NCBI RefSeq assembly: GCF_000150275.1 | Contig: NW_002060960.1 | Span: 248,001 to 312,000 of the forward strand | Reading direction: 5' to 3' | DNA: 64,000 nucleotides | Origin: Trichoplax adhaerens | Taxonomy: Eukaryota > Animalia > Placozoa | In this document: positions 1 through 64,000 of the stretch, piece after piece | Layout: each line of letters opens with the position of its first letter | How positions within the stretch are numbered: the stretch's first letter is position 1 | Notes under the pieces: generated by a model | Seen by the model: the letters and a program-made list of their open reading frames with translations, nothing else | The model's database searches: none | Told to the model about the DNA's origin: nothing | Translations under genes and position numbers: made by a program

Positions 1-2740
1 TGATACAGAAGCAGAGACTTTTCATCCAGACGCTTCAGTAATTGGATCGTATCTTCTTGATTTTGTCTCCATAGACAGTAGATTGATTGAATAGGAATGG
101 GAATGGGGTTATAAACACCAAGCAATCGAATTAATTGACAATCTTTTTCTTCCATCTGACTTAAACTGAATTGAATGAGTGGACGGAGATCACATTCTTC
201 ATTCTCATCTTCTTCATCAATTTGTAACTTGTCTACAAGGTTTTTCCACTCGTTGACAGTCTTTAATTTCAGTCCAGCCATAATAGCAACTGCAATTGGT
301 AGATTTTGGTATATTTCAACAGCTTGTTTGACTACATTTTCAGAACTTAAGCGTTGGATAACCTCTACAGGCTGATATAGTGCTAAAATTTCCATGGATT
401 CATTTTGCGTTAACCCTGGCTGTGAATGAAACATATTGTAAGACAATTTATATCTTCTCTCTAAATGTAGTCTAACCTAACAACCCTACTAGTTGAAGAA
501 AGTTAATCTTAAGTCTGATACTTCATGTTTAGTTTAGTCTTGCTTTCAGGAGCAATAAATAAAGCATACATTACGATCTTTATAGATCATTAAGAAGTAA
601 TACGGCGAAAACGCTATCACCTGCACTATCCAGTATGAAATTAAGTGTATCGACAACGCTATTTAAATACACCAATGGATGACACTGTTATTAGGTGCTC
701 CTAAGCAAGGAATTTCTAATATTTAAAACGGGATATATTATATAAATCAATCCCAAGATTACATGGCCAAATTAATTGCATTGTTGAAATGAAACGAATT
801 TAATGGAAGTCCCACACGAAATTTCTACTATTCGAAAAGGATATACTAATTTATGTGCTAGAGGATATGGCAATATCAACCCAACTGTTGAGATTGAACA
901 AATTCAGTGGCAGAGCTAATTCCATGTTGTTATTTTAATCGTATCAATACTTACAGGTGATTGTAAACAAGTCCATGTCTCCTGTTTTTCATCGTCTATC
1001 CAAGGTGCTGTAATGACTGATTTCTTTGCAAACTGGATATACTGTAGACTGGATTCTTCTTGTACATCATCGAAGATAAATAGAGCTTGCGATTTATTCT
1101 TATTCGCTTAAAACAGCATGCAGCACGGTATTAAAATGCAATGCCGGAAAAGGATAAACATATTGCAAGAAAATCAAGACCAAAAATGGATAAGTACGTC
1201 CATAAGGATGCACATTGCACAGTCGTTGAACTCGTTGATGTAAAGATAGGAGCTGCATTACGAACTATAAATGAATGATTAACTACCTTGGAAATAACGG
1301 TTTAGGCGATCAACAACATCGTCTAATTTTTGAGGTAGATCAATGCCTTGGAGACCGAGTTCGAGGCATAACTTTTCCAAAATTAAAAATAACCGCTGAT
1401 TTTTAGCATTTCCTAAATAAACAAGACAGGAATGAACACATATCATGTTTAAATGTGGAAAAGTAAGCCGGCATGAAGATTGAATATAATCTCCTAGTTT
1501 TCCATAAGAATTTATCTTAATACTGGGTCGTAAACGTATCTAAAGTAAGGAGCTCTGGCTAGAAAAGCATGCCGGCTTAACGATTTAAAATAATTCACTC
1601 GTTCTCCATTAGAGATTATCCAAATGTAGGGTATATAATATATGCAAAGCAATGAGTTCTTGCTGTAAAAGTATGGCAGCATAAAGATTGAAAATAATCC
1701 GTTAGTTCTTCATTTGAATGAATCTAAATGCAAGGTCTAACATACGTATATCTAAAGTAAGGAGCTCTAGCTGGGAAACTATGCCGACATAACGATTAAA
1801 AATAATCCACTAGTTCACCATTCGTGTTTATTCAAATCGACTATCTCAGATATATCCAAGGCAAGGAGCTTTTGATAGCGATAATTGTAGGACTACACCA
1901 ATCCATGCTTTTCTAGCTTAACCATTTCTATTACAAACAAAATGATATTGCTTACCGATTGTGATCCAGTATACGCCATTTGGGTGAAAAGCTTTCTTTT
2001 GCTCTACTACTATTCTAACTGCTTGGCTTACTGCAACAGTTTTACCACTGCCTCGTTTGCCATGAACCCAAATGTGGCCTCCACACTGATCGATATCTTG
2101 TAATCGACTGCAGATGTTGTACAGGAAATTCTGCCTGATGATGCAGCGATTAGTTGGAACTTTCATAACATGTCGTAATAAATCTGTAACATGGAGAAAG
2201 TTTAATTGCAAACATTCTATGCACAATTAATGGATAGAAGACAGATATTCATGAAAAACTATTATAACAGCATGCAACGAGTAGGATGCTATAACGGCTC
2301 CTACTGTAAATTTGCATCTAACATGACTCAAAACTAATGGAAGGCATATATTCTGTTCAAGGAGTTAAAGGGACCGAGTTGCAACATACGGATCAAAGCT
2401 ACAGCGGTTCTTCTACTTCATGCATTGCAATTCAAAATGTTTTAGAAATAATCGATGAATCATTGTTTTCCTAATTACCACGAATGAATATCTGCCTAGT
2501 GTAAACTAATCTCTATTCCATCCTAACGAAAATATGTTTAGCATAAACATAGCAGCCTTAGCTACTCAAATAGCACGTAATACTGCCGATCTCTTAGCTA
2601 AATAGGACAATAAATACAATCAAAACAGTGCTCTTTTTTAAGGAATAATACATGTAGTAGTACTTTATTGATGCTGTTGAGGGGCTAACCTTGATATTCG
2701 TTGTTATTAGTCGGATTTTGATTCGATACAGACATGTTAC
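1..2740 (-). CDS. Apaf-1/CED-4-like NB-ARC (STAND) ATPase, partial (continues past left edge; 5' exons unresolved)
   Basis: Phase-consistent GT-AG exons 2690-2740, 1956-2183, 1287-1412, 955-1106, <1-419. Translation has Walker A (IWVHGKRGSGKT), NGVYWITIG (RNBS-A-like), Walker B (ALFIFDDV), GxP-like QNLPIAVAIMAG and a winged-helix segment (IQFSLSQM...LLGVY...IYCLW...LDEKSLL), in NB-ARC order. Possible further exons up to ~3730 could not be assembled cleanly. Confidence 0.85.
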
Positions 2741-5700
2741 CTATTGATTTAGTCAAGAAAAAATTCAAAATAAGAACTAGAACATTAGGATTAAAAAGAA
2801 CTAACAACACTAGTGAGATTCTAAATACTGTCGATACTTTGCAATTTTACGTCAATTGAAAGCAGCTAGAAAGATTTTTTCGTATCCTATACAATATCTT
2901 GAAAAACTGTATGTTAATACTCCTTGTAAGCTATATTACAAGCTGATTGCTAAAACATAATCAGCAGCAAAGCAGACTAGTACCCATACGAATTTCTTTT
3001 AAGAGCTAAGTAAGAGCAAGTCTTGTCTTCTTACTGAGGTTCAAATGAGCAAGAGCTGTCAATAATTATCCAATGAGACTAGAAACGACTTTAAAAAAAT
3101 CGTTGAAATTGGAATTGTTTGCCTTAGCTCTATCATCGCTTACTACAGTAAAACAAAAATCTACATTTGCAACTTAGCATTTACTCCATCCTGTTATACT
3201 GTAATTCTAACCTCCAGAAAAAGGATTCATTATTCACGTCATAAGAACTCAGCAATGCAAACAGCATAATATCTATCGTTTTGACTACGAAAAGTCGTTA
3301 TTGTAAGGATTATTACAGTATACAGTTTTAGAGAGTACAAAAATCCTTCCGAAATAAGCATCAAACTGTTAGAGTGTATTCTAACTTGGTATTGATGATA
3401 ATAACTGCCCTAATAAGTCCGTTACTTGTTTACTGATCCGCACGTAATTCTTTCTCCAACTTTACTATCCAATCATCATGGTAGACAGCGTAGCAATGAT
3501 GACTATTTGTAATGAACTCTATTCAATCTCTATGATATAATCGACTGATGCTGTAATCATTCTTATTATGATGAAAATATCCCATACTCCTCCGTTAGTA
3601 ATACAATATCTTACTTTGATTTGATGAAACTGGCATATGGAAAGCTCCACCATCAATTGATCATGATAGTCCTCCACCTGTAATCCTTCGCTAGCTCAAA
3701 TAAGCTCCAAGCGTGGTGGCTAAGCATAATTAAAAGAGGACAGTCTAAGCCTATCAGAATCGTTGATTTTGTTTAGTGAACACGTTTCAAATTATCATAT
3801 TTTAAAACTAATTATGAATTCATAACCATCATTCCCACATGCAACGCCCAATTTTGACTTTCTCCAATCCTGCATTAGGTTAGGAAAGCAAGGGCGTTGA
3901 TCTTATAGATGCCTTTGTTCTCAACTTTGTAAGTTTGTTGTTGGTCTCCACAGCTGCAGCATTCCGATTACTTCTTCAACAAACGCTTCAACATGTTACA
4001 AAATATTTTTACTCGATTGTAGTATAGCCCTGTTACGATGCGTAAGCTCGTCCAAATTATAATTATTTTTAAAAGGATACTTTTATATTATATGCACCAG
4101 GAGTTTCTGACGAGACTATAAAAGGCTGATGCCTGAAGATTCCTTTTTAGTTCGTTAGTCGGTTAGATAGTCAACTAGTTTTCAATTGATATTTAATTGT
4201 GAAGACTATAATCTTGGGTGCCAAGATTCCTTCAGTAATAAATGATAGTAAATCTCTGACTATCTCGTCTACATCATCTGTGACGCTATAATTATACCAT
4301 AGTATTCGGTTGTTGGAACTGAATTAGTTGGTGATATAGCTAATCTCGCCTCTTTAAGTTAGTAAGTGGCGTTCTCCGCAAGGATTGGCGTGTGTAGACT
4401 ACTTTGTCACTAGTGGTGTGTGACAAGCCCCAAATATATCGAAGATTAAGATTATTGGATTGTAGGAGAATCGATAAATTGTATGTAAGATTGTATATAG
4501 AGATCGTCCCGAGAAAGTCCTTGGTAGTACTTTATAATTAGGCGAACCTAGTATGCAGTAAGTAAAGTTGACAAGAAACTGCAATTCTCGTAAGCTTCTC
4601 GAGAAGACACTTTATCACATATATCAATCCTTGAACTAGCACAAATTTACTTGCTCCCAAGTCATAACGCACCATGAATAGGGTAAATTAGGAAATCAAT
4701 TTAGAGATTAACTGTCTCTAACGTTAGCGTTTTAAATATTATTAAACACCCTATATATGTATATAGAGATCTCCCGAAATAGTCCTTCGTAGTACAGCAC
4801 ATAAATCAAATGCAAATGCTCAAAGTAACTAACAGTAAATTGACATAGTTTTGCGGCTAGTGAGTTCAAAGAAACAATCGATTTCGTGGCAAATTACCCT
4901 ATCTCTAGTCTAGGCAGATGAGTTATTCTAGTCCAATCACTTTAATCTACCTCTCTATTTAGCATAAAATGAGATATAGATACACTATACTGAAATAAAT
5001 ATTAAGAAATACGCAATCCATTTTAGAATCGAATTATCGATATTATAATGATTTCACTTGGATAATAGCCAACGGATCAGTTTAAGCTTCAGATAAATAA
5101 AATAATATCTACGAGTAAAATGGAGATATGAAGGAGGATCGTAGTCATTTACAGGAAACTACTTCTTATAGAATAATTGTCAACAAGCTATCATCAAAGT
5201 AGATGATATAATTTCTTACTGTAATTTACTCTATCACTAAGTGATTAAAAATGTTAACATTCTAATTGATTATATGCGTATGTTACTCCATTTCTATGTC
5301 ACTCGCATTCATAAATCCAACCTATAAAGGAGATCTTAACTGATACTTCATTTATTTGATTGAATCCAGGAAGATATGATAGTAAGCTAAGATTCACTTA
5401 CCTCCTACATGATCGTGAGCTTAAATCATCTCATATGAGATAGATAGATTCCGATTAAGCGTCACTGTAGCTGGTTACTATTAGTTAAATATTATTTTCC
5501 TTTATCATCTCTTTAGAGTATTTACATTTAAAAATAGTAGTATTAGTATAGTATCTTAACCTTTAAATATCGATACATTCTGCAATAGCTAGTTGCTTCG
5601 GTCGATAAACTACAAGTCTATTTAATTATTAACAAAATCGTTTAGGTCCTAGAATTTTTATCACAGTTTTAAAATTTTTCTTCGTTATTAATCATCGTAT

Positions 5701-8586
5701 ATATTCTACTTAGGTGGATAATGCTATAAAATTGCATTACCTAGACTTAACGATTGTATTCAAGAGAAATGCGAATATTAAAAGACGAAACTATAGATTC
5801 TCGTATTTCTTGTTGGAGTTCTGTTCCATTGACTCTATGCCTTTAGACTTTGTTCGTATTAATGAACATCGATCGATGTTACTGTATATGATTTCAGTAT
5901 ATATAGTATTATGTTCAGAAACAATATAGCAGTTGCTAGGGTACTCAAGGAAAGTGCTGATTTTTTGTTGTACTGTAGATGCAGTTTGATATTTTAATAG
6001 AGAAGAAAATCTTTGCAGAACCTTTGAAAGATTAATTATTATTAGTTATCCTTGTAGGGAAGATTCGATTTATTATAGAAACAATGATAAGATATTTGCA
6101 AATCAGAGCACTTGGAAAGTTCAGTTTCATCGATATGTTATAAGGCAAGTTTTGAATTTTAGCTATTTATCGCTGCTTATCAATTATTTATTTAAAGGGT
6201 CTATGTCTATATCTATAACTATATCTATATCCATACTGATCAGAATAATCCGAAATAAATGTAATAATTCGTGTAAATGCAAAAATCAGATTAAGTCATA
6301 TGCATATCATATACTCAGTGCGAAGTAACAGGTGATAATGTAAAGTAAAAAGTATAGATATATACAGACTGCATACTGTGCAGTACACGGAGTAGAATGA
6401 GGGTGGTTCCACTAGTCTATATTATGATAGAATAGCTGATCAATTTACTGTATTTGCTTATGAGCTTAGTTTAAGTTATTTTCACTACTCCGTAGCATAA
6501 CTCCATATATTCGTATGTATGTATAATCTATATTGAACATTTTATATTGTGTAAATCTGTTTACATTCTTATTAAATTATATCATAGAACTACATTAGTA
6601 TAAACATAGAAGTAAGATATTCTTATTAGTCATTCGCGTTATAAATATTATCTCCTGCTGTGCTTCTAGTAATATAACGTCGATATTTGTGCATCTATCG
6701 AGTGAATTAGTCCTAGTAGCAAGTTACAAGGTAATCTTGCACGCTTTATAATCTATTCTACTTTATCATGACTATTCGACTAGTCACGTCGTTACACACG
6801 CTATAACTGTGCACAATTTTCTATTCACACACCTAGCAAGAAAGATTACTTTTTCACCAGTTATCCTCTTGTCATTTCTTACAATTATGGTAATCACACC
6901 ATCTTCCGAAACATCACAGGAGATCCAGGAAGGTTATGTTTCAGCAATATTTGCACTTTGTGCCCGAAAGTGCATGGAATGTTCCTTTATGAAAACAAAA
7001 GTTAAAACTGAGTGATGATTCATTTCACTGTTTACGCAGCAAAGATGCCATCTAAAGATATAAAAGGAGATGAAGAAGTTCAAGTTACTAATTATAATTT
7101 TATCACCACGTCCTGTTTAACACTCTGGGCATTACGAATCAAGAAAGAACTACAATTAGCTAGTTGTAAGTGGAAACTATCTTGATTTATAGAATTTTAT
7201 GATTCACGAGTCCATCATTTTCCTAGCTGATGATTAAGCATTTCATCTATGTCATAAGCCATTCATTTTATTTTACATTGCTTTTCTTGAGATAGAATAT
7301 CATGATCCTTTTTGTACACCCCATGGTAACATAAAAACACATCATCCTCCAATAAATGATATATTTCCCAGATTTTAAACTGCATCACTTTCGTCTTTAA
7401 AGTTAAATTTCATACTGTATATTAGATCACAGCCGTAATCAAATTGCACTGAGACGGTAGCAGTATTTGGCTGTTTGACTAGTAACGATAAAGTTTCATT
7501 TTAATTTTTCTGTATATATTTATAATTAGTGCCTATGATTGCAAAAAATATCGTCATCGGGATTACAAACGCAATTTGCATACCGTACTATACGATATTC
7601 TTTAATGTTTATTTATCCCATTTATAATACGAAATGCCTTCTTTTTCAATAAATAATTAGTTTTCTAGGATTTAAACGATCATCCTTTCGCCTTCAAAGT
7701 TAGCTTTATACGGAGTATTATGTCAAAATGCTAACCAAACAGCATCGAAATTAAAGCAGTATTTTACCATTCTGATACTAATGTGCTCCTAATGCAGAAA
7801 ATTTATTCTAATTTTTTCCCTTTCATGTTTATGCATAATAACTAAATATAATACTAAATTGACTTAAGATTCTCAATAATAGTAACAGTAATATTATAGA
7901 TGGCTTTTATAGGCGCAATTTGCAGCACATACTTTACGATATTGTCTAGTCTCAGTCTTTGGCTAAGGCAACTCGATTTTACGGTACTAAAAAATTTCTT
8001 TGGAAACAGGCATTAAAATTATTCCTAGAGGATGTTGAATGATATTGAAAGATATACATATTTAATTAGATATCATGTTATTAACACCTATCAATATCAG
8101 CACTACTCCAATTTGTCATTGAAACTTTCTATGATAAATGAATCTACGTCGATTTAGTTATTTTATTTTCTTATTATTCTAATTACATTTTCTTACTTTG
8201 ATGAATGCTAAATTGTCTAACGCATTGATAAATTTAGTTTTAATTCTATCTAAGCAAGCATCAATATCAGAATTAGATGAAGATATCTTTAATGTTATAA
8301 CCTGTTAATACGTATTATCCTGGTAAAAATGATGTTCGTGTTTGAACTGAGATTTGCTTTCTACCTGCCACAATATTAAATTTTGTTATTGCCCTGGCAA
8401 AAATGTCTATCAATACAAAGCATTAAGCTATCAATTTCGTTTAAGATTCTAAATGATCATGCCATCTATATAACGAGACGTTAGTAAAGTCTTTCTTTCC
8501 ATGCCTTTAGGCAAAAATGATATCAAAATAAAAGTATCTCATTCATTTACTCTTGTTACTTTGATATTACCTTTCAGGCTGGCAAT

Positions 8587-9732
8587 ATGAGTCTTTGTAT
8601 TAAAGGAATTGCTTCTGAATTAGCTCAGGAGAACACTTCGATGATGCGATCGCTTGATCTTGTACATGAAGGCTGGCAGAATCCATCGACTGTCAGCAAT
8701 AATGAATTGATACCTGGTAGTCGGTTAATCAAAAAATACAATGGAACCATAGAATTACTTCCTAAAACACCAGGAGAGATTATCGGAGAGCAAATCGTAA
8801 GACCTGTCTTAGATGCAACTCTCTCTGTTGCAAAATCAACCTTGAACATTTTAACGCAAGGTTTCAACTTGTTGGATCGTGGAATGAGTAAAATGTTTCA
8901 AATACTACCTGCAGCACAGGCTACTGATGTAGGACAGATTGCTTATTTTGAAGGTAGCTGTCCAGAAGGATGGAAAAAGTACGTCCAAGCTGAAGGTCGG
9001 TTTGTCATTGCTGCTGGATCATTTCGTGGTCGAAGTTATGACGGTAGAGTAGAATCTGCAAGTTATAGTACTGGTCAAAAAGGTGGAGAAATTAAACATA
9101 GATCTACTATCAATGAAATGCCTCATCATAAGCATGATTTTCGAGTTAACAAGAATGGGGCTATTGGCGAAGGTGTCTTACTAGGAAATACACCTAATGA
9201 GGGCCCTGGATACTCTGGCGGTGGCTATTATCATCTTGGAATTAGCAGTGCTCGTATGAGGTATGCTGGAGGCAATCGACCTCATAACAACATGCCTCCT
9301 TATATTGCTCTTCAAGCATGCCAAAAAATCAAGGATATTGAGCTATCTGGATATGCTCAATCTTCTGATTTAACTACTACAGCTCAGCAAACTCAATCCA
9401 CTTTGGCTGTTTTGAAAAAGACTATTGAATCTCATCAAAGGAGCTCTAATGCTACTGTCCTTGCAGTTAGCTCTAGGGTTGCAAAACTGCAAAAAGATCT
9501 TGAAAGCTGCAAGCGAAATGTTACTTGGATAACAGCCAATCTAAAACAAGCTCAAAGCAAGGATTCTCTGCAGACAGAAATGATCTCTTTCCGCGATCGT
9601 TTTTCCCTCTTAGATGATCAAGTTAAAAGTAATCGAAAATTCTCTGATACTTTATTATCGGTCATTGATCAATTGAAAAGCGAAATTGCTGCTTTAAAAA
9701 GAACATCAGAATATGAAAGAAGAAGAAGATGA
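8587..9732 (+). CDS. Intronless 381-aa protein: N-terminal leader + phage tail-collar/gp10-gp12 C-terminal-like domain + C-terminal coiled coil
   Basis: Single long ORF. aa ~115-247 (nt ~8929-9327) carry VGQIAYFEGSCPEGW...GRFVIAAG...GQKGGEIKHRSTINEMPHHKH...AGGNRPHNNMPPYIAL, the motif series of tail-collar/microcystin-dependent-like/baseplate fibre proteins. aa ~260-378 show heptad-like L/I/V periodicity. AATAAA at ~9742 and ~9767. Confidence 0.8.
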   Translation: MSLCIKGIASELAQENTSMMRSLDLVHEGWQNPSTVSNNELIPGSRLIKKYNGTIELLPKTPGEIIGEQIVRPVLDATLSVAKSTLNILTQGFNLLDRGMSKMFQILPAAQATDVGQIAYFEGSCPEGWKKYVQAEGRFVIAAGSFRGRSYDGRVESASYSTGQKGGEIKHRSTINEMPHHKHDFRVNKNGAIGEGVLLGNTPNEGPGYSGGGYYHLGISSARMRYAGGNRPHNNMPPYIALQACQKIKDIELSGYAQSSDLTTTAQQTQSTLAVLKKTIESHQRSSNATVLAVSSRVAKLQKDLESCKRNVTWITANLKQAQSKDSLQTEMISFRDRFSLLDDQVKSNRKFSDTLLSVIDQLKSEIAALKRTSEYERRRR

Positions 9733-10046
9733 AAGGAAAAAAATAAAATTGGCCGTTACTGACTTCAATAAACTCATATATTAGCCCATCTTACCAATTA
9801 AATAATCCAGATAATGGCGATAGGTGTAGCTGGTATCCTCTTCTCTAATAAGTAGAGTAATCATCACCATTGAGATGAATATAGCAAGTGAAGTATAGAA
9901 AAGAATGTCATTTTTGAATTAGCTTAAAATTATTGGATGGTAAATTCCATACATTAACGGAACAGGCCATCGTTTTATCTAGGCTAGCATTAGCTCTCCA
10001 GTCGATTTAAACCATTTTATCTTGTCCATAATCTTGACGGAAGATT

Positions 10047-10385
10047 ATTACTTGTTGTTAACCTAGGCAAGTTTATCTTTAATAATATTTAAAACTTTCA
10101 ATTGATTTACTATTGATGGCATGTAAATTTTCTAACTTATCGTTTACTTAGGCAAGTATATCTTTTATAATTCATATGTAAAACCTTCAGTTAATTCATT
10201 ATTATCGGTATACAGATTTTTATTTATCATTGACTTAGCCAAGTTTATCGTCTATTTAATAAATAAAATCTTAAATTAATTCATTATTGGTAGCATACAG
10301 ATTTTTATTTATCGTTGACTTGGGCAAGTTTATTCTGTATTAACATGTAGAAATCTTGAATTAATTCATTATGGATAGCATGCCT
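10047..10385. repeat. Degenerate tandem repeat, ~4 copies of ~85 bp
   Basis: Recurrent TTATCGTTGACTTAGGCAAGTTTATC...TTAATTCATTATTGGTAGCATACAGATTTT at ~10050, 10135, 10225, 10308. Confidence 0.7.
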
Positions 10386-11818
10386 CAATGAAAGCTTATG
10401 AGCAGTTTTCAATATCGAAATAGTTCTACTATGTGTAAATTGATAGGAAATTGTGTCGATGTTTGTTCATTACAAAAAGGGGATCCATCAAGGAATCCAT
10501 TTGTTATCGATAGCTCTTTACTGTCCTAAGATTGATTGATTGATTGATTAATTTATTACCTTACCATGCAATAAACTATATGTTAATTAGCTCAATCTTA
10601 GATATTTCGGTTTCCCTCATTTATGATCTAAAATGGTAGTGATTGATGTCAAAGGTATCAAAGCCTATCAGTAATCGTAGTTATAACATCACCATTTTAA
10701 TGCATTGCTCATTTTCATTAACAACTTATCTCCAATATACGGCAAGAGGAATACCGTCTAGGCCATTATTCCCAACTATTTTTTCTAGTTTTGACACATT
10801 GCGATTGGATCGATAGAGTTAAAGTTGACTGGTGCATAGTCTAGCGGCCATAGAAATAAAACTTTAGCCATGTTATACCAGGCTACGACAAACTGTGATT
10901 GGCTAGGTGGAATTAAAGTTTAGCTGTACCTTACGTAGAAATAATATTTTAACCATATTTTAAACCTCTCCATGATAATCAATACGACAGTGCCAACAGC
11001 ATCTACTTTTATATAAACTCTATTGATCATATTACGTCCTCTATTTAAACCAGAAGACGTAAATATGGGAATAAGGCTTTTATATTAACAGCAACATATC
11101 TTGGTTTACCACATCAAACGAACACCAGAGTCGTTAACAAGATAGAGTATAACTCATAGCTTCTCTAATTTATACCAATCATAGAATTGATGAAAGAAAT
11201 ACATATTAAAAAATAAAGGCTATCTCAAAAATGGGAGCTATATAGATGTCAAAAGCTAATTAGGCTATAAAAAGGAAACTAGCAAGTCTATATCTTATTG
11301 AAGTCATTTTGAATTACTTAGTAGAATTGATGAAAGGACGAAAACAAAAAAAGCTTCCTTCTATCTAGTCTAGGAGCTTTTGGAGTTTCAACATGCTATT
11401 GGATAGTTAAAATGAGCTAATATGAGCTATATCCTCGTTGAAAGTAGAAATAGAATAGTTGTATGGAATGAGGCAAAATTAGTAGATTCAATGTTTTGTA
11501 GAATTACTTGATTCCATTCTTAAGCTACGGAAATGATTGCTGTCTAGAGGAAAAAGGAACTTGCTAGTCTACTACGATATCGATTGCCTTGCCTGGGTAG
11601 GTCAACTAACTTGCTATGTTAATCACTATGTGATATCATGGAAACGAATGAGTGTTCTGGATTGATCTTGTCTTTTCCTACTGTCAGCTTTTCTACTCCC
11701 TATCTTAATTCTTAAATTTCATTTTTAAAGGCTTTGTCAACTTGGCCAGTGTTCGAGTATCTTCCTTATCCGATTTAGTTTCTTCCTTTTCCGATTTGAT
11801 TTCTATCTCATCAGTAGA

Positions 11819-12028
11819 TCAGAGACCACGGACCAAATTGGCATATCTTTTTTCCAAATATTTGATGGCTATTTTCAGGTTGGATAAAGCCATCGCTTCT
11901 TGTAAGAGCTGTAATTCGAATGTTTCATTGATATTTTCCTGAAGCAATCTATCTTGCACGTTGTTAATCGTTGCTGCCAATACTATGGCGATCAATAACA
12001 CTGTGATCAAGATGATTTTGATATTCAT
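11819..12028 (-). CDS. Small secreted prepropeptide-like protein (69 aa; frame stays open to 11705 after the TGA)
   Basis: MNIKIILITVLLIAIVLAA is a textbook signal peptide, followed by a Q/E/N-rich spacer and a dibasic KR site before YANLVRGL. Confidence 0.55.
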   Translation of the reverse strand: MNIKIILITVLLIAIVLAATINNVQDRLLQENINETFELQLLQEAMALSNLKIAIKYLEKRYANLVRGL

Positions 12029-15002
12029 GGCTGGGTCTAATTAATCCATGGAGAATAGCCGAGAATTTACAAACTATTTGCATTCTTTCGTTTTTATCAA
12101 AAATAATTGGCTAGGTTAAGTGCAAGATTCTATTACTGTTGTAGTAATAATTAGCCCAAAGCTATTAATAACCCTAAGTATCATCATCTAAGATTTTTTT
12201 CTTAAGCATAATCTGCTATTCTATAACATAGAGTGCTTTATTTTTATATTAATTGTCCACTTATAAAATACATCATCACTGCAGTTTGCTAAAATTACTA
12301 CTAGGATAGATTCAATAGATCGGATTTAGGATCAAGATTTGAGAAATACTGTAGTATGATCAATAAAGTTTATAATAAAAAAGTTCGTAGTCTTACAGTT
12401 TAGATATTGCACATCGGAGATAGAGTCAACCATTTTGTTAACTAATTCATTAGGGCTAGATATGTTGAACAGTTGTAAGAATCAAGGTGGATAGATGGAG
12501 TAATATCGAGATTTTAAAAAGTCAATCATTAAAGCAAAAAGTACACAGAAACTGCGCTATTACGGGAATATACCTTTATTCCGGCTCATCAACACTATAT
12601 CGAATCTACTAGCTACAACAAAGCTAGGTAATTCTAACAACTATCAAAATAAGAAAATGATTATGCTAGAATACTTATGCTACAGCATAACGTTGAGTAA
12701 TATTACTACCAAATTAGAATAGAAAAAAATTCCGAAATGGATTAAACAATCATTACTGGTGGTAATGAAAATTCCGTGAGAAATGTGAATTATTCATGAA
12801 GTAAAGGTGGAATTTATGAATGCCTGCTTTATGATTAGCTATGATTAGTAAATAGGTTGTTATATTGAAATAGTGCTAGGTAAAATTGTTACCTTAGCGT
12901 TAGATAAGTTAGTATGAGAAATTCAATGATTGACATTGGAAGTTAACACTAAGCCGAATTTACACAAACAGCATGAAGATGGATACCCTCTGTGTCAGGG
13001 GAAATGGATCTGAAAATCATGTCAACAGCATAGGTATGCAAAATAACATTAGGTGATTTGATTAAGTGAGAGAGAGAAATATTTACTTAGTTCATATAGT
13101 AATTACTGAAGCCAAGAAAGTGATGGATGCACATCAAGCACTTCATATTGCACTGCACTTCCACAATGTCTAGCGAGATCGTAGACGTTCCTTCTTGAAT
13201 ATTTGATTGAATAAAACAGTGATCTATCAGCTGCTTGATTGCTTCTACTTTATTTAGATCTACGTGCAACTCATTGAATGCATATAATCAACATTACTCT
13301 TAGCCAAATCTACTCATTGAAATCAATTTAGGAGTAGCGAAAGATAGTCTAATAGTAGTGGTTATTACAAGTCTATGAATGCCATGGATAGCTTAGAAAC
13401 CCTAAATCATTGTCGATAATTACTTTATTAAGCACAGCCAACGCTAGACAGTATATATTGCTTTATTTTACATTACCTTCATACTTTTAAAATATTAAAC
13501 CACTACTATGAACTAGTGTCTAGGGATTACGGATAGGATTAGGAAGAATAGCCTAATGCGATCATTAATAAAGTGAATCAAATGAAACTGGTAGCAATCA
13601 ATGTCATGAATAAGTTTCGAAAGCCTAAATCATCGCTAACAATTACTTTATTAAGTTCAGCCAGCATTTTACGGTATAATATATATTGCTTTATTTTACA
13701 TTACTAGCATACTTTTTAATCTTAAGCTACTGTAATTCACTAAAATTACTACTATGAAATAGTTTCTAGGGATTACGGTTAGGATCAGGAGCAATAGCAT
13801 AATACGATGAGTAAAGTTAAGAAAAAGAAGCTGAAAGCAAGCAATATCATACGTGGGTTTGGAAACCCTAACTGAGCCATTATCTAAAAATACTTTATAA
13901 ATCACAAAAGTCTATGCTACAGTATATAGGTGTTAATATACTTTAAAAATACATAACCACGGCAATTAGTTGAAATCAATACCATAAAATATGAGCTAGG
14001 GATTAGGATTAGGAGGAATACCGTAAGTACGATCAGTAAAGTTTATCCAAAAAAGAACCCGGTTGTCAATAAATGGTATGAATAGGTTTAAAATCCGAAG
14101 TACAAATATACGCAAGTACAGTAGGTAAGCTATATCTACTTCTGTTTGAATTCTGCTTTTATGACTTACCAGGCAATTTTTTATTCATGACATGTTTCCG
14201 CGTCAAATATCGTCAAATTAGCTATAAAAAAGATCAGCTTTGATATTAAATTATCACCCTGAATACTTATTATATGATTAACTACTTCAAATTTTATTTA
14301 CTTCTGGACACTTTATATCGTTAAAACATTGATAAATATGTTAGTTATCATCCTGTACGCTTTCTACAAGATTAAATATTCCAACTTTGATTTATTTACA
14401 AACAATTGGAGCAAATAGTAGATTTAGGCTACTACACTTCCTCTTTAATAGCCAATACAGCATGAAGGAAAGCTACAAGTAGGATTTTATTCTTCTTACA
14501 TCATCATGTTGTGATTTGGAATCGATTTTTAAAGCACTGTTAGGTACTCCACCGAACTTATAAAAATTATTTTCGGTATAGTTATTGTCGATAAAACAGT
14601 CAAAAATATAAACATCTGTTTAGCTGAAATGTTATTGATCGATAAGAGTTATAAAGCATACGTGCAATACAAAGTTCTATTTATGTGTAAGATTTGTTCG
14701 CTAGATTCGAAGTTAAAAATCATGACAAATCTGCTAACTTAACTACCGTATTACTTTTACGAGTGGATCAATCTCCATCATTAGAGTAAAAGATTTAGTC
14801 GTATGAGTTCTTGGTATATCCATAGCATCGACTGATGAATATGCTAATATATTATATTACAACATATGATATATCTGCAAATGAAATCAGCTCCTTTCTA
14901 AATATCGTTGATAAGGAGAATTGAAACTATCCCGAGCCAAAAGGTCTAGTAGAAAATAATTTTCATTGGCGATACTGTATGGTATATGTAGTGCGATAAA
15001 AT

Positions 15003-15928
15003 TTAAAGGTTACCATGTGTTGATAAAGTGGCAGAATCGGTAGGGTGGATTTGTAATTCTGCTTCGTAAACTAATTGGCTAATTTTAAAGCGTATAATAC
15101 TACGAGTTCTTTGTGGAAAATGGCCAGTGACGGTGGCGATCGATTCGAAAAATTTTAACATTTCTGTTTCTCCTTCGTAGAAGTTAATTTCTTCTGCTTT
15201 TGTATCGTTCACTTCTACAGTATCTGTTTGCACGCCTCGATCATTTGTTTTAACTGCTATTTTTCTCTTTCTAGTACCACATAATGATGGAATTACTTTC
15301 TGAGGTGCTATCTCCATGGTTGGCTCTTCTTTATCGCTCTGATCAGATACTAGTACATCCCATAATGTAGCACTTTCCTCAGTTTGGCCGTCATCCGAAT
15401 TGGAAATTCTACTACTGAAATTATAAATACATTCCTTTCTTTAAATTTAAATTTTAATAATATTAATTACTTGGCCACATTCACTTACTCTCAACTATGA
15501 ATCTGCTTAATTAATTCACAGAATTTGAGTATTACCCTCTTGGTTTTATATGTGATGAAATAAATTGCATTTCCTCGCCATATTTATAAGACATGGATAT
15601 GGGGTTACTTTGATCGGCGCTTGGTTCAGAATTTTTAGGCGAAGTGAGTTTGGCATTTTTACGAAAAGAATCGCGTAGATTTTTCCAATTCTTTCTTGCT
15701 AATTCTCCTGTTAGAAACTAGGGCTTAGATTAAAATGTTTCTTAGAAACTGCATTTACAATCATTAAAATTGCTTACCATGGATACTTAATGCTTCCCCG
15801 ATAAAGCCCCATATTTTATCCTTTTTTTTAACATCAGAAAAACCCTCATGATTGGTATCATATAGAATAGGATGTCTTTCAACTAAATGGATTAGCCTTT
15901 TCTTTTCCTCGTTTGTTAACTTTTGCAT
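15003..15928 (-). CDS. MADF (Myb/SANT-like) domain + BESS-like motif transcription factor, 244 aa
   Basis: Exons 15778-15928, 15536-15707, 15003-15414 (735 nt, phases consistent). MADF signature LIHLVERHPILYDTNHEGFSDVKKKDKIW...ARKNWKNLRDSFRK...YKYGEEMQFI. C-terminal BESS-like FFESIATVTGHFPQRTRSIIRFKISQLVYEAEL. Confidence 0.88.
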
Positions 15929-18900
15929 TATTTAATTCCAATGCAGCTTGCAAACGCACCTTCCGATAAAAATGGTATAGATATGAGAGCATATCAAAAG
16001 ATTCCGATATAATTTAACCGTATTTAAATTTTACAACTAAGCAACTACATACGCTGTGAAACGATTTGTATTACTGTCAAATAGATAAAACCCAGTAGGA
16101 ATAAATTGTGTAATTAATCTAATCCCTGTAAGGTTAACTATGAACACCACCCCTTTGGCCATTTTACCATAACTGCAATCTATTTTGGTTTAGCTTATTA
16201 TTATATTTATAAGTATTGACAATTTACTGTAGAAGGGAAATAGATCGACGCTTGTAGATATAATTAAATTCTATTGAAAGTTATGACTAGTCCGATTACC
16301 AAAGATATTTATATTGCCTTCTAGTCAGTAAAAACGCCATAAAACAAATTGCTTGAACTAATAAATATAATTGCTTGAAATTACTAATGAATATCCACGT
16401 TAGCCAACTTACCGTCGCTGGAATTCTATTAGGATTTCAGTTGAGGACTTTACCAGAGTCAGCGGTTAAGAAATAATAGAGAAATGTTAGAATTGCTTAT
16501 GATACTTTCTATAATTTAATACAACTTCTAGTTTACCCTGCCAATCTACCGTACAATTTCATCCCGGAATACAGATAGCCGACACAGAGATAATTAAGCT
16601 TGTGGGCAAATGTCTATAGCTGAAAGGTCATTACTGATAAAATGGAAAATTGAAAGTTTTTAACTAATGTCAATCTCTTTCAAATGCACCAAACGAAAAT
16701 TGTTTATTACTATTAATCTTATTTTAATTATGGAAATGTTTAAAATTAAAATAATTGCGTATGTAAAGGTACAGATATTAAAACTAGTCCCAAGTACTAG
16801 TACTAGAACCCTTCTGATTTTGAATATTGACATTAAGCATTAATTAGATAAAGAAACGCCGCTAAAATGCCATCCACATTTTTGGATCAAAGCTGTCGCG
16901 GTAGTGAATTAACGGTAAATTATATTTGTATAGTGAGTTAAAATTTTAAATCAATGTAAAAGTAATCATCTAGGGCCTAAGGATAACTGTACTTACAATT
17001 TATAACTCCCATGTGATTCTCAATGTCAATAAATGACAAAGATGAAAGCATGGCTAATGTGTTAGAATAGCAAAACATCACATTTAATGACATTATTTCG
17101 TCTTGATGAGGTGGTTGCTATACAATAATTTCATCCAGCAACAGTAATCATTCTAACTTCCAAATGTCTAAATTATCAATATATTACGATCAGTATCAAG
17201 TTAATTTTATTTCCGGAAAAAGATAACATTGAGATGGCAACTAGCCTAAAATGCAAAATCATCAATAATAATCAGCTCAAATCGGGTTAATATTTATCTA
17301 GTACTCGATAATGAATAATTGGCAAGCTGAAATTTAAAGGGCAACATTGGAGACATCTAATAATCTGAAAAGCTATCTTAATATTGAATAACTACCAAAA
17401 TAACAGCCGGTCCTCTTATACGAGTTTTATTGATTATCTGTACTATAATTTATTTAACCGACTAGATACCATTAGCGTAATTACTTATGTGCCTGAAATA
17501 CAGCTATCGTAGAAATCATATCAGATTATATGATTTCAGCCAGATAATAATTAATCATGGCTTTGCCGTAAATTAGCCGGCACATCGAAACATGTTTTGA
17601 CGTTAATTTTCATGCCAACCAACGCAATCATGATTATTTCACCGGTATGATAATTTATAATTATCTGATAATTGTCATTAACCAGCTGCATATAAAGACA
17701 GTACTCACACGAAATGCTATAATCATAAACATGAGCTGAAAGAGTATTTATTTTAAAGGGATTTAAATTTGTCTTAATTTAAGCGACAAGATGGAAAGAT
17801 GGTGATAGTCGATTAGGATCTCGCTTATGGAGTCGAATATTATCTTGTCATTTAGAACTGCAATCGTAAATAATAGCCAATCGATCATTTTACCGGCAAG
17901 GGATTTAAATGCTTGCAAGATTTATAGAATGCTAAAATCATGACTACAGAGCCAACTTAAATACAATTGCACCACCTACAATGAATTTTAATTATTGCTT
18001 TTCTACAATTTCAGTCAGAAATAGTGGAAAAATGGCAATTAGTCTAACAGGCTTAAAATCATTTTTGTCAAGTTCAATAACGCCATTTTTATCGATTGAT
18101 CATGGATAATTATCCCTAAAATTATTATCTGACAGCAAGATGCGAAGATTGTTCCAGGTTTAAAGTACTAAAATCATGGACCTTGATTTCATCTACTGTT
18201 ATCATTAGAATGTACATTTTACTAATATGGATCAATAGTAATGTCAAGAAATTAAGTAGGAAAAAGCTTATTTGCAAATAAAAGTTGGAGATAAAGTAGC
18301 GCTTAGAAAAATAATTAATACGAGAAATAAATTTCCATGTTATTTCCTGTTTGTCAATTGAAAAATTAGCGTATGTTGGTAGCGGTTAGTTCCTAGAATT
18401 ATTTTCAATCAGCACAACATAAAGATTGTTACAGGTCTAAAGTGCTACAATGATAAGCCTCCATTTCTTCCATCATTGTCACTAGAATAGGTATTGTACT
18501 TACACCTGTCGAAGGTTTGGTTCTAGTTATGTCAAGAAATTGAGTTGAATCAAGCTTATTTGCTAATCAAAATTAAGAATAAAGTAGTGCTTAATAATTC
18601 ATGTATAGAAGCAGAAATAAATTTTCGTGTTATGGTTGCTATTGACTGAAGAATTTGGCGCATACTGTATGTCGGAAGTGGTTTGTAATGCCATATCCAA
18701 GGTAAATACACAAAGAGCGATGCTATTTCCTTAAAACTATTTATAATCGTAAAAATCGTCTGTTGATTTCAGTAGCTGGAAATTTCTTGAATACTTTGAT
18801 ATCCAATGGAGCAATCATCGATTCTATTTAGATCAAACTACGAGTGGTAAGGAATGATAAAAGGTTTTACGCTGGCATAATACATCCAGTGTCAATCAAT

Positions 18901-20816
18901 TCATTTTCATTTGGTTATATAGAAGATTTTCGTCGTTTTCACGTGAAATTTGTAATTTTTTCCAATACAAAAGCTTATGAAATGGCTGTCTACCACTACC
19001 ATTTCCCAAAGTAGACATATCGCAATGCTATTTTTATATCAAATACTTCAGTAAAAGTATAAATGAAATTTATTGCTATCTATACAATCATTCCTATATA
19101 TACAGGTAACTTAGAGATTATTTAGAAGATAAAACTGTGAACTGCTATCGTTAAGGATGATGACAAACCTATTAGAAAAAAATTTTACTTTTTGCTAAAA
19201 TAAACTTGATCATGACATTAATATTTTACTACAGATATTATGTTAAACATGATTCTATCTACATATTTAGAAAAATCTGTTCATATGCTAGTAGGGTATA
19301 ATTGTGTGTAAAAACTTCTATAAGAGTTCACTAACTATAAATTCTACATTCTTGAGCGTGTATAAAACCTTACGGAAGGAGTATTTTTTGTTCCCGTTAA
19401 CCACTGCAGTAATATTTAAAGATATTTGTCACAAATCAGCTATGTGACAAAGATAACTTAAAACAAATCTCTAAATTACTGTAGTCTCCGGGATTGAGAA
19501 TCTCTTTGCTTCTACCTTAATCAACTATAGGATTCTCCTTTATTCCACTATCTGCCGAGCTTAAATAATACTACTTTATAGTCAATTAACATTAGTTTCC
19601 TTATGAGAACTCTTACTACAGTACAGCATAATTTACTGTAACAAAATAATAACTGCCGTAGGTCTTACTGTAAGTCATTATCAGCTATCTACAAAAATAT
19701 ATATGTTAACCATTAATTAGTCATTTATTCATTACGGTGGTTCATACCGTGACGATATTATTAATTGAAACTTAAAATTATTGCAGACTTCTTGTCTTTC
19801 TTAAGCTCATTCCTGCATTTATTATCGCAATGTAAATAAATAAAGTTGAGATCTATATTTAAATTCATAATTCTTCACTCAATATAAGTTTATAGTACGA
19901 CAGAGTTTAAAGGTAGACTTCAATTAAAGTGAACGGTAATGGTGATGCTATATTGATTAGAGTCTTATTTGCATGAAGGATACCATGTTAGCAATATAAT
20001 GATGCGGTAACACTTTTGAATATGCTTGGTGTCATCCTTGAGTTTTAATGATGAGAGACGAATAACATCGCCAGCCCTTTTAAATAAATTTATTTATACA
20101 CTACTTTTACAGCATAGATATGTCTGGATAGTAGATCGAATAGAGAATACAGTCTGGATATGCCAAGATAGTAAATTGAATGCTGAATTGAGAGGAATGA
20201 GTAATAGGCTCACTGGTGATGCTTTCTTTACATGCGATTTTTTATTTCAATAATTACATAATGATAGAATCAGCAATACCGTTTCTCAGTGAGTCAGTAA
20301 ATCAAGTTAATAAAGTACTACACAAACCAATTTCAAGACAGTATAGGGTAAGCTAGAGCGGCAATGGATTGGCTCAGTAGCACTTAATATTTCTTTCTAT
20401 CTCTACCGTAGATTACCGATTAGGCACCGCAGTATTTACAAATAGACATCATCCGTTTCTGAAATTTATGTTTCCACACAAGACATTTGAAAATGGAGGA
20501 TGATGCAATAGAAAAAATAGAAATTTAAATATTCATCACATCTGAACTTTACATTCCCCACGTGGCATTTAAAAATGGACGATGATGTAATGGGGAAAGA
20601 TAGAAACTGAAGTATTCATCACATAGTTCTGAGAATTGTTCCACAAGTAAATACAAAGAAGTTCCATCCCTTCATCATTTCATTCGTTCTAGATAAAACT
20701 TAGAGGGTAAATGGGAGGGTAATGCTGGAAAGGTAAACAATAACAAATTTATATGAATTTCATTAATCAAGCATTTAAAAATAAGATACCCCTATTGTCA
20801 ATCAAGCTTGAGAGCC

Positions 20817-20914
20817 TATAAATTAGATTACAAACAGCGATTGACGTATCATTTACTGCCCACCTGTTATAAAAATCAACCCTATCTCCACTAAAAGCAA
20901 AGACACTCGTAAGT
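20817..20914 (+). promoter_or_regulatory. Putative TATA box and non-coding first exon of IL-1-like gene A
   Basis: TATAAA at 20817 and CTC|GTAAGT donor at 20909. Acceptor TAG|GAAATAATCATG at 21423 lies just before the ATG. The same arrangement occurs in copy B (TATATAA 28526, donor 28607, acceptor 29366). Confidence 0.55.
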
Positions 20915-21432
20915 ATTCATGTTCTATTTTCTTACTCATACCAGCAGCTAGCAGTTTATTTCAATCTGTATGTAGTTCTTCAATTAAGGATGAGTATTGC
21001 GTCATGATTATCGATTTTTACGATCCAATTTTCCCTTAGATTGACTATTTACGCAGACGATTTAATTTTTAAATGACTCTAAACTCAATTTCAGCAATAA
21101 ATAGTGCAAGCTAACAGTTCTAATGACAGTTTCATAGTTTATACTATAGTTTTATTCTCTTTAATTCAGTATGAACTATAACCTTGATATATATTACCGG
21201 GACATATTCTTCAAAATAGGCATCCTACACCATATTACACTATAAAAAAAATGAAGTTATCACTTTGCAATGGCGTCAATTAATTCATATTTTATGATAG
21301 ACTGCTGTAAAGCTTCCCTGAATTGGCTAGATTTGATATGAGATATTAAAACAGGATCGATGTAGTCTTCTGATAATGATTTCGTATTACTATAGTAACT
21401 CTCCATTTTGAAAAAATGTTTAGGAAATAATC

Positions 21433-23074
21433 ATGCCTTATGATACGAATAACGAATTTGCTAACCTCACACGTAAGTTGAATGATGATGAAATCGATTG
21501 CCCTGACAAAATTGGATACTTTAAATTGCGTGCTGGCGATAAAGGATATCTGACCGTTTTACCAGAATATAAAAGTAGTAAAATATTGAAGACCATGTTT
21601 GTTGGAGATCGTCGTATAGGCAAAAGTAAGTGAACATTGTGCAATCGATCGCCTTAGTATTACTTTAATATTCAAACATTATATAGTCTCTGATAACGTC
21701 GTCACGGTTCTTTAAAGAGAGTGAATTAAATGCTATTTTGATCAAAACTAATTTTAAATGGCTGGCGATTAGCGCTAAGCTTTACATCATAGTATAATCG
21801 AACCTATACCAATCAGCAAAGTCGTTGTTAATAGAACTTGCCGATAAGCTTGAATTGGATATAGCATAACTGCTATAAGCTAGTCTTATCGCTATCTAAA
21901 ATTTGAGCTTTATGTTCATATTTTAGAAAACATACACGTACATTAAGCTAGAATCCTTTCGATAATCAGTTTAAAATGAAAACGTCATGTAGTTCTTATT
22001 CATTTGTAGCAAGATGCTATACTTTAATTTTGTTCAATTACAGTAATATAGGCTAGTCGACGATTTACATGGGAAAACACATAGGAAATTTTATTTAAAG
22101 ACTAGGCTAGACTTAATATTAATGTGGATTAGAACTGAAGCTATGCAAACTAGTGTTTTGATATTCAGATTTTTCAAGCTAATATGAATAGCATGTCATT
22201 TATTAAAAGTAATTTCCTTGATTACGATTTTACAAGCTCTATTGATCCAAGTTAATAATTCATTTAACTGTAACTATTTATTTTTCTTGACTTTAGATGA
22301 ATTTATAATTCAGTCTACAGATCTTTCTGAAGCTAAAAAGAAAGACAAAAATATGTGTAATGACTGTGAAAATAAATCTGCAGTAGATTGCTTAGCTTGG
22401 AAATGTCATAAGAAAACGTATTTTCTTGCTGGTAAAAAGGCACCTGCACCGAAAGGAAAATGCTTTCAAATAAAAGATCGAAATTATGTCAATTTGGTAT
22501 TTGTGGTAAGTTTTTATAATACTGTATCGTAGATACTATAGCAAATATAATACCAGTAGGTGCTTTTCACAGTAAGCACTTTACAAAAAAGTTTTCACAA
22601 TTTGTTTTCGCTGTCTAAATATACCTTACGTTCATGTCTTTCCTTTAGGACAAAGATGTATATGATAAAACTACGGAAAAAGAGGAATACTTTGCATTGT
22701 ATAAGATAGACTTGAATTCGAATATCTATATATTTCGTCATGAACCATTCTACCTGAAAGAGGGAGTCAAAAACAAGTTCCTTTATACCATGCAATGCAA
22801 GCAAAAGATTTCAAAATCGAATAGCGATGACGACGATTGTAGTCTTACACGCGTACATACTTATCACACTATTGAAGATGCCGATTGTGGATCTAACCAG
22901 TATTTTCCCAGTGATACTCATTTTGAAAGGATTTGTGTAAGTGATGAAAAGCAAAGCAAGGATTGTAGTTGTCTAGCTTCAAAAAATGATAAAACAACGG
23001 ATATACTTGATTCTCAGACAAATGGCTCACTAGAAGAAGAAAGCAATACATTTAAAGAGGGCCTGTATGATTGA
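21433..23074 (+). CDS. IL-1-family-like beta-trefoil protein A (275 aa, no signal peptide)
   Basis: Exons 21433-21625 (ends phase 1), 22297-22505 (ends phase 0), 22649-23074; 828 nt open. Gene structure is strongly supported by paralog B. Family call rests on manual alignment to human IL-1beta, e.g. LVFV|DKDVYDKTTEKEEYFALYKIDLNSNIYIFRHEPF vs [38 protein letters not shown]. Confidence 0.7.
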
Positions 23075-24219
23075 GTGCTTTAATCTTCTGAACTCCGTTG
23101 GAAAATTTGCTCAACAGCTATGATACTCCGATTCTTTCTCCAAGAAATACTTCATCGTACGGTGTTATGGTATGAAATACTTGTCCATTATTACACTAAC
23201 ACAAACTTACGTTCTAAGCGACTGGTGATCAAAAGATTAACTAAAACCGACTAGTGTACAGAACTCACTAACTCTTGTTATGTAGTCGTAGTAATGATAC
23301 CGCATAATACTAAAATCGTATTAATAAATTATATATATAATTACAACAACGATCAAATTTCAACATCTATAGAAGTTAATTTGATGTAAATGGCTATGTT
23401 AGTGGCTATAATTAACAGAAGATCAATTGAATTGTAAGGATATATTGACGACCGATTGCATCGTTGCAAAAGGAAATATTCTCATAGTTGAGTATCTTCC
23501 GGCATTCAAATCGTATTTTTATATTTTAATGGAATAAGTTGTTCTTATTTACGTCGTGTTAGTTGGATCTCAATTCATGCTAATAAGGTACCGTAATTGA
23601 CATAGAAGGATACTTAGATCTTTAACGAGCTTACGCTAAACCATACAGCCCTTCGTAGAAACTGAACCTGCTTTCAAAAATACAATTCCAGAATAGCAAA
23701 GCGTATATTGATTTCTTTATTACCAAGAACTGACCTACCAATTAGATTATCAATAAATAGTATTAAATTACTTTGATTGCATACTTGCTCATTATTGAGT
23801 AGAGTAAAATGGCATAAGGCGGTGCAATTCTAGTTCTGTTAGCTTATACTGAACATATTATTATTGTAAAATGAATATTCCTATATGGAAGGATAAGTAG
23901 AATAGAGTTATGCGACTGTAATATTGTTGAACAACTTCAATAAAACTTGCTTTATTAACTATGTGTGTTTATCAATCTATGTTAATTGCAACGATTCGAA
24001 GGATTAGGATTTATGATCGAGGGTTCAATAGATTGCTAAAGTTGGGTTTCATAGTCATTTACAGATGAACATCAACACTTTGAATAAGAAGGTACATTCT
24101 TTATTACCAAGTAGAAATGGATTCGTATTAAGAGGATTTCCGTAGAACAAATTCAAGCTATCATTCATGACATAAGATCGTGGGAAGTACTTTGCAGATT
24201 AGTATTGAAGTGATAGATT

Positions 24220-24468
24220 GATTTTTCCTGTTCTTTCTTACTAGTTCCCCTATTAGAAACCGAGGTTTAGATTAGAATGTTCCATGTAAACTACTCTCAT
24301 AACCGTTAAATTGTTTACCATGAATACTTAATGTTTCCTCGAAAAAATCCCATATTTTATCCTTTTTTTAACATCAGAAAAACCCTCATGATTGGTATCG
24401 TAGAGAATAGGATGTATTTTCACTAAATAGATTAATCTTTTCGTTTCCTTGTTCGTTATCTTTTGCAG
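24220..24468 (-). pseudogene. Truncated MADF pseudogene (exon 1 + start of exon 2)
   Basis: Copy of 15680-15928. ATG is changed to CTG (24466-24468), the A8 run is shortened to A7 (exon 150 nt instead of 151, a frameshift), and the rest of the gene is lost at the duplication junction. Confidence 0.85.
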
Positions 24469-27400
24469 TATTTAATTCCAATATAGCTTGCAAACCCACC
24501 TACCAATATAGACGGTTTAGATATCGGAAGATATCGATAGATTCCGGTGTAATTCAACAGCATTTAAATTTTACAGCTAGGCAACTACGTAGGTTATGAA
24601 TCAATTTATATTACATCTAATAGATAAAAATCCAGAAAGAATGAACTGTATAATTAATCTAATCTCTGTAAGGTCAATTTCGAACACCCACATTGGCCAT
24701 TTTACCATAACTGCAATCCAACTCAGTTTAGCTTCTTATCGTATTTATAAGTATTGACAATTTAGAAGGAAAAGAGATCAACGCATACAGGTATACTTTA
24801 TTGCTATTAAAACTTCATAACTAGTCCAATTGCCAAAGATATTTATATTACGATCTGGATAGTAAAAATGCCATAAAATAAATTAATTGAAATAGTAAAT
24901 AAAAATTCTTAAAATTGGTAATGAACATCCATTTTAGCCAACTTTCCGTGGCTAAAATTCTGTCGGGATTTCAGTCTAGCGCTTTCTACTAAACAGCGGT
25001 TAGGAAACAGTAGAAAAATATTAAAATTATTAATAATAATTTCTTTAATTTAATACAACTTCTACTTCGCCCTGCCAATTTACCATAAAATTTCAACTCG
25101 GAATACAGATAGCCAAGACAGAGACAATTAGGCTTATGGGCGAATATCTATCGCTGGAAGGCCATAACTGATAAAATCCAAGATTGAGAGCTCTTAACTG
25201 ATGTCAATATTTTTTAGTTGCATCATGTAAAAATTGTCTTTGTTACTATTGATTTTATTTTTTAAGGAAATATTGATCATTAAAATAATTTACGCATGTA
25301 AAGTTATCGCATTAAAACTAGATTCCTTTTGATTTTGAATATCGACTTTATGCATCGATTAACTAAAGAAACAACGCTAAACCGACATTTATATTTATGA
25401 ATCAAAGCTGTTCCGGTGGTAGATTAACGGCAAATTATATTTTATGATTGGTAGAAATTTCAAATCAATGTATAAAGAACTGTTTAGGGCCTAAGTATAA
25501 CTGCATTTACAATTTTCAAAGTCAATAGATGACAAAGATGAAAGTATGACTAATGTGTTAGAATAGCAAAACATCACATTCGATGATATTATTCGTCTTG
25601 GTGGTGTTATTAAATAATACGATAATTTCAGCCAGTAATAGTGACTATTCCAACTTCCGAATATTTATATTGTCGATGAATCCTGATCAGCATCAACTTA
25701 ATTTCATTGTAAGGGCCGCATCATGCCTGAAATGTGGAATCATAAATATTACGTAGCTCAAATCGGAATAGGAATAATATGCTAATCAAACTTAGCAAGA
25801 TAGAAAGATGGTAATAGTTGAATTAGAATCTTGCATATTGAGTCGATTAACATCGCATCATTTAGAAGTGCTATCGTGAATGAAAGCCAAATACTGGCAA
25901 GATGTATAGAATGCTAGAATCAGAACGACAGTGCCAACCTAGATATTATTGTATCGTCTATAATGAATATTAATTATTGTTTTCCTGTAATCTTAGTCAG
26001 GAATGGATGAAAGATGGCAATCAGTCTAATAGGCTAAAATCATTAATTATTGAGTTAAGTAGCATCATTTTATCATTTGATTATGGATAATTGTCTAAAA
26101 TTATTTTAACTAGCAAGATATGAAGATTGTTCCAGGCTTAAAGTGCTAAAATGATAAGCCTTGATTTTATCGACTGTTGCCACTAGAATAGTTATTGTAC
26201 TAACATGGATGAATAGTAATGCAAAGAAAATTAGTTGAAAAAAGCTTAAATGTTTTAAAAATTAACAACTAAGTAACGCTGAATTATTAGTACGAGAAAT
26301 AAATAAGCGGTTTGTAATGTCTTGTCTCAATTAGGAAATACACGAAGGGCTATGACATTTCCTTAAGCTATTTATAATAGCAAAAACCATATCTTAATTT
26401 CAGTAGATGTAAATTTCTGAGTAGTATGATATCCAATAAAGCAACTAATGATTCTATTTTGATCAAGCTACGAGTACTAAGAAATGATAAAGATCGTGCA
26501 GAAGCAACTCTAATCTTGATCAATCTATCACTAACTATTATCTTATTAATTTTATCGTTCAATTAATAATAAATTAAAATACAGTTTATGGTGCGATCCA
26601 TTGCATAATAATGACTGTAATTCTCTACATGATGCCAAAGCCTTAATTTCTAGTAAACATCCAAAAATTTGTGAGATGGAATTCAATGTACAAATAGTAA
26701 GAGGGTATAAAAAGCAATTTTACGAAAGTAATGGCGTGCAGGCATCATAATGTAGATTTTTCCAGCTAGCAATTACGAGAATAGAGAAAATAGATGTATT
26801 ATGATAGCCCTATAAAGATACTATTTATTTATATTTACTTAGACTTGGATCTAGGAGCAACCCTGGCCATTTATATTCATAAATTAACTGTGGCAATATT
26901 TATTATTGCCAAGATGTAAAAATTGCATGCTAAACATTCTAAAAATGTTTATGTTCATCAATCTCAATTAATCATAGCGTTTAATATTCTGCTTATAAGG
27001 TTTTACACCGAATAATGCATTATGCATCAAATCAATCTCAAATAATTCATTTGTTTCTATAAAGGATTTTCATCGTTCTCATATAAAATCCTGCTTTTAA
27101 TTTGCCTAATTCGATAGCTTATTGAACACCTACTTACCAATAAAGTTACCAAAAATTAGACATAAGCGCCATTAAAATCGTTCGATTTGAAGATTAACTT
27201 TTTTGATCAACTCAAAACCTCTAGTAATAAGTATTTATTATGCATGTTATACCTACGTAATATTTAATATTCTGCAGATAGAAATTTAAAGTAAACACTG
27301 AAGGTTTCGCGTCCTTCATTTGTTCATTACTGAATTCAGACGCTCATGAAATGTGATTTAATTAATACCAACTATGAATAAATAAAGTTGCGATCTATAT

Positions 27401-29375
27401 TTAGATTAACTTACTGTAAGCCTATGTTCACTCCAATTGTAAATTATGATAGAGTTTAAATATAGATTCAAAGAGAATGTTGGTGTAGATGCCTTTTTAT
27501 TGTAGCGTTATTCATATACCAATTAACCAATTAATGTGTTCGTCATATACTCTTATTAACGCGGTAATACTTTTAAATCATACCCTATGTGTGATCTTTA
27601 AGATGCAATGATTAGAGACAAATAACATTATCAATCCTTTTAAAACAGTATTTTTACAGTATGGATATGCCAAGATTTTAGATTGAATTGAAAATGGAGA
27701 GGAGCGAGTAATTTGTTCGCTTGTTATGCTTTCTTTACTCGCGATCCTTTACTTCCAATAACTCGAGACTAATAGAATCAGCAACACTGTTTCTCAGCTA
27801 GTCGGCGAATCAAGTTAATTTCAAGTACTTTACCGAACAATCTTAATAGAGGGTAAGCTATAATATCTCTACGGGAGATCACTAACCAGGCATTGCCATA
27901 TTTTTAAATAGTACATATAACCACACTTCGTTTAATGAAAGCTGGCGATGATGTAATGGAAAAGATCGAAATTTAAACAAATAAAAATTTTATAATATTC
28001 CGACCAAGGGCAAGACAGATGAAATTTTGTTGACAATCATAACTCATTTTGATACTGATTTGAAAGGAATGTCCCATAAAAAAGGGTGCACGAAAATTAA
28101 TGCGGATTAGAGATTCCCCTGTATTCGGACTATTATACTTTGATTTATCGGATTCAAGACAAATGAAATTGCTAAAACGGATGCATATACTACATAAATT
28201 AAAGTTGGAAATTAGGTGAAATTTATTTAATAGCTTTACTAATACTTCTATCAAAAGTGATACCAATACTGACGGATGTAAAAAGTGAATGTTTGGTGTG
28301 TTCAACGTCAACCTTTAATAAAAATATTTTGTAATTGAAGGTATTTTTTACCTGGGAACTAATTATAACCAATTAAATGATCTGCTTTTAATCACAACAG
28401 TGGGTAAATATAGGGAAAGTAAATATACATACAGCATTAATAGAGTTACAGTAGATCAGGAATTAATACGTTTATTTACTAAAAACAAGTAGTCCCGTAC
28501 CGTTTATCGCGGCTCAGCCGAAAAGTATATAAGCAATACCTGCGAGTTGATCAGATCATCTCTAATCCGTTCCAAAAATTCAACCTCTACTCCACTGAAA
28601 ATACTCGTAAGTACTTATTCGTGTTCTATTTAGTTTTATTTTTAAGTACAGAATGATATTCTTGTCAGGAATAGGTTGCAGTTTTGCTAGTTTTTGATAA
28701 ATCCGACGTTGCATTTCATACCTACTTTAAACGAGATTGAACTTTTACATATGATGAAACTGTCTTACGCATACCATGAAACATTAGTAAAATTTCGATG
28801 CGGTTCTTCAATTGAAGATGAACACCTCGTCTTGACTACCTAGCTGTACGAGCCCATTTTATCTCAGATTTACTATTGACACAGATGATTTTATTTGCTT
28901 ATGACTTTAAACCCAATTCCAGTAATAAGTAGTGGAGGCTAACAGTCCTAATGACGGTTCTATAGATTATACTGTAGTATTTTTCTCTTTAATTCAGCGT
29001 AACTTTTTACCTTAAGGGTAAATGTTTTCAAAATAGATATCTACAGTGTTCTATAATTGATTAGATGATTATTTTTTGGTATGCGAGTCATATTGCCTGC
29101 TGTATCTGTCGTATACTGTAGATTTATATTGCTTTATTTCTCTGAATATAAAACAGCATTATACGCCTATGTTACACTGTAGAAGAAAATAAAGTTATCC
29201 ATTTGAATTTATAATGGCGTCAATTAATTTATATATTATGATACACTACTATAAATCATTTTTGAATTGGCCACCGTGGACATGAGATGTTAAACCAGAA
29301 TCGATGTAATCTTTTCATAATGATTTCATGATACTATATTAAATCTCAATTTTTGGAAATATGTAGGAAATAATC

Positions 29376-31166
29376 ATGCCTTCTGATGCTGGTAACGGAC
29401 CTGCTAGCACCGTGTATAATTTGAATTGTGATGAAATCGATTGCGCTGAAATAATTAAGTACTTTAAGTTACAGGCTAGCGATAAAGGATATTTGATAGT
29501 ATTACCCGACAAGAGTAATAAAGGCGATAACACATTGAAGACCATGTATGTTGAAGATCATCTTGTAGGCAAAAGTAAGTTAATATTGTCCAATCGATCG
29601 CTTTAGTATTGCTTCAATATTCATGAAGTACGAGCAAAATTGAACCAGTTTCAAAATAAAAGCAAATTGCAACAGCAAGTTAACATTATATAGTCTATGA
29701 TGATACAGTCGCGTTCTTTAAAGTAAGTAAATTAAATGCTATCTTGCCCAAAATTTTTTGCAAATGGAATTGCCAGCAGTTCGGTGCAAAGTCACTTTAT
29801 TTTTAAGCTTTGCACGTTCATAGAACTTGCTAATAAGCTGAAATTGGATATAGCGTGACTGCTATAAGTCAATGAGAGCACCTAATCAAATTTGAGCTTC
29901 ATGTTCATATTCTAAATGTACATATATACACTAAGCCAGAATTATTTCGATAATCAGTTTACAAATAAAAATGTCATATCATTCTTATTCATTTATAGAA
30001 TGATGGCACATTTTAATTTTGTTCAATTGCAGTGAAAAGGAATATGGCTTAGTCGACGACGATCTGCAATAGATTTTAATTTAATTTTTAAACGTTGAAA
30101 ATTAATCAGCATCATTTCGGAAAACACATAGGAATTTTCATTTTAGTACTCGGCCATACTTTATATCAATGCAGACTATAACTGACGCTATATCACCTAG
30201 TGTTGTTGTTGACACAGTGTTCAGGCTTTCCAAGCTAATGTGAACAGGGTGTCATTTATTAAAAGTAATTTCCTTATTTATGATTTTACAGGCACAGATC
30301 TAAGCTTATAATTCATTTAATTATAATTATTTATTTTGTTGCCGCTAGGTACATTTGAAATTCTATCTGTAAACATTCCTGCACCTACAGAAGACGGCCC
30401 CAAGTGCTGTTCAGATAATAGCTGTAGAAAGCGTTCAGCAATAAATCGCTTAGCTTACAAAATTGACGACAAAATATATTTTCTAGCTGGCGAAGAGGTA
30501 ACTGCACCTCAAGGAAATTGCTTCAAAATAGACGGTCGAAGTTATGTTAATTTGGTATTTGTGGTAAGTTTTCTGGTGGTGTGTTGTAAATGATGTATCA
30601 AATACAGTGTCGCCACTTATTTTCCACAGTAGACACTTTATAGAGAAAAGTTTCACAGTTTATTTTCCTTCTCTGAATACGCGGTTATGTCCTCCCTTTA
30701 GGACAAAGATGAATACGATAAAATTATCAAGTTAAAGGGATACATTGCTTTGCATGTCGTGAAAGCGAATTCGGGCAATAGGGACATTAGATTTCGCGCT
30801 GAACCATTCTGCGAAAGTAAGGAAGCCAAAAACAAGTTCCTTAATGCCACGCAACATAAGCCAATGAATACAGCATCGAATAACGAGAACGGAGACTATT
30901 CTGCTGTACAAGTGCATGTTTATCACACCATTGACCAAGCCGAATGTACAGAGCGCGACAGTTTACCAAATAATACTAATTTTCGAAAAATTTGTGTAGC
31001 TAATAAAAAGGAAAATAAGGATCATAGTCGCTCAACTCCAGCGAATAATTCAGAAAATGATACTCTTGATTCCGAAGCAAAAGATCCTCCAAACTCTTTC
31101 TCATCAAAAGAAATAGGTGGTAAGTTTTCAGGAGATGAGAATGGTCCATATTTGCGTAGCACTTAG
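29376..31166 (+). CDS. IL-1-family-like beta-trefoil protein B (292 aa, no signal peptide)
   Basis: Exons 29376-29574, 30349-30563, 30702-31166; 879 nt open, same intron positions and phases as gene A. Shared blocks DEIDC, YFKL.A.DKGYL.VLP, LKTM.V, YFLAG, YVNLVFVDKD.YDK, FR.EPF, KNKFL, VH.YHTI, F..ICV, D.LDS. Confidence 0.7.
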
Positions 31167-31629
31167 TTGCATCCAGCTCTGCTTTGAAAATAATGTAAGC
31201 TTGACCTCTTTTTCAAAAAATAGAATTGCAGGGATAGCATAACGTAGTTTGATTTCTTCACTAACTACAATTGGCATACTAATTAGACTATCTGTGTACA
31301 TTATTAAACGGCTTTGATTGTACACTTGCTTGTTATTGAGTAGCGTAGAAAAAAAAAGCCACACTGTGGTGCAATTCTTGTTCTATTAGCGTATGTTAAA
31401 TGATTTATATGTAAGGACAAGCAGAATAGACTTATTCGAGTGTGCTGAATAACCTCAATAAAATTGGCTCTTATCAACCAATTGTATTTATTAATCTGTG
31501 TTACTGCAACGATATGAAGGATTAGGATTTTTGATGGAGGGTTCAACAGATCGGTAAGGCTAGGTTTCATAGTCATTTATAGACGTATCACCACTTGAAG
31601 TAAGAAAGTGCGTTCTTGTTTTATTATCT

Positions 31630-32068
31630 AGTAGAAATGGTATCGTGTAATAACAATGATCTCGCCAATACTGTCTTAGTCAAATGGAGCTTTCTAAAAG
31701 GCTTTTATTGCAAGGTTTTAGGAATAGTAGAGCAATAATTCATTAGTACAAGAAACTAGTCTAAAATCTAAAATCCAGTAGAAATGGCATCGTATAATAA
31801 GGCTGATCTCTCCAATACTGTTTTAGTCAAATGGAATTTTCAGAAGGGCTTTTATTACAAGGTTTTAGCAATAGTAGAGCATAATGAAGTACTACAAGAA
31901 ACTAGTCTAAAATCTAAAATCTAATAGAAATGGCATCGTATAATAAAAATAATTTCACCAATATTGTCCTAGTCAAATGGAATTTTCTAAAAGGCTTTTA
32001 TTACAAGGTTTTAGGAATAGTAGAGCAATAATTCATTAGTATAAGAAACTAGTCTAAAATCTAAAATA
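31630..32068. repeat. Tandem repeat, 3 x ~147 bp
   Basis: AGTAGAAATGGCATCGTATAATAA...TAGTCAAATGGA...AAGAAACTAGTCTAAAATCTAAAAT at ~31630, 31777, 31923. Confidence 0.9.
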
Positions 32069-33884
32069 TTCCCAGCTGAAAGTGAAGTGAAGTCCATCGC
32101 TAATATCTGTCTATCTCCACAGTTCTTAAATACATTTCGTTCAATCCATTGATGACAGCATAATGAGGTACAATTTGACTTTAGTCATCAAACTGAATAC
32201 ATTTCTTCAAATAGATCATCATTCACTTCTATAATCCAAATCATGCTACAAAGGGAAACCATCGAACCGAACTTTCTCAGGTCTAATTCTACTTAAGATG
32301 GTACTCTCTTCTATCAATGTCCTACACCTTTTGGTACTAACAGCGTGACACACGGACATTCGCATTAATGTGATTTGATTTTTAGTTTATTTAAGTTTAT
32401 TATCGGGCTATTTTAAATATTTGCTTAGTCCTCCCCTATTTTGGTAAATAGTTATAATCAATCAATGCAGTATCCTAATGAAGACGATACGGAGACCAAT
32501 TTCCAAGCCTAGTGTTCAATTATGACTTGCGTTCTTTGCATAGATCACTACACTAGATTTGAGCAGTATACCGACATAACAACGAACATCATCCATTTTA
32601 TCTTAATAGAGATTTTTAACTATAGCTTGAAACTCGATTAGCCCGTAATGAAAACTACAAATCCCTTTTCCTTTGATCCTTACAATTCAACAAGGCGGTT
32701 ATCGTATAAAGATTGGAAGAATATAACGAGCATATTATCTAGCTGCAAAATTTGTCCACATATCCTATTTGTATTATATATTACTATAATTACCGGCTAC
32801 TATCTCATCACCATTTGTAAGCAAAGATATAAAGTGATGTACAAGAGAATTTTCAATGATTTTTGAATGGCAAGTTCATTGAAAGTGATGAGTGAGCCAT
32901 TAATATAAATGAAAATCAAAGCTTGAAGTATTTCTATTCCAATAGAAAGATCGATCAGTTTAATACAGAGATTATCCGAAGTTAAGATCATAGGTAGAGT
33001 TCGATTCAAGTTTCTTTCTCATCAGAATTCTAGCCTTAATTTTCAGTATCGAAATTGATTTATTGCTATCATAGCTTAGTAAGAAATCTTGGCGCCCATC
33101 GTTTCTACTGTCACTGATACTCGTATGTATATAACAACTACAATCAGTATTTATTGACAAGGCTGAGCTCTATCCAAGTATTAAGTTTTGTAGGAAGATA
33201 TTTATCGTTCATCTTGTCTTCAGTTGTATTGATTGAGCCAAAGACCATCATCGTTGGCCTTTATTTATTAGTAGAATTCATAGAATGGAGTAGAAATACA
33301 GTCGATTAGTGATAGCTCATTTAGGAGGGTGGATCAATGCATGCAGCGATAGATTTTACTATAATGACAATTCCACGAAAGGAATGATTTCATGAATTAT
33401 TTATTAGTCAAGCTAATTTATTGTAAATTACGATTCGTATCAAGCCATAGTGCTTTTTTAAAACTGTCTATTCATGGTATTTAGCAGTTGTAAGGTTGTT
33501 GTTGTTCTCTATATGCAATCCTTTTCGAAGCGTTGTTGACTTTTGCATGCAAAAATGACTTCCCTACTCGTATATCCGAACTGATCCGTGCATAAATAAA
33601 TCTATTTTATGTTCACATTTGGACGGATCGTTGAATCACTGTTGATCTTTCTGGATTGATGTTCTTATTCCTATCATTACTGTACGTATTTACCAATCAA
33701 GACCGAAACATGCTTAATCTCGTTGTACTTTTGGGGGGACAATGTTGACAAGGTGTCCATTTGAGGTTAATCATGGATGATAGATTACTGTATGAAACAA
33801 GCAATCGAGTAGTTTATATCATGACATTCCCGTGTTACTCTGGGACTACTCAACAATCATTTTATCTTTTTCCCTCTCTTCTTG

Positions 33885-34350
33885 ACCAGGGAAACGAATG
33901 GTGAAGTAGTCCCTGATTTGGCAAATGGATTCATGCCATGTACGCCATTAATTAAGCCTCAGGGCGAAATGCTTTGCCTGATGTGTGGTGGCCAGTCTTG
34001 CCCGGGGATCCCATGATGGGTACAGTATCTCTAAAAAAAGCTCTGGGCGGGGGATGGGGTCCGCCACCCTACGGGTGTTAAAATACACGAATCACAGGGA
34101 TCAAACTAGAGAAAAGCTGAGGCCCCGTTACCCCAGGGGGGAAACAAATCCTAACATGTCATACAAGTACTGGACGACATGTTTACTGTAGGGATGAAAA
34201 GGTCAGAATTGGAGCGTATGACGCTCAACCGTACCGATGCAGACCAGATGAGACCAGGCGATGAAAATGTGGAAAGTGTACTGAAGTGGTGAACAGGCGT
34301 AACTGTGGTTGATTTTCCTGAAATACGCGTACACCGTACAGTGGCCAAGC
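33885..34350. ncRNA. GC-rich, highly self-complementary island; candidate structured ncRNA (class unassigned)
   Basis: Many stems seen directly: CAGGGA/TCCCTG, GCCTCAG(33956)/CTGAGGC(34116), GGCGG/CCGCC, CACC-C(TACG)G-GTG, ACATGTC/GACATGT, GAGCGT/ACGCTC. No convincing ORF. Confidence 0.35.
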
Positions 34351-34469
34351 ATGTTTATTTTCTCTTTAGCTCTTTCGATAGAGAAAAAGGGAAAATGTAA
34401 CATGGAGTTCGAGGGCTGAATTTTCCGTCGATATTGTCTATGTAAGAATAGTTAGGGCAGACCGTTGTA

Positions 34470-35560
34470 ATTTCTACTGTATACTGTATAATTGTATCAC
34501 CTATACTGTACTTTGCCATTTCCAAATCGAAAGGATTAGTATACTGTACTGTACAGTAGACGTCATAGACAGTCCGGGTCAGTCCCCTACTCCGTCTACT
34601 CTACAGTACTGTATACTGTAGAACATGGTACTGTGCACTGTACAGGACAGTCAAAATACCGTCGATGGACGGTACAGTACAACTGGCCCTTCAACTTTCA
34701 ACCATTGACGTGCATTGTATGACTTGACCGAGATGCTGTTGTCCCTTTTGGGTCACTCTACTATCCGCACGCCTTCCATATAGAAGATAGTAATCATAAT
34801 GAATTCATCATGAATCATCGAGTTGAGTTGTTTTGACCGGCAAGAGAGAAAAAAAAGAAGAAGAAGCCTTTCCATCCATACTGTAGCAGTGGAATGGAAT
34901 GCAACTTGCTCACTCAGTAAAAATACCGTAGATTGACAGTGCAGTGTACTGTACGTACAGTGTACAGTACTGTAGTCCATGGAGTAAAGTACTGTACTGT
35001 ACACTGTACAGTACAGTACCATGATTGAAAAGCCGTTTTTGTTTACAGTACAGTACAGTACAGTACTGGACTTGAACTGGACTGGAGTGAACTGCAACTG
35101 GCCCGTACTGAATTGCAAATGGCCCGTACTGAATTGCAAATGGCCCTTCAACTTTCAACCATTGACGCCCATTGGTATGACTTGATCGAGACGCTGTTGT
35201 CCCTTGTGGGTCACCCTACACTACAGTACTGTACAGTGCTCTACAGTACAGTACTGTACTGTAGCATGGTTGGAATGTCGTTTTTGTTTACTGTACTGTA
35301 CAGTACTGTACACTCTGTACTGTACTGAACTGCAACTGGCCCTTCAACTTTCAACCGTTGACGCCCATTGGTATGACTTGATCGAGATGCTGTTGTCCCT
35401 TGTGGGTCACCCTACTATCCACACACCTTCCATACAAGATAATATTAATAATTAATTGAATAATGAATCATCGGGTTGAGTTGTTTTGACCGGCAAGAGA
35501 AAAAAAGAAGAAGAAGAAGAAGAAGCCTTTCCGTCCGTAGCAGTGGAATGGAATCCAACT
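34470..35560. repeat. TACAG/CTGTA-rich low-complexity region with 3 copies of an ~80-bp element, upstream of SPOP
   Basis: CAACTGGCCCTTCAACTTTCAACCATTGACG...GGGTCAC at ~34680, 35138, 35334. 34680-34910 also recurs at 35334-35560. Dense ACTGT/ACAGT pentamers in between. Confidence 0.8.
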
Positions 35561-35943
35561 TACTTGATTAATCCATTTTCTACATGATTTTCAGGATATC
35601 GGGGTTGATTAACATTTGAATTCGTCTACCAGTTGGGTAAGGAGTTGATGCTAGATAGCCAAGTAGTCGTTGTCATTGATGGATGATTGATCGTTGTCGA
35701 GAGTGGAGACATGAACTTGCAAGTTGATTTCAATCACTGGGCAAGTTCATGCAAGTCAAGAGTTGAACAACGCTTGCCAACTTTTGGCTAATATAAATGC
35801 GTTGCTCATGATTGCATTGGACATTCTTCACTGGTCTTGCAATCATCGTTTTGACGCCTATCAACAATCCTTGACTTGTATGCTTCTGCAACATTTTGTA
35901 ATACAATCAATTTATTGATAGTCTTTCGAGATTTCAATCATCG

Positions 35944-38900
35944 ATGATGGCCAGGTCAGCGTGTCAAATGATGCACAACAACACAACAATCATCAAACTA
36001 CCTGATCATTTACTACTGAAAAGGACAAGGTTAGATACTACACGATACAACGACAATGCCAAACTTTGTCATCATCATGACACTGGATTCCCTCCGTCAT
36101 CACCAGCAATACACTAGGATAGAAAAGAGACTTGCCAAGCTGTTGATACAAGTATCCTTTCGATCCTGTCATGTTAGATCCATTAATCCTACCGAGATCG
36201 ATATCTTTACTAGCATTTCCATTCAATTGGATATACTCGTACATACACCATCTTTTCTATCGTAATAGTAAACTGATCCATGATGATACTATACAATCAA
36301 ACACAATCCAGTCTTATGCATCATAAAAATAATAATGTTGATCGTCATTCTAAATTGATTATTTCTTCTACTGTATTTTCATTAGATGTCATTCTTCTCA
36401 GATCCCATCTCCGGCTCCTACCGAAAATCATACAAAGGTACAACATTTTCATGCCCATGGATAGTGTCTGTCTTTCGTTGTCTACCGATGTGTCACAGTT
36501 TGTTAGTTTATTTTATGACACCAGTATCAAACTACTGTATAAAAATAATACAACAAAGTGGAAATATTCATGGTCTCTTCGTCTTATCTTACCACACATC
36601 AATAGACATTCAAAAGTTGCTCTCAAACAGCTATGGCAGGAAATGTTCAAGTGGACAATTGGTGCTGTACCAAAATGACAGTGGATCGCTATACATATCT
36701 ATGGAAAATTAATAACTTTAGTTATTGTCGTGAAGAAACTGGTGAAACGTTGAAAAGTTCAACTTTTACAACTGGCCCCGATAAATTAGAATGGTATGAA
36801 GGATAGTTGATACTCTGACAAGCACACGAATCAATCACACCCAATTGAATGAGACCGTGTAGGAACCAAGTGTTAACATGGATGTTTGCATAATCTATTT
36901 TCGCTATCATTCTATTTGCTGTCATGTAGGTGCATGAGAATTAATCCGCGGGGATTGGATGAGGAAAGTAAAGACTATTTATCCATGTACCTATTGTTAT
37001 TATATAGCAATAAGAAAGAAATTCGAGCTAAATTCAAGTTTTCCATCTTGAGTCGTAACGAAGAGGAAGTCAGAGCGATGGGTTAGTGACTATCTTCATT
37101 ACTACTTGAGGCAATCATGCTTACTTACTGCTAAGAATATTCCAATTCGAGTGGATAGGATACAATGATACGCGTCCTTATGCTAGAATCAATAAAACAG
37201 ATGATCAATTTTTGGTTCATCTCTCCATTCTTGTATGTATACAGAAAGCCAACGTGCGTACAGATTTGTCCAAGGAAAAGACTGGGGATTTAAAAAATTT
37301 GTGCGTCGTGATATGTTAATGGATACATCGTATGGATTGTTAATCGACGATCATCTAACCTTATTTTGTGAAGTAAGTGAGACTGGAGTTGATATCACAA
37401 AACAACTACCATGGCTTGATTGTAATCGTTGTTCATGAAAAGTTATAAGGGATATTCAATGCTTCTATGATTGATGCGTTATAGAGTAATGAATCCGCCC
37501 TGTAGCAAGGCGTACATCAAGGCATTTTCCTTTTATCATTGATAGTAACATGATCTACCTTACTCGTAACACGTTTTTGTGTTATTTCGATCACAACATG
37601 GATATCGTAAAATAATACAATTTTATGTAGTATTAACATAATTTTGCCCTCTACTTTCTCTAACATGGCTAAGTCGAAAATACCGTGCTTTAAGATTTCG
37701 TTCCTAGACGGATTCTTACGTAGATTGATTTTCCAAAATATCTTCCAACATTTTAGATCAATGTTGTATCTGATCCTGTCACTCTTGATGGTCGTTTTAC
37801 CGCAGAAGAAGCTGAAGTACCGAAATGTCGATTAGCACAAGACTTGGATCAATTATTTAAAACGAAAAAATTTGCCGATATCACATTTAATATTGGAAAG
37901 GATCAATTGAAAGCTCATAAAGCCATATTGGCTGGTAAGATGTTTGCCTTTTTGCTACTTAATTGTGCATTAGTTATGTAATAAGGATACTTATAGTATG
38001 TGCTAATCGGATAACGATCGCGAGTTCATGAATTTCACACCTTTTACTTGATCCTAATATTGAGCTGATTGTATTGCAAGTAGTATTATTATTATTATTA
38101 TAATAATAGTCATATGGTACCATTTCATCATTAAATTAGCAATGTTGACCAACTTGGTATGCGTATGATAATAATTTAGCAAATTTCATACTTTGTATAC
38201 GGTACGTTTTGTAGATTTGTGTGTCGAAGAGAATACACAACGTTGTAGACTGTTGAAATAATCTTTCCACGTATGATTAAAAAATCTCAGCTAGGTCGCC
38301 TGTCTTTGATGCAATGTTCAAGCATTGTATGGAAGAGCAACGCCAAGTAAGTTGTATCCAAAACTTACCAATCGATACATTATCATAAATATGGGAAGAT
38401 TTTAATTAATCGACAGTACCGTGCACGCATAATTAAAAGATATCATTAAATCATCGCGTCCTTATTGACAGGGTACAGTAGACGTATCTGACATAGAAAG
38501 CGATGTATTTGAAGAGATGATCAAATTCATCTACACTGGGGAAGAACCAGAGCGCATCGATGATCTAGCCGCGGAAATATTAGCGGCTGCGGATAAGGTA
38601 ATTTACTGTACAGCATCATAAACTGCTGCTTTCGGAAATATATCTGCTTTCAATAAAATTATCTTCAATATATGAATATAAAGTATGAAGGGCAAATTAT
38701 TCACTTTCCTCTTGACCTTTTGGTTGACAGTACGATTTACAAAGGTTAAAATCTTTATGTGAAAATTCCATATCAAATAACCTGACTGTTGAGAATGCGG
38801 CTAAAGTGCTAATTATTGCCGATATGCATAATTCTGAAGTACTAAGACAAAATGTTTTGGAGTTTATTAACAGGTAATACCATATCGCTAACCTATAACG

Positions 38901-39119
38901 ATTAGTAAGGGTAGGGTATACAGTTATTGGCTTAATGGACGTCATACATCTTTAAATATCTTTTTCAGTCATGCCTTGGAAATCGTTGAAACCGAAGGCT
39001 ACCAACATTTGTTGAAGAGTTATTCTCACCTTATAACCGACGCATTCCGCACCTTAGCAAGATCTTGCAATAGCAAAACCGATGTAACATCGACCAGAAA
39101 GAAAGTGCGCTTATCATGA
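35944..39119 (+). CDS. SPOP: Speckle-type POZ protein (MATH-BTB-BACK Cul3 adaptor), ~419 aa
   Basis: Exons 35944-36029, 36386-36437, 36606-36793, 36930-37081, 37245-37372, 37757-37934, 38291-38346, 38472-38597, 38731-38873, 38969-39119 (1260 nt, all phases fit; first two exons less certain). Near-identical SPOP motifs [63 protein letters not shown]-terminal NLS RKKVRLS. Confidence 0.95.
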
Positions 39120-40227
39120 TTGTACTTATTATTATTGTTATACAGAGATACTTGATTTAACGTTATATTCTAAAATTCATGATCATTATCATGGGCGATA
39201 ACCTAAAGTAATTTCTATGTAATTCAAAATTTCAAAAATTTTATTGATTCTCCCTTCATGTACATACTTATGTACTGTACCATACGTACTGTATGCAGAA
39301 AGCTGTATATCTATCTCGTGTAGTTATAAAATGTTTCATAATGAATATGTTGCCGATTTTGATCTAGCTACAAGTGCTAAGGCGCTTGTCGACTTATCTT
39401 CAAAAGCTAGCAAATCTGTTCATGATTTGTGGCGGATAGCGTGTGCAAATTTAAACTCAATTATTTCCACTATGATGGTAACTGAAAAGCATGCACCTGA
39501 CGTCTTGCAAACAGGAAATCTTTAAATATTGGAAGAGCAAAGAATATGGTGACATGCCACGATAGATGCGCGTAATATACGAACGTTATTTGAACTCATC
39601 GTTGAAAACTGTGTGATAAAACTAATTAATTTAAGATTTAGGATCTCATTTTCCATCCAAGCTATCTAGGATCATTAATAGCTCAGGCGAGCTAACAGTT
39701 AACTGAATGATTTGCTCCCTAAAGTATGATATTGTTTGTTGTATTAAATAGATTTTACCTCATATTCAAGATGGCACATGCATGTAATAAGGATACGAAT
39801 ATGACTATAGCACTAGAGTTATACAATAACGATAAAAGTTCATTTTTTATATAATGACAAGAGTGTATATATACTGTACAACATCCACTCTTTCCAATAG
39901 AGCAACACCAGATATTGTCGTCATCATTTGTCAAAAAGGATGTTTTCAATTTTGTTGTAATGTCGGTTAAGTAAACTTATTTTGACTGCCATATGCTATG
40001 ATAGAAAAAACTGAAATTTTATTACGATACCTTATTTCTAGAACTGCTTCTAGTTAACACCAATCAAGCAATAAAGTAAAACCAGAAAAATGACGTTATA
40101 TAAGTTATTAAAACCGATCGAAATAATACAGATTTCTGCTTAACTACAAGCATGTTAATGCCTTAGAATTTTAAAATAATGGAATGAAAATCACAAACAA
40201 AGAAGACCCAGTTAGTAGAATAAGTTC

Positions 40228-42044
40228 TTAACCAGCCATAATTATTTTGACGAAATCTACAAAATACAGTGAAAATATTGAAAACTTTAGATTCAATTGA
40301 TAGCAAATGAAAAAATTTCGTTTACCTTCGTAGTTAATCATGCCTTGGGAGTCGTCGACACCACTCAATAGTTGTTCAACATCATCATCGCTTAATTTCT
40401 CTCCTACATTGGTGAAATTATGAAATGATTTAGCCAACAGTGATCCTTAATTAGGGCAAAAAGATTGCAATCTTTCATTAAAATCGTCATGTAGCTCAAA
40501 AGGATGTGAGGTTTTCGGTAATTGTCGTTACTCAATGACTTGGTCTTACTCTATCTCAAAAAGTAGAGAAAATGGAATACAACAACTCTTTGACGGTTAA
40601 CTGCGCGTCTTTCTAGCGGATGATTACCATCTTCAAATGGCAACTAAATGTATCATCGTGATAAATGTTACACAATACAATAACAACTTTTACTATATTA
40701 CATTACTGTGAAAGATTGAACGATTACTGCCGACAACATTTACTTTAGTTAATACGAAAGCTAACCGTTTCGCATTGGAGTCACAACATAGACAGAATAC
40801 TACGTTGTGCTATCACACAAATTGAGTTGCATTGTACTTTCACTTATTCAAGGAAAAGCGCATTCTATTTTCACTTATTTAACGAAAAGCGTTACCTAAA
40901 CTGGTCAGCACATGCCGAAGTTCCGCTGAGTTAATCGTACCATTGCCATCCTTGTCAAATACACGTAAACCCTCAACAAAGTCCTCCAGAGATCCTTGAT
41001 CACGCTTCTGCCGTGAAGCCTGAAGGATTGGTAGAAATTCTTCAAAGCTGATTCTTTTAACACCTATAACGGCCGTTATATTCAACATTAGTATGTAGCA
41101 AGATTGATCAGATTGATGTTCATTTTACGACCGCTGACTACAACTTGACAGGCATGGAATTAATTCATTACTATGTAACAAGCCTTTTCTCGATTAGTAT
41201 GTTGTACATTATTAGCAAGCATCCCCTTGATTGTATTTCATATTACAATCGATTGATTGCCTAACTACCGAATCGACCAAGCTATTCCAATTGTTAAGGT
41301 CCAATTTTGAAATAGTTATTCAATTTGTATAGACATTGATTGCAAGCACAAGCCTACCGTTGGGATCGATCTCTTTGACAACTTTGGTCACCTCTGCCTG
41401 AGTAGGGTTCATCCCTAAGGCTCTTAAAACGTCCCCTAGTTGAGCAGAGTCGATTTTTCCATCGCCTTTCTTATCGAAAAGTGAGTAAGCTTCCTTAAAA
41501 TCTAAAAGATAAAGTAAAAGGCATTCATGATGAGGCATATGACTTGCTATGAGACCCTTTCTCTCGTTGACTACCACCAAGTTGGTGGATTTCTGCCAAG
41601 AGATAAACAACGTTTTGGGTGTGGACGTTGTAATACGTCATGTACTTAGTCGTTGAAAATTGAGCATCACTGATTTATGTATTCAACGTCTATATTACGG
41701 CATTTTAAGTTTATGATTAATATTAGATGGATAAATAGAATTAGTGGACTATCCCTAAGGGTTTTAAAATAGCCGATCACAATCATTGGCATCAAGCAAT
41801 GCATAAACAGCAATAGATTTAATGCCCTTGCGGACATGGCCGGCTATGAATGCCCATGCCAATTTTGGCAGACTAACTTACCAGAAATTTCTATTTCTGA
41901 AAATCCGGACTAGTCAGAAAGAAGAAAAACCTATCATTAGATCCATATGACTTGGCTATTCCACTAATCTATCATAAAATGATGGAGTCTTTCCTCCAGA
42001 AAATAGAAAGAGCTGAATATCCATTCGATCCTCTCACTTACCAT
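40228..42044 (-). CDS. MYL6: Myosin essential (alkali) light chain, MYL6/Mlc-c-like, 149 aa
   Basis: Exons 42042-42044 (ATG only), 41882-41909, 41358-41501, 40896-41063, 40326-40403, 40228-40256 (450 nt). Motifs [70 protein letters not shown]. Confidence 0.95.
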
Positions 42045-42249
42045 TTTGTCTCTTGGCAAAGTGTTGAATAGTAGCGGCGGCGTCGTCTCTCTTTTTCCAA
42101 GCTTATTTTTCCTATCCGACACTGTACCGTACCATCGACTTGCTACTCTATCCTCGCTACAATTTCAGGCCATAGTATCAGTACGCAGTCGTAAAAAGCG
42201 GTTCGGTTCTGAACCGAACCGAACTTCTGACAGGTCTAGTACGCACGCT

Positions 42250-43000
42250 CGCTGGCAGTACTGTACAGTGTACAGTGTAGCGCTAACAGTACAGTCACTG
42301 TAAAGCTACAGTATATTATACTGTACTGCTCTTTATCATTTTCAGAAAGGTGTCCGACCGTCCGTTTCCAGGTGGCCTGTGGCAAGCCTACATACTGTAC
42401 TGTACCTGAGTGTACAGTACTGTATACAGTATTGTGAATGCACACAGCACTGTACTAGTGTTATTCATCATTTTCAGAAAGGTGTCCGACAGTCCGTTTC
42501 CAGCTCACCTATGGCAAGCCTACAGTACATACTGCACTGTACATGTACTGTACTGTACAGTCTGTACTGTACTGTACAGTACAGTACTGTACTGTACTGT
42601 CTGTACTGTACTGCACTGTTATTCATCAGTTTCAGAAGGGTGTCCGACTGTCCGTTTCCAAGGACCCTACTTGGATGAAAGTAATAGTAATTTAGAGTAT
42701 AGTTTGAAACCGACGTACTGAAAGAACTCAATAATGCAGTAAAAATAAATAAAAACATCAAGGACGAACTGCTCAAGGTTGTAATGATTTGCATAGGCGA
42801 AACTTGAGCCAAATTGAAAGACCTAATGAAGGGCTTCACTATGGCTGAACTGTTTCCAGTGTCAACTGTACAGTATTGTACTGTACACTGTACAGCACCG
42901 TACTGTAGATACGGCTCGCCACGCCCATGAAATCATGGTCCATTCCATGATACTGTACCGTACTGTACAGTAGTTACTGTAACAGTATTATTACCGTACT
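42250..43000. repeat. TACAG/CTGTA-rich region with 3 copies of a CATTTTCAGAAAGGTGTCCGACNGTCCGTTTCCA element
   Basis: Element at ~42337, 42468, 42625, embedded in pentamer arrays upstream of the light-chain gene. Confidence 0.8.
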
Positions 43001-43443
43001 GTTTGGTAAAAGAAATTTCCGGCTAAGCCTTTACCAGAGTGTCCATACAGCGTACTCGTCCTTCCTGTAGAGTTCTACCACAGTTATCAACATCCTGCGC
43101 TATTCCTTAAGTTGTTGCTGTTTTTAATCAATGTATTCATTAAATAAATCAAATGGTAGAGCATTATGAATATAAAATGTCGGGCCTAACTTGCAGTTGT
43201 TTCAAAGTACACACTGATCTACAAAGTATAAATAGCTCACCTTGACGATTTTGTACTTTTTTAGTACTGAAATCAACGCCTACAATAAACTACGATACAA
43301 TGATAGCGATACCTAATAGTGATTGTAGAAGGCATTTCTTATTTTTATTTTATGGCGTATTTTGCATAATATTCAATACGTACTTTGATGACTCATGAAT
43401 GAATTCGTTCATGTAATACGAGAATACAGAATATCCTTTGGCA

Positions 43444-43899
43444 TTCATTTATGAAGGGCAGGTAGTCCTCATTTATGAAGGGTAGGTAGTCCTCATTTAT
43501 GAAGGGTAGGTAGTCCTCATTTATGAAGGGTAGGTAGTCCTCATTTATGAAGGGTAGGTAGTCCTCATTTATGAAGGGTAGGTAGTCCTCATTTATGAAG
43601 GGTAGGTAGTCCTCATTTATGAAGGGCTGGTAGTCCTCATTTATGAAGGGCTGGTAGTCCTCATTTATGAAGGGTAGGGAGTCCTCATTTATGAAGGGTA
43701 GGTAGTCCTCATTTATGAAGGGCAGGTAGTCCTCATTTATGAAGGGCAGGTAGTCCTCATTTATGAAGGGCAGGTAGTCCTCATTTATGAAGGGCAGGTA
43801 GTCCTCATTTATGAAGGGCAGGTAGTCCTCATTTATGAAGGGCAGGTAGTCCTCATTTATGAAGGGCAGGTAGTCCTCATTTATGAAGGCCAGGTAGTC
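43444..43899. repeat. Minisatellite, 19 x 24 bp (GTAGTCCTCATTTATGAAGGGYAG)
   Basis: Near-perfect head-to-tail units with no spacers. The minus strand reads (YLPFINED)n. Confidence 0.97.
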
Positions 43900-44657
43900 C
43901 TGTTCAAGGTACACGAAGCAGGCCCAACCAAATAATTGTTCGAGATAGAGGTCAATTAAGGAGTCATTGCATTAAGTTAATTAAAAGGTGTACTGTCGAT
44001 ACAAGGTATCGATGTTATACAGTACCTTTGCTAAATCATCCATGATATGAATATAAGAATACACAATACCCTTGGGCACTTTGCATGCTTTTAATTGACA
44101 ACCAGTAGACTCCCTCTCCGCAAATACGCGTCTACCTGGTGTCTATCTAACATTATTGTACCAGTGAATGAAAAGGTTAACACAGGGATAAAAAGGCAGT
44201 TATAAATTACTAAAAGCTATAAGAAGGACGACAACACCATGACTATCTTTGGATTGGCCATATTACCTACTAGTCGATAGTAGTTATATCCATAACGGTC
44301 TTGCACTCATCGTGGCACTCCCTTATTATATTTCAGGATAGTCATCTCCTACTACAGTACAGTATAGAACTGTCCTGCACCAATCAACTTCAACACAACG
44401 CCACTCACATCAACATGTGATCAGATCAGCAATGCTGGTCTCCATCACGTGACTCACGTGAGCAGAATGAGGTCAAAGATTATTGGAGCGAATTTTTATC
44501 TTATCGGTGACACTCCATTAGAGTGGCAGGAAATAGCTTGCGATTCTACATTCTCGGTGAGAAAGTGTTATGGTTGGATAGAATTGATCAAGTTTTCCTC
44601 TTTCAAAGTTCAAGGTTTACTAACTTGAACTTGTGTTGATGAGCAGACTGATTGGCC

Positions 44658-47600
44658 ATGTCTGCTGAAACACCGACAGAAACAACCACTCTACTAGGAC
44701 AGCAAGAATGTGCCAAAATTAATATTAGCTCTAGCGATGAAGCTGTCCAAGCGAAGATCGTGAATCCTTCCAAAGATGCTCAGTCTATTCCGAATCGGAT
44801 TAAAATTATTGTCTTGTGTATATTATTTACCGAATTTGCCGAAAGTATTGCATTTTATAGTATTGCTGCCAATCTTATATTATTTGCCAATACACATTTG
44901 GGCTTTACGAATACACAAGCAGCGACATTAAGTTTTATCTACGTTGGCACAGGTTATGCTCTCCCTATATTAAGTGGGTACTTAGCGGATTCCCATCTTG
45001 GCCAGTATAACACCATGTATCTTGGTGGCCTAATTTATATTGCGGGTATCTTAACCGTCTTCTTAATGACAGTGCCCTATCAACTGCCTTTCTCTACCAG
45101 TGCCAAAACATCTTATTTTATTGTTGGTCTAATTTTGGTAGCAATAGGGACTGGAGGTATGGCATTGATTGAATGAATCTCATTTCCAAGATAAATTGTT
45201 CTGATAACTTGTCTAGTCGAAAGAATAGACATTCGGTATCAATTAATTGTATTAATAATATATATACAATGAATTAGCCGTTTGACTATGATGAATATGC
45301 TATGAACGATTATGATCTAATAACGGTTGCATTAATATTCCACAATAAATAGATTATAGTGATCTTCAACCAATCATTCTATAATCAGTTTATTATCAAT
45401 TGAACCTATTCAATCTTGCTATGTTATACTTCTCTTTTTAATAGTGTGGATATGATACACTTAGAAACTAGTTAGGATTGAATACATAACAATTATCAAA
45501 AGGGTCTCTTTAAAATAGATATTCGAGTTATATTATTCTGTTACTTATAAAAAATATTCTAATTAAAATTCCTCTCACGATGTACATCCTTAAACTAAAT
45601 TGGAATAGGAGTAACGCTGCTAATTTCCCTAGTGTATCAGCTCTTATACACTATTCGAGAAATTAATCTAGTTGCTAACTCATTATTCTATTGATAATAA
45701 TATTCTAATTAACATTATTATTATGATATATACAAACTCAATTCGAATAAGAGTATCGCTGCTAGTTTTCCTAGTATATTAGTTCGTTCACTATTAGAGA
45801 AAATTAGTCTAGTTACTAATTGCATTATTCTATTGATAGTAATGTCCTAATTGGAATTGTTATCGTGATATACAAACTAAAATTATAATAACAGTGTCGC
45901 TGCTAACTTGCCTATCATATCAATTCATAGATTATTAGAGAAATTAGTCTAGTTACTTCATAAGTAGCTTCGTCAATCTTAGCAAATTGGGTTCAAGCGA
46001 TACAAGACTACATTTAAGATTTTATTCAGAACTTCATTAGATATCTGTATCCATGCTAGGACTTTCAATTCTCGAGCGACATAGGTCTATCAATAGAAAC
46101 CCAGTGACACATAGAATTATATAAAACGAATTCGATCGTAATTGTATAATTGGGGTATAGTAGTTTCGTATTATTTTATTTTTTTTTTTTGGAGGGGGGT
46201 GAATTCTTTCTGGAACGATAGCACATAATAATAAAAATATATGGGTAGTATACGTAGTGATTAATAAAGTTAAATTAGTTACACGTATTCGTATCGCAAA
46301 AGATGATCGTATCGGCGATGGAATTTCCTTGTTTTTCTACTTAAGCACATGATAAGTTTGTGCGTACATTCACGCTAATGAGAAGATGTACTAAAAGATA
46401 AATTGAAAGCAGAATGATAACAATAATGCTTTATGTATTCATTTGATAGCTTATATTCAAAGTTAGGCAGGAAATCATGTCATTTCTTTGCGCATTTATA
46501 ATTTACGTATATATTCTTGTCCTAATGTTGTACTACGTATATTTTGATCAGGTATTAAATCGAATATTTCACCTTTTGGTGCAAGCCAACTGGAAAGTTG
46601 CGGCCCAGTTTATGTCCAAAGATTTTTTGCTTGGTTTTACTTTTCTCTTAATTTAGGATCGCTAATCTCATTCACTGTCGTAGCCTACATACAACAAAAT
46701 GTAAGCTTTTTCTATGGCTTTATGATTCCTTCTATTGCTATGATATTAGCCGTGGCCGTATTTGCATCAGCCCGAAAATACTACGAACTCTATACTCCAA
46801 GTAAATATTTCATAATTCTTGACTAGAATTTCAAATTAACTTAAAATCAAGATAGAAAAAATATTAATAATTTTCACGTCATTATTGAAGTATTACTCCA
46901 TTTGATAATATTCGATCTCTAAGCAAATTTGTACTTTATATTATTGCTAGATAGATATATAAGTTGATTCCATCACTAAGTCTCTTGTTACTTTAATATT
47001 TTTTGCAGAGGGTTCGTTACTTGGAGAAGCGCTAAGTATCACATACCAAAGTTTTAAAGTTAGACTCTCCAAGCGGACTAATATTATTGATAAAAGCAAT
47101 ATCCAAAGTTTCTTCGATTACGCAAAAAAAGAGAATGGGGGAAAATTTGATGCTCATCAAGTGAATAGGATCAAGCCCTTAGGACGCGTAATACCCGTCT
47201 TCCTTCTAATAGTCTTGTTTAGAACGGTTTACTTTCAGGTATGAAAAGCATCCTGCAGCATGAGATTATTTTTGTTCGGTACTTTAGTTCGTGCTATTAA
47301 ATCTTTAATTAATGTTAAGCACATTCGCTATAATGGAAATTATTGTAAACAATGCTTTTACTATTATTCCAGTCAAATTATATTTATATGTTTATAGTAA
47401 ATAATGAAGTCTAAAACCGATAAATATGCGTACTATAAACAACAGCTCTTAAGTATTTCAAATGAAATTATTGCCTAATTCAATAATTGTTTACGATATG
47501 TATGTATTATATCTAATACAATTATAAGTTTAAGAATGACAAAATTTTGCGAAATCTCTTAATCCTACGTTTGGTTTCATATCCTGAATAGATGTCGACA

Positions 47601-48740
47601 ACATGGTTTATACAGGGGGAATCCATGAATTTACAGCTAGGCAATATCAAGCTACCAGTAGCGTTACTCTCTACTTTTGATATTATTTCCGTGATGATTT
47701 TTATCCCAGTTGTAAATTATGGCGTGTACCCTGCATATCAAAAGATATTTGGCAAACGCATTTCCCGATTTCGAAGGATGGGTTAGTAACAAATTTTATG
47801 CCAACAGAGCTACTTTGACAGTAATATTTACTAAGATGTTACAGGTAAGATTTTACTTACATACAGATTATATTTACTAGGAACCGGTATGGTATTTGCT
47901 GCTCTTGCTATGCTTGTCGCTGGAATAGTTGAAAGCAACAGATTAAAAAATGTATACGAAAATCCATTACCTCAGACAGTTTCTGGTAAGACATTCAATG
48001 CTTCTGCGAATATTACCGTCCTTGCTCAGGTACCCCAGTTCGCGTTAATTGGACTAGGTGAAACTTTTACTAGTGTAACAGGTATATCCTACGACCTTAA
48101 ATATTCTTTTTTACCTTTATTATTTATTGTTGAATATCTGTGAGAAATGGTTATTATGAAAATTTTGAGCATAAAAAATATATGCATTTTTATCTATGCA
48201 CTGAATAACTTGGGAACGCTAAAAAAAATGGAAGCATTTGAATTCGCTTATGCTGAAGCACCAGAAGAACTTAAAGGGATTATTACCGGAATGTACCTTC
48301 TGGCTGTCGGTTGCGGCAGTTACTCAGGGTCTTTAGTTATTGCTATCATAAATGCTATAACTCATAACCCTAGTGTCCCTAATTCAAAATGGGTTCCCAA
48401 GAATATTAACGATGGACATCTCGATTACTATTTTTATTTTCTTGCAGGTATCTAAAAGTTGTAGCGTTTTGCAATTTTACCATTTACACTTGATTGTATA
48501 TGATTAAAGATAAAATTTTAAATACTGTTCCATGACTACTTAACAATAATTTGGTCTTTTTATTTTTAATTTAATTTAGCTTTCATGATGCTTAACTTTA
48601 CCCTCTTTGTAACCATGACAACATTTTGGTATAAAGACGATAATTCATATATGACCCATAAACTAACTACGGAAGAGATAGTGCCTGATTTGGATGCACA
48701 AAACATATTATCGATACCAGAGGAAAACGTTAATACTTGA
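44658..48740 (+). CDS. SLC15/POT (PTR2) peptide/histidine transporter, SLC15A4-like, 580 aa
   Basis: Exons 44658-45156, 46552-46800, 47009-47238, 47592-47781, 47881-48081, 48235-48447, 48580-48740 (1743 nt). Motifs GYLADSHLGQY, GTGGIKSNISPFGASQ, FFAWFYFSLNLGSL, QVPQFALIGLGETF, EFAYAEAPEELKG, GHLDYYFYFLA. N-terminal dileucine signal ETTTLL. Confidence 0.93.
45590..45955. repeat. Intronic degenerate tandem repeat, ~3 x 140 bp
   Basis: AAACTAAATT...CGCTGCTAA...TATTAGAGAAATTAGTCTAGTTACT recurs at ~45592, 45733, 45874. Confidence 0.7.
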
Positions 48741-50901
48741 TAGTAGAAGTAAACATGCTACCTGTAGTGTAATAATAGCTAAGTTTTAATACTAAAATAT
48801 ACTTTAAATATGTAGTGTACGAAGTGTTATATTACAGAAATAACCAATCTTGATATTTTTATATTAAGTTAGTATTGGAGACGATCTTTCGCACTTCAGA
48901 TAGTGAGCAATGATCGATGCATTTGTAATAGAAATAGCAAGAAATTGTAATTTTTAAAAGACTTTATTTTAGGATTATTATTTTCCATAGCCTAAATTTA
49001 AGCATTGGTGGCCATTATACAATGTTCGAAATTATACAACGTGTACATAGTATATCCTAACTATATGAAATATTAACGGTGGCCTTGATGACTGTATAAC
49101 GCTAAAATATCAGCATTTTTTATTATTTTAATCATTGTGAATAAAAACGTCGACTAGTTGATATTTTAAGTAAAATGTGTTTATTATCTTTCGTTGTATA
49201 AGAAGTTACAAAAGGTAAAGACCAGGTTAATTTATCATGGAAATCGCGATTCATTAACACTAAAAGTTGTACAGCGATCGCAGCCAATTTAACGGTAAAT
49301 GTGTAATAGATGTATCTCAGCGTATGAGAAATGAAGTTGTAATAAATTCATTCGTAGTAATTTTTAATTGCAGGAAGTTCTAGAAAAGTGATAATTACAC
49401 ATTAGCTGTCAGCCATTACAAAATCTTTTTCTATCAATCAATTACCTTTCCGCTTTTGCTTGCAATATTTTGATTAGGATTTCTTCAATTATAACAAGTG
49501 TCAGGCGACTAACCTAGCTAGGCTAAACTATAGGAAAATTATTATTTTAGAGAATTGAAAATCGATTTTAATAGTACCACTTATATTTCATCACTAGAAT
49601 TTTCCAATAATATTGTTATAATTTTTTTAACTGAATTAGTTATAATGGCTTTAAAACAGTAAGCAGGATTGGCCACGTTAGGAGACTTTTATTGTGTCCT
49701 CACTTTACAAGGTGATGACAAAGACAATCCCCCTTCATGTTTATTTATAAATCTCTATAGAATAGTTTAGGCTTGCATAATTAATTACTATATTATGCCA
49801 AAAGGATCCATAAGCTACAATTATTGGTTCAAGGCTAATTACGTAAAATACTTTATGTCAAAAGTCTCTTGTATTTATCTAGAATTATCAAATAGCCATA
49901 AGACATAATAACCTTATACCTTCTAGGCGTAATGCGTCATATTATGCCTCTTTAGTATAGATTGATATCTTAATACCGAGAAAATATTAAACAATTTCTA
50001 TGCTAAAACATTGTATTGCTGTGGTTTATTTTTGATAGACTAAACTTCCTACTTCTAGTTCCAACTTCTTATTACAATAGACCTTATCGGCGGCTATCGT
50101 AGATAGAAAATTCCCACCTTATTAATTAAACTTTTTTGACCCAGTGGGATGAGTTTTGATCGTTCTATCTAAACGGTTTAGTCAAGTGCTAACTAGAATT
50201 AAAGCAGCTGCGATTATTTTCATAATGGCTACAAGATCGTTGTACTTATAAGGATTTATAAGTATAAATACTTCCATCCTCCTTACAAAGTTGGTTTCGT
50301 CTTTTCAGCAGAGTAGATTACAGTTAATTCATAGGTTTGTTAATGTCAGTTAAGAAATGTACTGTAAATTTTCGTATATTACATCTACATAAACGTACAA
50401 GTTTAGATTAATTTAAGTGTAGCTTAATTAGGCATTACGAAGAAGAAATATTGCCCGTGTTGAAGTGTATTAATAATTCATAGACAGGATGTTTAATTCT
50501 CTCAGAATCTTTAAATGTAATGATTTTATTCTTTTTATTTATCTTCATGTTACTATTTTATCAGTAATGCTTGGTTCAGTAATTTTAATTACAATATAAT
50601 GATTTTTTTACACAATAATCGCAAGCGTACTATTTTTTACAGAAGCATGTAGGAAGGAGTAACGAAATTTTGTTGTTTATGATAGCACTTAGCTTTAGAA
50701 AAGCTTTAAAATGTTGATAAATCGAAAATTTGATTCCTAATTCTTCCAATATACTAGGGCATCCCTGATTAACATTTGACAAGCTCAAACCAGATTCTAC
50801 TTTATTTTCACTCGAGTAATGAAGCCGATAATTGTAAGAATCGGTGAACTATTTTTCAAAACTAAGATCTGCTAGATTCGAATAAGAATCATTTAGCTAA
50901 C

Positions 50902-53900
50902 ATGGCAGATAATCAGCCTATAATAGCTAGCTCTGAAGAATCATCATCACTGGTAGACAAACTTTATTCGCCTAGTAATGTCTATGATCTTGAAGATCCC
51001 ACTATTAAAATCAATATTCGAAAAAGCAATGATGATAAAGTTCCTCTAAGAACAAAATTGGTAGTTTTATGCATTCTACTAACGGAATTTAGCGATTCTA
51101 TAGCAATAAGTAGTGTAGCTGCCAATATAATATTATTTGCCAACACTCACCTAGGATTCACCAACCCGCAAGCGGTAACATTAAATTTTATCTTCACCGG
51201 TATTCGTTGTGCATTTCCGCTACTTGGTGGATGTGTTGCAGATGCTTTTCTTGGACAATATAACATGATGTATGCTGGCAGTTTAGCATACATTCTTGGT
51301 GTTATGGCTATATTTTCAGTCACTATCCCATTTAGTGATCCTTTTTCCAATGGTGCAAAAATAGCCTTTTATTTACTAGGCTTATTCTTAGTTGCTGCAG
51401 GCAGTGGAGGTAAAGATTATGCTCATAAAGATCTATATCAAGCAATTCTATAATAATTATCATTAGAGATTTTATTCCTTGAGCCTCATCTCTAGAATGT
51501 CGAGAAATGAACGCTACTAAAATTAAACAGCGGTGTTGTTAATAATATATGTACTCAAAGAGAAAGTCTGATTCTATATTAATTATGCCACAGCTGTAGA
51601 TTTGCAGCTATGGCTAATTGATCGACCAATTGCATTTAGTTTTATATCTTTCGTCACTTAAATATCATATCTAGACACATTTGTAATGAAATTTTAAATA
51701 ATTAGGGTCATCGATTTCGGCTAAATTAATACTTATAGCTTGCATCTTACAACTATATTTTGAAGTATGAACTTGCTAACTCTTACTAATTTAATTTAAA
51801 ACTTTACGTAAGTTATGTTCTAACATTTACTCTTTATGAGTAAAATTTTTACTGGCTACTGTATGCTTCCTAGTACTTATAGTATTAGATTCGTAACGGT
51901 ATTCATATCTCATTGGTTACAATTTTGCTACATACTGGTAGTGCAATATAGGCTTATTATTATCATATAAGTATCCTTTATTTCTTAGCATTGATTAATT
52001 AATTTAGGATATTATAATAGGCGATATAAATTAAGGATGGTAACTATACCCACAAAGCTGTTGTACTGCTTACTAAATCTGAAATTTGAATCTGGTTGTG
52101 ATTTATTGAATAGGAGTTAAATCAATTATAAGCCCATTTGGTGCAAGACAATTGGAAAATTGCAATCCTATCTATATTCAGCGATTTTTTGCTTGGTATT
52201 ACTTTTTTACCAACGTTGGGGCACTCATTTCCTTTACAGTAGTAGCTTATGTCCAGCAAAATGTAAGTTTTTTCTATGGATATATGATTCCTGCTATTGC
52301 TCTTGTAATGGGTACTACTATATTCGCCTTGCCTCGAAACTATTATCGAAATTCTTATCCAAGTAAGCGCCTGTTGTCTAGTTCGAGATAAATTACCTTG
52401 TCTTGAAATATTTAAAGTGTAGTTGGCTCAATTGGATTAACTGGCATGTTGTAATTTGCTTTCTCTTTCGCATTGCAACAATTTGATATTTGTAGCCAAA
52501 GTACAGTACTGCAATGTAATAGACTGCTATTGCTCTTACCTATTAGGTTAATCATAAAATGAATTTCGGAAATAACTCTACAAGTATGTTAAATTAAATT
52601 TATAGAGGGTTCGTTATTGGGAGATATCATTGGAATTACTTATCAAAGTTTCAAATCAAAATTTGGCTGCAAAACAGTGTTGGTTGACACAAATAATATA
52701 AAAAGTTTTTTTGACTACGCTAAAAAAGAAAATGGAGGGAAATTTGACGCTAGCATAGTAGAAAAAATAAAGCCTCTAGGACGCGTTGTACCTATCTTTT
52801 TACTAATCGTCTTATTTAGAATGATTTACTTCCAGGTAGAAATCCTAATATTACTTTCGGGTCTATTTGTGTTCATGTATTCTTTATTTGATTGGATCTA
52901 TATTTAAATTGATAGGACTTTCTTAACAACTACCGTGTAGCGTAATGTGATTTGATGCATACCATTTACTAAATGTTACTGTTGACCTTAACAACCAAAA
53001 GATGATAACGACATGGTTTTTGCAAGGGGAATCTATGAATTTATATTTAGGCAAGCTTAAATTACCGGCGGCAGCGTTGACAACATTTGATATTATCGCT
53101 GTGTTGATTTTCATACCTGTTGTCAATTATGGTGTGTATCCTCTATATCAAAGAATTTTCGGCGTAGCCATTACCGCTACAGAGAATTGGTTAGAAATTA
53201 TCTTGCTAATAATCTTTTTTATAGAATTGGCGTACCTATTTTGTCAAAGTAAACAGATATGTATAAACGTGTATTACATCATTAATAGGGACCGGCATGG
53301 TATTTGCTTCTCTTGCAATGGTAGTGTCTCGAATTGTTGAGCGATACAGACTTATAGATGTTCATGAAAATCCTCTTCCTCAGATTATATCGGGCAAAGT
53401 TTTCAATGCATCTGCCAATATTAGCATTCTAGCTCAAATACCGCAATTTGCGTTGATTGGATTAGGAGAAACTTTCACAAGTGTAACAGGTAGCGAAGAT
53501 GCTTTATACATTTATTTTAGGCTCCTCTGCGATTGCATATGTACGGGTACAATATTTACTTATACCGTTTATATTTACCGTCATTTAATTTTGGCTGTAT
53601 CAGGATTTGAATTTGCATATTCTGAAGCGCCAGAGGAGCTAAAAGGGATTATGACAGGACTCTACCTTTTGGCCATCGGTTTAGGTGGTTTTATAGGTCC
53701 TCTCGTGATTACGATAATTAATGCTATAACCTACGATCCTAAAGTTGTAAATTCCAAGTGGATTCCTAAAAATACTAATAATGGTCACCTTGATTATTAT
53801 TTTTATTTTTTAGCAGGTATTTCGTATAGTAGCGTCTTAATAAAATAATAAAATTTGGTTTTAAACATTGGTTAGGGTTAGATAGCGTTTGGATTGGTAT

Positions 53901-54221
53901 TTTAGTAAATATATGACAAGATAATCGGATACTTTATAAATGTGTAGAATTAGAAGAAGTCGATAAGTTCAATTGTAGTGTTTTCATTGGCCACCTGGAA
54001 CTGTTACACTAATTTGAATACTAATCATAATCTGTCAAATCAATTTTTTGTACTATACAGTCTTTATGTTGGTGAATTTTTTGGTGTACGTTATTATGAC
54101 AAAGTTTTGGTATAAAAATGAAAGCTTTCCAGAAAATTGTGATCCGCGCACTAGTGGAAGACCGCCGGAAACTAATTTGCACAGCCTAGATAAAGAATCA
54201 GACTTTAATGTAGATATTTAA
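50902..54221 (+). pseudogene. Second tandem SLC15/POT paralog with a 2-nt frameshift in exon 4
   Basis: Exons 50902-51409, 52114-52362, 52606-52835, 53002-53189, 53289-53489, 53604-53816, 54061-54221. Exons 2, 3, 5, 6 and 7 equal paralog 1 in size; exon 4 is 188 vs 190 nt. ATT A--CCG CTA CAG AGA ATT G would restore I.PLQRIG. As it stands, translation stops at 53340. Could be an assembly error. Confidence 0.75.
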
Positions 54222-54417
54222 TATGACTACGAAATACATAGCCTCTATTAATAATGAATCTTGAAATTTTTTTTATTTCATACTGACAAGTATCATATCT
54301 AATGTATGCTTCATATTGAATGTTTTATTGACTAAATTCATTGCAAGATTTTATGGATTAGATCTGATTTTAAAATTCTTGTAAAGGAATCTCTTCATCA
54401 GATATTAATTGATGATA

Positions 54418-54790
54418 CGATGAGAGAAATTAGCATTGAGTTTCTGGGTTTGCTTTTGATATTCACAATAGTTCAATTTTAACAGTTATGAATTACGATA
54501 TGATCTGTTATTCAATACAAGTGCAGTAGGAATCAGGACTATCGTACAGTAGTACTGATTCACCACTCCATTGCAATTGTAATCTCGTGACAAAATATTT
54601 TATACAATGAGAGAAATTAGCATTGAGTTTCTGAGTTTGCATTGGATATTCACGATAGTACAATTTTAACAGTTATGAATTACGATATGATCTGTTATTC
54701 AATACAAGTACTCTAGGTACAGATTACCGTACAGTAACACTGATTCACCACTCCATTGCATGTGCAATCTCGTGACAAAATATTTTATGC
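54418..54790. repeat. Direct tandem duplication, 2 x ~187 bp
   Basis: ATGAGAGAAATTAGCATTGAGTTTCTG...CTCGTGACAAAATATTTTAT occurs twice. Confidence 0.9.
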
Positions 54791-56614
54791 GTTTAGACTG
54801 ATACCAATTGCAATGACATGAAGAAGTAAAGTATTACAACTCACTACTGGTTGTTTTGTCTTGACTATTTCTTTTAAATTTACTCTGATTCTTGTCATTG
54901 CAATAATACAGTATTACATGCTACAGGAGTTAAACGTTAACTATTCTATCTTGCAACGTGTATTTCGTAACTGCAATCTGGTTGATTTATTTAAGTTTTA
55001 GATTATTCAATAGCGCGAGGAAACCGCGCATTCACATCTAGCTAGTGCTAAACATTTATGCAAATAATATGCAAATGATATTAGTTTGCTTTAACTGGAT
55101 TATAAGGATTTCGAGCAAGTTAAGAATGCCTTGAATCACTTAAATTCATCCATGTGTAATTTGTTACACCTTTTGTTTGTCTGCCAATTGAGATTGCGTT
55201 TTTTAAATGACTCTATTCCGGAATGTAGCTGTGTAATGTAAATATACATAAATATCATTTTACTATTTGCTGATAAAATGAAAATATGCGTATGTCAAGT
55301 ACCTGGATGAGAGCTAACATCGAATTTCGAATTGCATGCTAGGTAAAGATTTCTGCACGTAGGTGCATTTTATAGCGTGGATTTACAACGTATAGCTATA
55401 CTCATTACTTTCTAGTAGGTGATTATTCTGATTTAAGGATACCATTACGAGGTATTGAAAGTCATGTTTTTCAAACTTTCCTATCATGTATTTTTGAACG
55501 TTAAAAATTAGATTGGTAAATAAAGTTTTATTTGGATCGCTTTGGCATGTTTACAGTACTTGTATTTGTTATTCTCTATCATCAGTGGATTTTCGATGGA
55601 TTTCGTAGGAGGAACTAGTGATCGTTAAGCATATCGACGGATTGATCTAAGAATACTTTCTAGCATGGAAGAAGATTTGCACTACAAGTCGTGCCGCATA
55701 AAAGGGAAAATTGATTGATATTCTGTATCCATTTTACGAGTATTGGTTGTAAAATGATTGCCTATTAATGCGTGATCAAACCTGCACTATTAATCGATGG
55801 AGAGCATTCAATATTAGCTCGTGCAAGCATAAGCAACTGTTTTCACTTGTTTCATGAATGCTGAGTCATGTCAATAAAGTATTGCAATTTATGTATAAAT
55901 TCATCGTTGTAAACAAAATTCAATACGGCATTGATTGTTTGATCATGGCGGTATTTTTAGGGTATCTCTACCTCAGTATCTTCTCGCGATATTCGTATTT
56001 AGATCTGTTTATGTTCTAAACTTGTTTGCACTAGTCCAGTTTTGGTGTAGCCTAGAACTTGTACGATGCTGGTGTCCCCCATTTCTTTATTGTGAGCAGT
56101 GAACTCCTCTAGTAACTAATATCCTAATCCACACGGGGTACGAATACCGTAGGATAAAATCGCTCCAGTACGAATATTCATAGCCTATCTGTCTTGATCT
56201 ATACCACTACCTACAGTACATCAGCATATACATCTGCTTTTAAAAGCATTCTTGATCTACTCTTTCTCAGATGACATATCTCTCTCCTAGCAGCAACACC
56301 TGCTAATGTGTATTGGTGATGATTTAGTAAATCTACTTTTATCCTCTTGGTCAATCTACTGACATCCTTTCGACATGACTAAACTAAACTAAATAAATAA
56401 CATTACAGATGGAAAGGACGTACGTTACCGTAGCCTGCTGTACAGTGTACAGTACATTTGGTATACAGTACAATGTACCGTGTCAGGTTCACACTGTACA
56501 GTATACAGTACTGTACTGTACTGTCGATACAATGTTGGCGTCACCCCTGACCTTGTTATTGTTGTGTTGTCATTTACTTTGTAGGGTCACCTACGATAGG
56601 ATTGATACGCCTAC

Positions 56615-56935
56615 TACGATCGTCATCGTCTATTGTATGCAATTCCATTTGGGTTAGCGATTGCGTGCAGACTGGACGAAGTAGAAGTTCAAGCGCTAGT
56701 CTACTTTGATCGTCATCGTCTAGTCTATGCAGTTCAATTTGTGTGCAGACTGGTCGAAGTAGAAGTGCTAGTCTACTTTGATCGTCATTTGGTCTAGCGA
56801 TTGTGTGCTCACTGGACGTAGTATCACTTCAAGCGCTAGCTTGCTAAGATCGCCATCGTCTACTGTATGCAACTCCATTTGCTCTAGCGATTGTGCGCAT
56901 ACTGGACGTAGTATAACTTCAAGTGCTAGTCAGCT
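56615..56935. repeat. Degenerate ~90-bp tandem repeat (~4 units, two internally deleted)
   Basis: GATCGTCATCGTCTA...GCGATTGTG...ACTGGACGTAGTA...TTCAAGCGCTAG recurs. Minus strand reads LALEVILRPVCAQSLEQMELHTVDDGDLSK-like units with stops. Confidence 0.7.
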
Positions 56936-59354
56936 TATCTTGTCATTGGCGTCGCTGTTCTGACGGTTGAAGCTAAGAAACAGTTGACGTTCTCCTGTTG
57001 TCCTGGTTGCACTGCTGCTGGACGTCCATCCAACATGGAAAAGAGCGAATTTGGCGTTCGGCATTTTTGCCAACCCTTGTCGCCATTTTGGGTAAGTTTG
57101 AACGTATAGGATAAATTGGATATTTGATCGAGTGATGATTGATTGCTGCTGCTTGAAGGATGGATCTCACGCTGTTTCGTTGATTGTATCTGCTGGAAAA
57201 TTGCATCCGCTACAGAATGATAGTAATTGGACAACTTACTACCCATGTCGAACGACGTTGATTTCATGGAACTTGAAATGAGACATAGATTGAATGCCTC
57301 TCTAGCTCTTGATACTGTATCTTGTTGGTCTTTTTTTTAAAATGGCCACAATTCTTGTACTCTGATTGCTTGACGATCGTAGCAAGAGAGAGAAGAGAAG
57401 GAGGAGACCATCCAAATTCATTTTTTCAATATGTGACTATGCGTCCATCTAGGTAGGGAACTTGGACATAGCACGGTAGAATAGCACATCAATCGACGAG
57501 GCATTACTTAATTTCGCTCGCATACGCCTCACAAGAGGGTTGTCCATGTTGACATCTTGTTGAGATTATGGCGTATCCATTCTTGCATCGACTACCTAAG
57601 TGCAGACTAAACCTGCTAGAGGTAAAGCGTTGCATCCAACATCAATTTTACCTCCTCATCATTGCTGATACCTTGCCAATGAATCATGCAAAGGATGCAA
57701 TCATACAAGTAGGCAGTACACTGATGATATACAGTAGAAAGGCGACATACTAGACAGGATTCTGTAGGGATTCATCGGCTTTACCCATTCCATGACAGAT
57801 TGGATTAGAGAAGGATTGTTTGGATGATACCCAGTGGTGCTGGACTTCCTTTTATGCCACCAATGGGTAGCTATAGAAGAGCAATCATTCTAGCGACATG
57901 AATGCCAATCCAGCCTGGTTTGCTATTCAACTGTACAGTACAAAAATGGATGAGTAACTTAGTTTATGCTGACAATCATCTAGAATGCAATCAAAACAAA
58001 ATTATCAACCCCTTTCCTTGATGTTCGTAGCGCTGCTAATCAACGCTATCCATGCACGCGTCTATTCAATAGTGCACATTTTACAATCGCTTTCTACTAC
58101 ATCATCGTTAGACTGTATTCAGCGCCGAGTGGGCTATGTGCCTAATCGATTGACGATACTCAAACGCAACATACGGAACTATTGCTGGACTTGTAGTGGT
58201 TATGAATTTCTATCCATGAGAATGGATGCTGATTTCTGAATACACAAAGGCCGCCAGACGACGTCCAGCATTTTAGGCATCGGTAGATTCCCTTATGTTT
58301 TTGCCCTACCATCGTGTTTTAACTAGCATGTCTGACGCCTCAAAGCAACGGCGTCATGACTGTAAAATAAATCGAAATTCAGAATGATCGATAAGTACAT
58401 GATTTAATCACATAACATGATTACGAGTGAACTATAGTCATCAAGATAATATGATTTTGCTAATTAATTTATGAGGATATATAAATATTGGATTGCGATT
58501 GGGGCACAGTTGGATTGCATAGCATGTTGGCTTGCTATTTACGTATGGCATTGTTGAATGGTGGTAGCGTATGCATATTATTTTTGATACTACTGGACTG
58601 CCACAAGAAATAGTCCCGGTTGGAAATGAAATTATTCTGTACACTAAATCATTATAAATCACGTTCCTGTACTGTTGCTTAGTTAACTCGGATCAAAATG
58701 GAGCAAATGTATATCGATGTTAATCAGTTGTTGGATATCAATAATAAATGAGCTACGCCTGTTTTAGTAATTATCCCCCTTGTAGGACCTTACCCCCGAC
58801 GCATGAGGCAGAATAAAAATGCGAGTACATAAAGCTTGAGTCCACCAAAGTAATATAATTGCACTGTAAAGTACTACACATGGAACCGGGACCGTTTCAG
58901 ATCTGGCGGAAATGTTGTACAACTATCTCACTCTTTATGCTGTCTTTATTTATTTATTTATTTGATTAAACTATTCCTAAGTATACAGCATGTACTATAC
59001 AAGTACAGTATACAATACGTACCATCTTCTCAAGCCAAGAACTAAATATATGTTATGCTTAGATGGTCATTCATGCAATGCGAGTCAATGGATAAACGGT
59101 TATTGACGGTACTACCAATTTGCTCCGAAACTATTAATATCAACTTTAAAATCAGTTTCAAAGGCGGATTGGATCATCAGATAGGATGGACAGATTTAAA
59201 TGAATTGATTAGTTAATAAACCTTATTTGCTTACAATTATCTATACTCCCCGAAATACATACTGAAGCAATACTATACCCAACTTGTAATGTATCACTAT
59301 TTGATTAATGAAGGCACATCAAATAAACCGTTACTGAAATAATTAAACCGCTAC

Positions 59355-59675
59355 TAGATAATGATTGGCAGTGTTTCTTTAATTTAGTCATTTTCCCCGC
59401 TATCCTTTGATCGAACGAAAGAATAACGTTACTTCTGAGATAGCGATTATCTATTGCATAGTATTTTATGTTACTGCAAGTTTATTACCTGTAAAAAACT
59501 TGTGAATATATTCGTAGATAAATGATTGGTAGTGCTTCTTTAATTGAATCATTTTCCCCGCTATCTTCTGATCGAAAGAAAGAGTAACGTTACTTCTGAG
59601 ATAGCGATTATCTATTGCATAGTATTGTAGGCTACTGCATCTTTATTACCGGCAAGTAACTTGTGAATATAATCG
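59355..59675. repeat. Direct tandem duplication, 2 x ~160 bp
   Basis: TAGATAATGATTGG...CATTTTCCCCGCTATC...GAGATAGCGATTATCTATTGCATAG...AACTTGTGAATAT occurs twice. Confidence 0.85.
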
Positions 59676-60308
59676 TAATGGTGATCAATTTTAGAAGATA
59701 GACTGTATGATATTGTATTAGTTACTGTTCTTTCTTACTTGCTTATTAGTGTGCATCAATACTGACGATAATCACAAAACTAAAAAAAATTTCTGACGTA
59801 TAATTAAGTGAATATGTATTGCTATTGCTTTTCATACATTTTGTTATTGCCATAATATTAAATTGGTGCGCTGATAGGATATGACCAACTCGCTACGCTC
59901 AGATCAGTAATGATCTAAGTTTAAATTCTTTATTGTTTGAAGTATAATATTATAATGATGGGAGCCAATTCATTTTGGTAGAGTTTAATATGTATTATTA
60001 TAGAGAAACCTAAATTTATTTAAACCAAGATAACCAATCAAGTATTTACACCGTATTATTTTAGATATGCATAGTAGTATGTTCTAAATTTATGATATAC
60101 ATTTTAGTACTTTGAAAGTTGATATTGGCTGCATGCGCGCACATCAAATCCACAAATTATGATTTATGAATTCATGATAGCATAGATACAACATAAAATA
60201 GATAATGGCAATGTTAATGAAATTGAATCATTATATTTAATTATTATTGCTAACGAAAACTCACAAAAACAATAATGCGAACCTACTATATTCTTATGTA
60301 CAATCTAG

Positions 60309-63944
<3,636 letters not shown>

Positions 63945-64000
63945 TAACTAGTTCATAGTCGTTCCTATAGCATTCCTTTTCAAATCATTCTATTTCAAAT

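What the first reader, a model, noticed from the sequence alone, without database searches (positions are those of the whole stretch)
8587..9732. Phage tail-collar/fibre-like gene embedded in an animal chromosome (HGT candidate)
Seen: the only long intronless ORF in an intron-rich neighbourhood. It carries the motif chain G.I..F...CP.GW / GRF...AG / G..GGE..H.....EMP.H.H / GG..PHNNMPPY.AL. Knowledge: this chain typifies phage tail-collar, T4 gp10/gp12 C-terminal and bacterial microcystin-dependent-like proteins, which are trimeric, use HxH for metal binding and often bind bacterial surfaces. Inference: acquired from a phage or bacterium and fused to a ~120-aa coiled coil, giving a collectin-like stalk-plus-head design that could act as a microbial-recognition protein.
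Basis: partly seen in the sequence, partly recalled or inferred. Interest (0 to 1): 0.8.

Follow-up and report, generated by a model that had tools for sequence, protein, structure and literature searches.

The report
Bacterial tail-fibre-like gene domesticated by placozoans
A simple marine animal (probably Trichoplax) carries, expresses and conserves a single gene of bacterial origin that encodes a three-stranded protein with a head like the receptor-binding tip of a phage tail fibre; this is a clean case of bacterium-to-animal gene transfer whose function is still unknown.

Summary
Window 8587-9732 (+) is a 381-aa ORF, by far the longest in the window, and it carries all four motifs. It scores just above Pfam's threshold for Gp10_C (T4 gp10/gp12-type fibre-tip head).

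It is a real nuclear gene, not contamination:
- The flanks are intron-split NB-ARC and MADF genes.
- The locus is held by runs of 7 studies under 2 species labels.
- An RNA contig splices a 5'UTR exon (about 6632-7165) to 8578 across a GT..AG intron.

A 51%-identical ortholog lies in a diverged relative, with the same splice acceptor just before the ATG. dN/dS is about 0.24 overall and 0.09-0.19 in the head.

All nearest relatives whose context I could read are bacterial, on chromosomes or mobile elements. One is a roughly 0.8-Mb, 30%-GC 'Cytophagales' MAG. Known phages and plasmids hold only remote, head-only matches.

These bacterial relatives already have the N-terminal module, head and coiled coil. 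The coil was therefore inherited, not fused on in the animal. What the animal copies lack is the C-terminal membrane anchor. They also have no signal peptide, which argues against a secreted collectin-like protein.

A homotrimer is predicted (0.81 against control 0.00). Ligand binding, possibly to bacterial surfaces, is inference only. The scan had not found this on other DNA.

The parts
6632..7165 (+). Non-coding first exon (5'UTR). The 5' limit is only the end of an RNA contig. It holds 9 upstream ATGs, and its 5' part overlaps a dispersed genomic repeat.
   Evidence: In run X19 a 2350-nt contig joins 6632-7165 to 8578-10393. In the main frame, TAG at 7157-7159 lies two codons before the junction, so the exon adds no coding sequence. 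ATG count. Repeat.
7166..8577 (+). Spliceosomal intron in the 5'UTR (1412 nt, donor GTAAGT, acceptor tttcAG).
   Evidence: The joint 7165->8578 skips 1412 nt with GT..AG ends; sequence. The acceptor and the 9 nt before the ATG are conserved in the relative's copy, while the sequence upstream of the acceptor does not align.
8578..9772 (+). Second exon, holding the whole coding sequence and the two nearest AATAAA signals (9742, 9767). The RNA contig runs on to 10393, so the true 3' end is not settled.
8587..9732 (+). Coding sequence, 381 aa, single copy in the genome.
   Evidence: No indels inside it in four runs, while six indels lie in the flanks.
8704..8904 (+). N-terminal conserved module (aa 40-106): a beta-hairpin plus a 45-residue helix, shared with the closest bacterial homologs (motif PGxRL...KTPxExxGE..RP..D). 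No Pfam family matches it.
   Evidence: Alignment; model with strands 46-49 and 55-58 and helix 62-106; HMMER matches starting at aa 31-43.
8905..9342 (+). Head domain (aa 107-252) of the T4 gp10/gp12 fibre-tip type (Pfam Gp10_C).
   Evidence: Pfam 28.3 bits against cut-off 27. VIA-align Z 4.9 to the T4 gp12 receptor-binding domain and 4.6 to the Pa223 tail fibre. In the all-against-48,161-chain search only 11 chains reached Z>=2, and 10 of them are phage or injection-system fibre or baseplate proteins or the C24 protein. dN/dS 0.09-0.19.
9127..9135 (+). HxH motif (H181-K182-H183), the presumed metal site on the three-fold axis.
   Evidence: Invariant in alignment A2 and nearly invariant in A3. 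Aligned to the HTH of the Pa223 tail fibre. Residues 181-186 lie in the predicted trimer interface of all three copies. Metal binding itself is inferred from what is known of T4 gp12.
9280..9303 (+). PHNNMPPY motif (aa 232-239), the most conserved stretch of the family.
   Evidence: the pattern used to find 363 genomic relatives; interface.
9361..9726 (+). C-terminal coiled coil (aa 259-380) ending in a basic tail (RRRR). It takes the place of the coil plus membrane anchor of the bacterial relatives.
   Evidence: Helices 259-329 and 339-380. Interface residues spaced 3-4 apart from 258 to 323. No TM-like segment, unlike P0003/4/6/7/8/9/10/12/13.

Best explanation
This is a nuclear, transcribed and selectively maintained animal gene that came from a bacterium, most likely from a gene carried on a mobile element of a low-GC, host-associated bacterium. 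Transfer happened before two placozoan lineages split.

The transferred unit was a whole gene for a membrane-anchored fibre-like protein with four parts: a short N-terminal module, a phage-fibre-tip head (T4 gp10/gp12 type, HxH motif), a coiled coil and a C-terminal anchor. In the animal it gained a non-coding first exon (partly repeat-derived) and a 5'UTR intron. Compared with its bacterial relatives it lacks the membrane anchor, which is replaced by a basic tail.

The product is predicted to be a soluble homotrimer. Three heads pack round a three-fold axis that carries the HxH histidines, and a three-stranded coiled coil follows. With no signal peptide it most probably works inside the cell.

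By analogy with fibre tips, which bind surface glycans or LPS, I infer that it binds a ligand multivalently, possibly on ingested or resident bacteria.

Shown: gene structure, integration, transcription, purifying selection, bacterial affinity and domain family. Predicted: the trimer. Inferred only: metal binding, ligand, cellular location and physiological role (about 0.3 for a role in dealing with bacteria).
For: Integration:
- The flanks hold intron-split NB-ARC exons (3-2226, minus strand) and MADF exons (15535-15931, minus strand).
- The gene is single copy on a 1.23-Mb scaffold.
- 19 runs from 7 studies and 2 species labels hold at least half of the sampled words of the 3-kb stretch.
- DNA contigs of another species label cover the ORF and both flanks.

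Transcription:
- An RNA contig has a GT..AG intron removed (7166-8577).
- A contig from a library on record as RNA lies within the ORF (X20).

Age and selection:
- A 51%-identical ortholog lies on a 34%-GC contig whose neighbouring ECH and DSBA genes match this genome's C1391 pair at 61% and 72%, in the same arrangement.
- The acceptor site just before the ATG is shared.
- dN/dS is 0.24 overall and 0.09-0.19 in the head.
- In organism B the ORF has about 3 times fewer listed differences than its flanks, and no indels.

Bacterial origin:
- 2656 HMMER hits.
- The ten nearest whose context or label I could read are all bacterial.
- In the tree, window + ortholog (SH-aLRT 95) nest inside a 43-row clade (96) of uncultured bacterial proteins plus a 'Cytophagales' MAG of about 0.8 Mb and 30% GC.
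- No neighbouring bacterial gene came along with it.

Architecture was inherited; anchor loss.

Family.

Trimer: ipSAE 0.81 against a best control of 0.00; runs agree in at least 74% of contacts; partner pLDDT at least 69. The mark was reached by 21 of 30 solved homo-pairs and 0 of 23 solved single chains. The calibration used two copies, and a pass may come from memory of solved fibre trimers.
Against: - The Pfam score is barely above threshold, and fold-match Z values are low (4.1-4.9). That is expected for one chain taken out of an intertwined trimer, but it is weak on its own.
- The 5'UTR carries 9 upstream ATGs. One opens a 49-codon uORF that overlaps the start codon, so translation may be poor. 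I found no protein-level evidence.
- A spliced antisense transcript covers the ORF, so some of the RNA signal is not the mRNA.
- The contigs used are unstranded; only the splice dinucleotides give the strand.
- Absence from other animals was not tested exhaustively. The protein libraries carry almost no taxonomy.
- dS is saturated (1.2-2.5), so the dN/dS values are rough.
- The tree is a 'quick' search on 179 columns, with many unresolved forks.
- The donor lineage is not identified.
- Nothing shows what the protein binds or where it sits in the cell.
Confidence: 0.78

Rival explanations
1. The donor was a phage, not a bacterium: a tail-fibre or baseplate gene passed from a virion or prophage straight into the animal germ line.
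For: The head family is typical of phage fibres and baseplates. Some close relatives lie beside mobile-element genes: a tyrosine recombinase, a primase-helicase and a family A polymerase in L003; HTH_17 and many small ORFs in L008; Tn3 and ParA in L011.
Against: tblastn against 50,697 phage records gives 4 hits, all head-only at 30-35% identity. None of the close relatives sits in a tail or baseplate gene module. They carry C-terminal membrane anchors, and some carry signal peptides, which is not the design of virion fibres. Two lie among housekeeping genes of bacterial chromosomes.
Confidence: 0.12
2. The protein is a secreted, collectin-like pattern-recognition molecule.
For: A trimeric stalk-plus-head design is predicted. 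Fibre-tip heads of this family bind bacterial surfaces in phages (established knowledge of T4 gp12).
Against: There is no signal peptide or hydrophobic segment in either animal copy. The upstream exon is non-coding, with an in-frame TAG two codons before the junction, so no hidden leader exists. The N-terminus (M-S/N-L-C) is shared with bacterial homologs from residue 1.
Confidence: 0.1
3. It is a transcribed but functionless relic of a transfer. The ORF survives by chance and the RNA is a by-product of the antisense or neighbouring transcription units.
For: There are nine upstream ATGs and an overlapping uORF. A spliced antisense RNA is present. There is no protein evidence.
Against: The ORF is intact in two lineages that differ at 49% of residues, with dN/dS about 0.24 and the head most conserved. 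Four runs show no indels in the ORF but six in the flanks. The family's invariant residues are all kept.
Confidence: 0.06
4. It is bacterial contamination or a chimeric assembly.
For: The coding sequence has no intron and its best homologs are bacterial. Placozoans harbour intracellular bacteria (PMC3641634, PMC6879607).
Against: It has a spliceosomal 5'UTR intron and a spliced transcript. The flanks are animal genes. The same junctions occur in independent assemblies from 7 studies. No other bacterial gene is in the window. A relative's ortholog lies beside animal ECH and DSBA genes.
Confidence: 0.01
5. It is an ancient eukaryotic gene inherited vertically, or the transfer went from animal to bacteria.
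For: Absence from other eukaryotes was not shown exhaustively.
Against: The family is very large in bacteria and phages. The animal pair is nested inside bacterial diversity, not the reverse. Nothing eukaryotic appeared among the 20 top relatives checked for context or label.
Confidence: 0.03

Closest known systems
C-terminal head domain of bacteriophage T4 gp10 / gp12 (Pfam PF21939 Gp10_C; PDB 1ocy, 2fkk)
   Same: Profile match above threshold. HxH and P-H-N motifs are conserved. The fold search returns gp12, gp10, gp11 and the gp37 tip. A predicted trimer places the histidines at the interface.
   Different: The gene is not part of a virion or of a tail gene module. The head is followed by a long alpha-helical coiled coil rather than sitting at the C-terminal tip of a beta-structured fibre. 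It is encoded in an animal nucleus. Sequence identity is only about 15-20%.
Pseudomonas phage Pa223 tail fibre (PDB 9nxk) and the C24 protein of Bizionia argentinensis (PDB 6ov6)
   Same: These are the best Foldseek and profile matches (E 0.008-0.02; hmmsearch E 5.5e-4 over the HxH...PHN stretch).
   Different: The matches are weak (Z about 4, 60-105 residues aligned). Those proteins have neither the N-terminal module nor the coiled coil of this one.
Uncharacterised bacterial membrane-anchored 'N-module + Gp10_C head + coiled coil' proteins (P0003, P0004, P0006, P0008/P0009 and kin)
   Same: Same domain order and 33-42% identity over up to 325 residues. They form the clade in which the animal genes nest.
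   Different: The bacterial proteins end in a hydrophobic anchor, and some begin with a signal or lipoprotein peptide. The animal proteins have neither and end in a basic tail. None of these proteins has a known function.
Collectins / ficolins (animal trimeric stalk-and-head lectins)
   Same: Overall design only: a trimerising stalk and a globular head that could bind multivalently.
   Different: There is no homology, no collagen stalk, no C-type lectin or fibrinogen head and no signal peptide. The resemblance is analogy, recalled from general knowledge.
Other domesticated bacterial genes in animals (for example tick and mite Dae amidases; placozoan GH23 lysozyme discussed in PMC12855814)
   Same: A single bacterial gene integrated among animal genes, with eukaryotic transcript features acquired and purifying selection.
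   Different: Those are enzymes with a demonstrable activity. This one is a non-enzymatic fibre-type binding module, and I found no paper describing such a transfer.

Membership tests
Pfam PF21939 Gp10_C (T4 gp10/gp12-type fibre-tip head) | Profile HMM score above the curated gathering threshold | tested here: met
   28.3 bits against 27 for the window protein, aa 129-242 on profile positions 29-133 of 139. 30.5 bits for the ortholog P0002. The margin is narrow.
Pfam PF21939 Gp10_C (T4 gp10/gp12-type fibre-tip head) | Conserved HxH (the metal ligands in T4 gp12) and the downstream P-H-N motif | tested here: met
   H181, H183, H233 and N235 are invariant or nearly invariant and align to the HTH...THN of the Pa223 fibre. 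Metal binding itself was not tested.
Pfam PF21939 Gp10_C (T4 gp10/gp12-type fibre-tip head) | Shared three-dimensional fold | tested here: inconclusive
   Z is 4.1-4.9, below the level that is convincing on its own. However, 10 of the only 11 chains with Z>=2 among 48,161 are phage or injection-system fibre or baseplate proteins or C24.
Pfam PF21939 Gp10_C (T4 gp10/gp12-type fibre-tip head) | Homotrimer | tested here: met
   Prediction only: 0.81 against a best control of 0.00, at least 74% contact agreement, pLDDT at least 69. The pass may reflect memory of solved fibre trimers.
Phage tail or baseplate structural protein (functional class) | Encoded in a tail or baseplate gene module of a phage, prophage or contractile injection system | tested here: not met
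   The window has animal flanks. The nearest bacterial relatives lie beside housekeeping or plasmid- and transposon-type genes, not tail genes.
Pfam PF07484 Collar (phage tail-collar domain, MdpB-like) | Profile HMM match | tested here: not met
   No Collar hit at E<=1. Collar co-occurs with Gp10_C only in more distant Atlas clusters.
Horizontally transferred bacterial gene in an animal genome | Physical linkage to host genes in independent data | tested here: met
Horizontally transferred bacterial gene in an animal genome | Nested within donor-domain sequences in a phylogeny | tested here: met
   The pair (95) lies inside a bacterial clade (96). This was a quick tree without an outgroup, and no AU test was run.
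Horizontally transferred bacterial gene in an animal genome | Eukaryotic gene features and expression | tested here: met
   GT..AG 5'UTR intron and a spliced RNA contig. AATAAA signals after the stop.
Horizontally transferred bacterial gene in an animal genome | Absent from other animal lineages | tested here: inconclusive
   Nothing eukaryotic appeared among the 20 nearest relatives inspected. The libraries lack taxonomy, and other animal genomes were not searched directly.
Collectin-like secreted pattern-recognition proteins | Signal peptide, collagen-like stalk and lectin head | tested here: not met
   No hydrophobic N-terminus, no collagen or lectin domain, and no coding upstream exon.

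The most novel reading that the evidence does not exclude
Placozoans turned a bacterial, membrane-anchored protein with a phage-fibre head into a soluble intracellular trimer. This trimer recognises or tethers bacteria: prey taken up by the animal, or the resident intracellular symbionts. That would make it an animal microbe-sensing protein descended from a fibre-tip receptor-binding domain, a class not described so far.
Probability: 0.2. Interest if true: 0.85.

Novelty: new member of a known kind. Interest (0 to 1): 0.6.

Why it matters
Well-documented bacterium-to-animal gene transfers are few, especially in early-branching animals, and most involve enzymes. This case passes the usual tests: linkage to host genes, an intron, a spliced transcript, an ortholog in a second lineage, purifying selection and bacterial nesting. 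It also involves a binding module of the kind phages use to recognise bacterial surfaces.

The case shows the steps of domestication unusually clearly. The gene gained a repeat-derived non-coding first exon and a 5'UTR intron, it lacks the bacterial membrane anchor, and the whole bacterial domain order is kept.

If the protein binds bacteria, it would offer a handle on how an animal without conventional immune tissues deals with food bacteria and endosymbionts. It also draws attention to an uncharacterised family of bacterial anchored head-and-coil proteins found in reduced-genome, host-associated bacteria.

Tried and rejected
- **Contamination or chimera:** rejected.
- **Coding upstream exon or hidden signal peptide:** rejected. 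In the main frame a TAG sits two codons before the exon junction, and the ATG at 7045 runs out of frame into exon 2.
- **Synteny between the window and the relative's contig L001:** none beyond the ORF. The relative's neighbours map to another scaffold (C1391), where I found no remnant of the gene. This means a relocation. It is unremarkable given that about 25% of genes are translocated or inverted between Trichoplax and Hoilungia (PMC6067683).
- **Word-indexed protein searches:** found only the gene, its ortholog and two bacterial proteins. These are uninformative blanks.
- **phmmer against PDB with the single sequence:** found only coiled-coil noise.
- **Profile against PDB:** also hit a 'conserved membrane protein' (8qox) through the coil and anchor region, with compositional bias. 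I set this aside.
- **Whole-protein Foldseek and VIA lists:** dominated by long-helix matches to viral spike stalks, which I regard as trivial.
- **L003 (contig of the best hit):** it looked possibly eukaryotic, with four RRM genes and a 158-aa S15. NCBIfam shows a bacterial S15, a bacterial RRM regulator and mobile-element genes.
- **Order of the 'Cytophagales' MAG:** 121 genomes sampled. Only that MAG has a close match, so the distribution is patchy.
- **Literature searches for this gene or for tail-collar or Gp10_C genes in animals:** nothing found.
- **tRNA-like origin of the exon-1 repeat:** none found.
Full report
**1. Observation**

The ORF at 8587-9732 (+) is real: ATG to TGA, 381 aa. 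It is more than twice as long as any other ORF in the 64-kb window, where the next longest is 183 aa. They fall on the invariant or nearly invariant columns of alignments with bacterial homologs.

Pfam gives one hit above its curated threshold. This is Gp10_C (PF21939), at 28.3 bits against 27, covering aa 129-242. PHROGs gives weak hits to tail-fibre and tail-protein families. The Pfam 'Collar' model does not hit.

**2. It is an animal gene, not contamination**

- The window is 31-35% GC throughout, and the ORF is 39% GC with a GC3 of 26%.
- On the minus strand upstream there are exon-sized pieces matching different parts of the NB-ARC profile (3-476 and 1921-2226).
- Downstream there are two exons of a MADF domain (15535-15931).
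- The gene is single copy in a 105.6-Mb, 1414-contig assembly and lies on a 1.23-Mb scaffold.
- The assembly size and a largest scaffold over 12.4 Mb fit the Trichoplax adhaerens reference as described in PMC6067683, where 70.3 Mb equals 66.5% of the assembly and the largest scaffolds are 2.4-13.2 Mb.
- 19 public runs from 7 studies under two species labels hold at least half of the sampled words of a 3-kb stretch containing the ORF and its flanks.
- DNA contigs of the second label cover every bin of 5000-10900. One 6.2-kb contig spans 8145 to beyond 10900.

**3. Gene structure and transcription**

In run X19 one 2350-nt contig joins 6632-7165 directly to 8578-10393. It skips 1412 nt whose ends are GT..AG, with donor GTAAGT and acceptor tttcAG. 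The genome has only one copy, so this is a spliced RNA.

In the frame of the ORF a TAG lies two codons before the junction. The ATG at 7045 is out of frame and stops at about 8601-8603. The first exon is therefore a 5'UTR, and the whole coding sequence lies in exon 2.

No spliced protein model was needed. I sent no joined exon sequence to any search or fold tool. The only join was inside a script, to count ATGs in exon 1 plus the 9 nt before the start codon; the count was nine.

A library recorded as RNA (X20, second species label) has a 323-nt contig inside the ORF. AATAAA signals follow the stop at 9742 and 9767. The contig runs on to 10393, so the 3' end is not settled.

Positions 6603-6920 belong to a dispersed repeat with at least 40 copies at 70-75% identity. 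Part of the first exon, and possibly the promoter, is therefore repeat-derived.

Run X14 shows five joints with CT..AC ends, at about 6984-7931, 8024-8300, 8362-8567, 8712-8801 and 9845-9952. This is a spliced antisense transcript running over the ORF. The contigs are unstranded, so RNA coverage alone cannot be credited to the mRNA. Only the GT..AG joint can.

**4. An ortholog in a second lineage, and selection**

The only close homolog in the 5.8-billion-protein index is P0002: 400 aa, 51% identity, on a 5.6-kb, 34%-GC contig.

That contig also carries an enoyl-CoA hydratase exon and a DSBA-domain exon. Their best matches in this genome lie together on scaffold C1391, in the same order and orientation, at 61% and 72% identity. 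The contig therefore comes from a clearly diverged relative.

In this genome nothing resembling the gene lies next to that pair, so the gene sits at different places in the two lineages.

Nucleotide similarity between the two copies begins exactly at the splice acceptor. The AG, the next nine bases and the ATG align, and the sequence upstream of the AG does not. The 5'UTR intron was therefore probably already present in their common ancestor.

| Region | dN/dS (NG86) | dN/dS (YN00) | aa identity |
|---|---|---|---|
| Whole protein | 0.24 | failed | 51% |
| N-terminal part | 0.17 | failed | 51% |
| Head | 0.19 | 0.09 | 67% |
| Coiled coil | 0.34 | 0.79 | 32% |

Synonymous sites are saturated, so these values are rough.

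Within and between the two near-identical species labels, the ORF shows 2-6 substitutions and no indel. These include N16S, H180Y and A368T, none at a conserved position. All six listed indels lie in the intron or flanks.

**5. Relatives**

An exhaustive HMMER search of 1.84 billion representatives gave 2656 hits at E<=1e-3. The best are P0003-P0010 (E 6e-48 to 2e-27, 33-42% identity), and several of them align over far more than the head (for example aa 31-356).

I read the genomic context of P0003-P0009 and P0035. All are prokaryotic, with dense genes and no introns:

- P0008 and P0009 each sit beside a long SSF/HD-domain gene. P0008 also lies near ATP synthase, YicC and MiaA.
- P0003 lies between bacterial S15 and RRM-regulator genes and a block with a tyrosine recombinase, a primase-helicase and a family A polymerase.
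- P0006 is near ParA and a Tn3 transposase.
- P0005 is near PD-(D/E)XK and toxin-antitoxin-like genes.
- P0004 lies among many small ORFs.
- P0007 is near UvrC and ShlB.
- P0035 is one of a tandem pair, beside an ankyrin-repeat gene.

P0008 belongs to a MAG labelled Cytophagales, with about 0.8 Mb and 30% GC. Among 121 sampled genomes of its order, only that MAG has a close match.

Ten further top hits are all metagenomic. The one that is named is a Myxococcota MAG.

In a maximum-likelihood tree (73 rows, 179 columns, quick search), the window protein and P0002 pair with SH-aLRT 95. They sit inside a 43-row clade (96) made of these uncultured proteins and the MAG. Named Alpha- and Gammaproteobacteria, Bacteroidota, Elusimicrobiota and others fall outside it.

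Known phage genomes and plasmids contain only head-only matches at about 30-35% identity. No gene neighbouring any of the bacterial relatives has a trace in the window.

**6. What was transferred and what changed**

The closest bacterial proteins share four things with the animal protein:

- the start (M-S-L);
- a conserved module (PGxRL...KTPxExxGE..RP..D, aa about 40-75) followed by a helix;
- the head;
- a long C-terminal coiled coil.

The coiled coil is therefore ancestral, not a post-transfer fusion.

Nearly all the bacterial relatives I scanned have a hydrophobic segment after the coil, and some have an N-terminal signal or lipoprotein-like peptide. The two animal proteins have no hydrophobic segment at all. 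They end in basic tails...EYERRRR and a K-rich tail. So the animal version is a soluble, anchorless form of a bacterial membrane-anchored protein.

**7. Structure**

The AlphaFold model of the full protein has a mean pLDDT of 72 and these parts:

- disordered residues 1-36;
- a hairpin at 46-58;
- a helix at 62-106;
- a mostly beta head at 110-250;
- helices at 259-329 and 339-380.

The head aligns to the T4 gp12 receptor-binding domain (Z 4.9, 74 residues, rmsd 3.5), the Pa223 tail fibre (Z 4.6) and the C24 protein (Z 4.6).

A head-only model (pLDDT 75) was compared with all 48,161 PDB representatives. Only 11 chains reached Z>=2. Ten are phage or injection-system fibre or baseplate proteins (Pa223 fibre, T4 gp12, gp37 tip, gp10, gp11, a Klebsiella phage baseplate protein, a Photorhabdus injection-system fibre, a cyanophage fibre) or C24. 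The Z values are low, as expected for one chain of an intertwined trimer. The exclusivity of the list agrees with the sequence evidence.

A profile of 100 homologs hits the Pa223 fibre over the HxH...PHN stretch at E 5.5e-4.

Three copies of aa 60-330 are predicted to assemble:

- ipSAE 0.81 in each of three runs, against a best control of 0.00;
- at least 74% of contacts shared between runs;
- partner pLDDT at least 69.

The mark was reached by 21 of 30 solved homo-pairs and 0 of 23 solved single chains. The calibration used two copies, and the pass may come from memory of solved fibre trimers. The interface includes residues 137-146, 160-186 (with H181 and H183), 219-244 (PHNNMPPY), and positions spaced 3-4 apart from 258 to 323, which is the pattern of a coiled coil.

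**8. Mechanism**

| Status | What |
|---|---|
| Shown | An integrated, spliced, conserved gene of bacterial ancestry that encodes a Gp10_C-type head flanked by helices |
| Predicted | A homotrimer with the histidines on the axis |
| Inferred from T4 gp12 (established knowledge) | A metal ion held by the HxH histidines; a head that binds a surface ligand such as LPS or another glycan |
| Inferred from lack of export signals | An intracellular location |

My best guess, at about 0.3, is a multivalent binder that acts on bacteria taken up or housed by the animal. Placozoans feed on microbes and carry intracellular bacteria (PMC3641634, PMC6879607). Nothing here tests this.

The uORF-rich leader and the antisense RNA suggest tight or low translation.

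**9. Known or new**

I found no paper on this gene, nor on any Gp10_C or tail-collar-type gene acquired by an animal. A compendium of metazoan transfers cites Trichoplax only in its reference list, in the main text I could search. The rusticalin case (PMC6339383) concerns a different, peptidase-type gene.

First-stage notes list six other bacterial-type transfer candidates elsewhere in this genome. I did not test them, and they did not shape this reading.

The finding is a new, well-supported example of a known phenomenon. It has an unusual cargo and clear domestication steps.

**10. Limits**

- All read evidence comes from contigs, not raw reads, so there are no transcript ends, strand or expression levels.
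- The organism names are coded.
- The donor is unnamed.
- Absence from other animals is not established.

Noticed in passing
window 6595-10393, minus strand: A spliced antisense transcript lies over the tail-fibre-like ORF. Run X14 has five joints with CT..AC ends (introns at about 6984-7931, 8024-8300, 8362-8567, 8712-8801 and 9845-9952). No long minus-strand ORF is present. It may be a non-coding RNA or upstream exons of the minus-strand NB-ARC gene.
   Followed up: partly
window 6603-6920: A dispersed repeat with at least 40 copies (94 candidates) across the genome at 70-75% identity, with a 189-nt core and a version of about 320 nt. It forms the 5' part of the gene's non-coding first exon. 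No tRNA-like part was found.
   Followed up: partly
window 7045-7165 plus 8578-8603: An upstream ORF of about 49 codons starts in exon 1, crosses the splice junction out of frame and ends just after the main ATG. It is one of nine upstream ATGs.
   Followed up: partly
window 10042-10381: A tandem array of about four 85-nt units (74-90% identical), downstream of the gene and within the stretch covered by RNA contigs.
   Followed up: no
window 3-2226, minus strand: Exon pieces of an NB-ARC (APAF-1/NLR-type) ATPase gene. The P-loop exon is at 1921-2226 and a later part of the domain at 3-476. The gene runs off the window's start.
   Followed up: partly
window 15006-15931, minus strand: A MADF (Myb/SANT-like) DNA-binding domain split over two exons (15767-15931 and 15535-15717). 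A further open segment lies at 15006-15440.
   Followed up: partly
window 9124: A C>T difference in runs X19 and X9 changes H180 to Y, next to the conserved H181-x-H183. The ortholog has S at this position, so it is probably neutral.
   Followed up: yes
L097:4664-7140: In a bacterial MAG, two tandem paralogs combine a He_PIG Ig-like domain with the Gp10_C-type head and a membrane anchor, next to an ankyrin-repeat gene.
   Followed up: no
L006 / L017 / L099 (genome G001): The nearest named relative sits in a MAG labelled Cytophagales, of only about 0.8 Mb and about 30% GC. That size and composition are typical of obligate intracellular symbionts. In it and in a second metagenomic contig (L007) the gene lies just downstream of a long SSF/HD-domain gene (one intervening gene on L007).
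   Followed up: partly
G000:C1391:626741-629828: The enoyl-CoA hydratase and DSBA-domain gene pair is conserved in order and orientation with the relative's contig L001. Here the tail-fibre-like gene is missing from the adjacent position, so the gene has moved between lineages.
   Followed up: yes

Follow-up and report, generated by a model that had tools for sequence, protein, structure and literature searches.

Gene models and genomic context

The window that we analyzed, a stretch of 64,000 nucleotides of Trichoplax adhaerens DNA, contains two intact genes of three exons each, arranged in tandem on the forward strand (Table 1). In both genes the introns begin with GTAAGT donors, end at AG acceptors and lie in phases 1 and 0. 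The spliced exons of gene 1 encode a protein of 275 residues that is identical, letter for letter, to the public protein TRIADDRAFT_60839. For gene 2, our model of 292 residues is that of the Trichoplax sp. H2 annotation, and TRIADDRAFT_60840 agrees with it except at the 3′ end, where the JGI model (309 residues) is spliced near position 31118 into a downstream 147-bp repeat. The same tandem pair, of 275 and 292 residues, is present in Trichoplax sp. H2. The first-pass annotation of this DNA had proposed two intact paralogous genes of these lengths in a placozoan; its models proved exact, and the matching public proteins, which are named Trichoplax adhaerens, confirm the lineage. All four proteins (the H1 pair and the H2 pair) are annotated as uncharacterised, and a literature search with their four locus tags returned no papers.

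Table 1. Coordinates, within the window, of the duplicated segments, exons and short motifs
Feature	Position	Strand	Remarks
Copy A of tandem segmental duplication	20004..24126		Gene 1 and flanks; blastn of the two halves, 68–78% identity
Copy B of tandem segmental duplication	27561..31646		Gene 2 and flanks; same blastn
Gene 1 (TRIADDRAFT_60839) exon 1	21433..21625	+	ATG to GTAAGT donor, phase 1 end; residues 1–64 of public protein
Gene 1 exon 2	22297..22505	+	Phase 0 end; equals public protein
Gene 1 exon 3	22649..23074	+	Stop codon included; equals public protein
Gene 2 (TRIADDRAFT_60840) exon 1	29376..29574	+	Phase 1 end
Gene 2 exon 2	30349..30563	+	H1-versus-H2 replacement differences concentrated at 30349–30377 (6 of 9 in gene 2)
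Gene 2 exon 3	30702..31166	+	Open to stop, as in the 292-residue H2 model
In-frame TAG, AG resembling a splice acceptor	21421..21423	+	10 nt 5′ of gene 1 ATG; kept in gene 2 at 29364–29366
DEID motif (residues 19–22), then invariant Cys	21487..21498	+	Invariant columns of four-sequence alignment and DxxD scan; gene 2 counterpart 29430–29441
DILD in C-terminal tail, then Ser	23000..23011	+	Alignment and motif scan; gene 2 has DTLD at 31059–31070

The two genes and their flanks are the copies of a segmental duplication. Compared exon by exon, the two proteins are 53, 44 and 40% identical (E = 4e-21, 4e-20 and 3e-28, respectively), and the paralogues as a whole are 44% identical, which bears out the tandem paralogy read from the sequence at the outset. 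In the genome we found only the six exons of the pair and no further relatives. A profile of exon 3 compared with 1.84 billion representatives, together with further searches of 5.8 billion proteins, returned two clusters only. The larger collection was queried with the full-length protein, with a four-sequence profile and with exon 3 alone, the last of which reaches shorter fragments. The gene pair is restricted to Trichoplax in these collections, which may lack other placozoan genera. Throughout, exons were searched one by one, and full-length searches used the public or H2 proteins, which are equal or nearly equal to the spliced models.

Leader, tails and conserved motifs

Both proteins are leaderless, as had been noted. 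We detected no signal peptide or membrane segment (the highest hydropathy over 19 residues was 0.39–0.52), and a scan of the upstream DNA found no conserved coding exon, including a signal-peptide exon, that is common to both copies. The acceptor-like AG that precedes both start codons suggests that an intron in the 5′ UTR is possible.

The DEID block is the best conserved part of an otherwise divergent N-terminus and lies ahead of the first strand. Both DEID-Cys and D-x-L-D-Ser are invariant in all four sequences, despite the divergence of the tails around them. Six cysteines are conserved, which is odd for a cytoplasmic protein and counts against the explanation that we favor below.

Rapid evolution under positive selection

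Over the whole codons of both genes, the comparison of H1 with H2 shows 16 replacement changes and no silent change (P = 0.03), and two thirds of the replacements in gene 2 fall within a single stretch of its exon 2 (Table 1). Replacement changes occur at a rate of 1.18%, as against 0.57% for the non-coding DNA around the genes, taken over 16 kb (Fisher P = 0.009), and 0.41% for the introns (P = 0.012). Between the paralogues, dN/dS is 0.99, silent and replacement sites are alike 33% diverged, and the exons are no more similar than the introns. The 16:0 ratio, the excess over the non-coding and intron rates, and the dN/dS of the paralogues together support positive selection on the pair. This rapid evolution is newly found in the present analysis, and it is among the clearer signs of positive selection obtainable from two close genomes.

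The reading frame itself is under constraint, because both frames have stayed open at 33% divergence, an outcome with a simulated probability of about 1e-3 for each gene, and because the differences in exon length between the paralogues are all multiples of three; the introns differ by 103 and 5 nt. It is conceivable that the two genes are non-functional, that is, decaying or chance frames taken up by annotation pipelines, and the paralogue dN/dS near 1, the exons that are conserved no better than introns, and the recording of each protein from a single contig in the collection of 5.8 billion would all agree with this. However, in addition to the open frames and the exon lengths, the two copies and H2 share the same splice sites and phases, the model of gene 1 was reached by two independent annotations, and a replacement rate above the neutral rate is not a product of decay. 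We therefore regard non-function as extremely improbable.

Relationship to interleukin-1 and FGF

The first-pass annotation had assigned the pair to the interleukin-1 superfamily, largely on a hand alignment with human IL-1β. The Trichoplax strings quoted in that alignment are present in the proteins, but their match to the IL-1β strings of that alignment amounts to about 20 identities in 96 ungapped positions (21%) in chosen blocks and is no better than chance. No IL1 match was obtained from Pfam (hmmscan, E ≤ 10) with the six exon pieces, TRIADDRAFT_60839 or the H2 protein of 292 residues; at the same threshold the two full-length proteins matched nothing, including FGF (PF00167), ricin, Kunitz and fascin, so that none of the profiles named for comparison, PF00340 among them, gave a match. 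The reverse search, of the whole genome with PF00340 at E ≤ 10, also found nothing, in a setting where the control genomes all lack IL-1 and so provide no positive control. A search of NCBIfam gave no match. Regular expressions for the PROSITE IL-1 signature of the strand 9–10 region and for the HBGF/FGF signature found the former in none of the four proteins and the latter not at all. There was no IL-1 or FGF chain among PDB sequences at E ≤ 10, and for each paralogue the 30 nearest clusters of the Atlas include neither IL1 nor FGF. PDB sequence matches to uS17 and dehydroquinase (E 0.4–2.5) were attributed to chance.

We also examined the genome for Ig-TIR receptors. TIR exons occur at about 12 loci, and none of these loci has any of the best 150 of about 330 Ig_3/I-set exons on its own strand at a distance of 20 kb or less. 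Kamm et al. (2019) listed 16 TIR proteins and found none that spans the membrane with TIR alone on its cytoplasmic side (PMC6321704). According to reviews, no IL-1 orthologue is known outside the vertebrates (PMC9020223, PMC5861070). A true relative of IL-1 in Placozoa would thus go against the view that the IL-1 ligands originated with vertebrates. The neighbors that we did find are ricin-type lectins, I66/I48 inhibitors, CDT-A, MIR and Kunitz proteins, which by the first-pass annotation's own measure counts against IL-1. Membership of the IL-1 family cannot be demonstrated for either gene.

A rival explanation is that the proteins act as leaderless cytokines or alarmins of the IL-1/FGF type, whether by true homology with IL-1 or by functional analogy. 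The cytokine model would involve a cytoplasmic trefoil pro-protein, trimming by caspases at DEID/DxLD, leaderless release and a surface receptor. Several features fit it: the missing leader, the likely trefoil fold, the two Asp-containing motifs that stay invariant while the tails diverge, and the fast evolution, which suits cytokines too. The F-x-x-E-P-F ... N-K-F-L-x-T segment bears what we take to be a loose resemblance to the strand 9–10 region of IL-1/FGF. The likeness to the IL-1 family (PF00340: IL-1β, IL-18, IL-33, IL-36) extends to the probable fold, the lack of a leader, the conserved motifs with Asp in the tails on either side, and the tandem gene pair. Against it stand the missing profile, PDB sequence, signature and Atlas matches, the lack of a candidate receptor among the TIR loci and Ig exons compared, the chance-level alignment and the vertebrate restriction of IL-1 (PMC9020223), and we consider the cytokine model improbable. 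Still less probable is its more specific form, a leaderless trefoil alarmin cut by caspases at DEID and DxLD, released upon damage or in a pyroptosis-like death, and analogous or ancestral to IL-1 at the base of the animals. If it were true, an alarmin system would exist in an animal without an IL-1 receptor or known cytokines of such a kind.

Fold of the core

The first-pass annotation had also proposed a beta-trefoil fold. The ESM Atlas model of TRIADDRAFT_60839 has a pTM of 0.60 and a mean pLDDT of 0.56. Its structural neighbors are RicinB_lectin_2, MIR/IP3R and Kunitz, three different trefoil families, with 137–162 residues aligned and TM values of 0.38–0.46 by query (0.54 by the Kunitz row for the Kunitz neighbor). 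In the feature search, the named neighbors of both paralogues are all members of the trefoil clan, Pfam CL0066 (Ricin_B, RicinB_lectin_2, I66, I48, CCL2-like, CDtoxinA, AbfB and fascin), with scores of 0.86–0.91 for Atlas neighbors; by the search's own figures, 4–10% of shuffled proteins attain a first match of 0.9, and one third show a uniform clan. Furthermore, the residues that are invariant across the four sequences group into some 13 short hydrophobic blocks, the pattern to be expected of an all-beta protein.

Other results do not support the proposal. For the paralogue, the Atlas has only a poor model (pTM 0.38, mean pLDDT 0.38), whose structural neighbors are non-trefoil; AlphaFold2 gave no usable model, with a pLDDT of 26.7 for the four-sequence alignment and 28.6 for the trimmed core. 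No sequence match to a trefoil family was found in Pfam, NCBIfam or PDB. An internal threefold repeat, sought among three putative units by hhalign and by Smith-Waterman with shuffles, was at chance level. This last result is compatible with a trefoil, since sequence symmetry is missing from IL-1, FGF and Kunitz proteins as well. Overall, the core probably adopts a beta-trefoil fold. The support is moderate and all of one type, coming from a language model and from the mid-confidence structure which that model itself predicts.

The same observations bear on whether the pair are orphan proteins of another all-beta fold, or largely disordered, with a function unrelated to the trefoil families, so that the trefoil signal would be an artefact of the language model. 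The failure of AlphaFold2 to produce a fold, the low mean pLDDT of both Atlas models, the lack of a family profile match or internal repeat, and feature scores that by the search's own figures are within reach of chance would all be explained in this way. On the other hand, such an artefact would have to place every named neighbor of two proteins only 44% identical in one clan and draw the structural neighbors of TRIADDRAFT_60839 from three trefoil families over 137–162 residues, and the conserved hydrophobic blocks fit, in both number and spacing, the twelve strands that make up the three four-strand units of a trefoil. We consider this explanation rather unlikely, though a serious one.

Proposed function and related systems

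The explanation that we prefer, tentatively and with slightly less than even confidence, is that the genes encode lineage-specific, leaderless, trefoil-like binding proteins of antagonistic interactions. Each gene encodes a leaderless protein of about 280 residues, which would consist of an all-beta core, roughly residues 27–232 (about 210 in all), between acidic, poorly conserved tails. The core would be a beta-trefoil with long loop insertions, some of them bearing cysteines; the strands would be kept while positive selection rapidly alters the loops and tails. Made in the cytoplasm, the proteins might serve, much like lectins, inhibitors or toxins, as binding modules in encounters with microbes, prey or predators. 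If so, the pair would be candidates for a little-known placozoan defence or feeding arsenal.

This functional assignment is drawn, by a loose analogy, from the leaderless trefoil proteins of fungi. Fungal fruiting bodies contain leaderless beta-trefoil lectins and protease inhibitors that act in antagonistic encounters. The fungal CCL2-like lectins (PF21595), the cospin-type I66 inhibitors (PF16850) and the clitocypin/macrocypin I48 inhibitors (PF10467) are among the nearest language-model neighbors of the Trichoplax pair, and like the pair they are without signal peptides, present in tandem copies, restricted to their lineages and fast-diverging. There is, however, no detectable sequence similarity to these families and no Pfam match at E ≤ 10. 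The core of the Trichoplax proteins exceeds theirs in length by about 60 residues, and the pair further differs in having loop insertions, long acidic tails and six conserved cysteines; its host is an animal.

Ricin-type lectins (PF00652, PF14200) are the top named neighbors in both features and structure, with TM values of 0.42–0.44 by query over 151–159 residues, whereas the Trichoplax proteins lack the QxW motif, the internal threefold repeat and a Pfam match. Kunitz/STI (PF00197) and MIR (PF02815) proteins are both structural neighbors of the Atlas model, again without a match in sequence. The Kunitz/STI proteins differ in being secreted and in having defined disulfides. MIR domains sit in large, conserved proteins, whereas the Trichoplax genes stand alone and evolve fast.

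Structure of the tandem gene pair

Reading of the DNA reproduced exactly the exon coordinates and product lengths that the first-pass annotation had proposed for two adjacent genes, and its intron phases (1, then 0) were confirmed in both. The two genes have a common exon-intron structure, with a GTAAGT donor and an AG acceptor at all introns. The gene 1 product is identical, letter for letter, to TRIADDRAFT_60839 (P0002). Gene 2 is TRIADDRAFT_60840 (P0003, 309 aa), in which the JGI 3′ end differs, splicing into a downstream 147-bp tandem repeat; the repeat-derived last exon is likely an artefact of annotation. The pair recurs in tandem in Trichoplax sp. H2, as TrispH2_007245 (275 aa) and TrispH2_007246 (292 aa). 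The window covers positions 248001-312000 of its contig. Its proteins carry the name Trichoplax adhaerens in public records, and all four proteins, two from each genome, are labelled uncharacterised or hypothetical.

Features of the gene pair and its surroundings (window positions)
Feature	Position	Strand	Remarks
Intronless ATG ORF	8587-9732	+	381 aa; Pfam Gp10_C, E 4e-6, 28.3 bits, barely above cut-off
MADF DNA-binding domain gene	~15100-15930 (L003, the H2 locus: 3688-4505)	-	208 aa; upstream of pair; H2 annotation
Dispersed repeat copies	16460-17211; 24220-25708		~76-78% alike; upstream of and between the genes; secondary blastn matches against H2 locus
Duplicated unit	20004-24126; 27561-31646		~4.1 kb; 68-78% identity, introns and flanks included
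Conserved upstream block	20975-21169; 28803-28997		upstream of gene 1 and gene 2; 78% identity
Gene 1 exons	21433-21625, 22297-22505, 22649-23074	+	coding, 275 aa; read from DNA
Gene 2 exons	29376-29574, 30349-30563, 30702-31166	+	coding, 292 aa; read from DNA
Replacement cluster	30349-30377		29 nt, gene 2 exon 2
Tandem repeat	31626-32067		147-bp unit x3, 86% match; short ATG ORF (33-46 aa) in each copy
Transporter gene exons	44652-45176; 53297-53848	+	MFS_1, E 1.9e-8; POT/PTR2 family, E 1.7e-11

The tandem paralogy proposed for the pair is borne out by the duplicated unit and by the exon pairs, which are 53, 44 and 40% identical as protein. Searches were run per exon, with full-length work carried out on public database proteins; the window's 292-aa gene 2 product was searched exon by exon only. 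When the whole genome (105.6 Mb, 1414 contigs) was searched in six frames with a four-sequence profile, these six exons alone matched. Two clusters only were recovered with the exon 3 profile from 1.84 billion representatives, and likewise with the full-length protein, the four-sequence profile or just exon 3 from 5.8 billion proteins, in collections that may lack other placozoan genera.

The proteins have no signal peptide, and a scan of the upstream DNA found no 5′ coding exon conserved in both gene copies, in agreement with the earlier claim that a leader is absent. An AG conserved 10 nt before the ATG in both genes leaves room for a 5′ exon. The conserved upstream block ends exactly in a sequence resembling an intron 3′ end (branch-point-like CTAAC, pyrimidine run, CAG); it could be the trace of a 5′ UTR intron or a shared regulatory element.

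Selection on the reading frame and the protein sequence

The paralogues differ at silent and replacement sites alike (pS = 0.331, pN = 0.329, dN/dS = 0.99), and their exons (75, 68 and 64% DNA identity) are no more alike than their introns (76 and 69%) or upstream DNA (74%). Taken alone, these values could suggest decaying frames that are not functional, a reading that is scarcely credible given that both frames are open: when each gene was mutated in simulation to 50% of the divergence seen between the copies, using the base composition of the introns, only about one trial in 1000 per gene stayed free of stop codons. Moreover, the exon length differences (6, 6 and 39 nt) are all multiples of three, unlike those of the introns (103 and 5 nt), and splice sites and phases are conserved in both copies and in H2. 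For these reasons the reading frame is under selection, while the amino-acid sequence overall is free or driven to change.

The H2 locus is 99.2–99.5% identical to the window across ~20 kb. In whole codons of both genes, all 16 sites that differ between the two genomes are replacements and none is silent (P = 0.03 given the site counts); gene 2 has an additional replacement in its split codon. Replacements occur at a rate of 1.18%, against 0.57% for differences in 16 kb of DNA from flanks and introns (twofold; Fisher P = 0.009) and 0.41% in the four introns (threefold; P = 0.012). These comparisons support positive selection on the gene pair. In gene 2, six of nine changes fall in the replacement cluster, directly past the fourth conserved block and with no silent change among them; the cluster is either a hot spot of selection acting on a single loop or a short conversion tract. 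Residues invariant in all four proteins form ~13 short hydrophobic blocks, and the loops and both tails are variable.

Predicted fold and possible role

The beta-trefoil fold suggested in the first-pass annotation found partial support. No match was obtained from Pfam at E ≤ 10 with exon pieces or whole proteins (including IL1, FGF, Ricin_B, Kunitz and fascin), from NCBIfam, or, beyond chance, from solved-structure sequences with the family profiles. Neither an internal threefold repeat nor a QxW motif was detected in the protein sequences, and AlphaFold2 confidence was low (pLDDT 26.7 with the four-sequence alignment, 28.6 for the trimmed core). The ESM Atlas gave the only positive evidence. 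Its P0002 model (pTM 0.60) has RicinB_lectin_2, MIR/IP3R and Kunitz structural neighbours (TM 0.38–0.46 by query over 137–162 residues, 0.54 by the Kunitz row). All named feature neighbours of P0002 belong to the trefoil clan (ricin types, I66, I48, CCL2-like, CDtoxinA). Those of P0003, which score lower, are again trefoil-clan only (CDtoxinA, ricin types, AbfB, fascin, I66); the Atlas model of this protein is poor, and the structural neighbours it gives carry no meaning. According to the tool's own figures, chance alone yields Atlas scores of this order some per cent of the time. A trefoil fold is moderately supported and probable, and a different fold, or no stable fold, somewhat unlikely.

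We tentatively propose that the products are leaderless trefoil-like binding proteins, in which the conserved strands would form a scaffold and the loops would be under diversifying selection as they face a partner that itself changes. By analogy with fungal cytoplasmic trefoil lectins and protease inhibitors, to which the pair is likened as leaderless and predicted to be trefoil-like, the role might be in defence or feeding.

Relation to interleukin-1

The absence of a leader would also suit a cytokine or alarmin, which we consider quite improbable; true homology to IL-1, the specific claim made earlier, would account for perhaps less than half of even that chance. Neither the Pfam IL1 profile nor the IL-1 signature pattern matched the proteins, and no IL1 or FGF cluster occurs among the 30 nearest Atlas neighbours of P0002 or of P0003. 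The block alignment to IL-1beta offered in support contains ~20 identities in 96 positions by hand count, a level that hand-picked blocks of any two trefoils or unrelated all-beta proteins can reach. TIR exons occur at ~12 loci in the genome, none of which has a same-strand neighbour within 20 kb among the 150 best Ig exons, the number scored out of ~330 candidates, and no Ig-TIR receptor was found among these. In Trichoplax sp. H2, 16 TIR proteins have been reported, with no TIR-only protein having a membrane segment (Kamm et al., PMC6321704). IL-1 orthologues are reported not to have been found outside vertebrates (Boraschi, PMC9020223), and Rivers-Auty et al. assign IL-1beta and IL-18 to vertebrates alone (PMC5861070). 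The DEID followed by Cys (residues 19–23) and the D-x-L-D-Ser of the C-terminal tail, both pointed out earlier, are indeed invariant in all four proteins and are putative cleavage sites.

Neighbouring genes

The transporter exons are ordinary neighbours. Gp10_C, matched by the intronless ORF, is the C-terminal domain of the phage T4 baseplate protein gp10.
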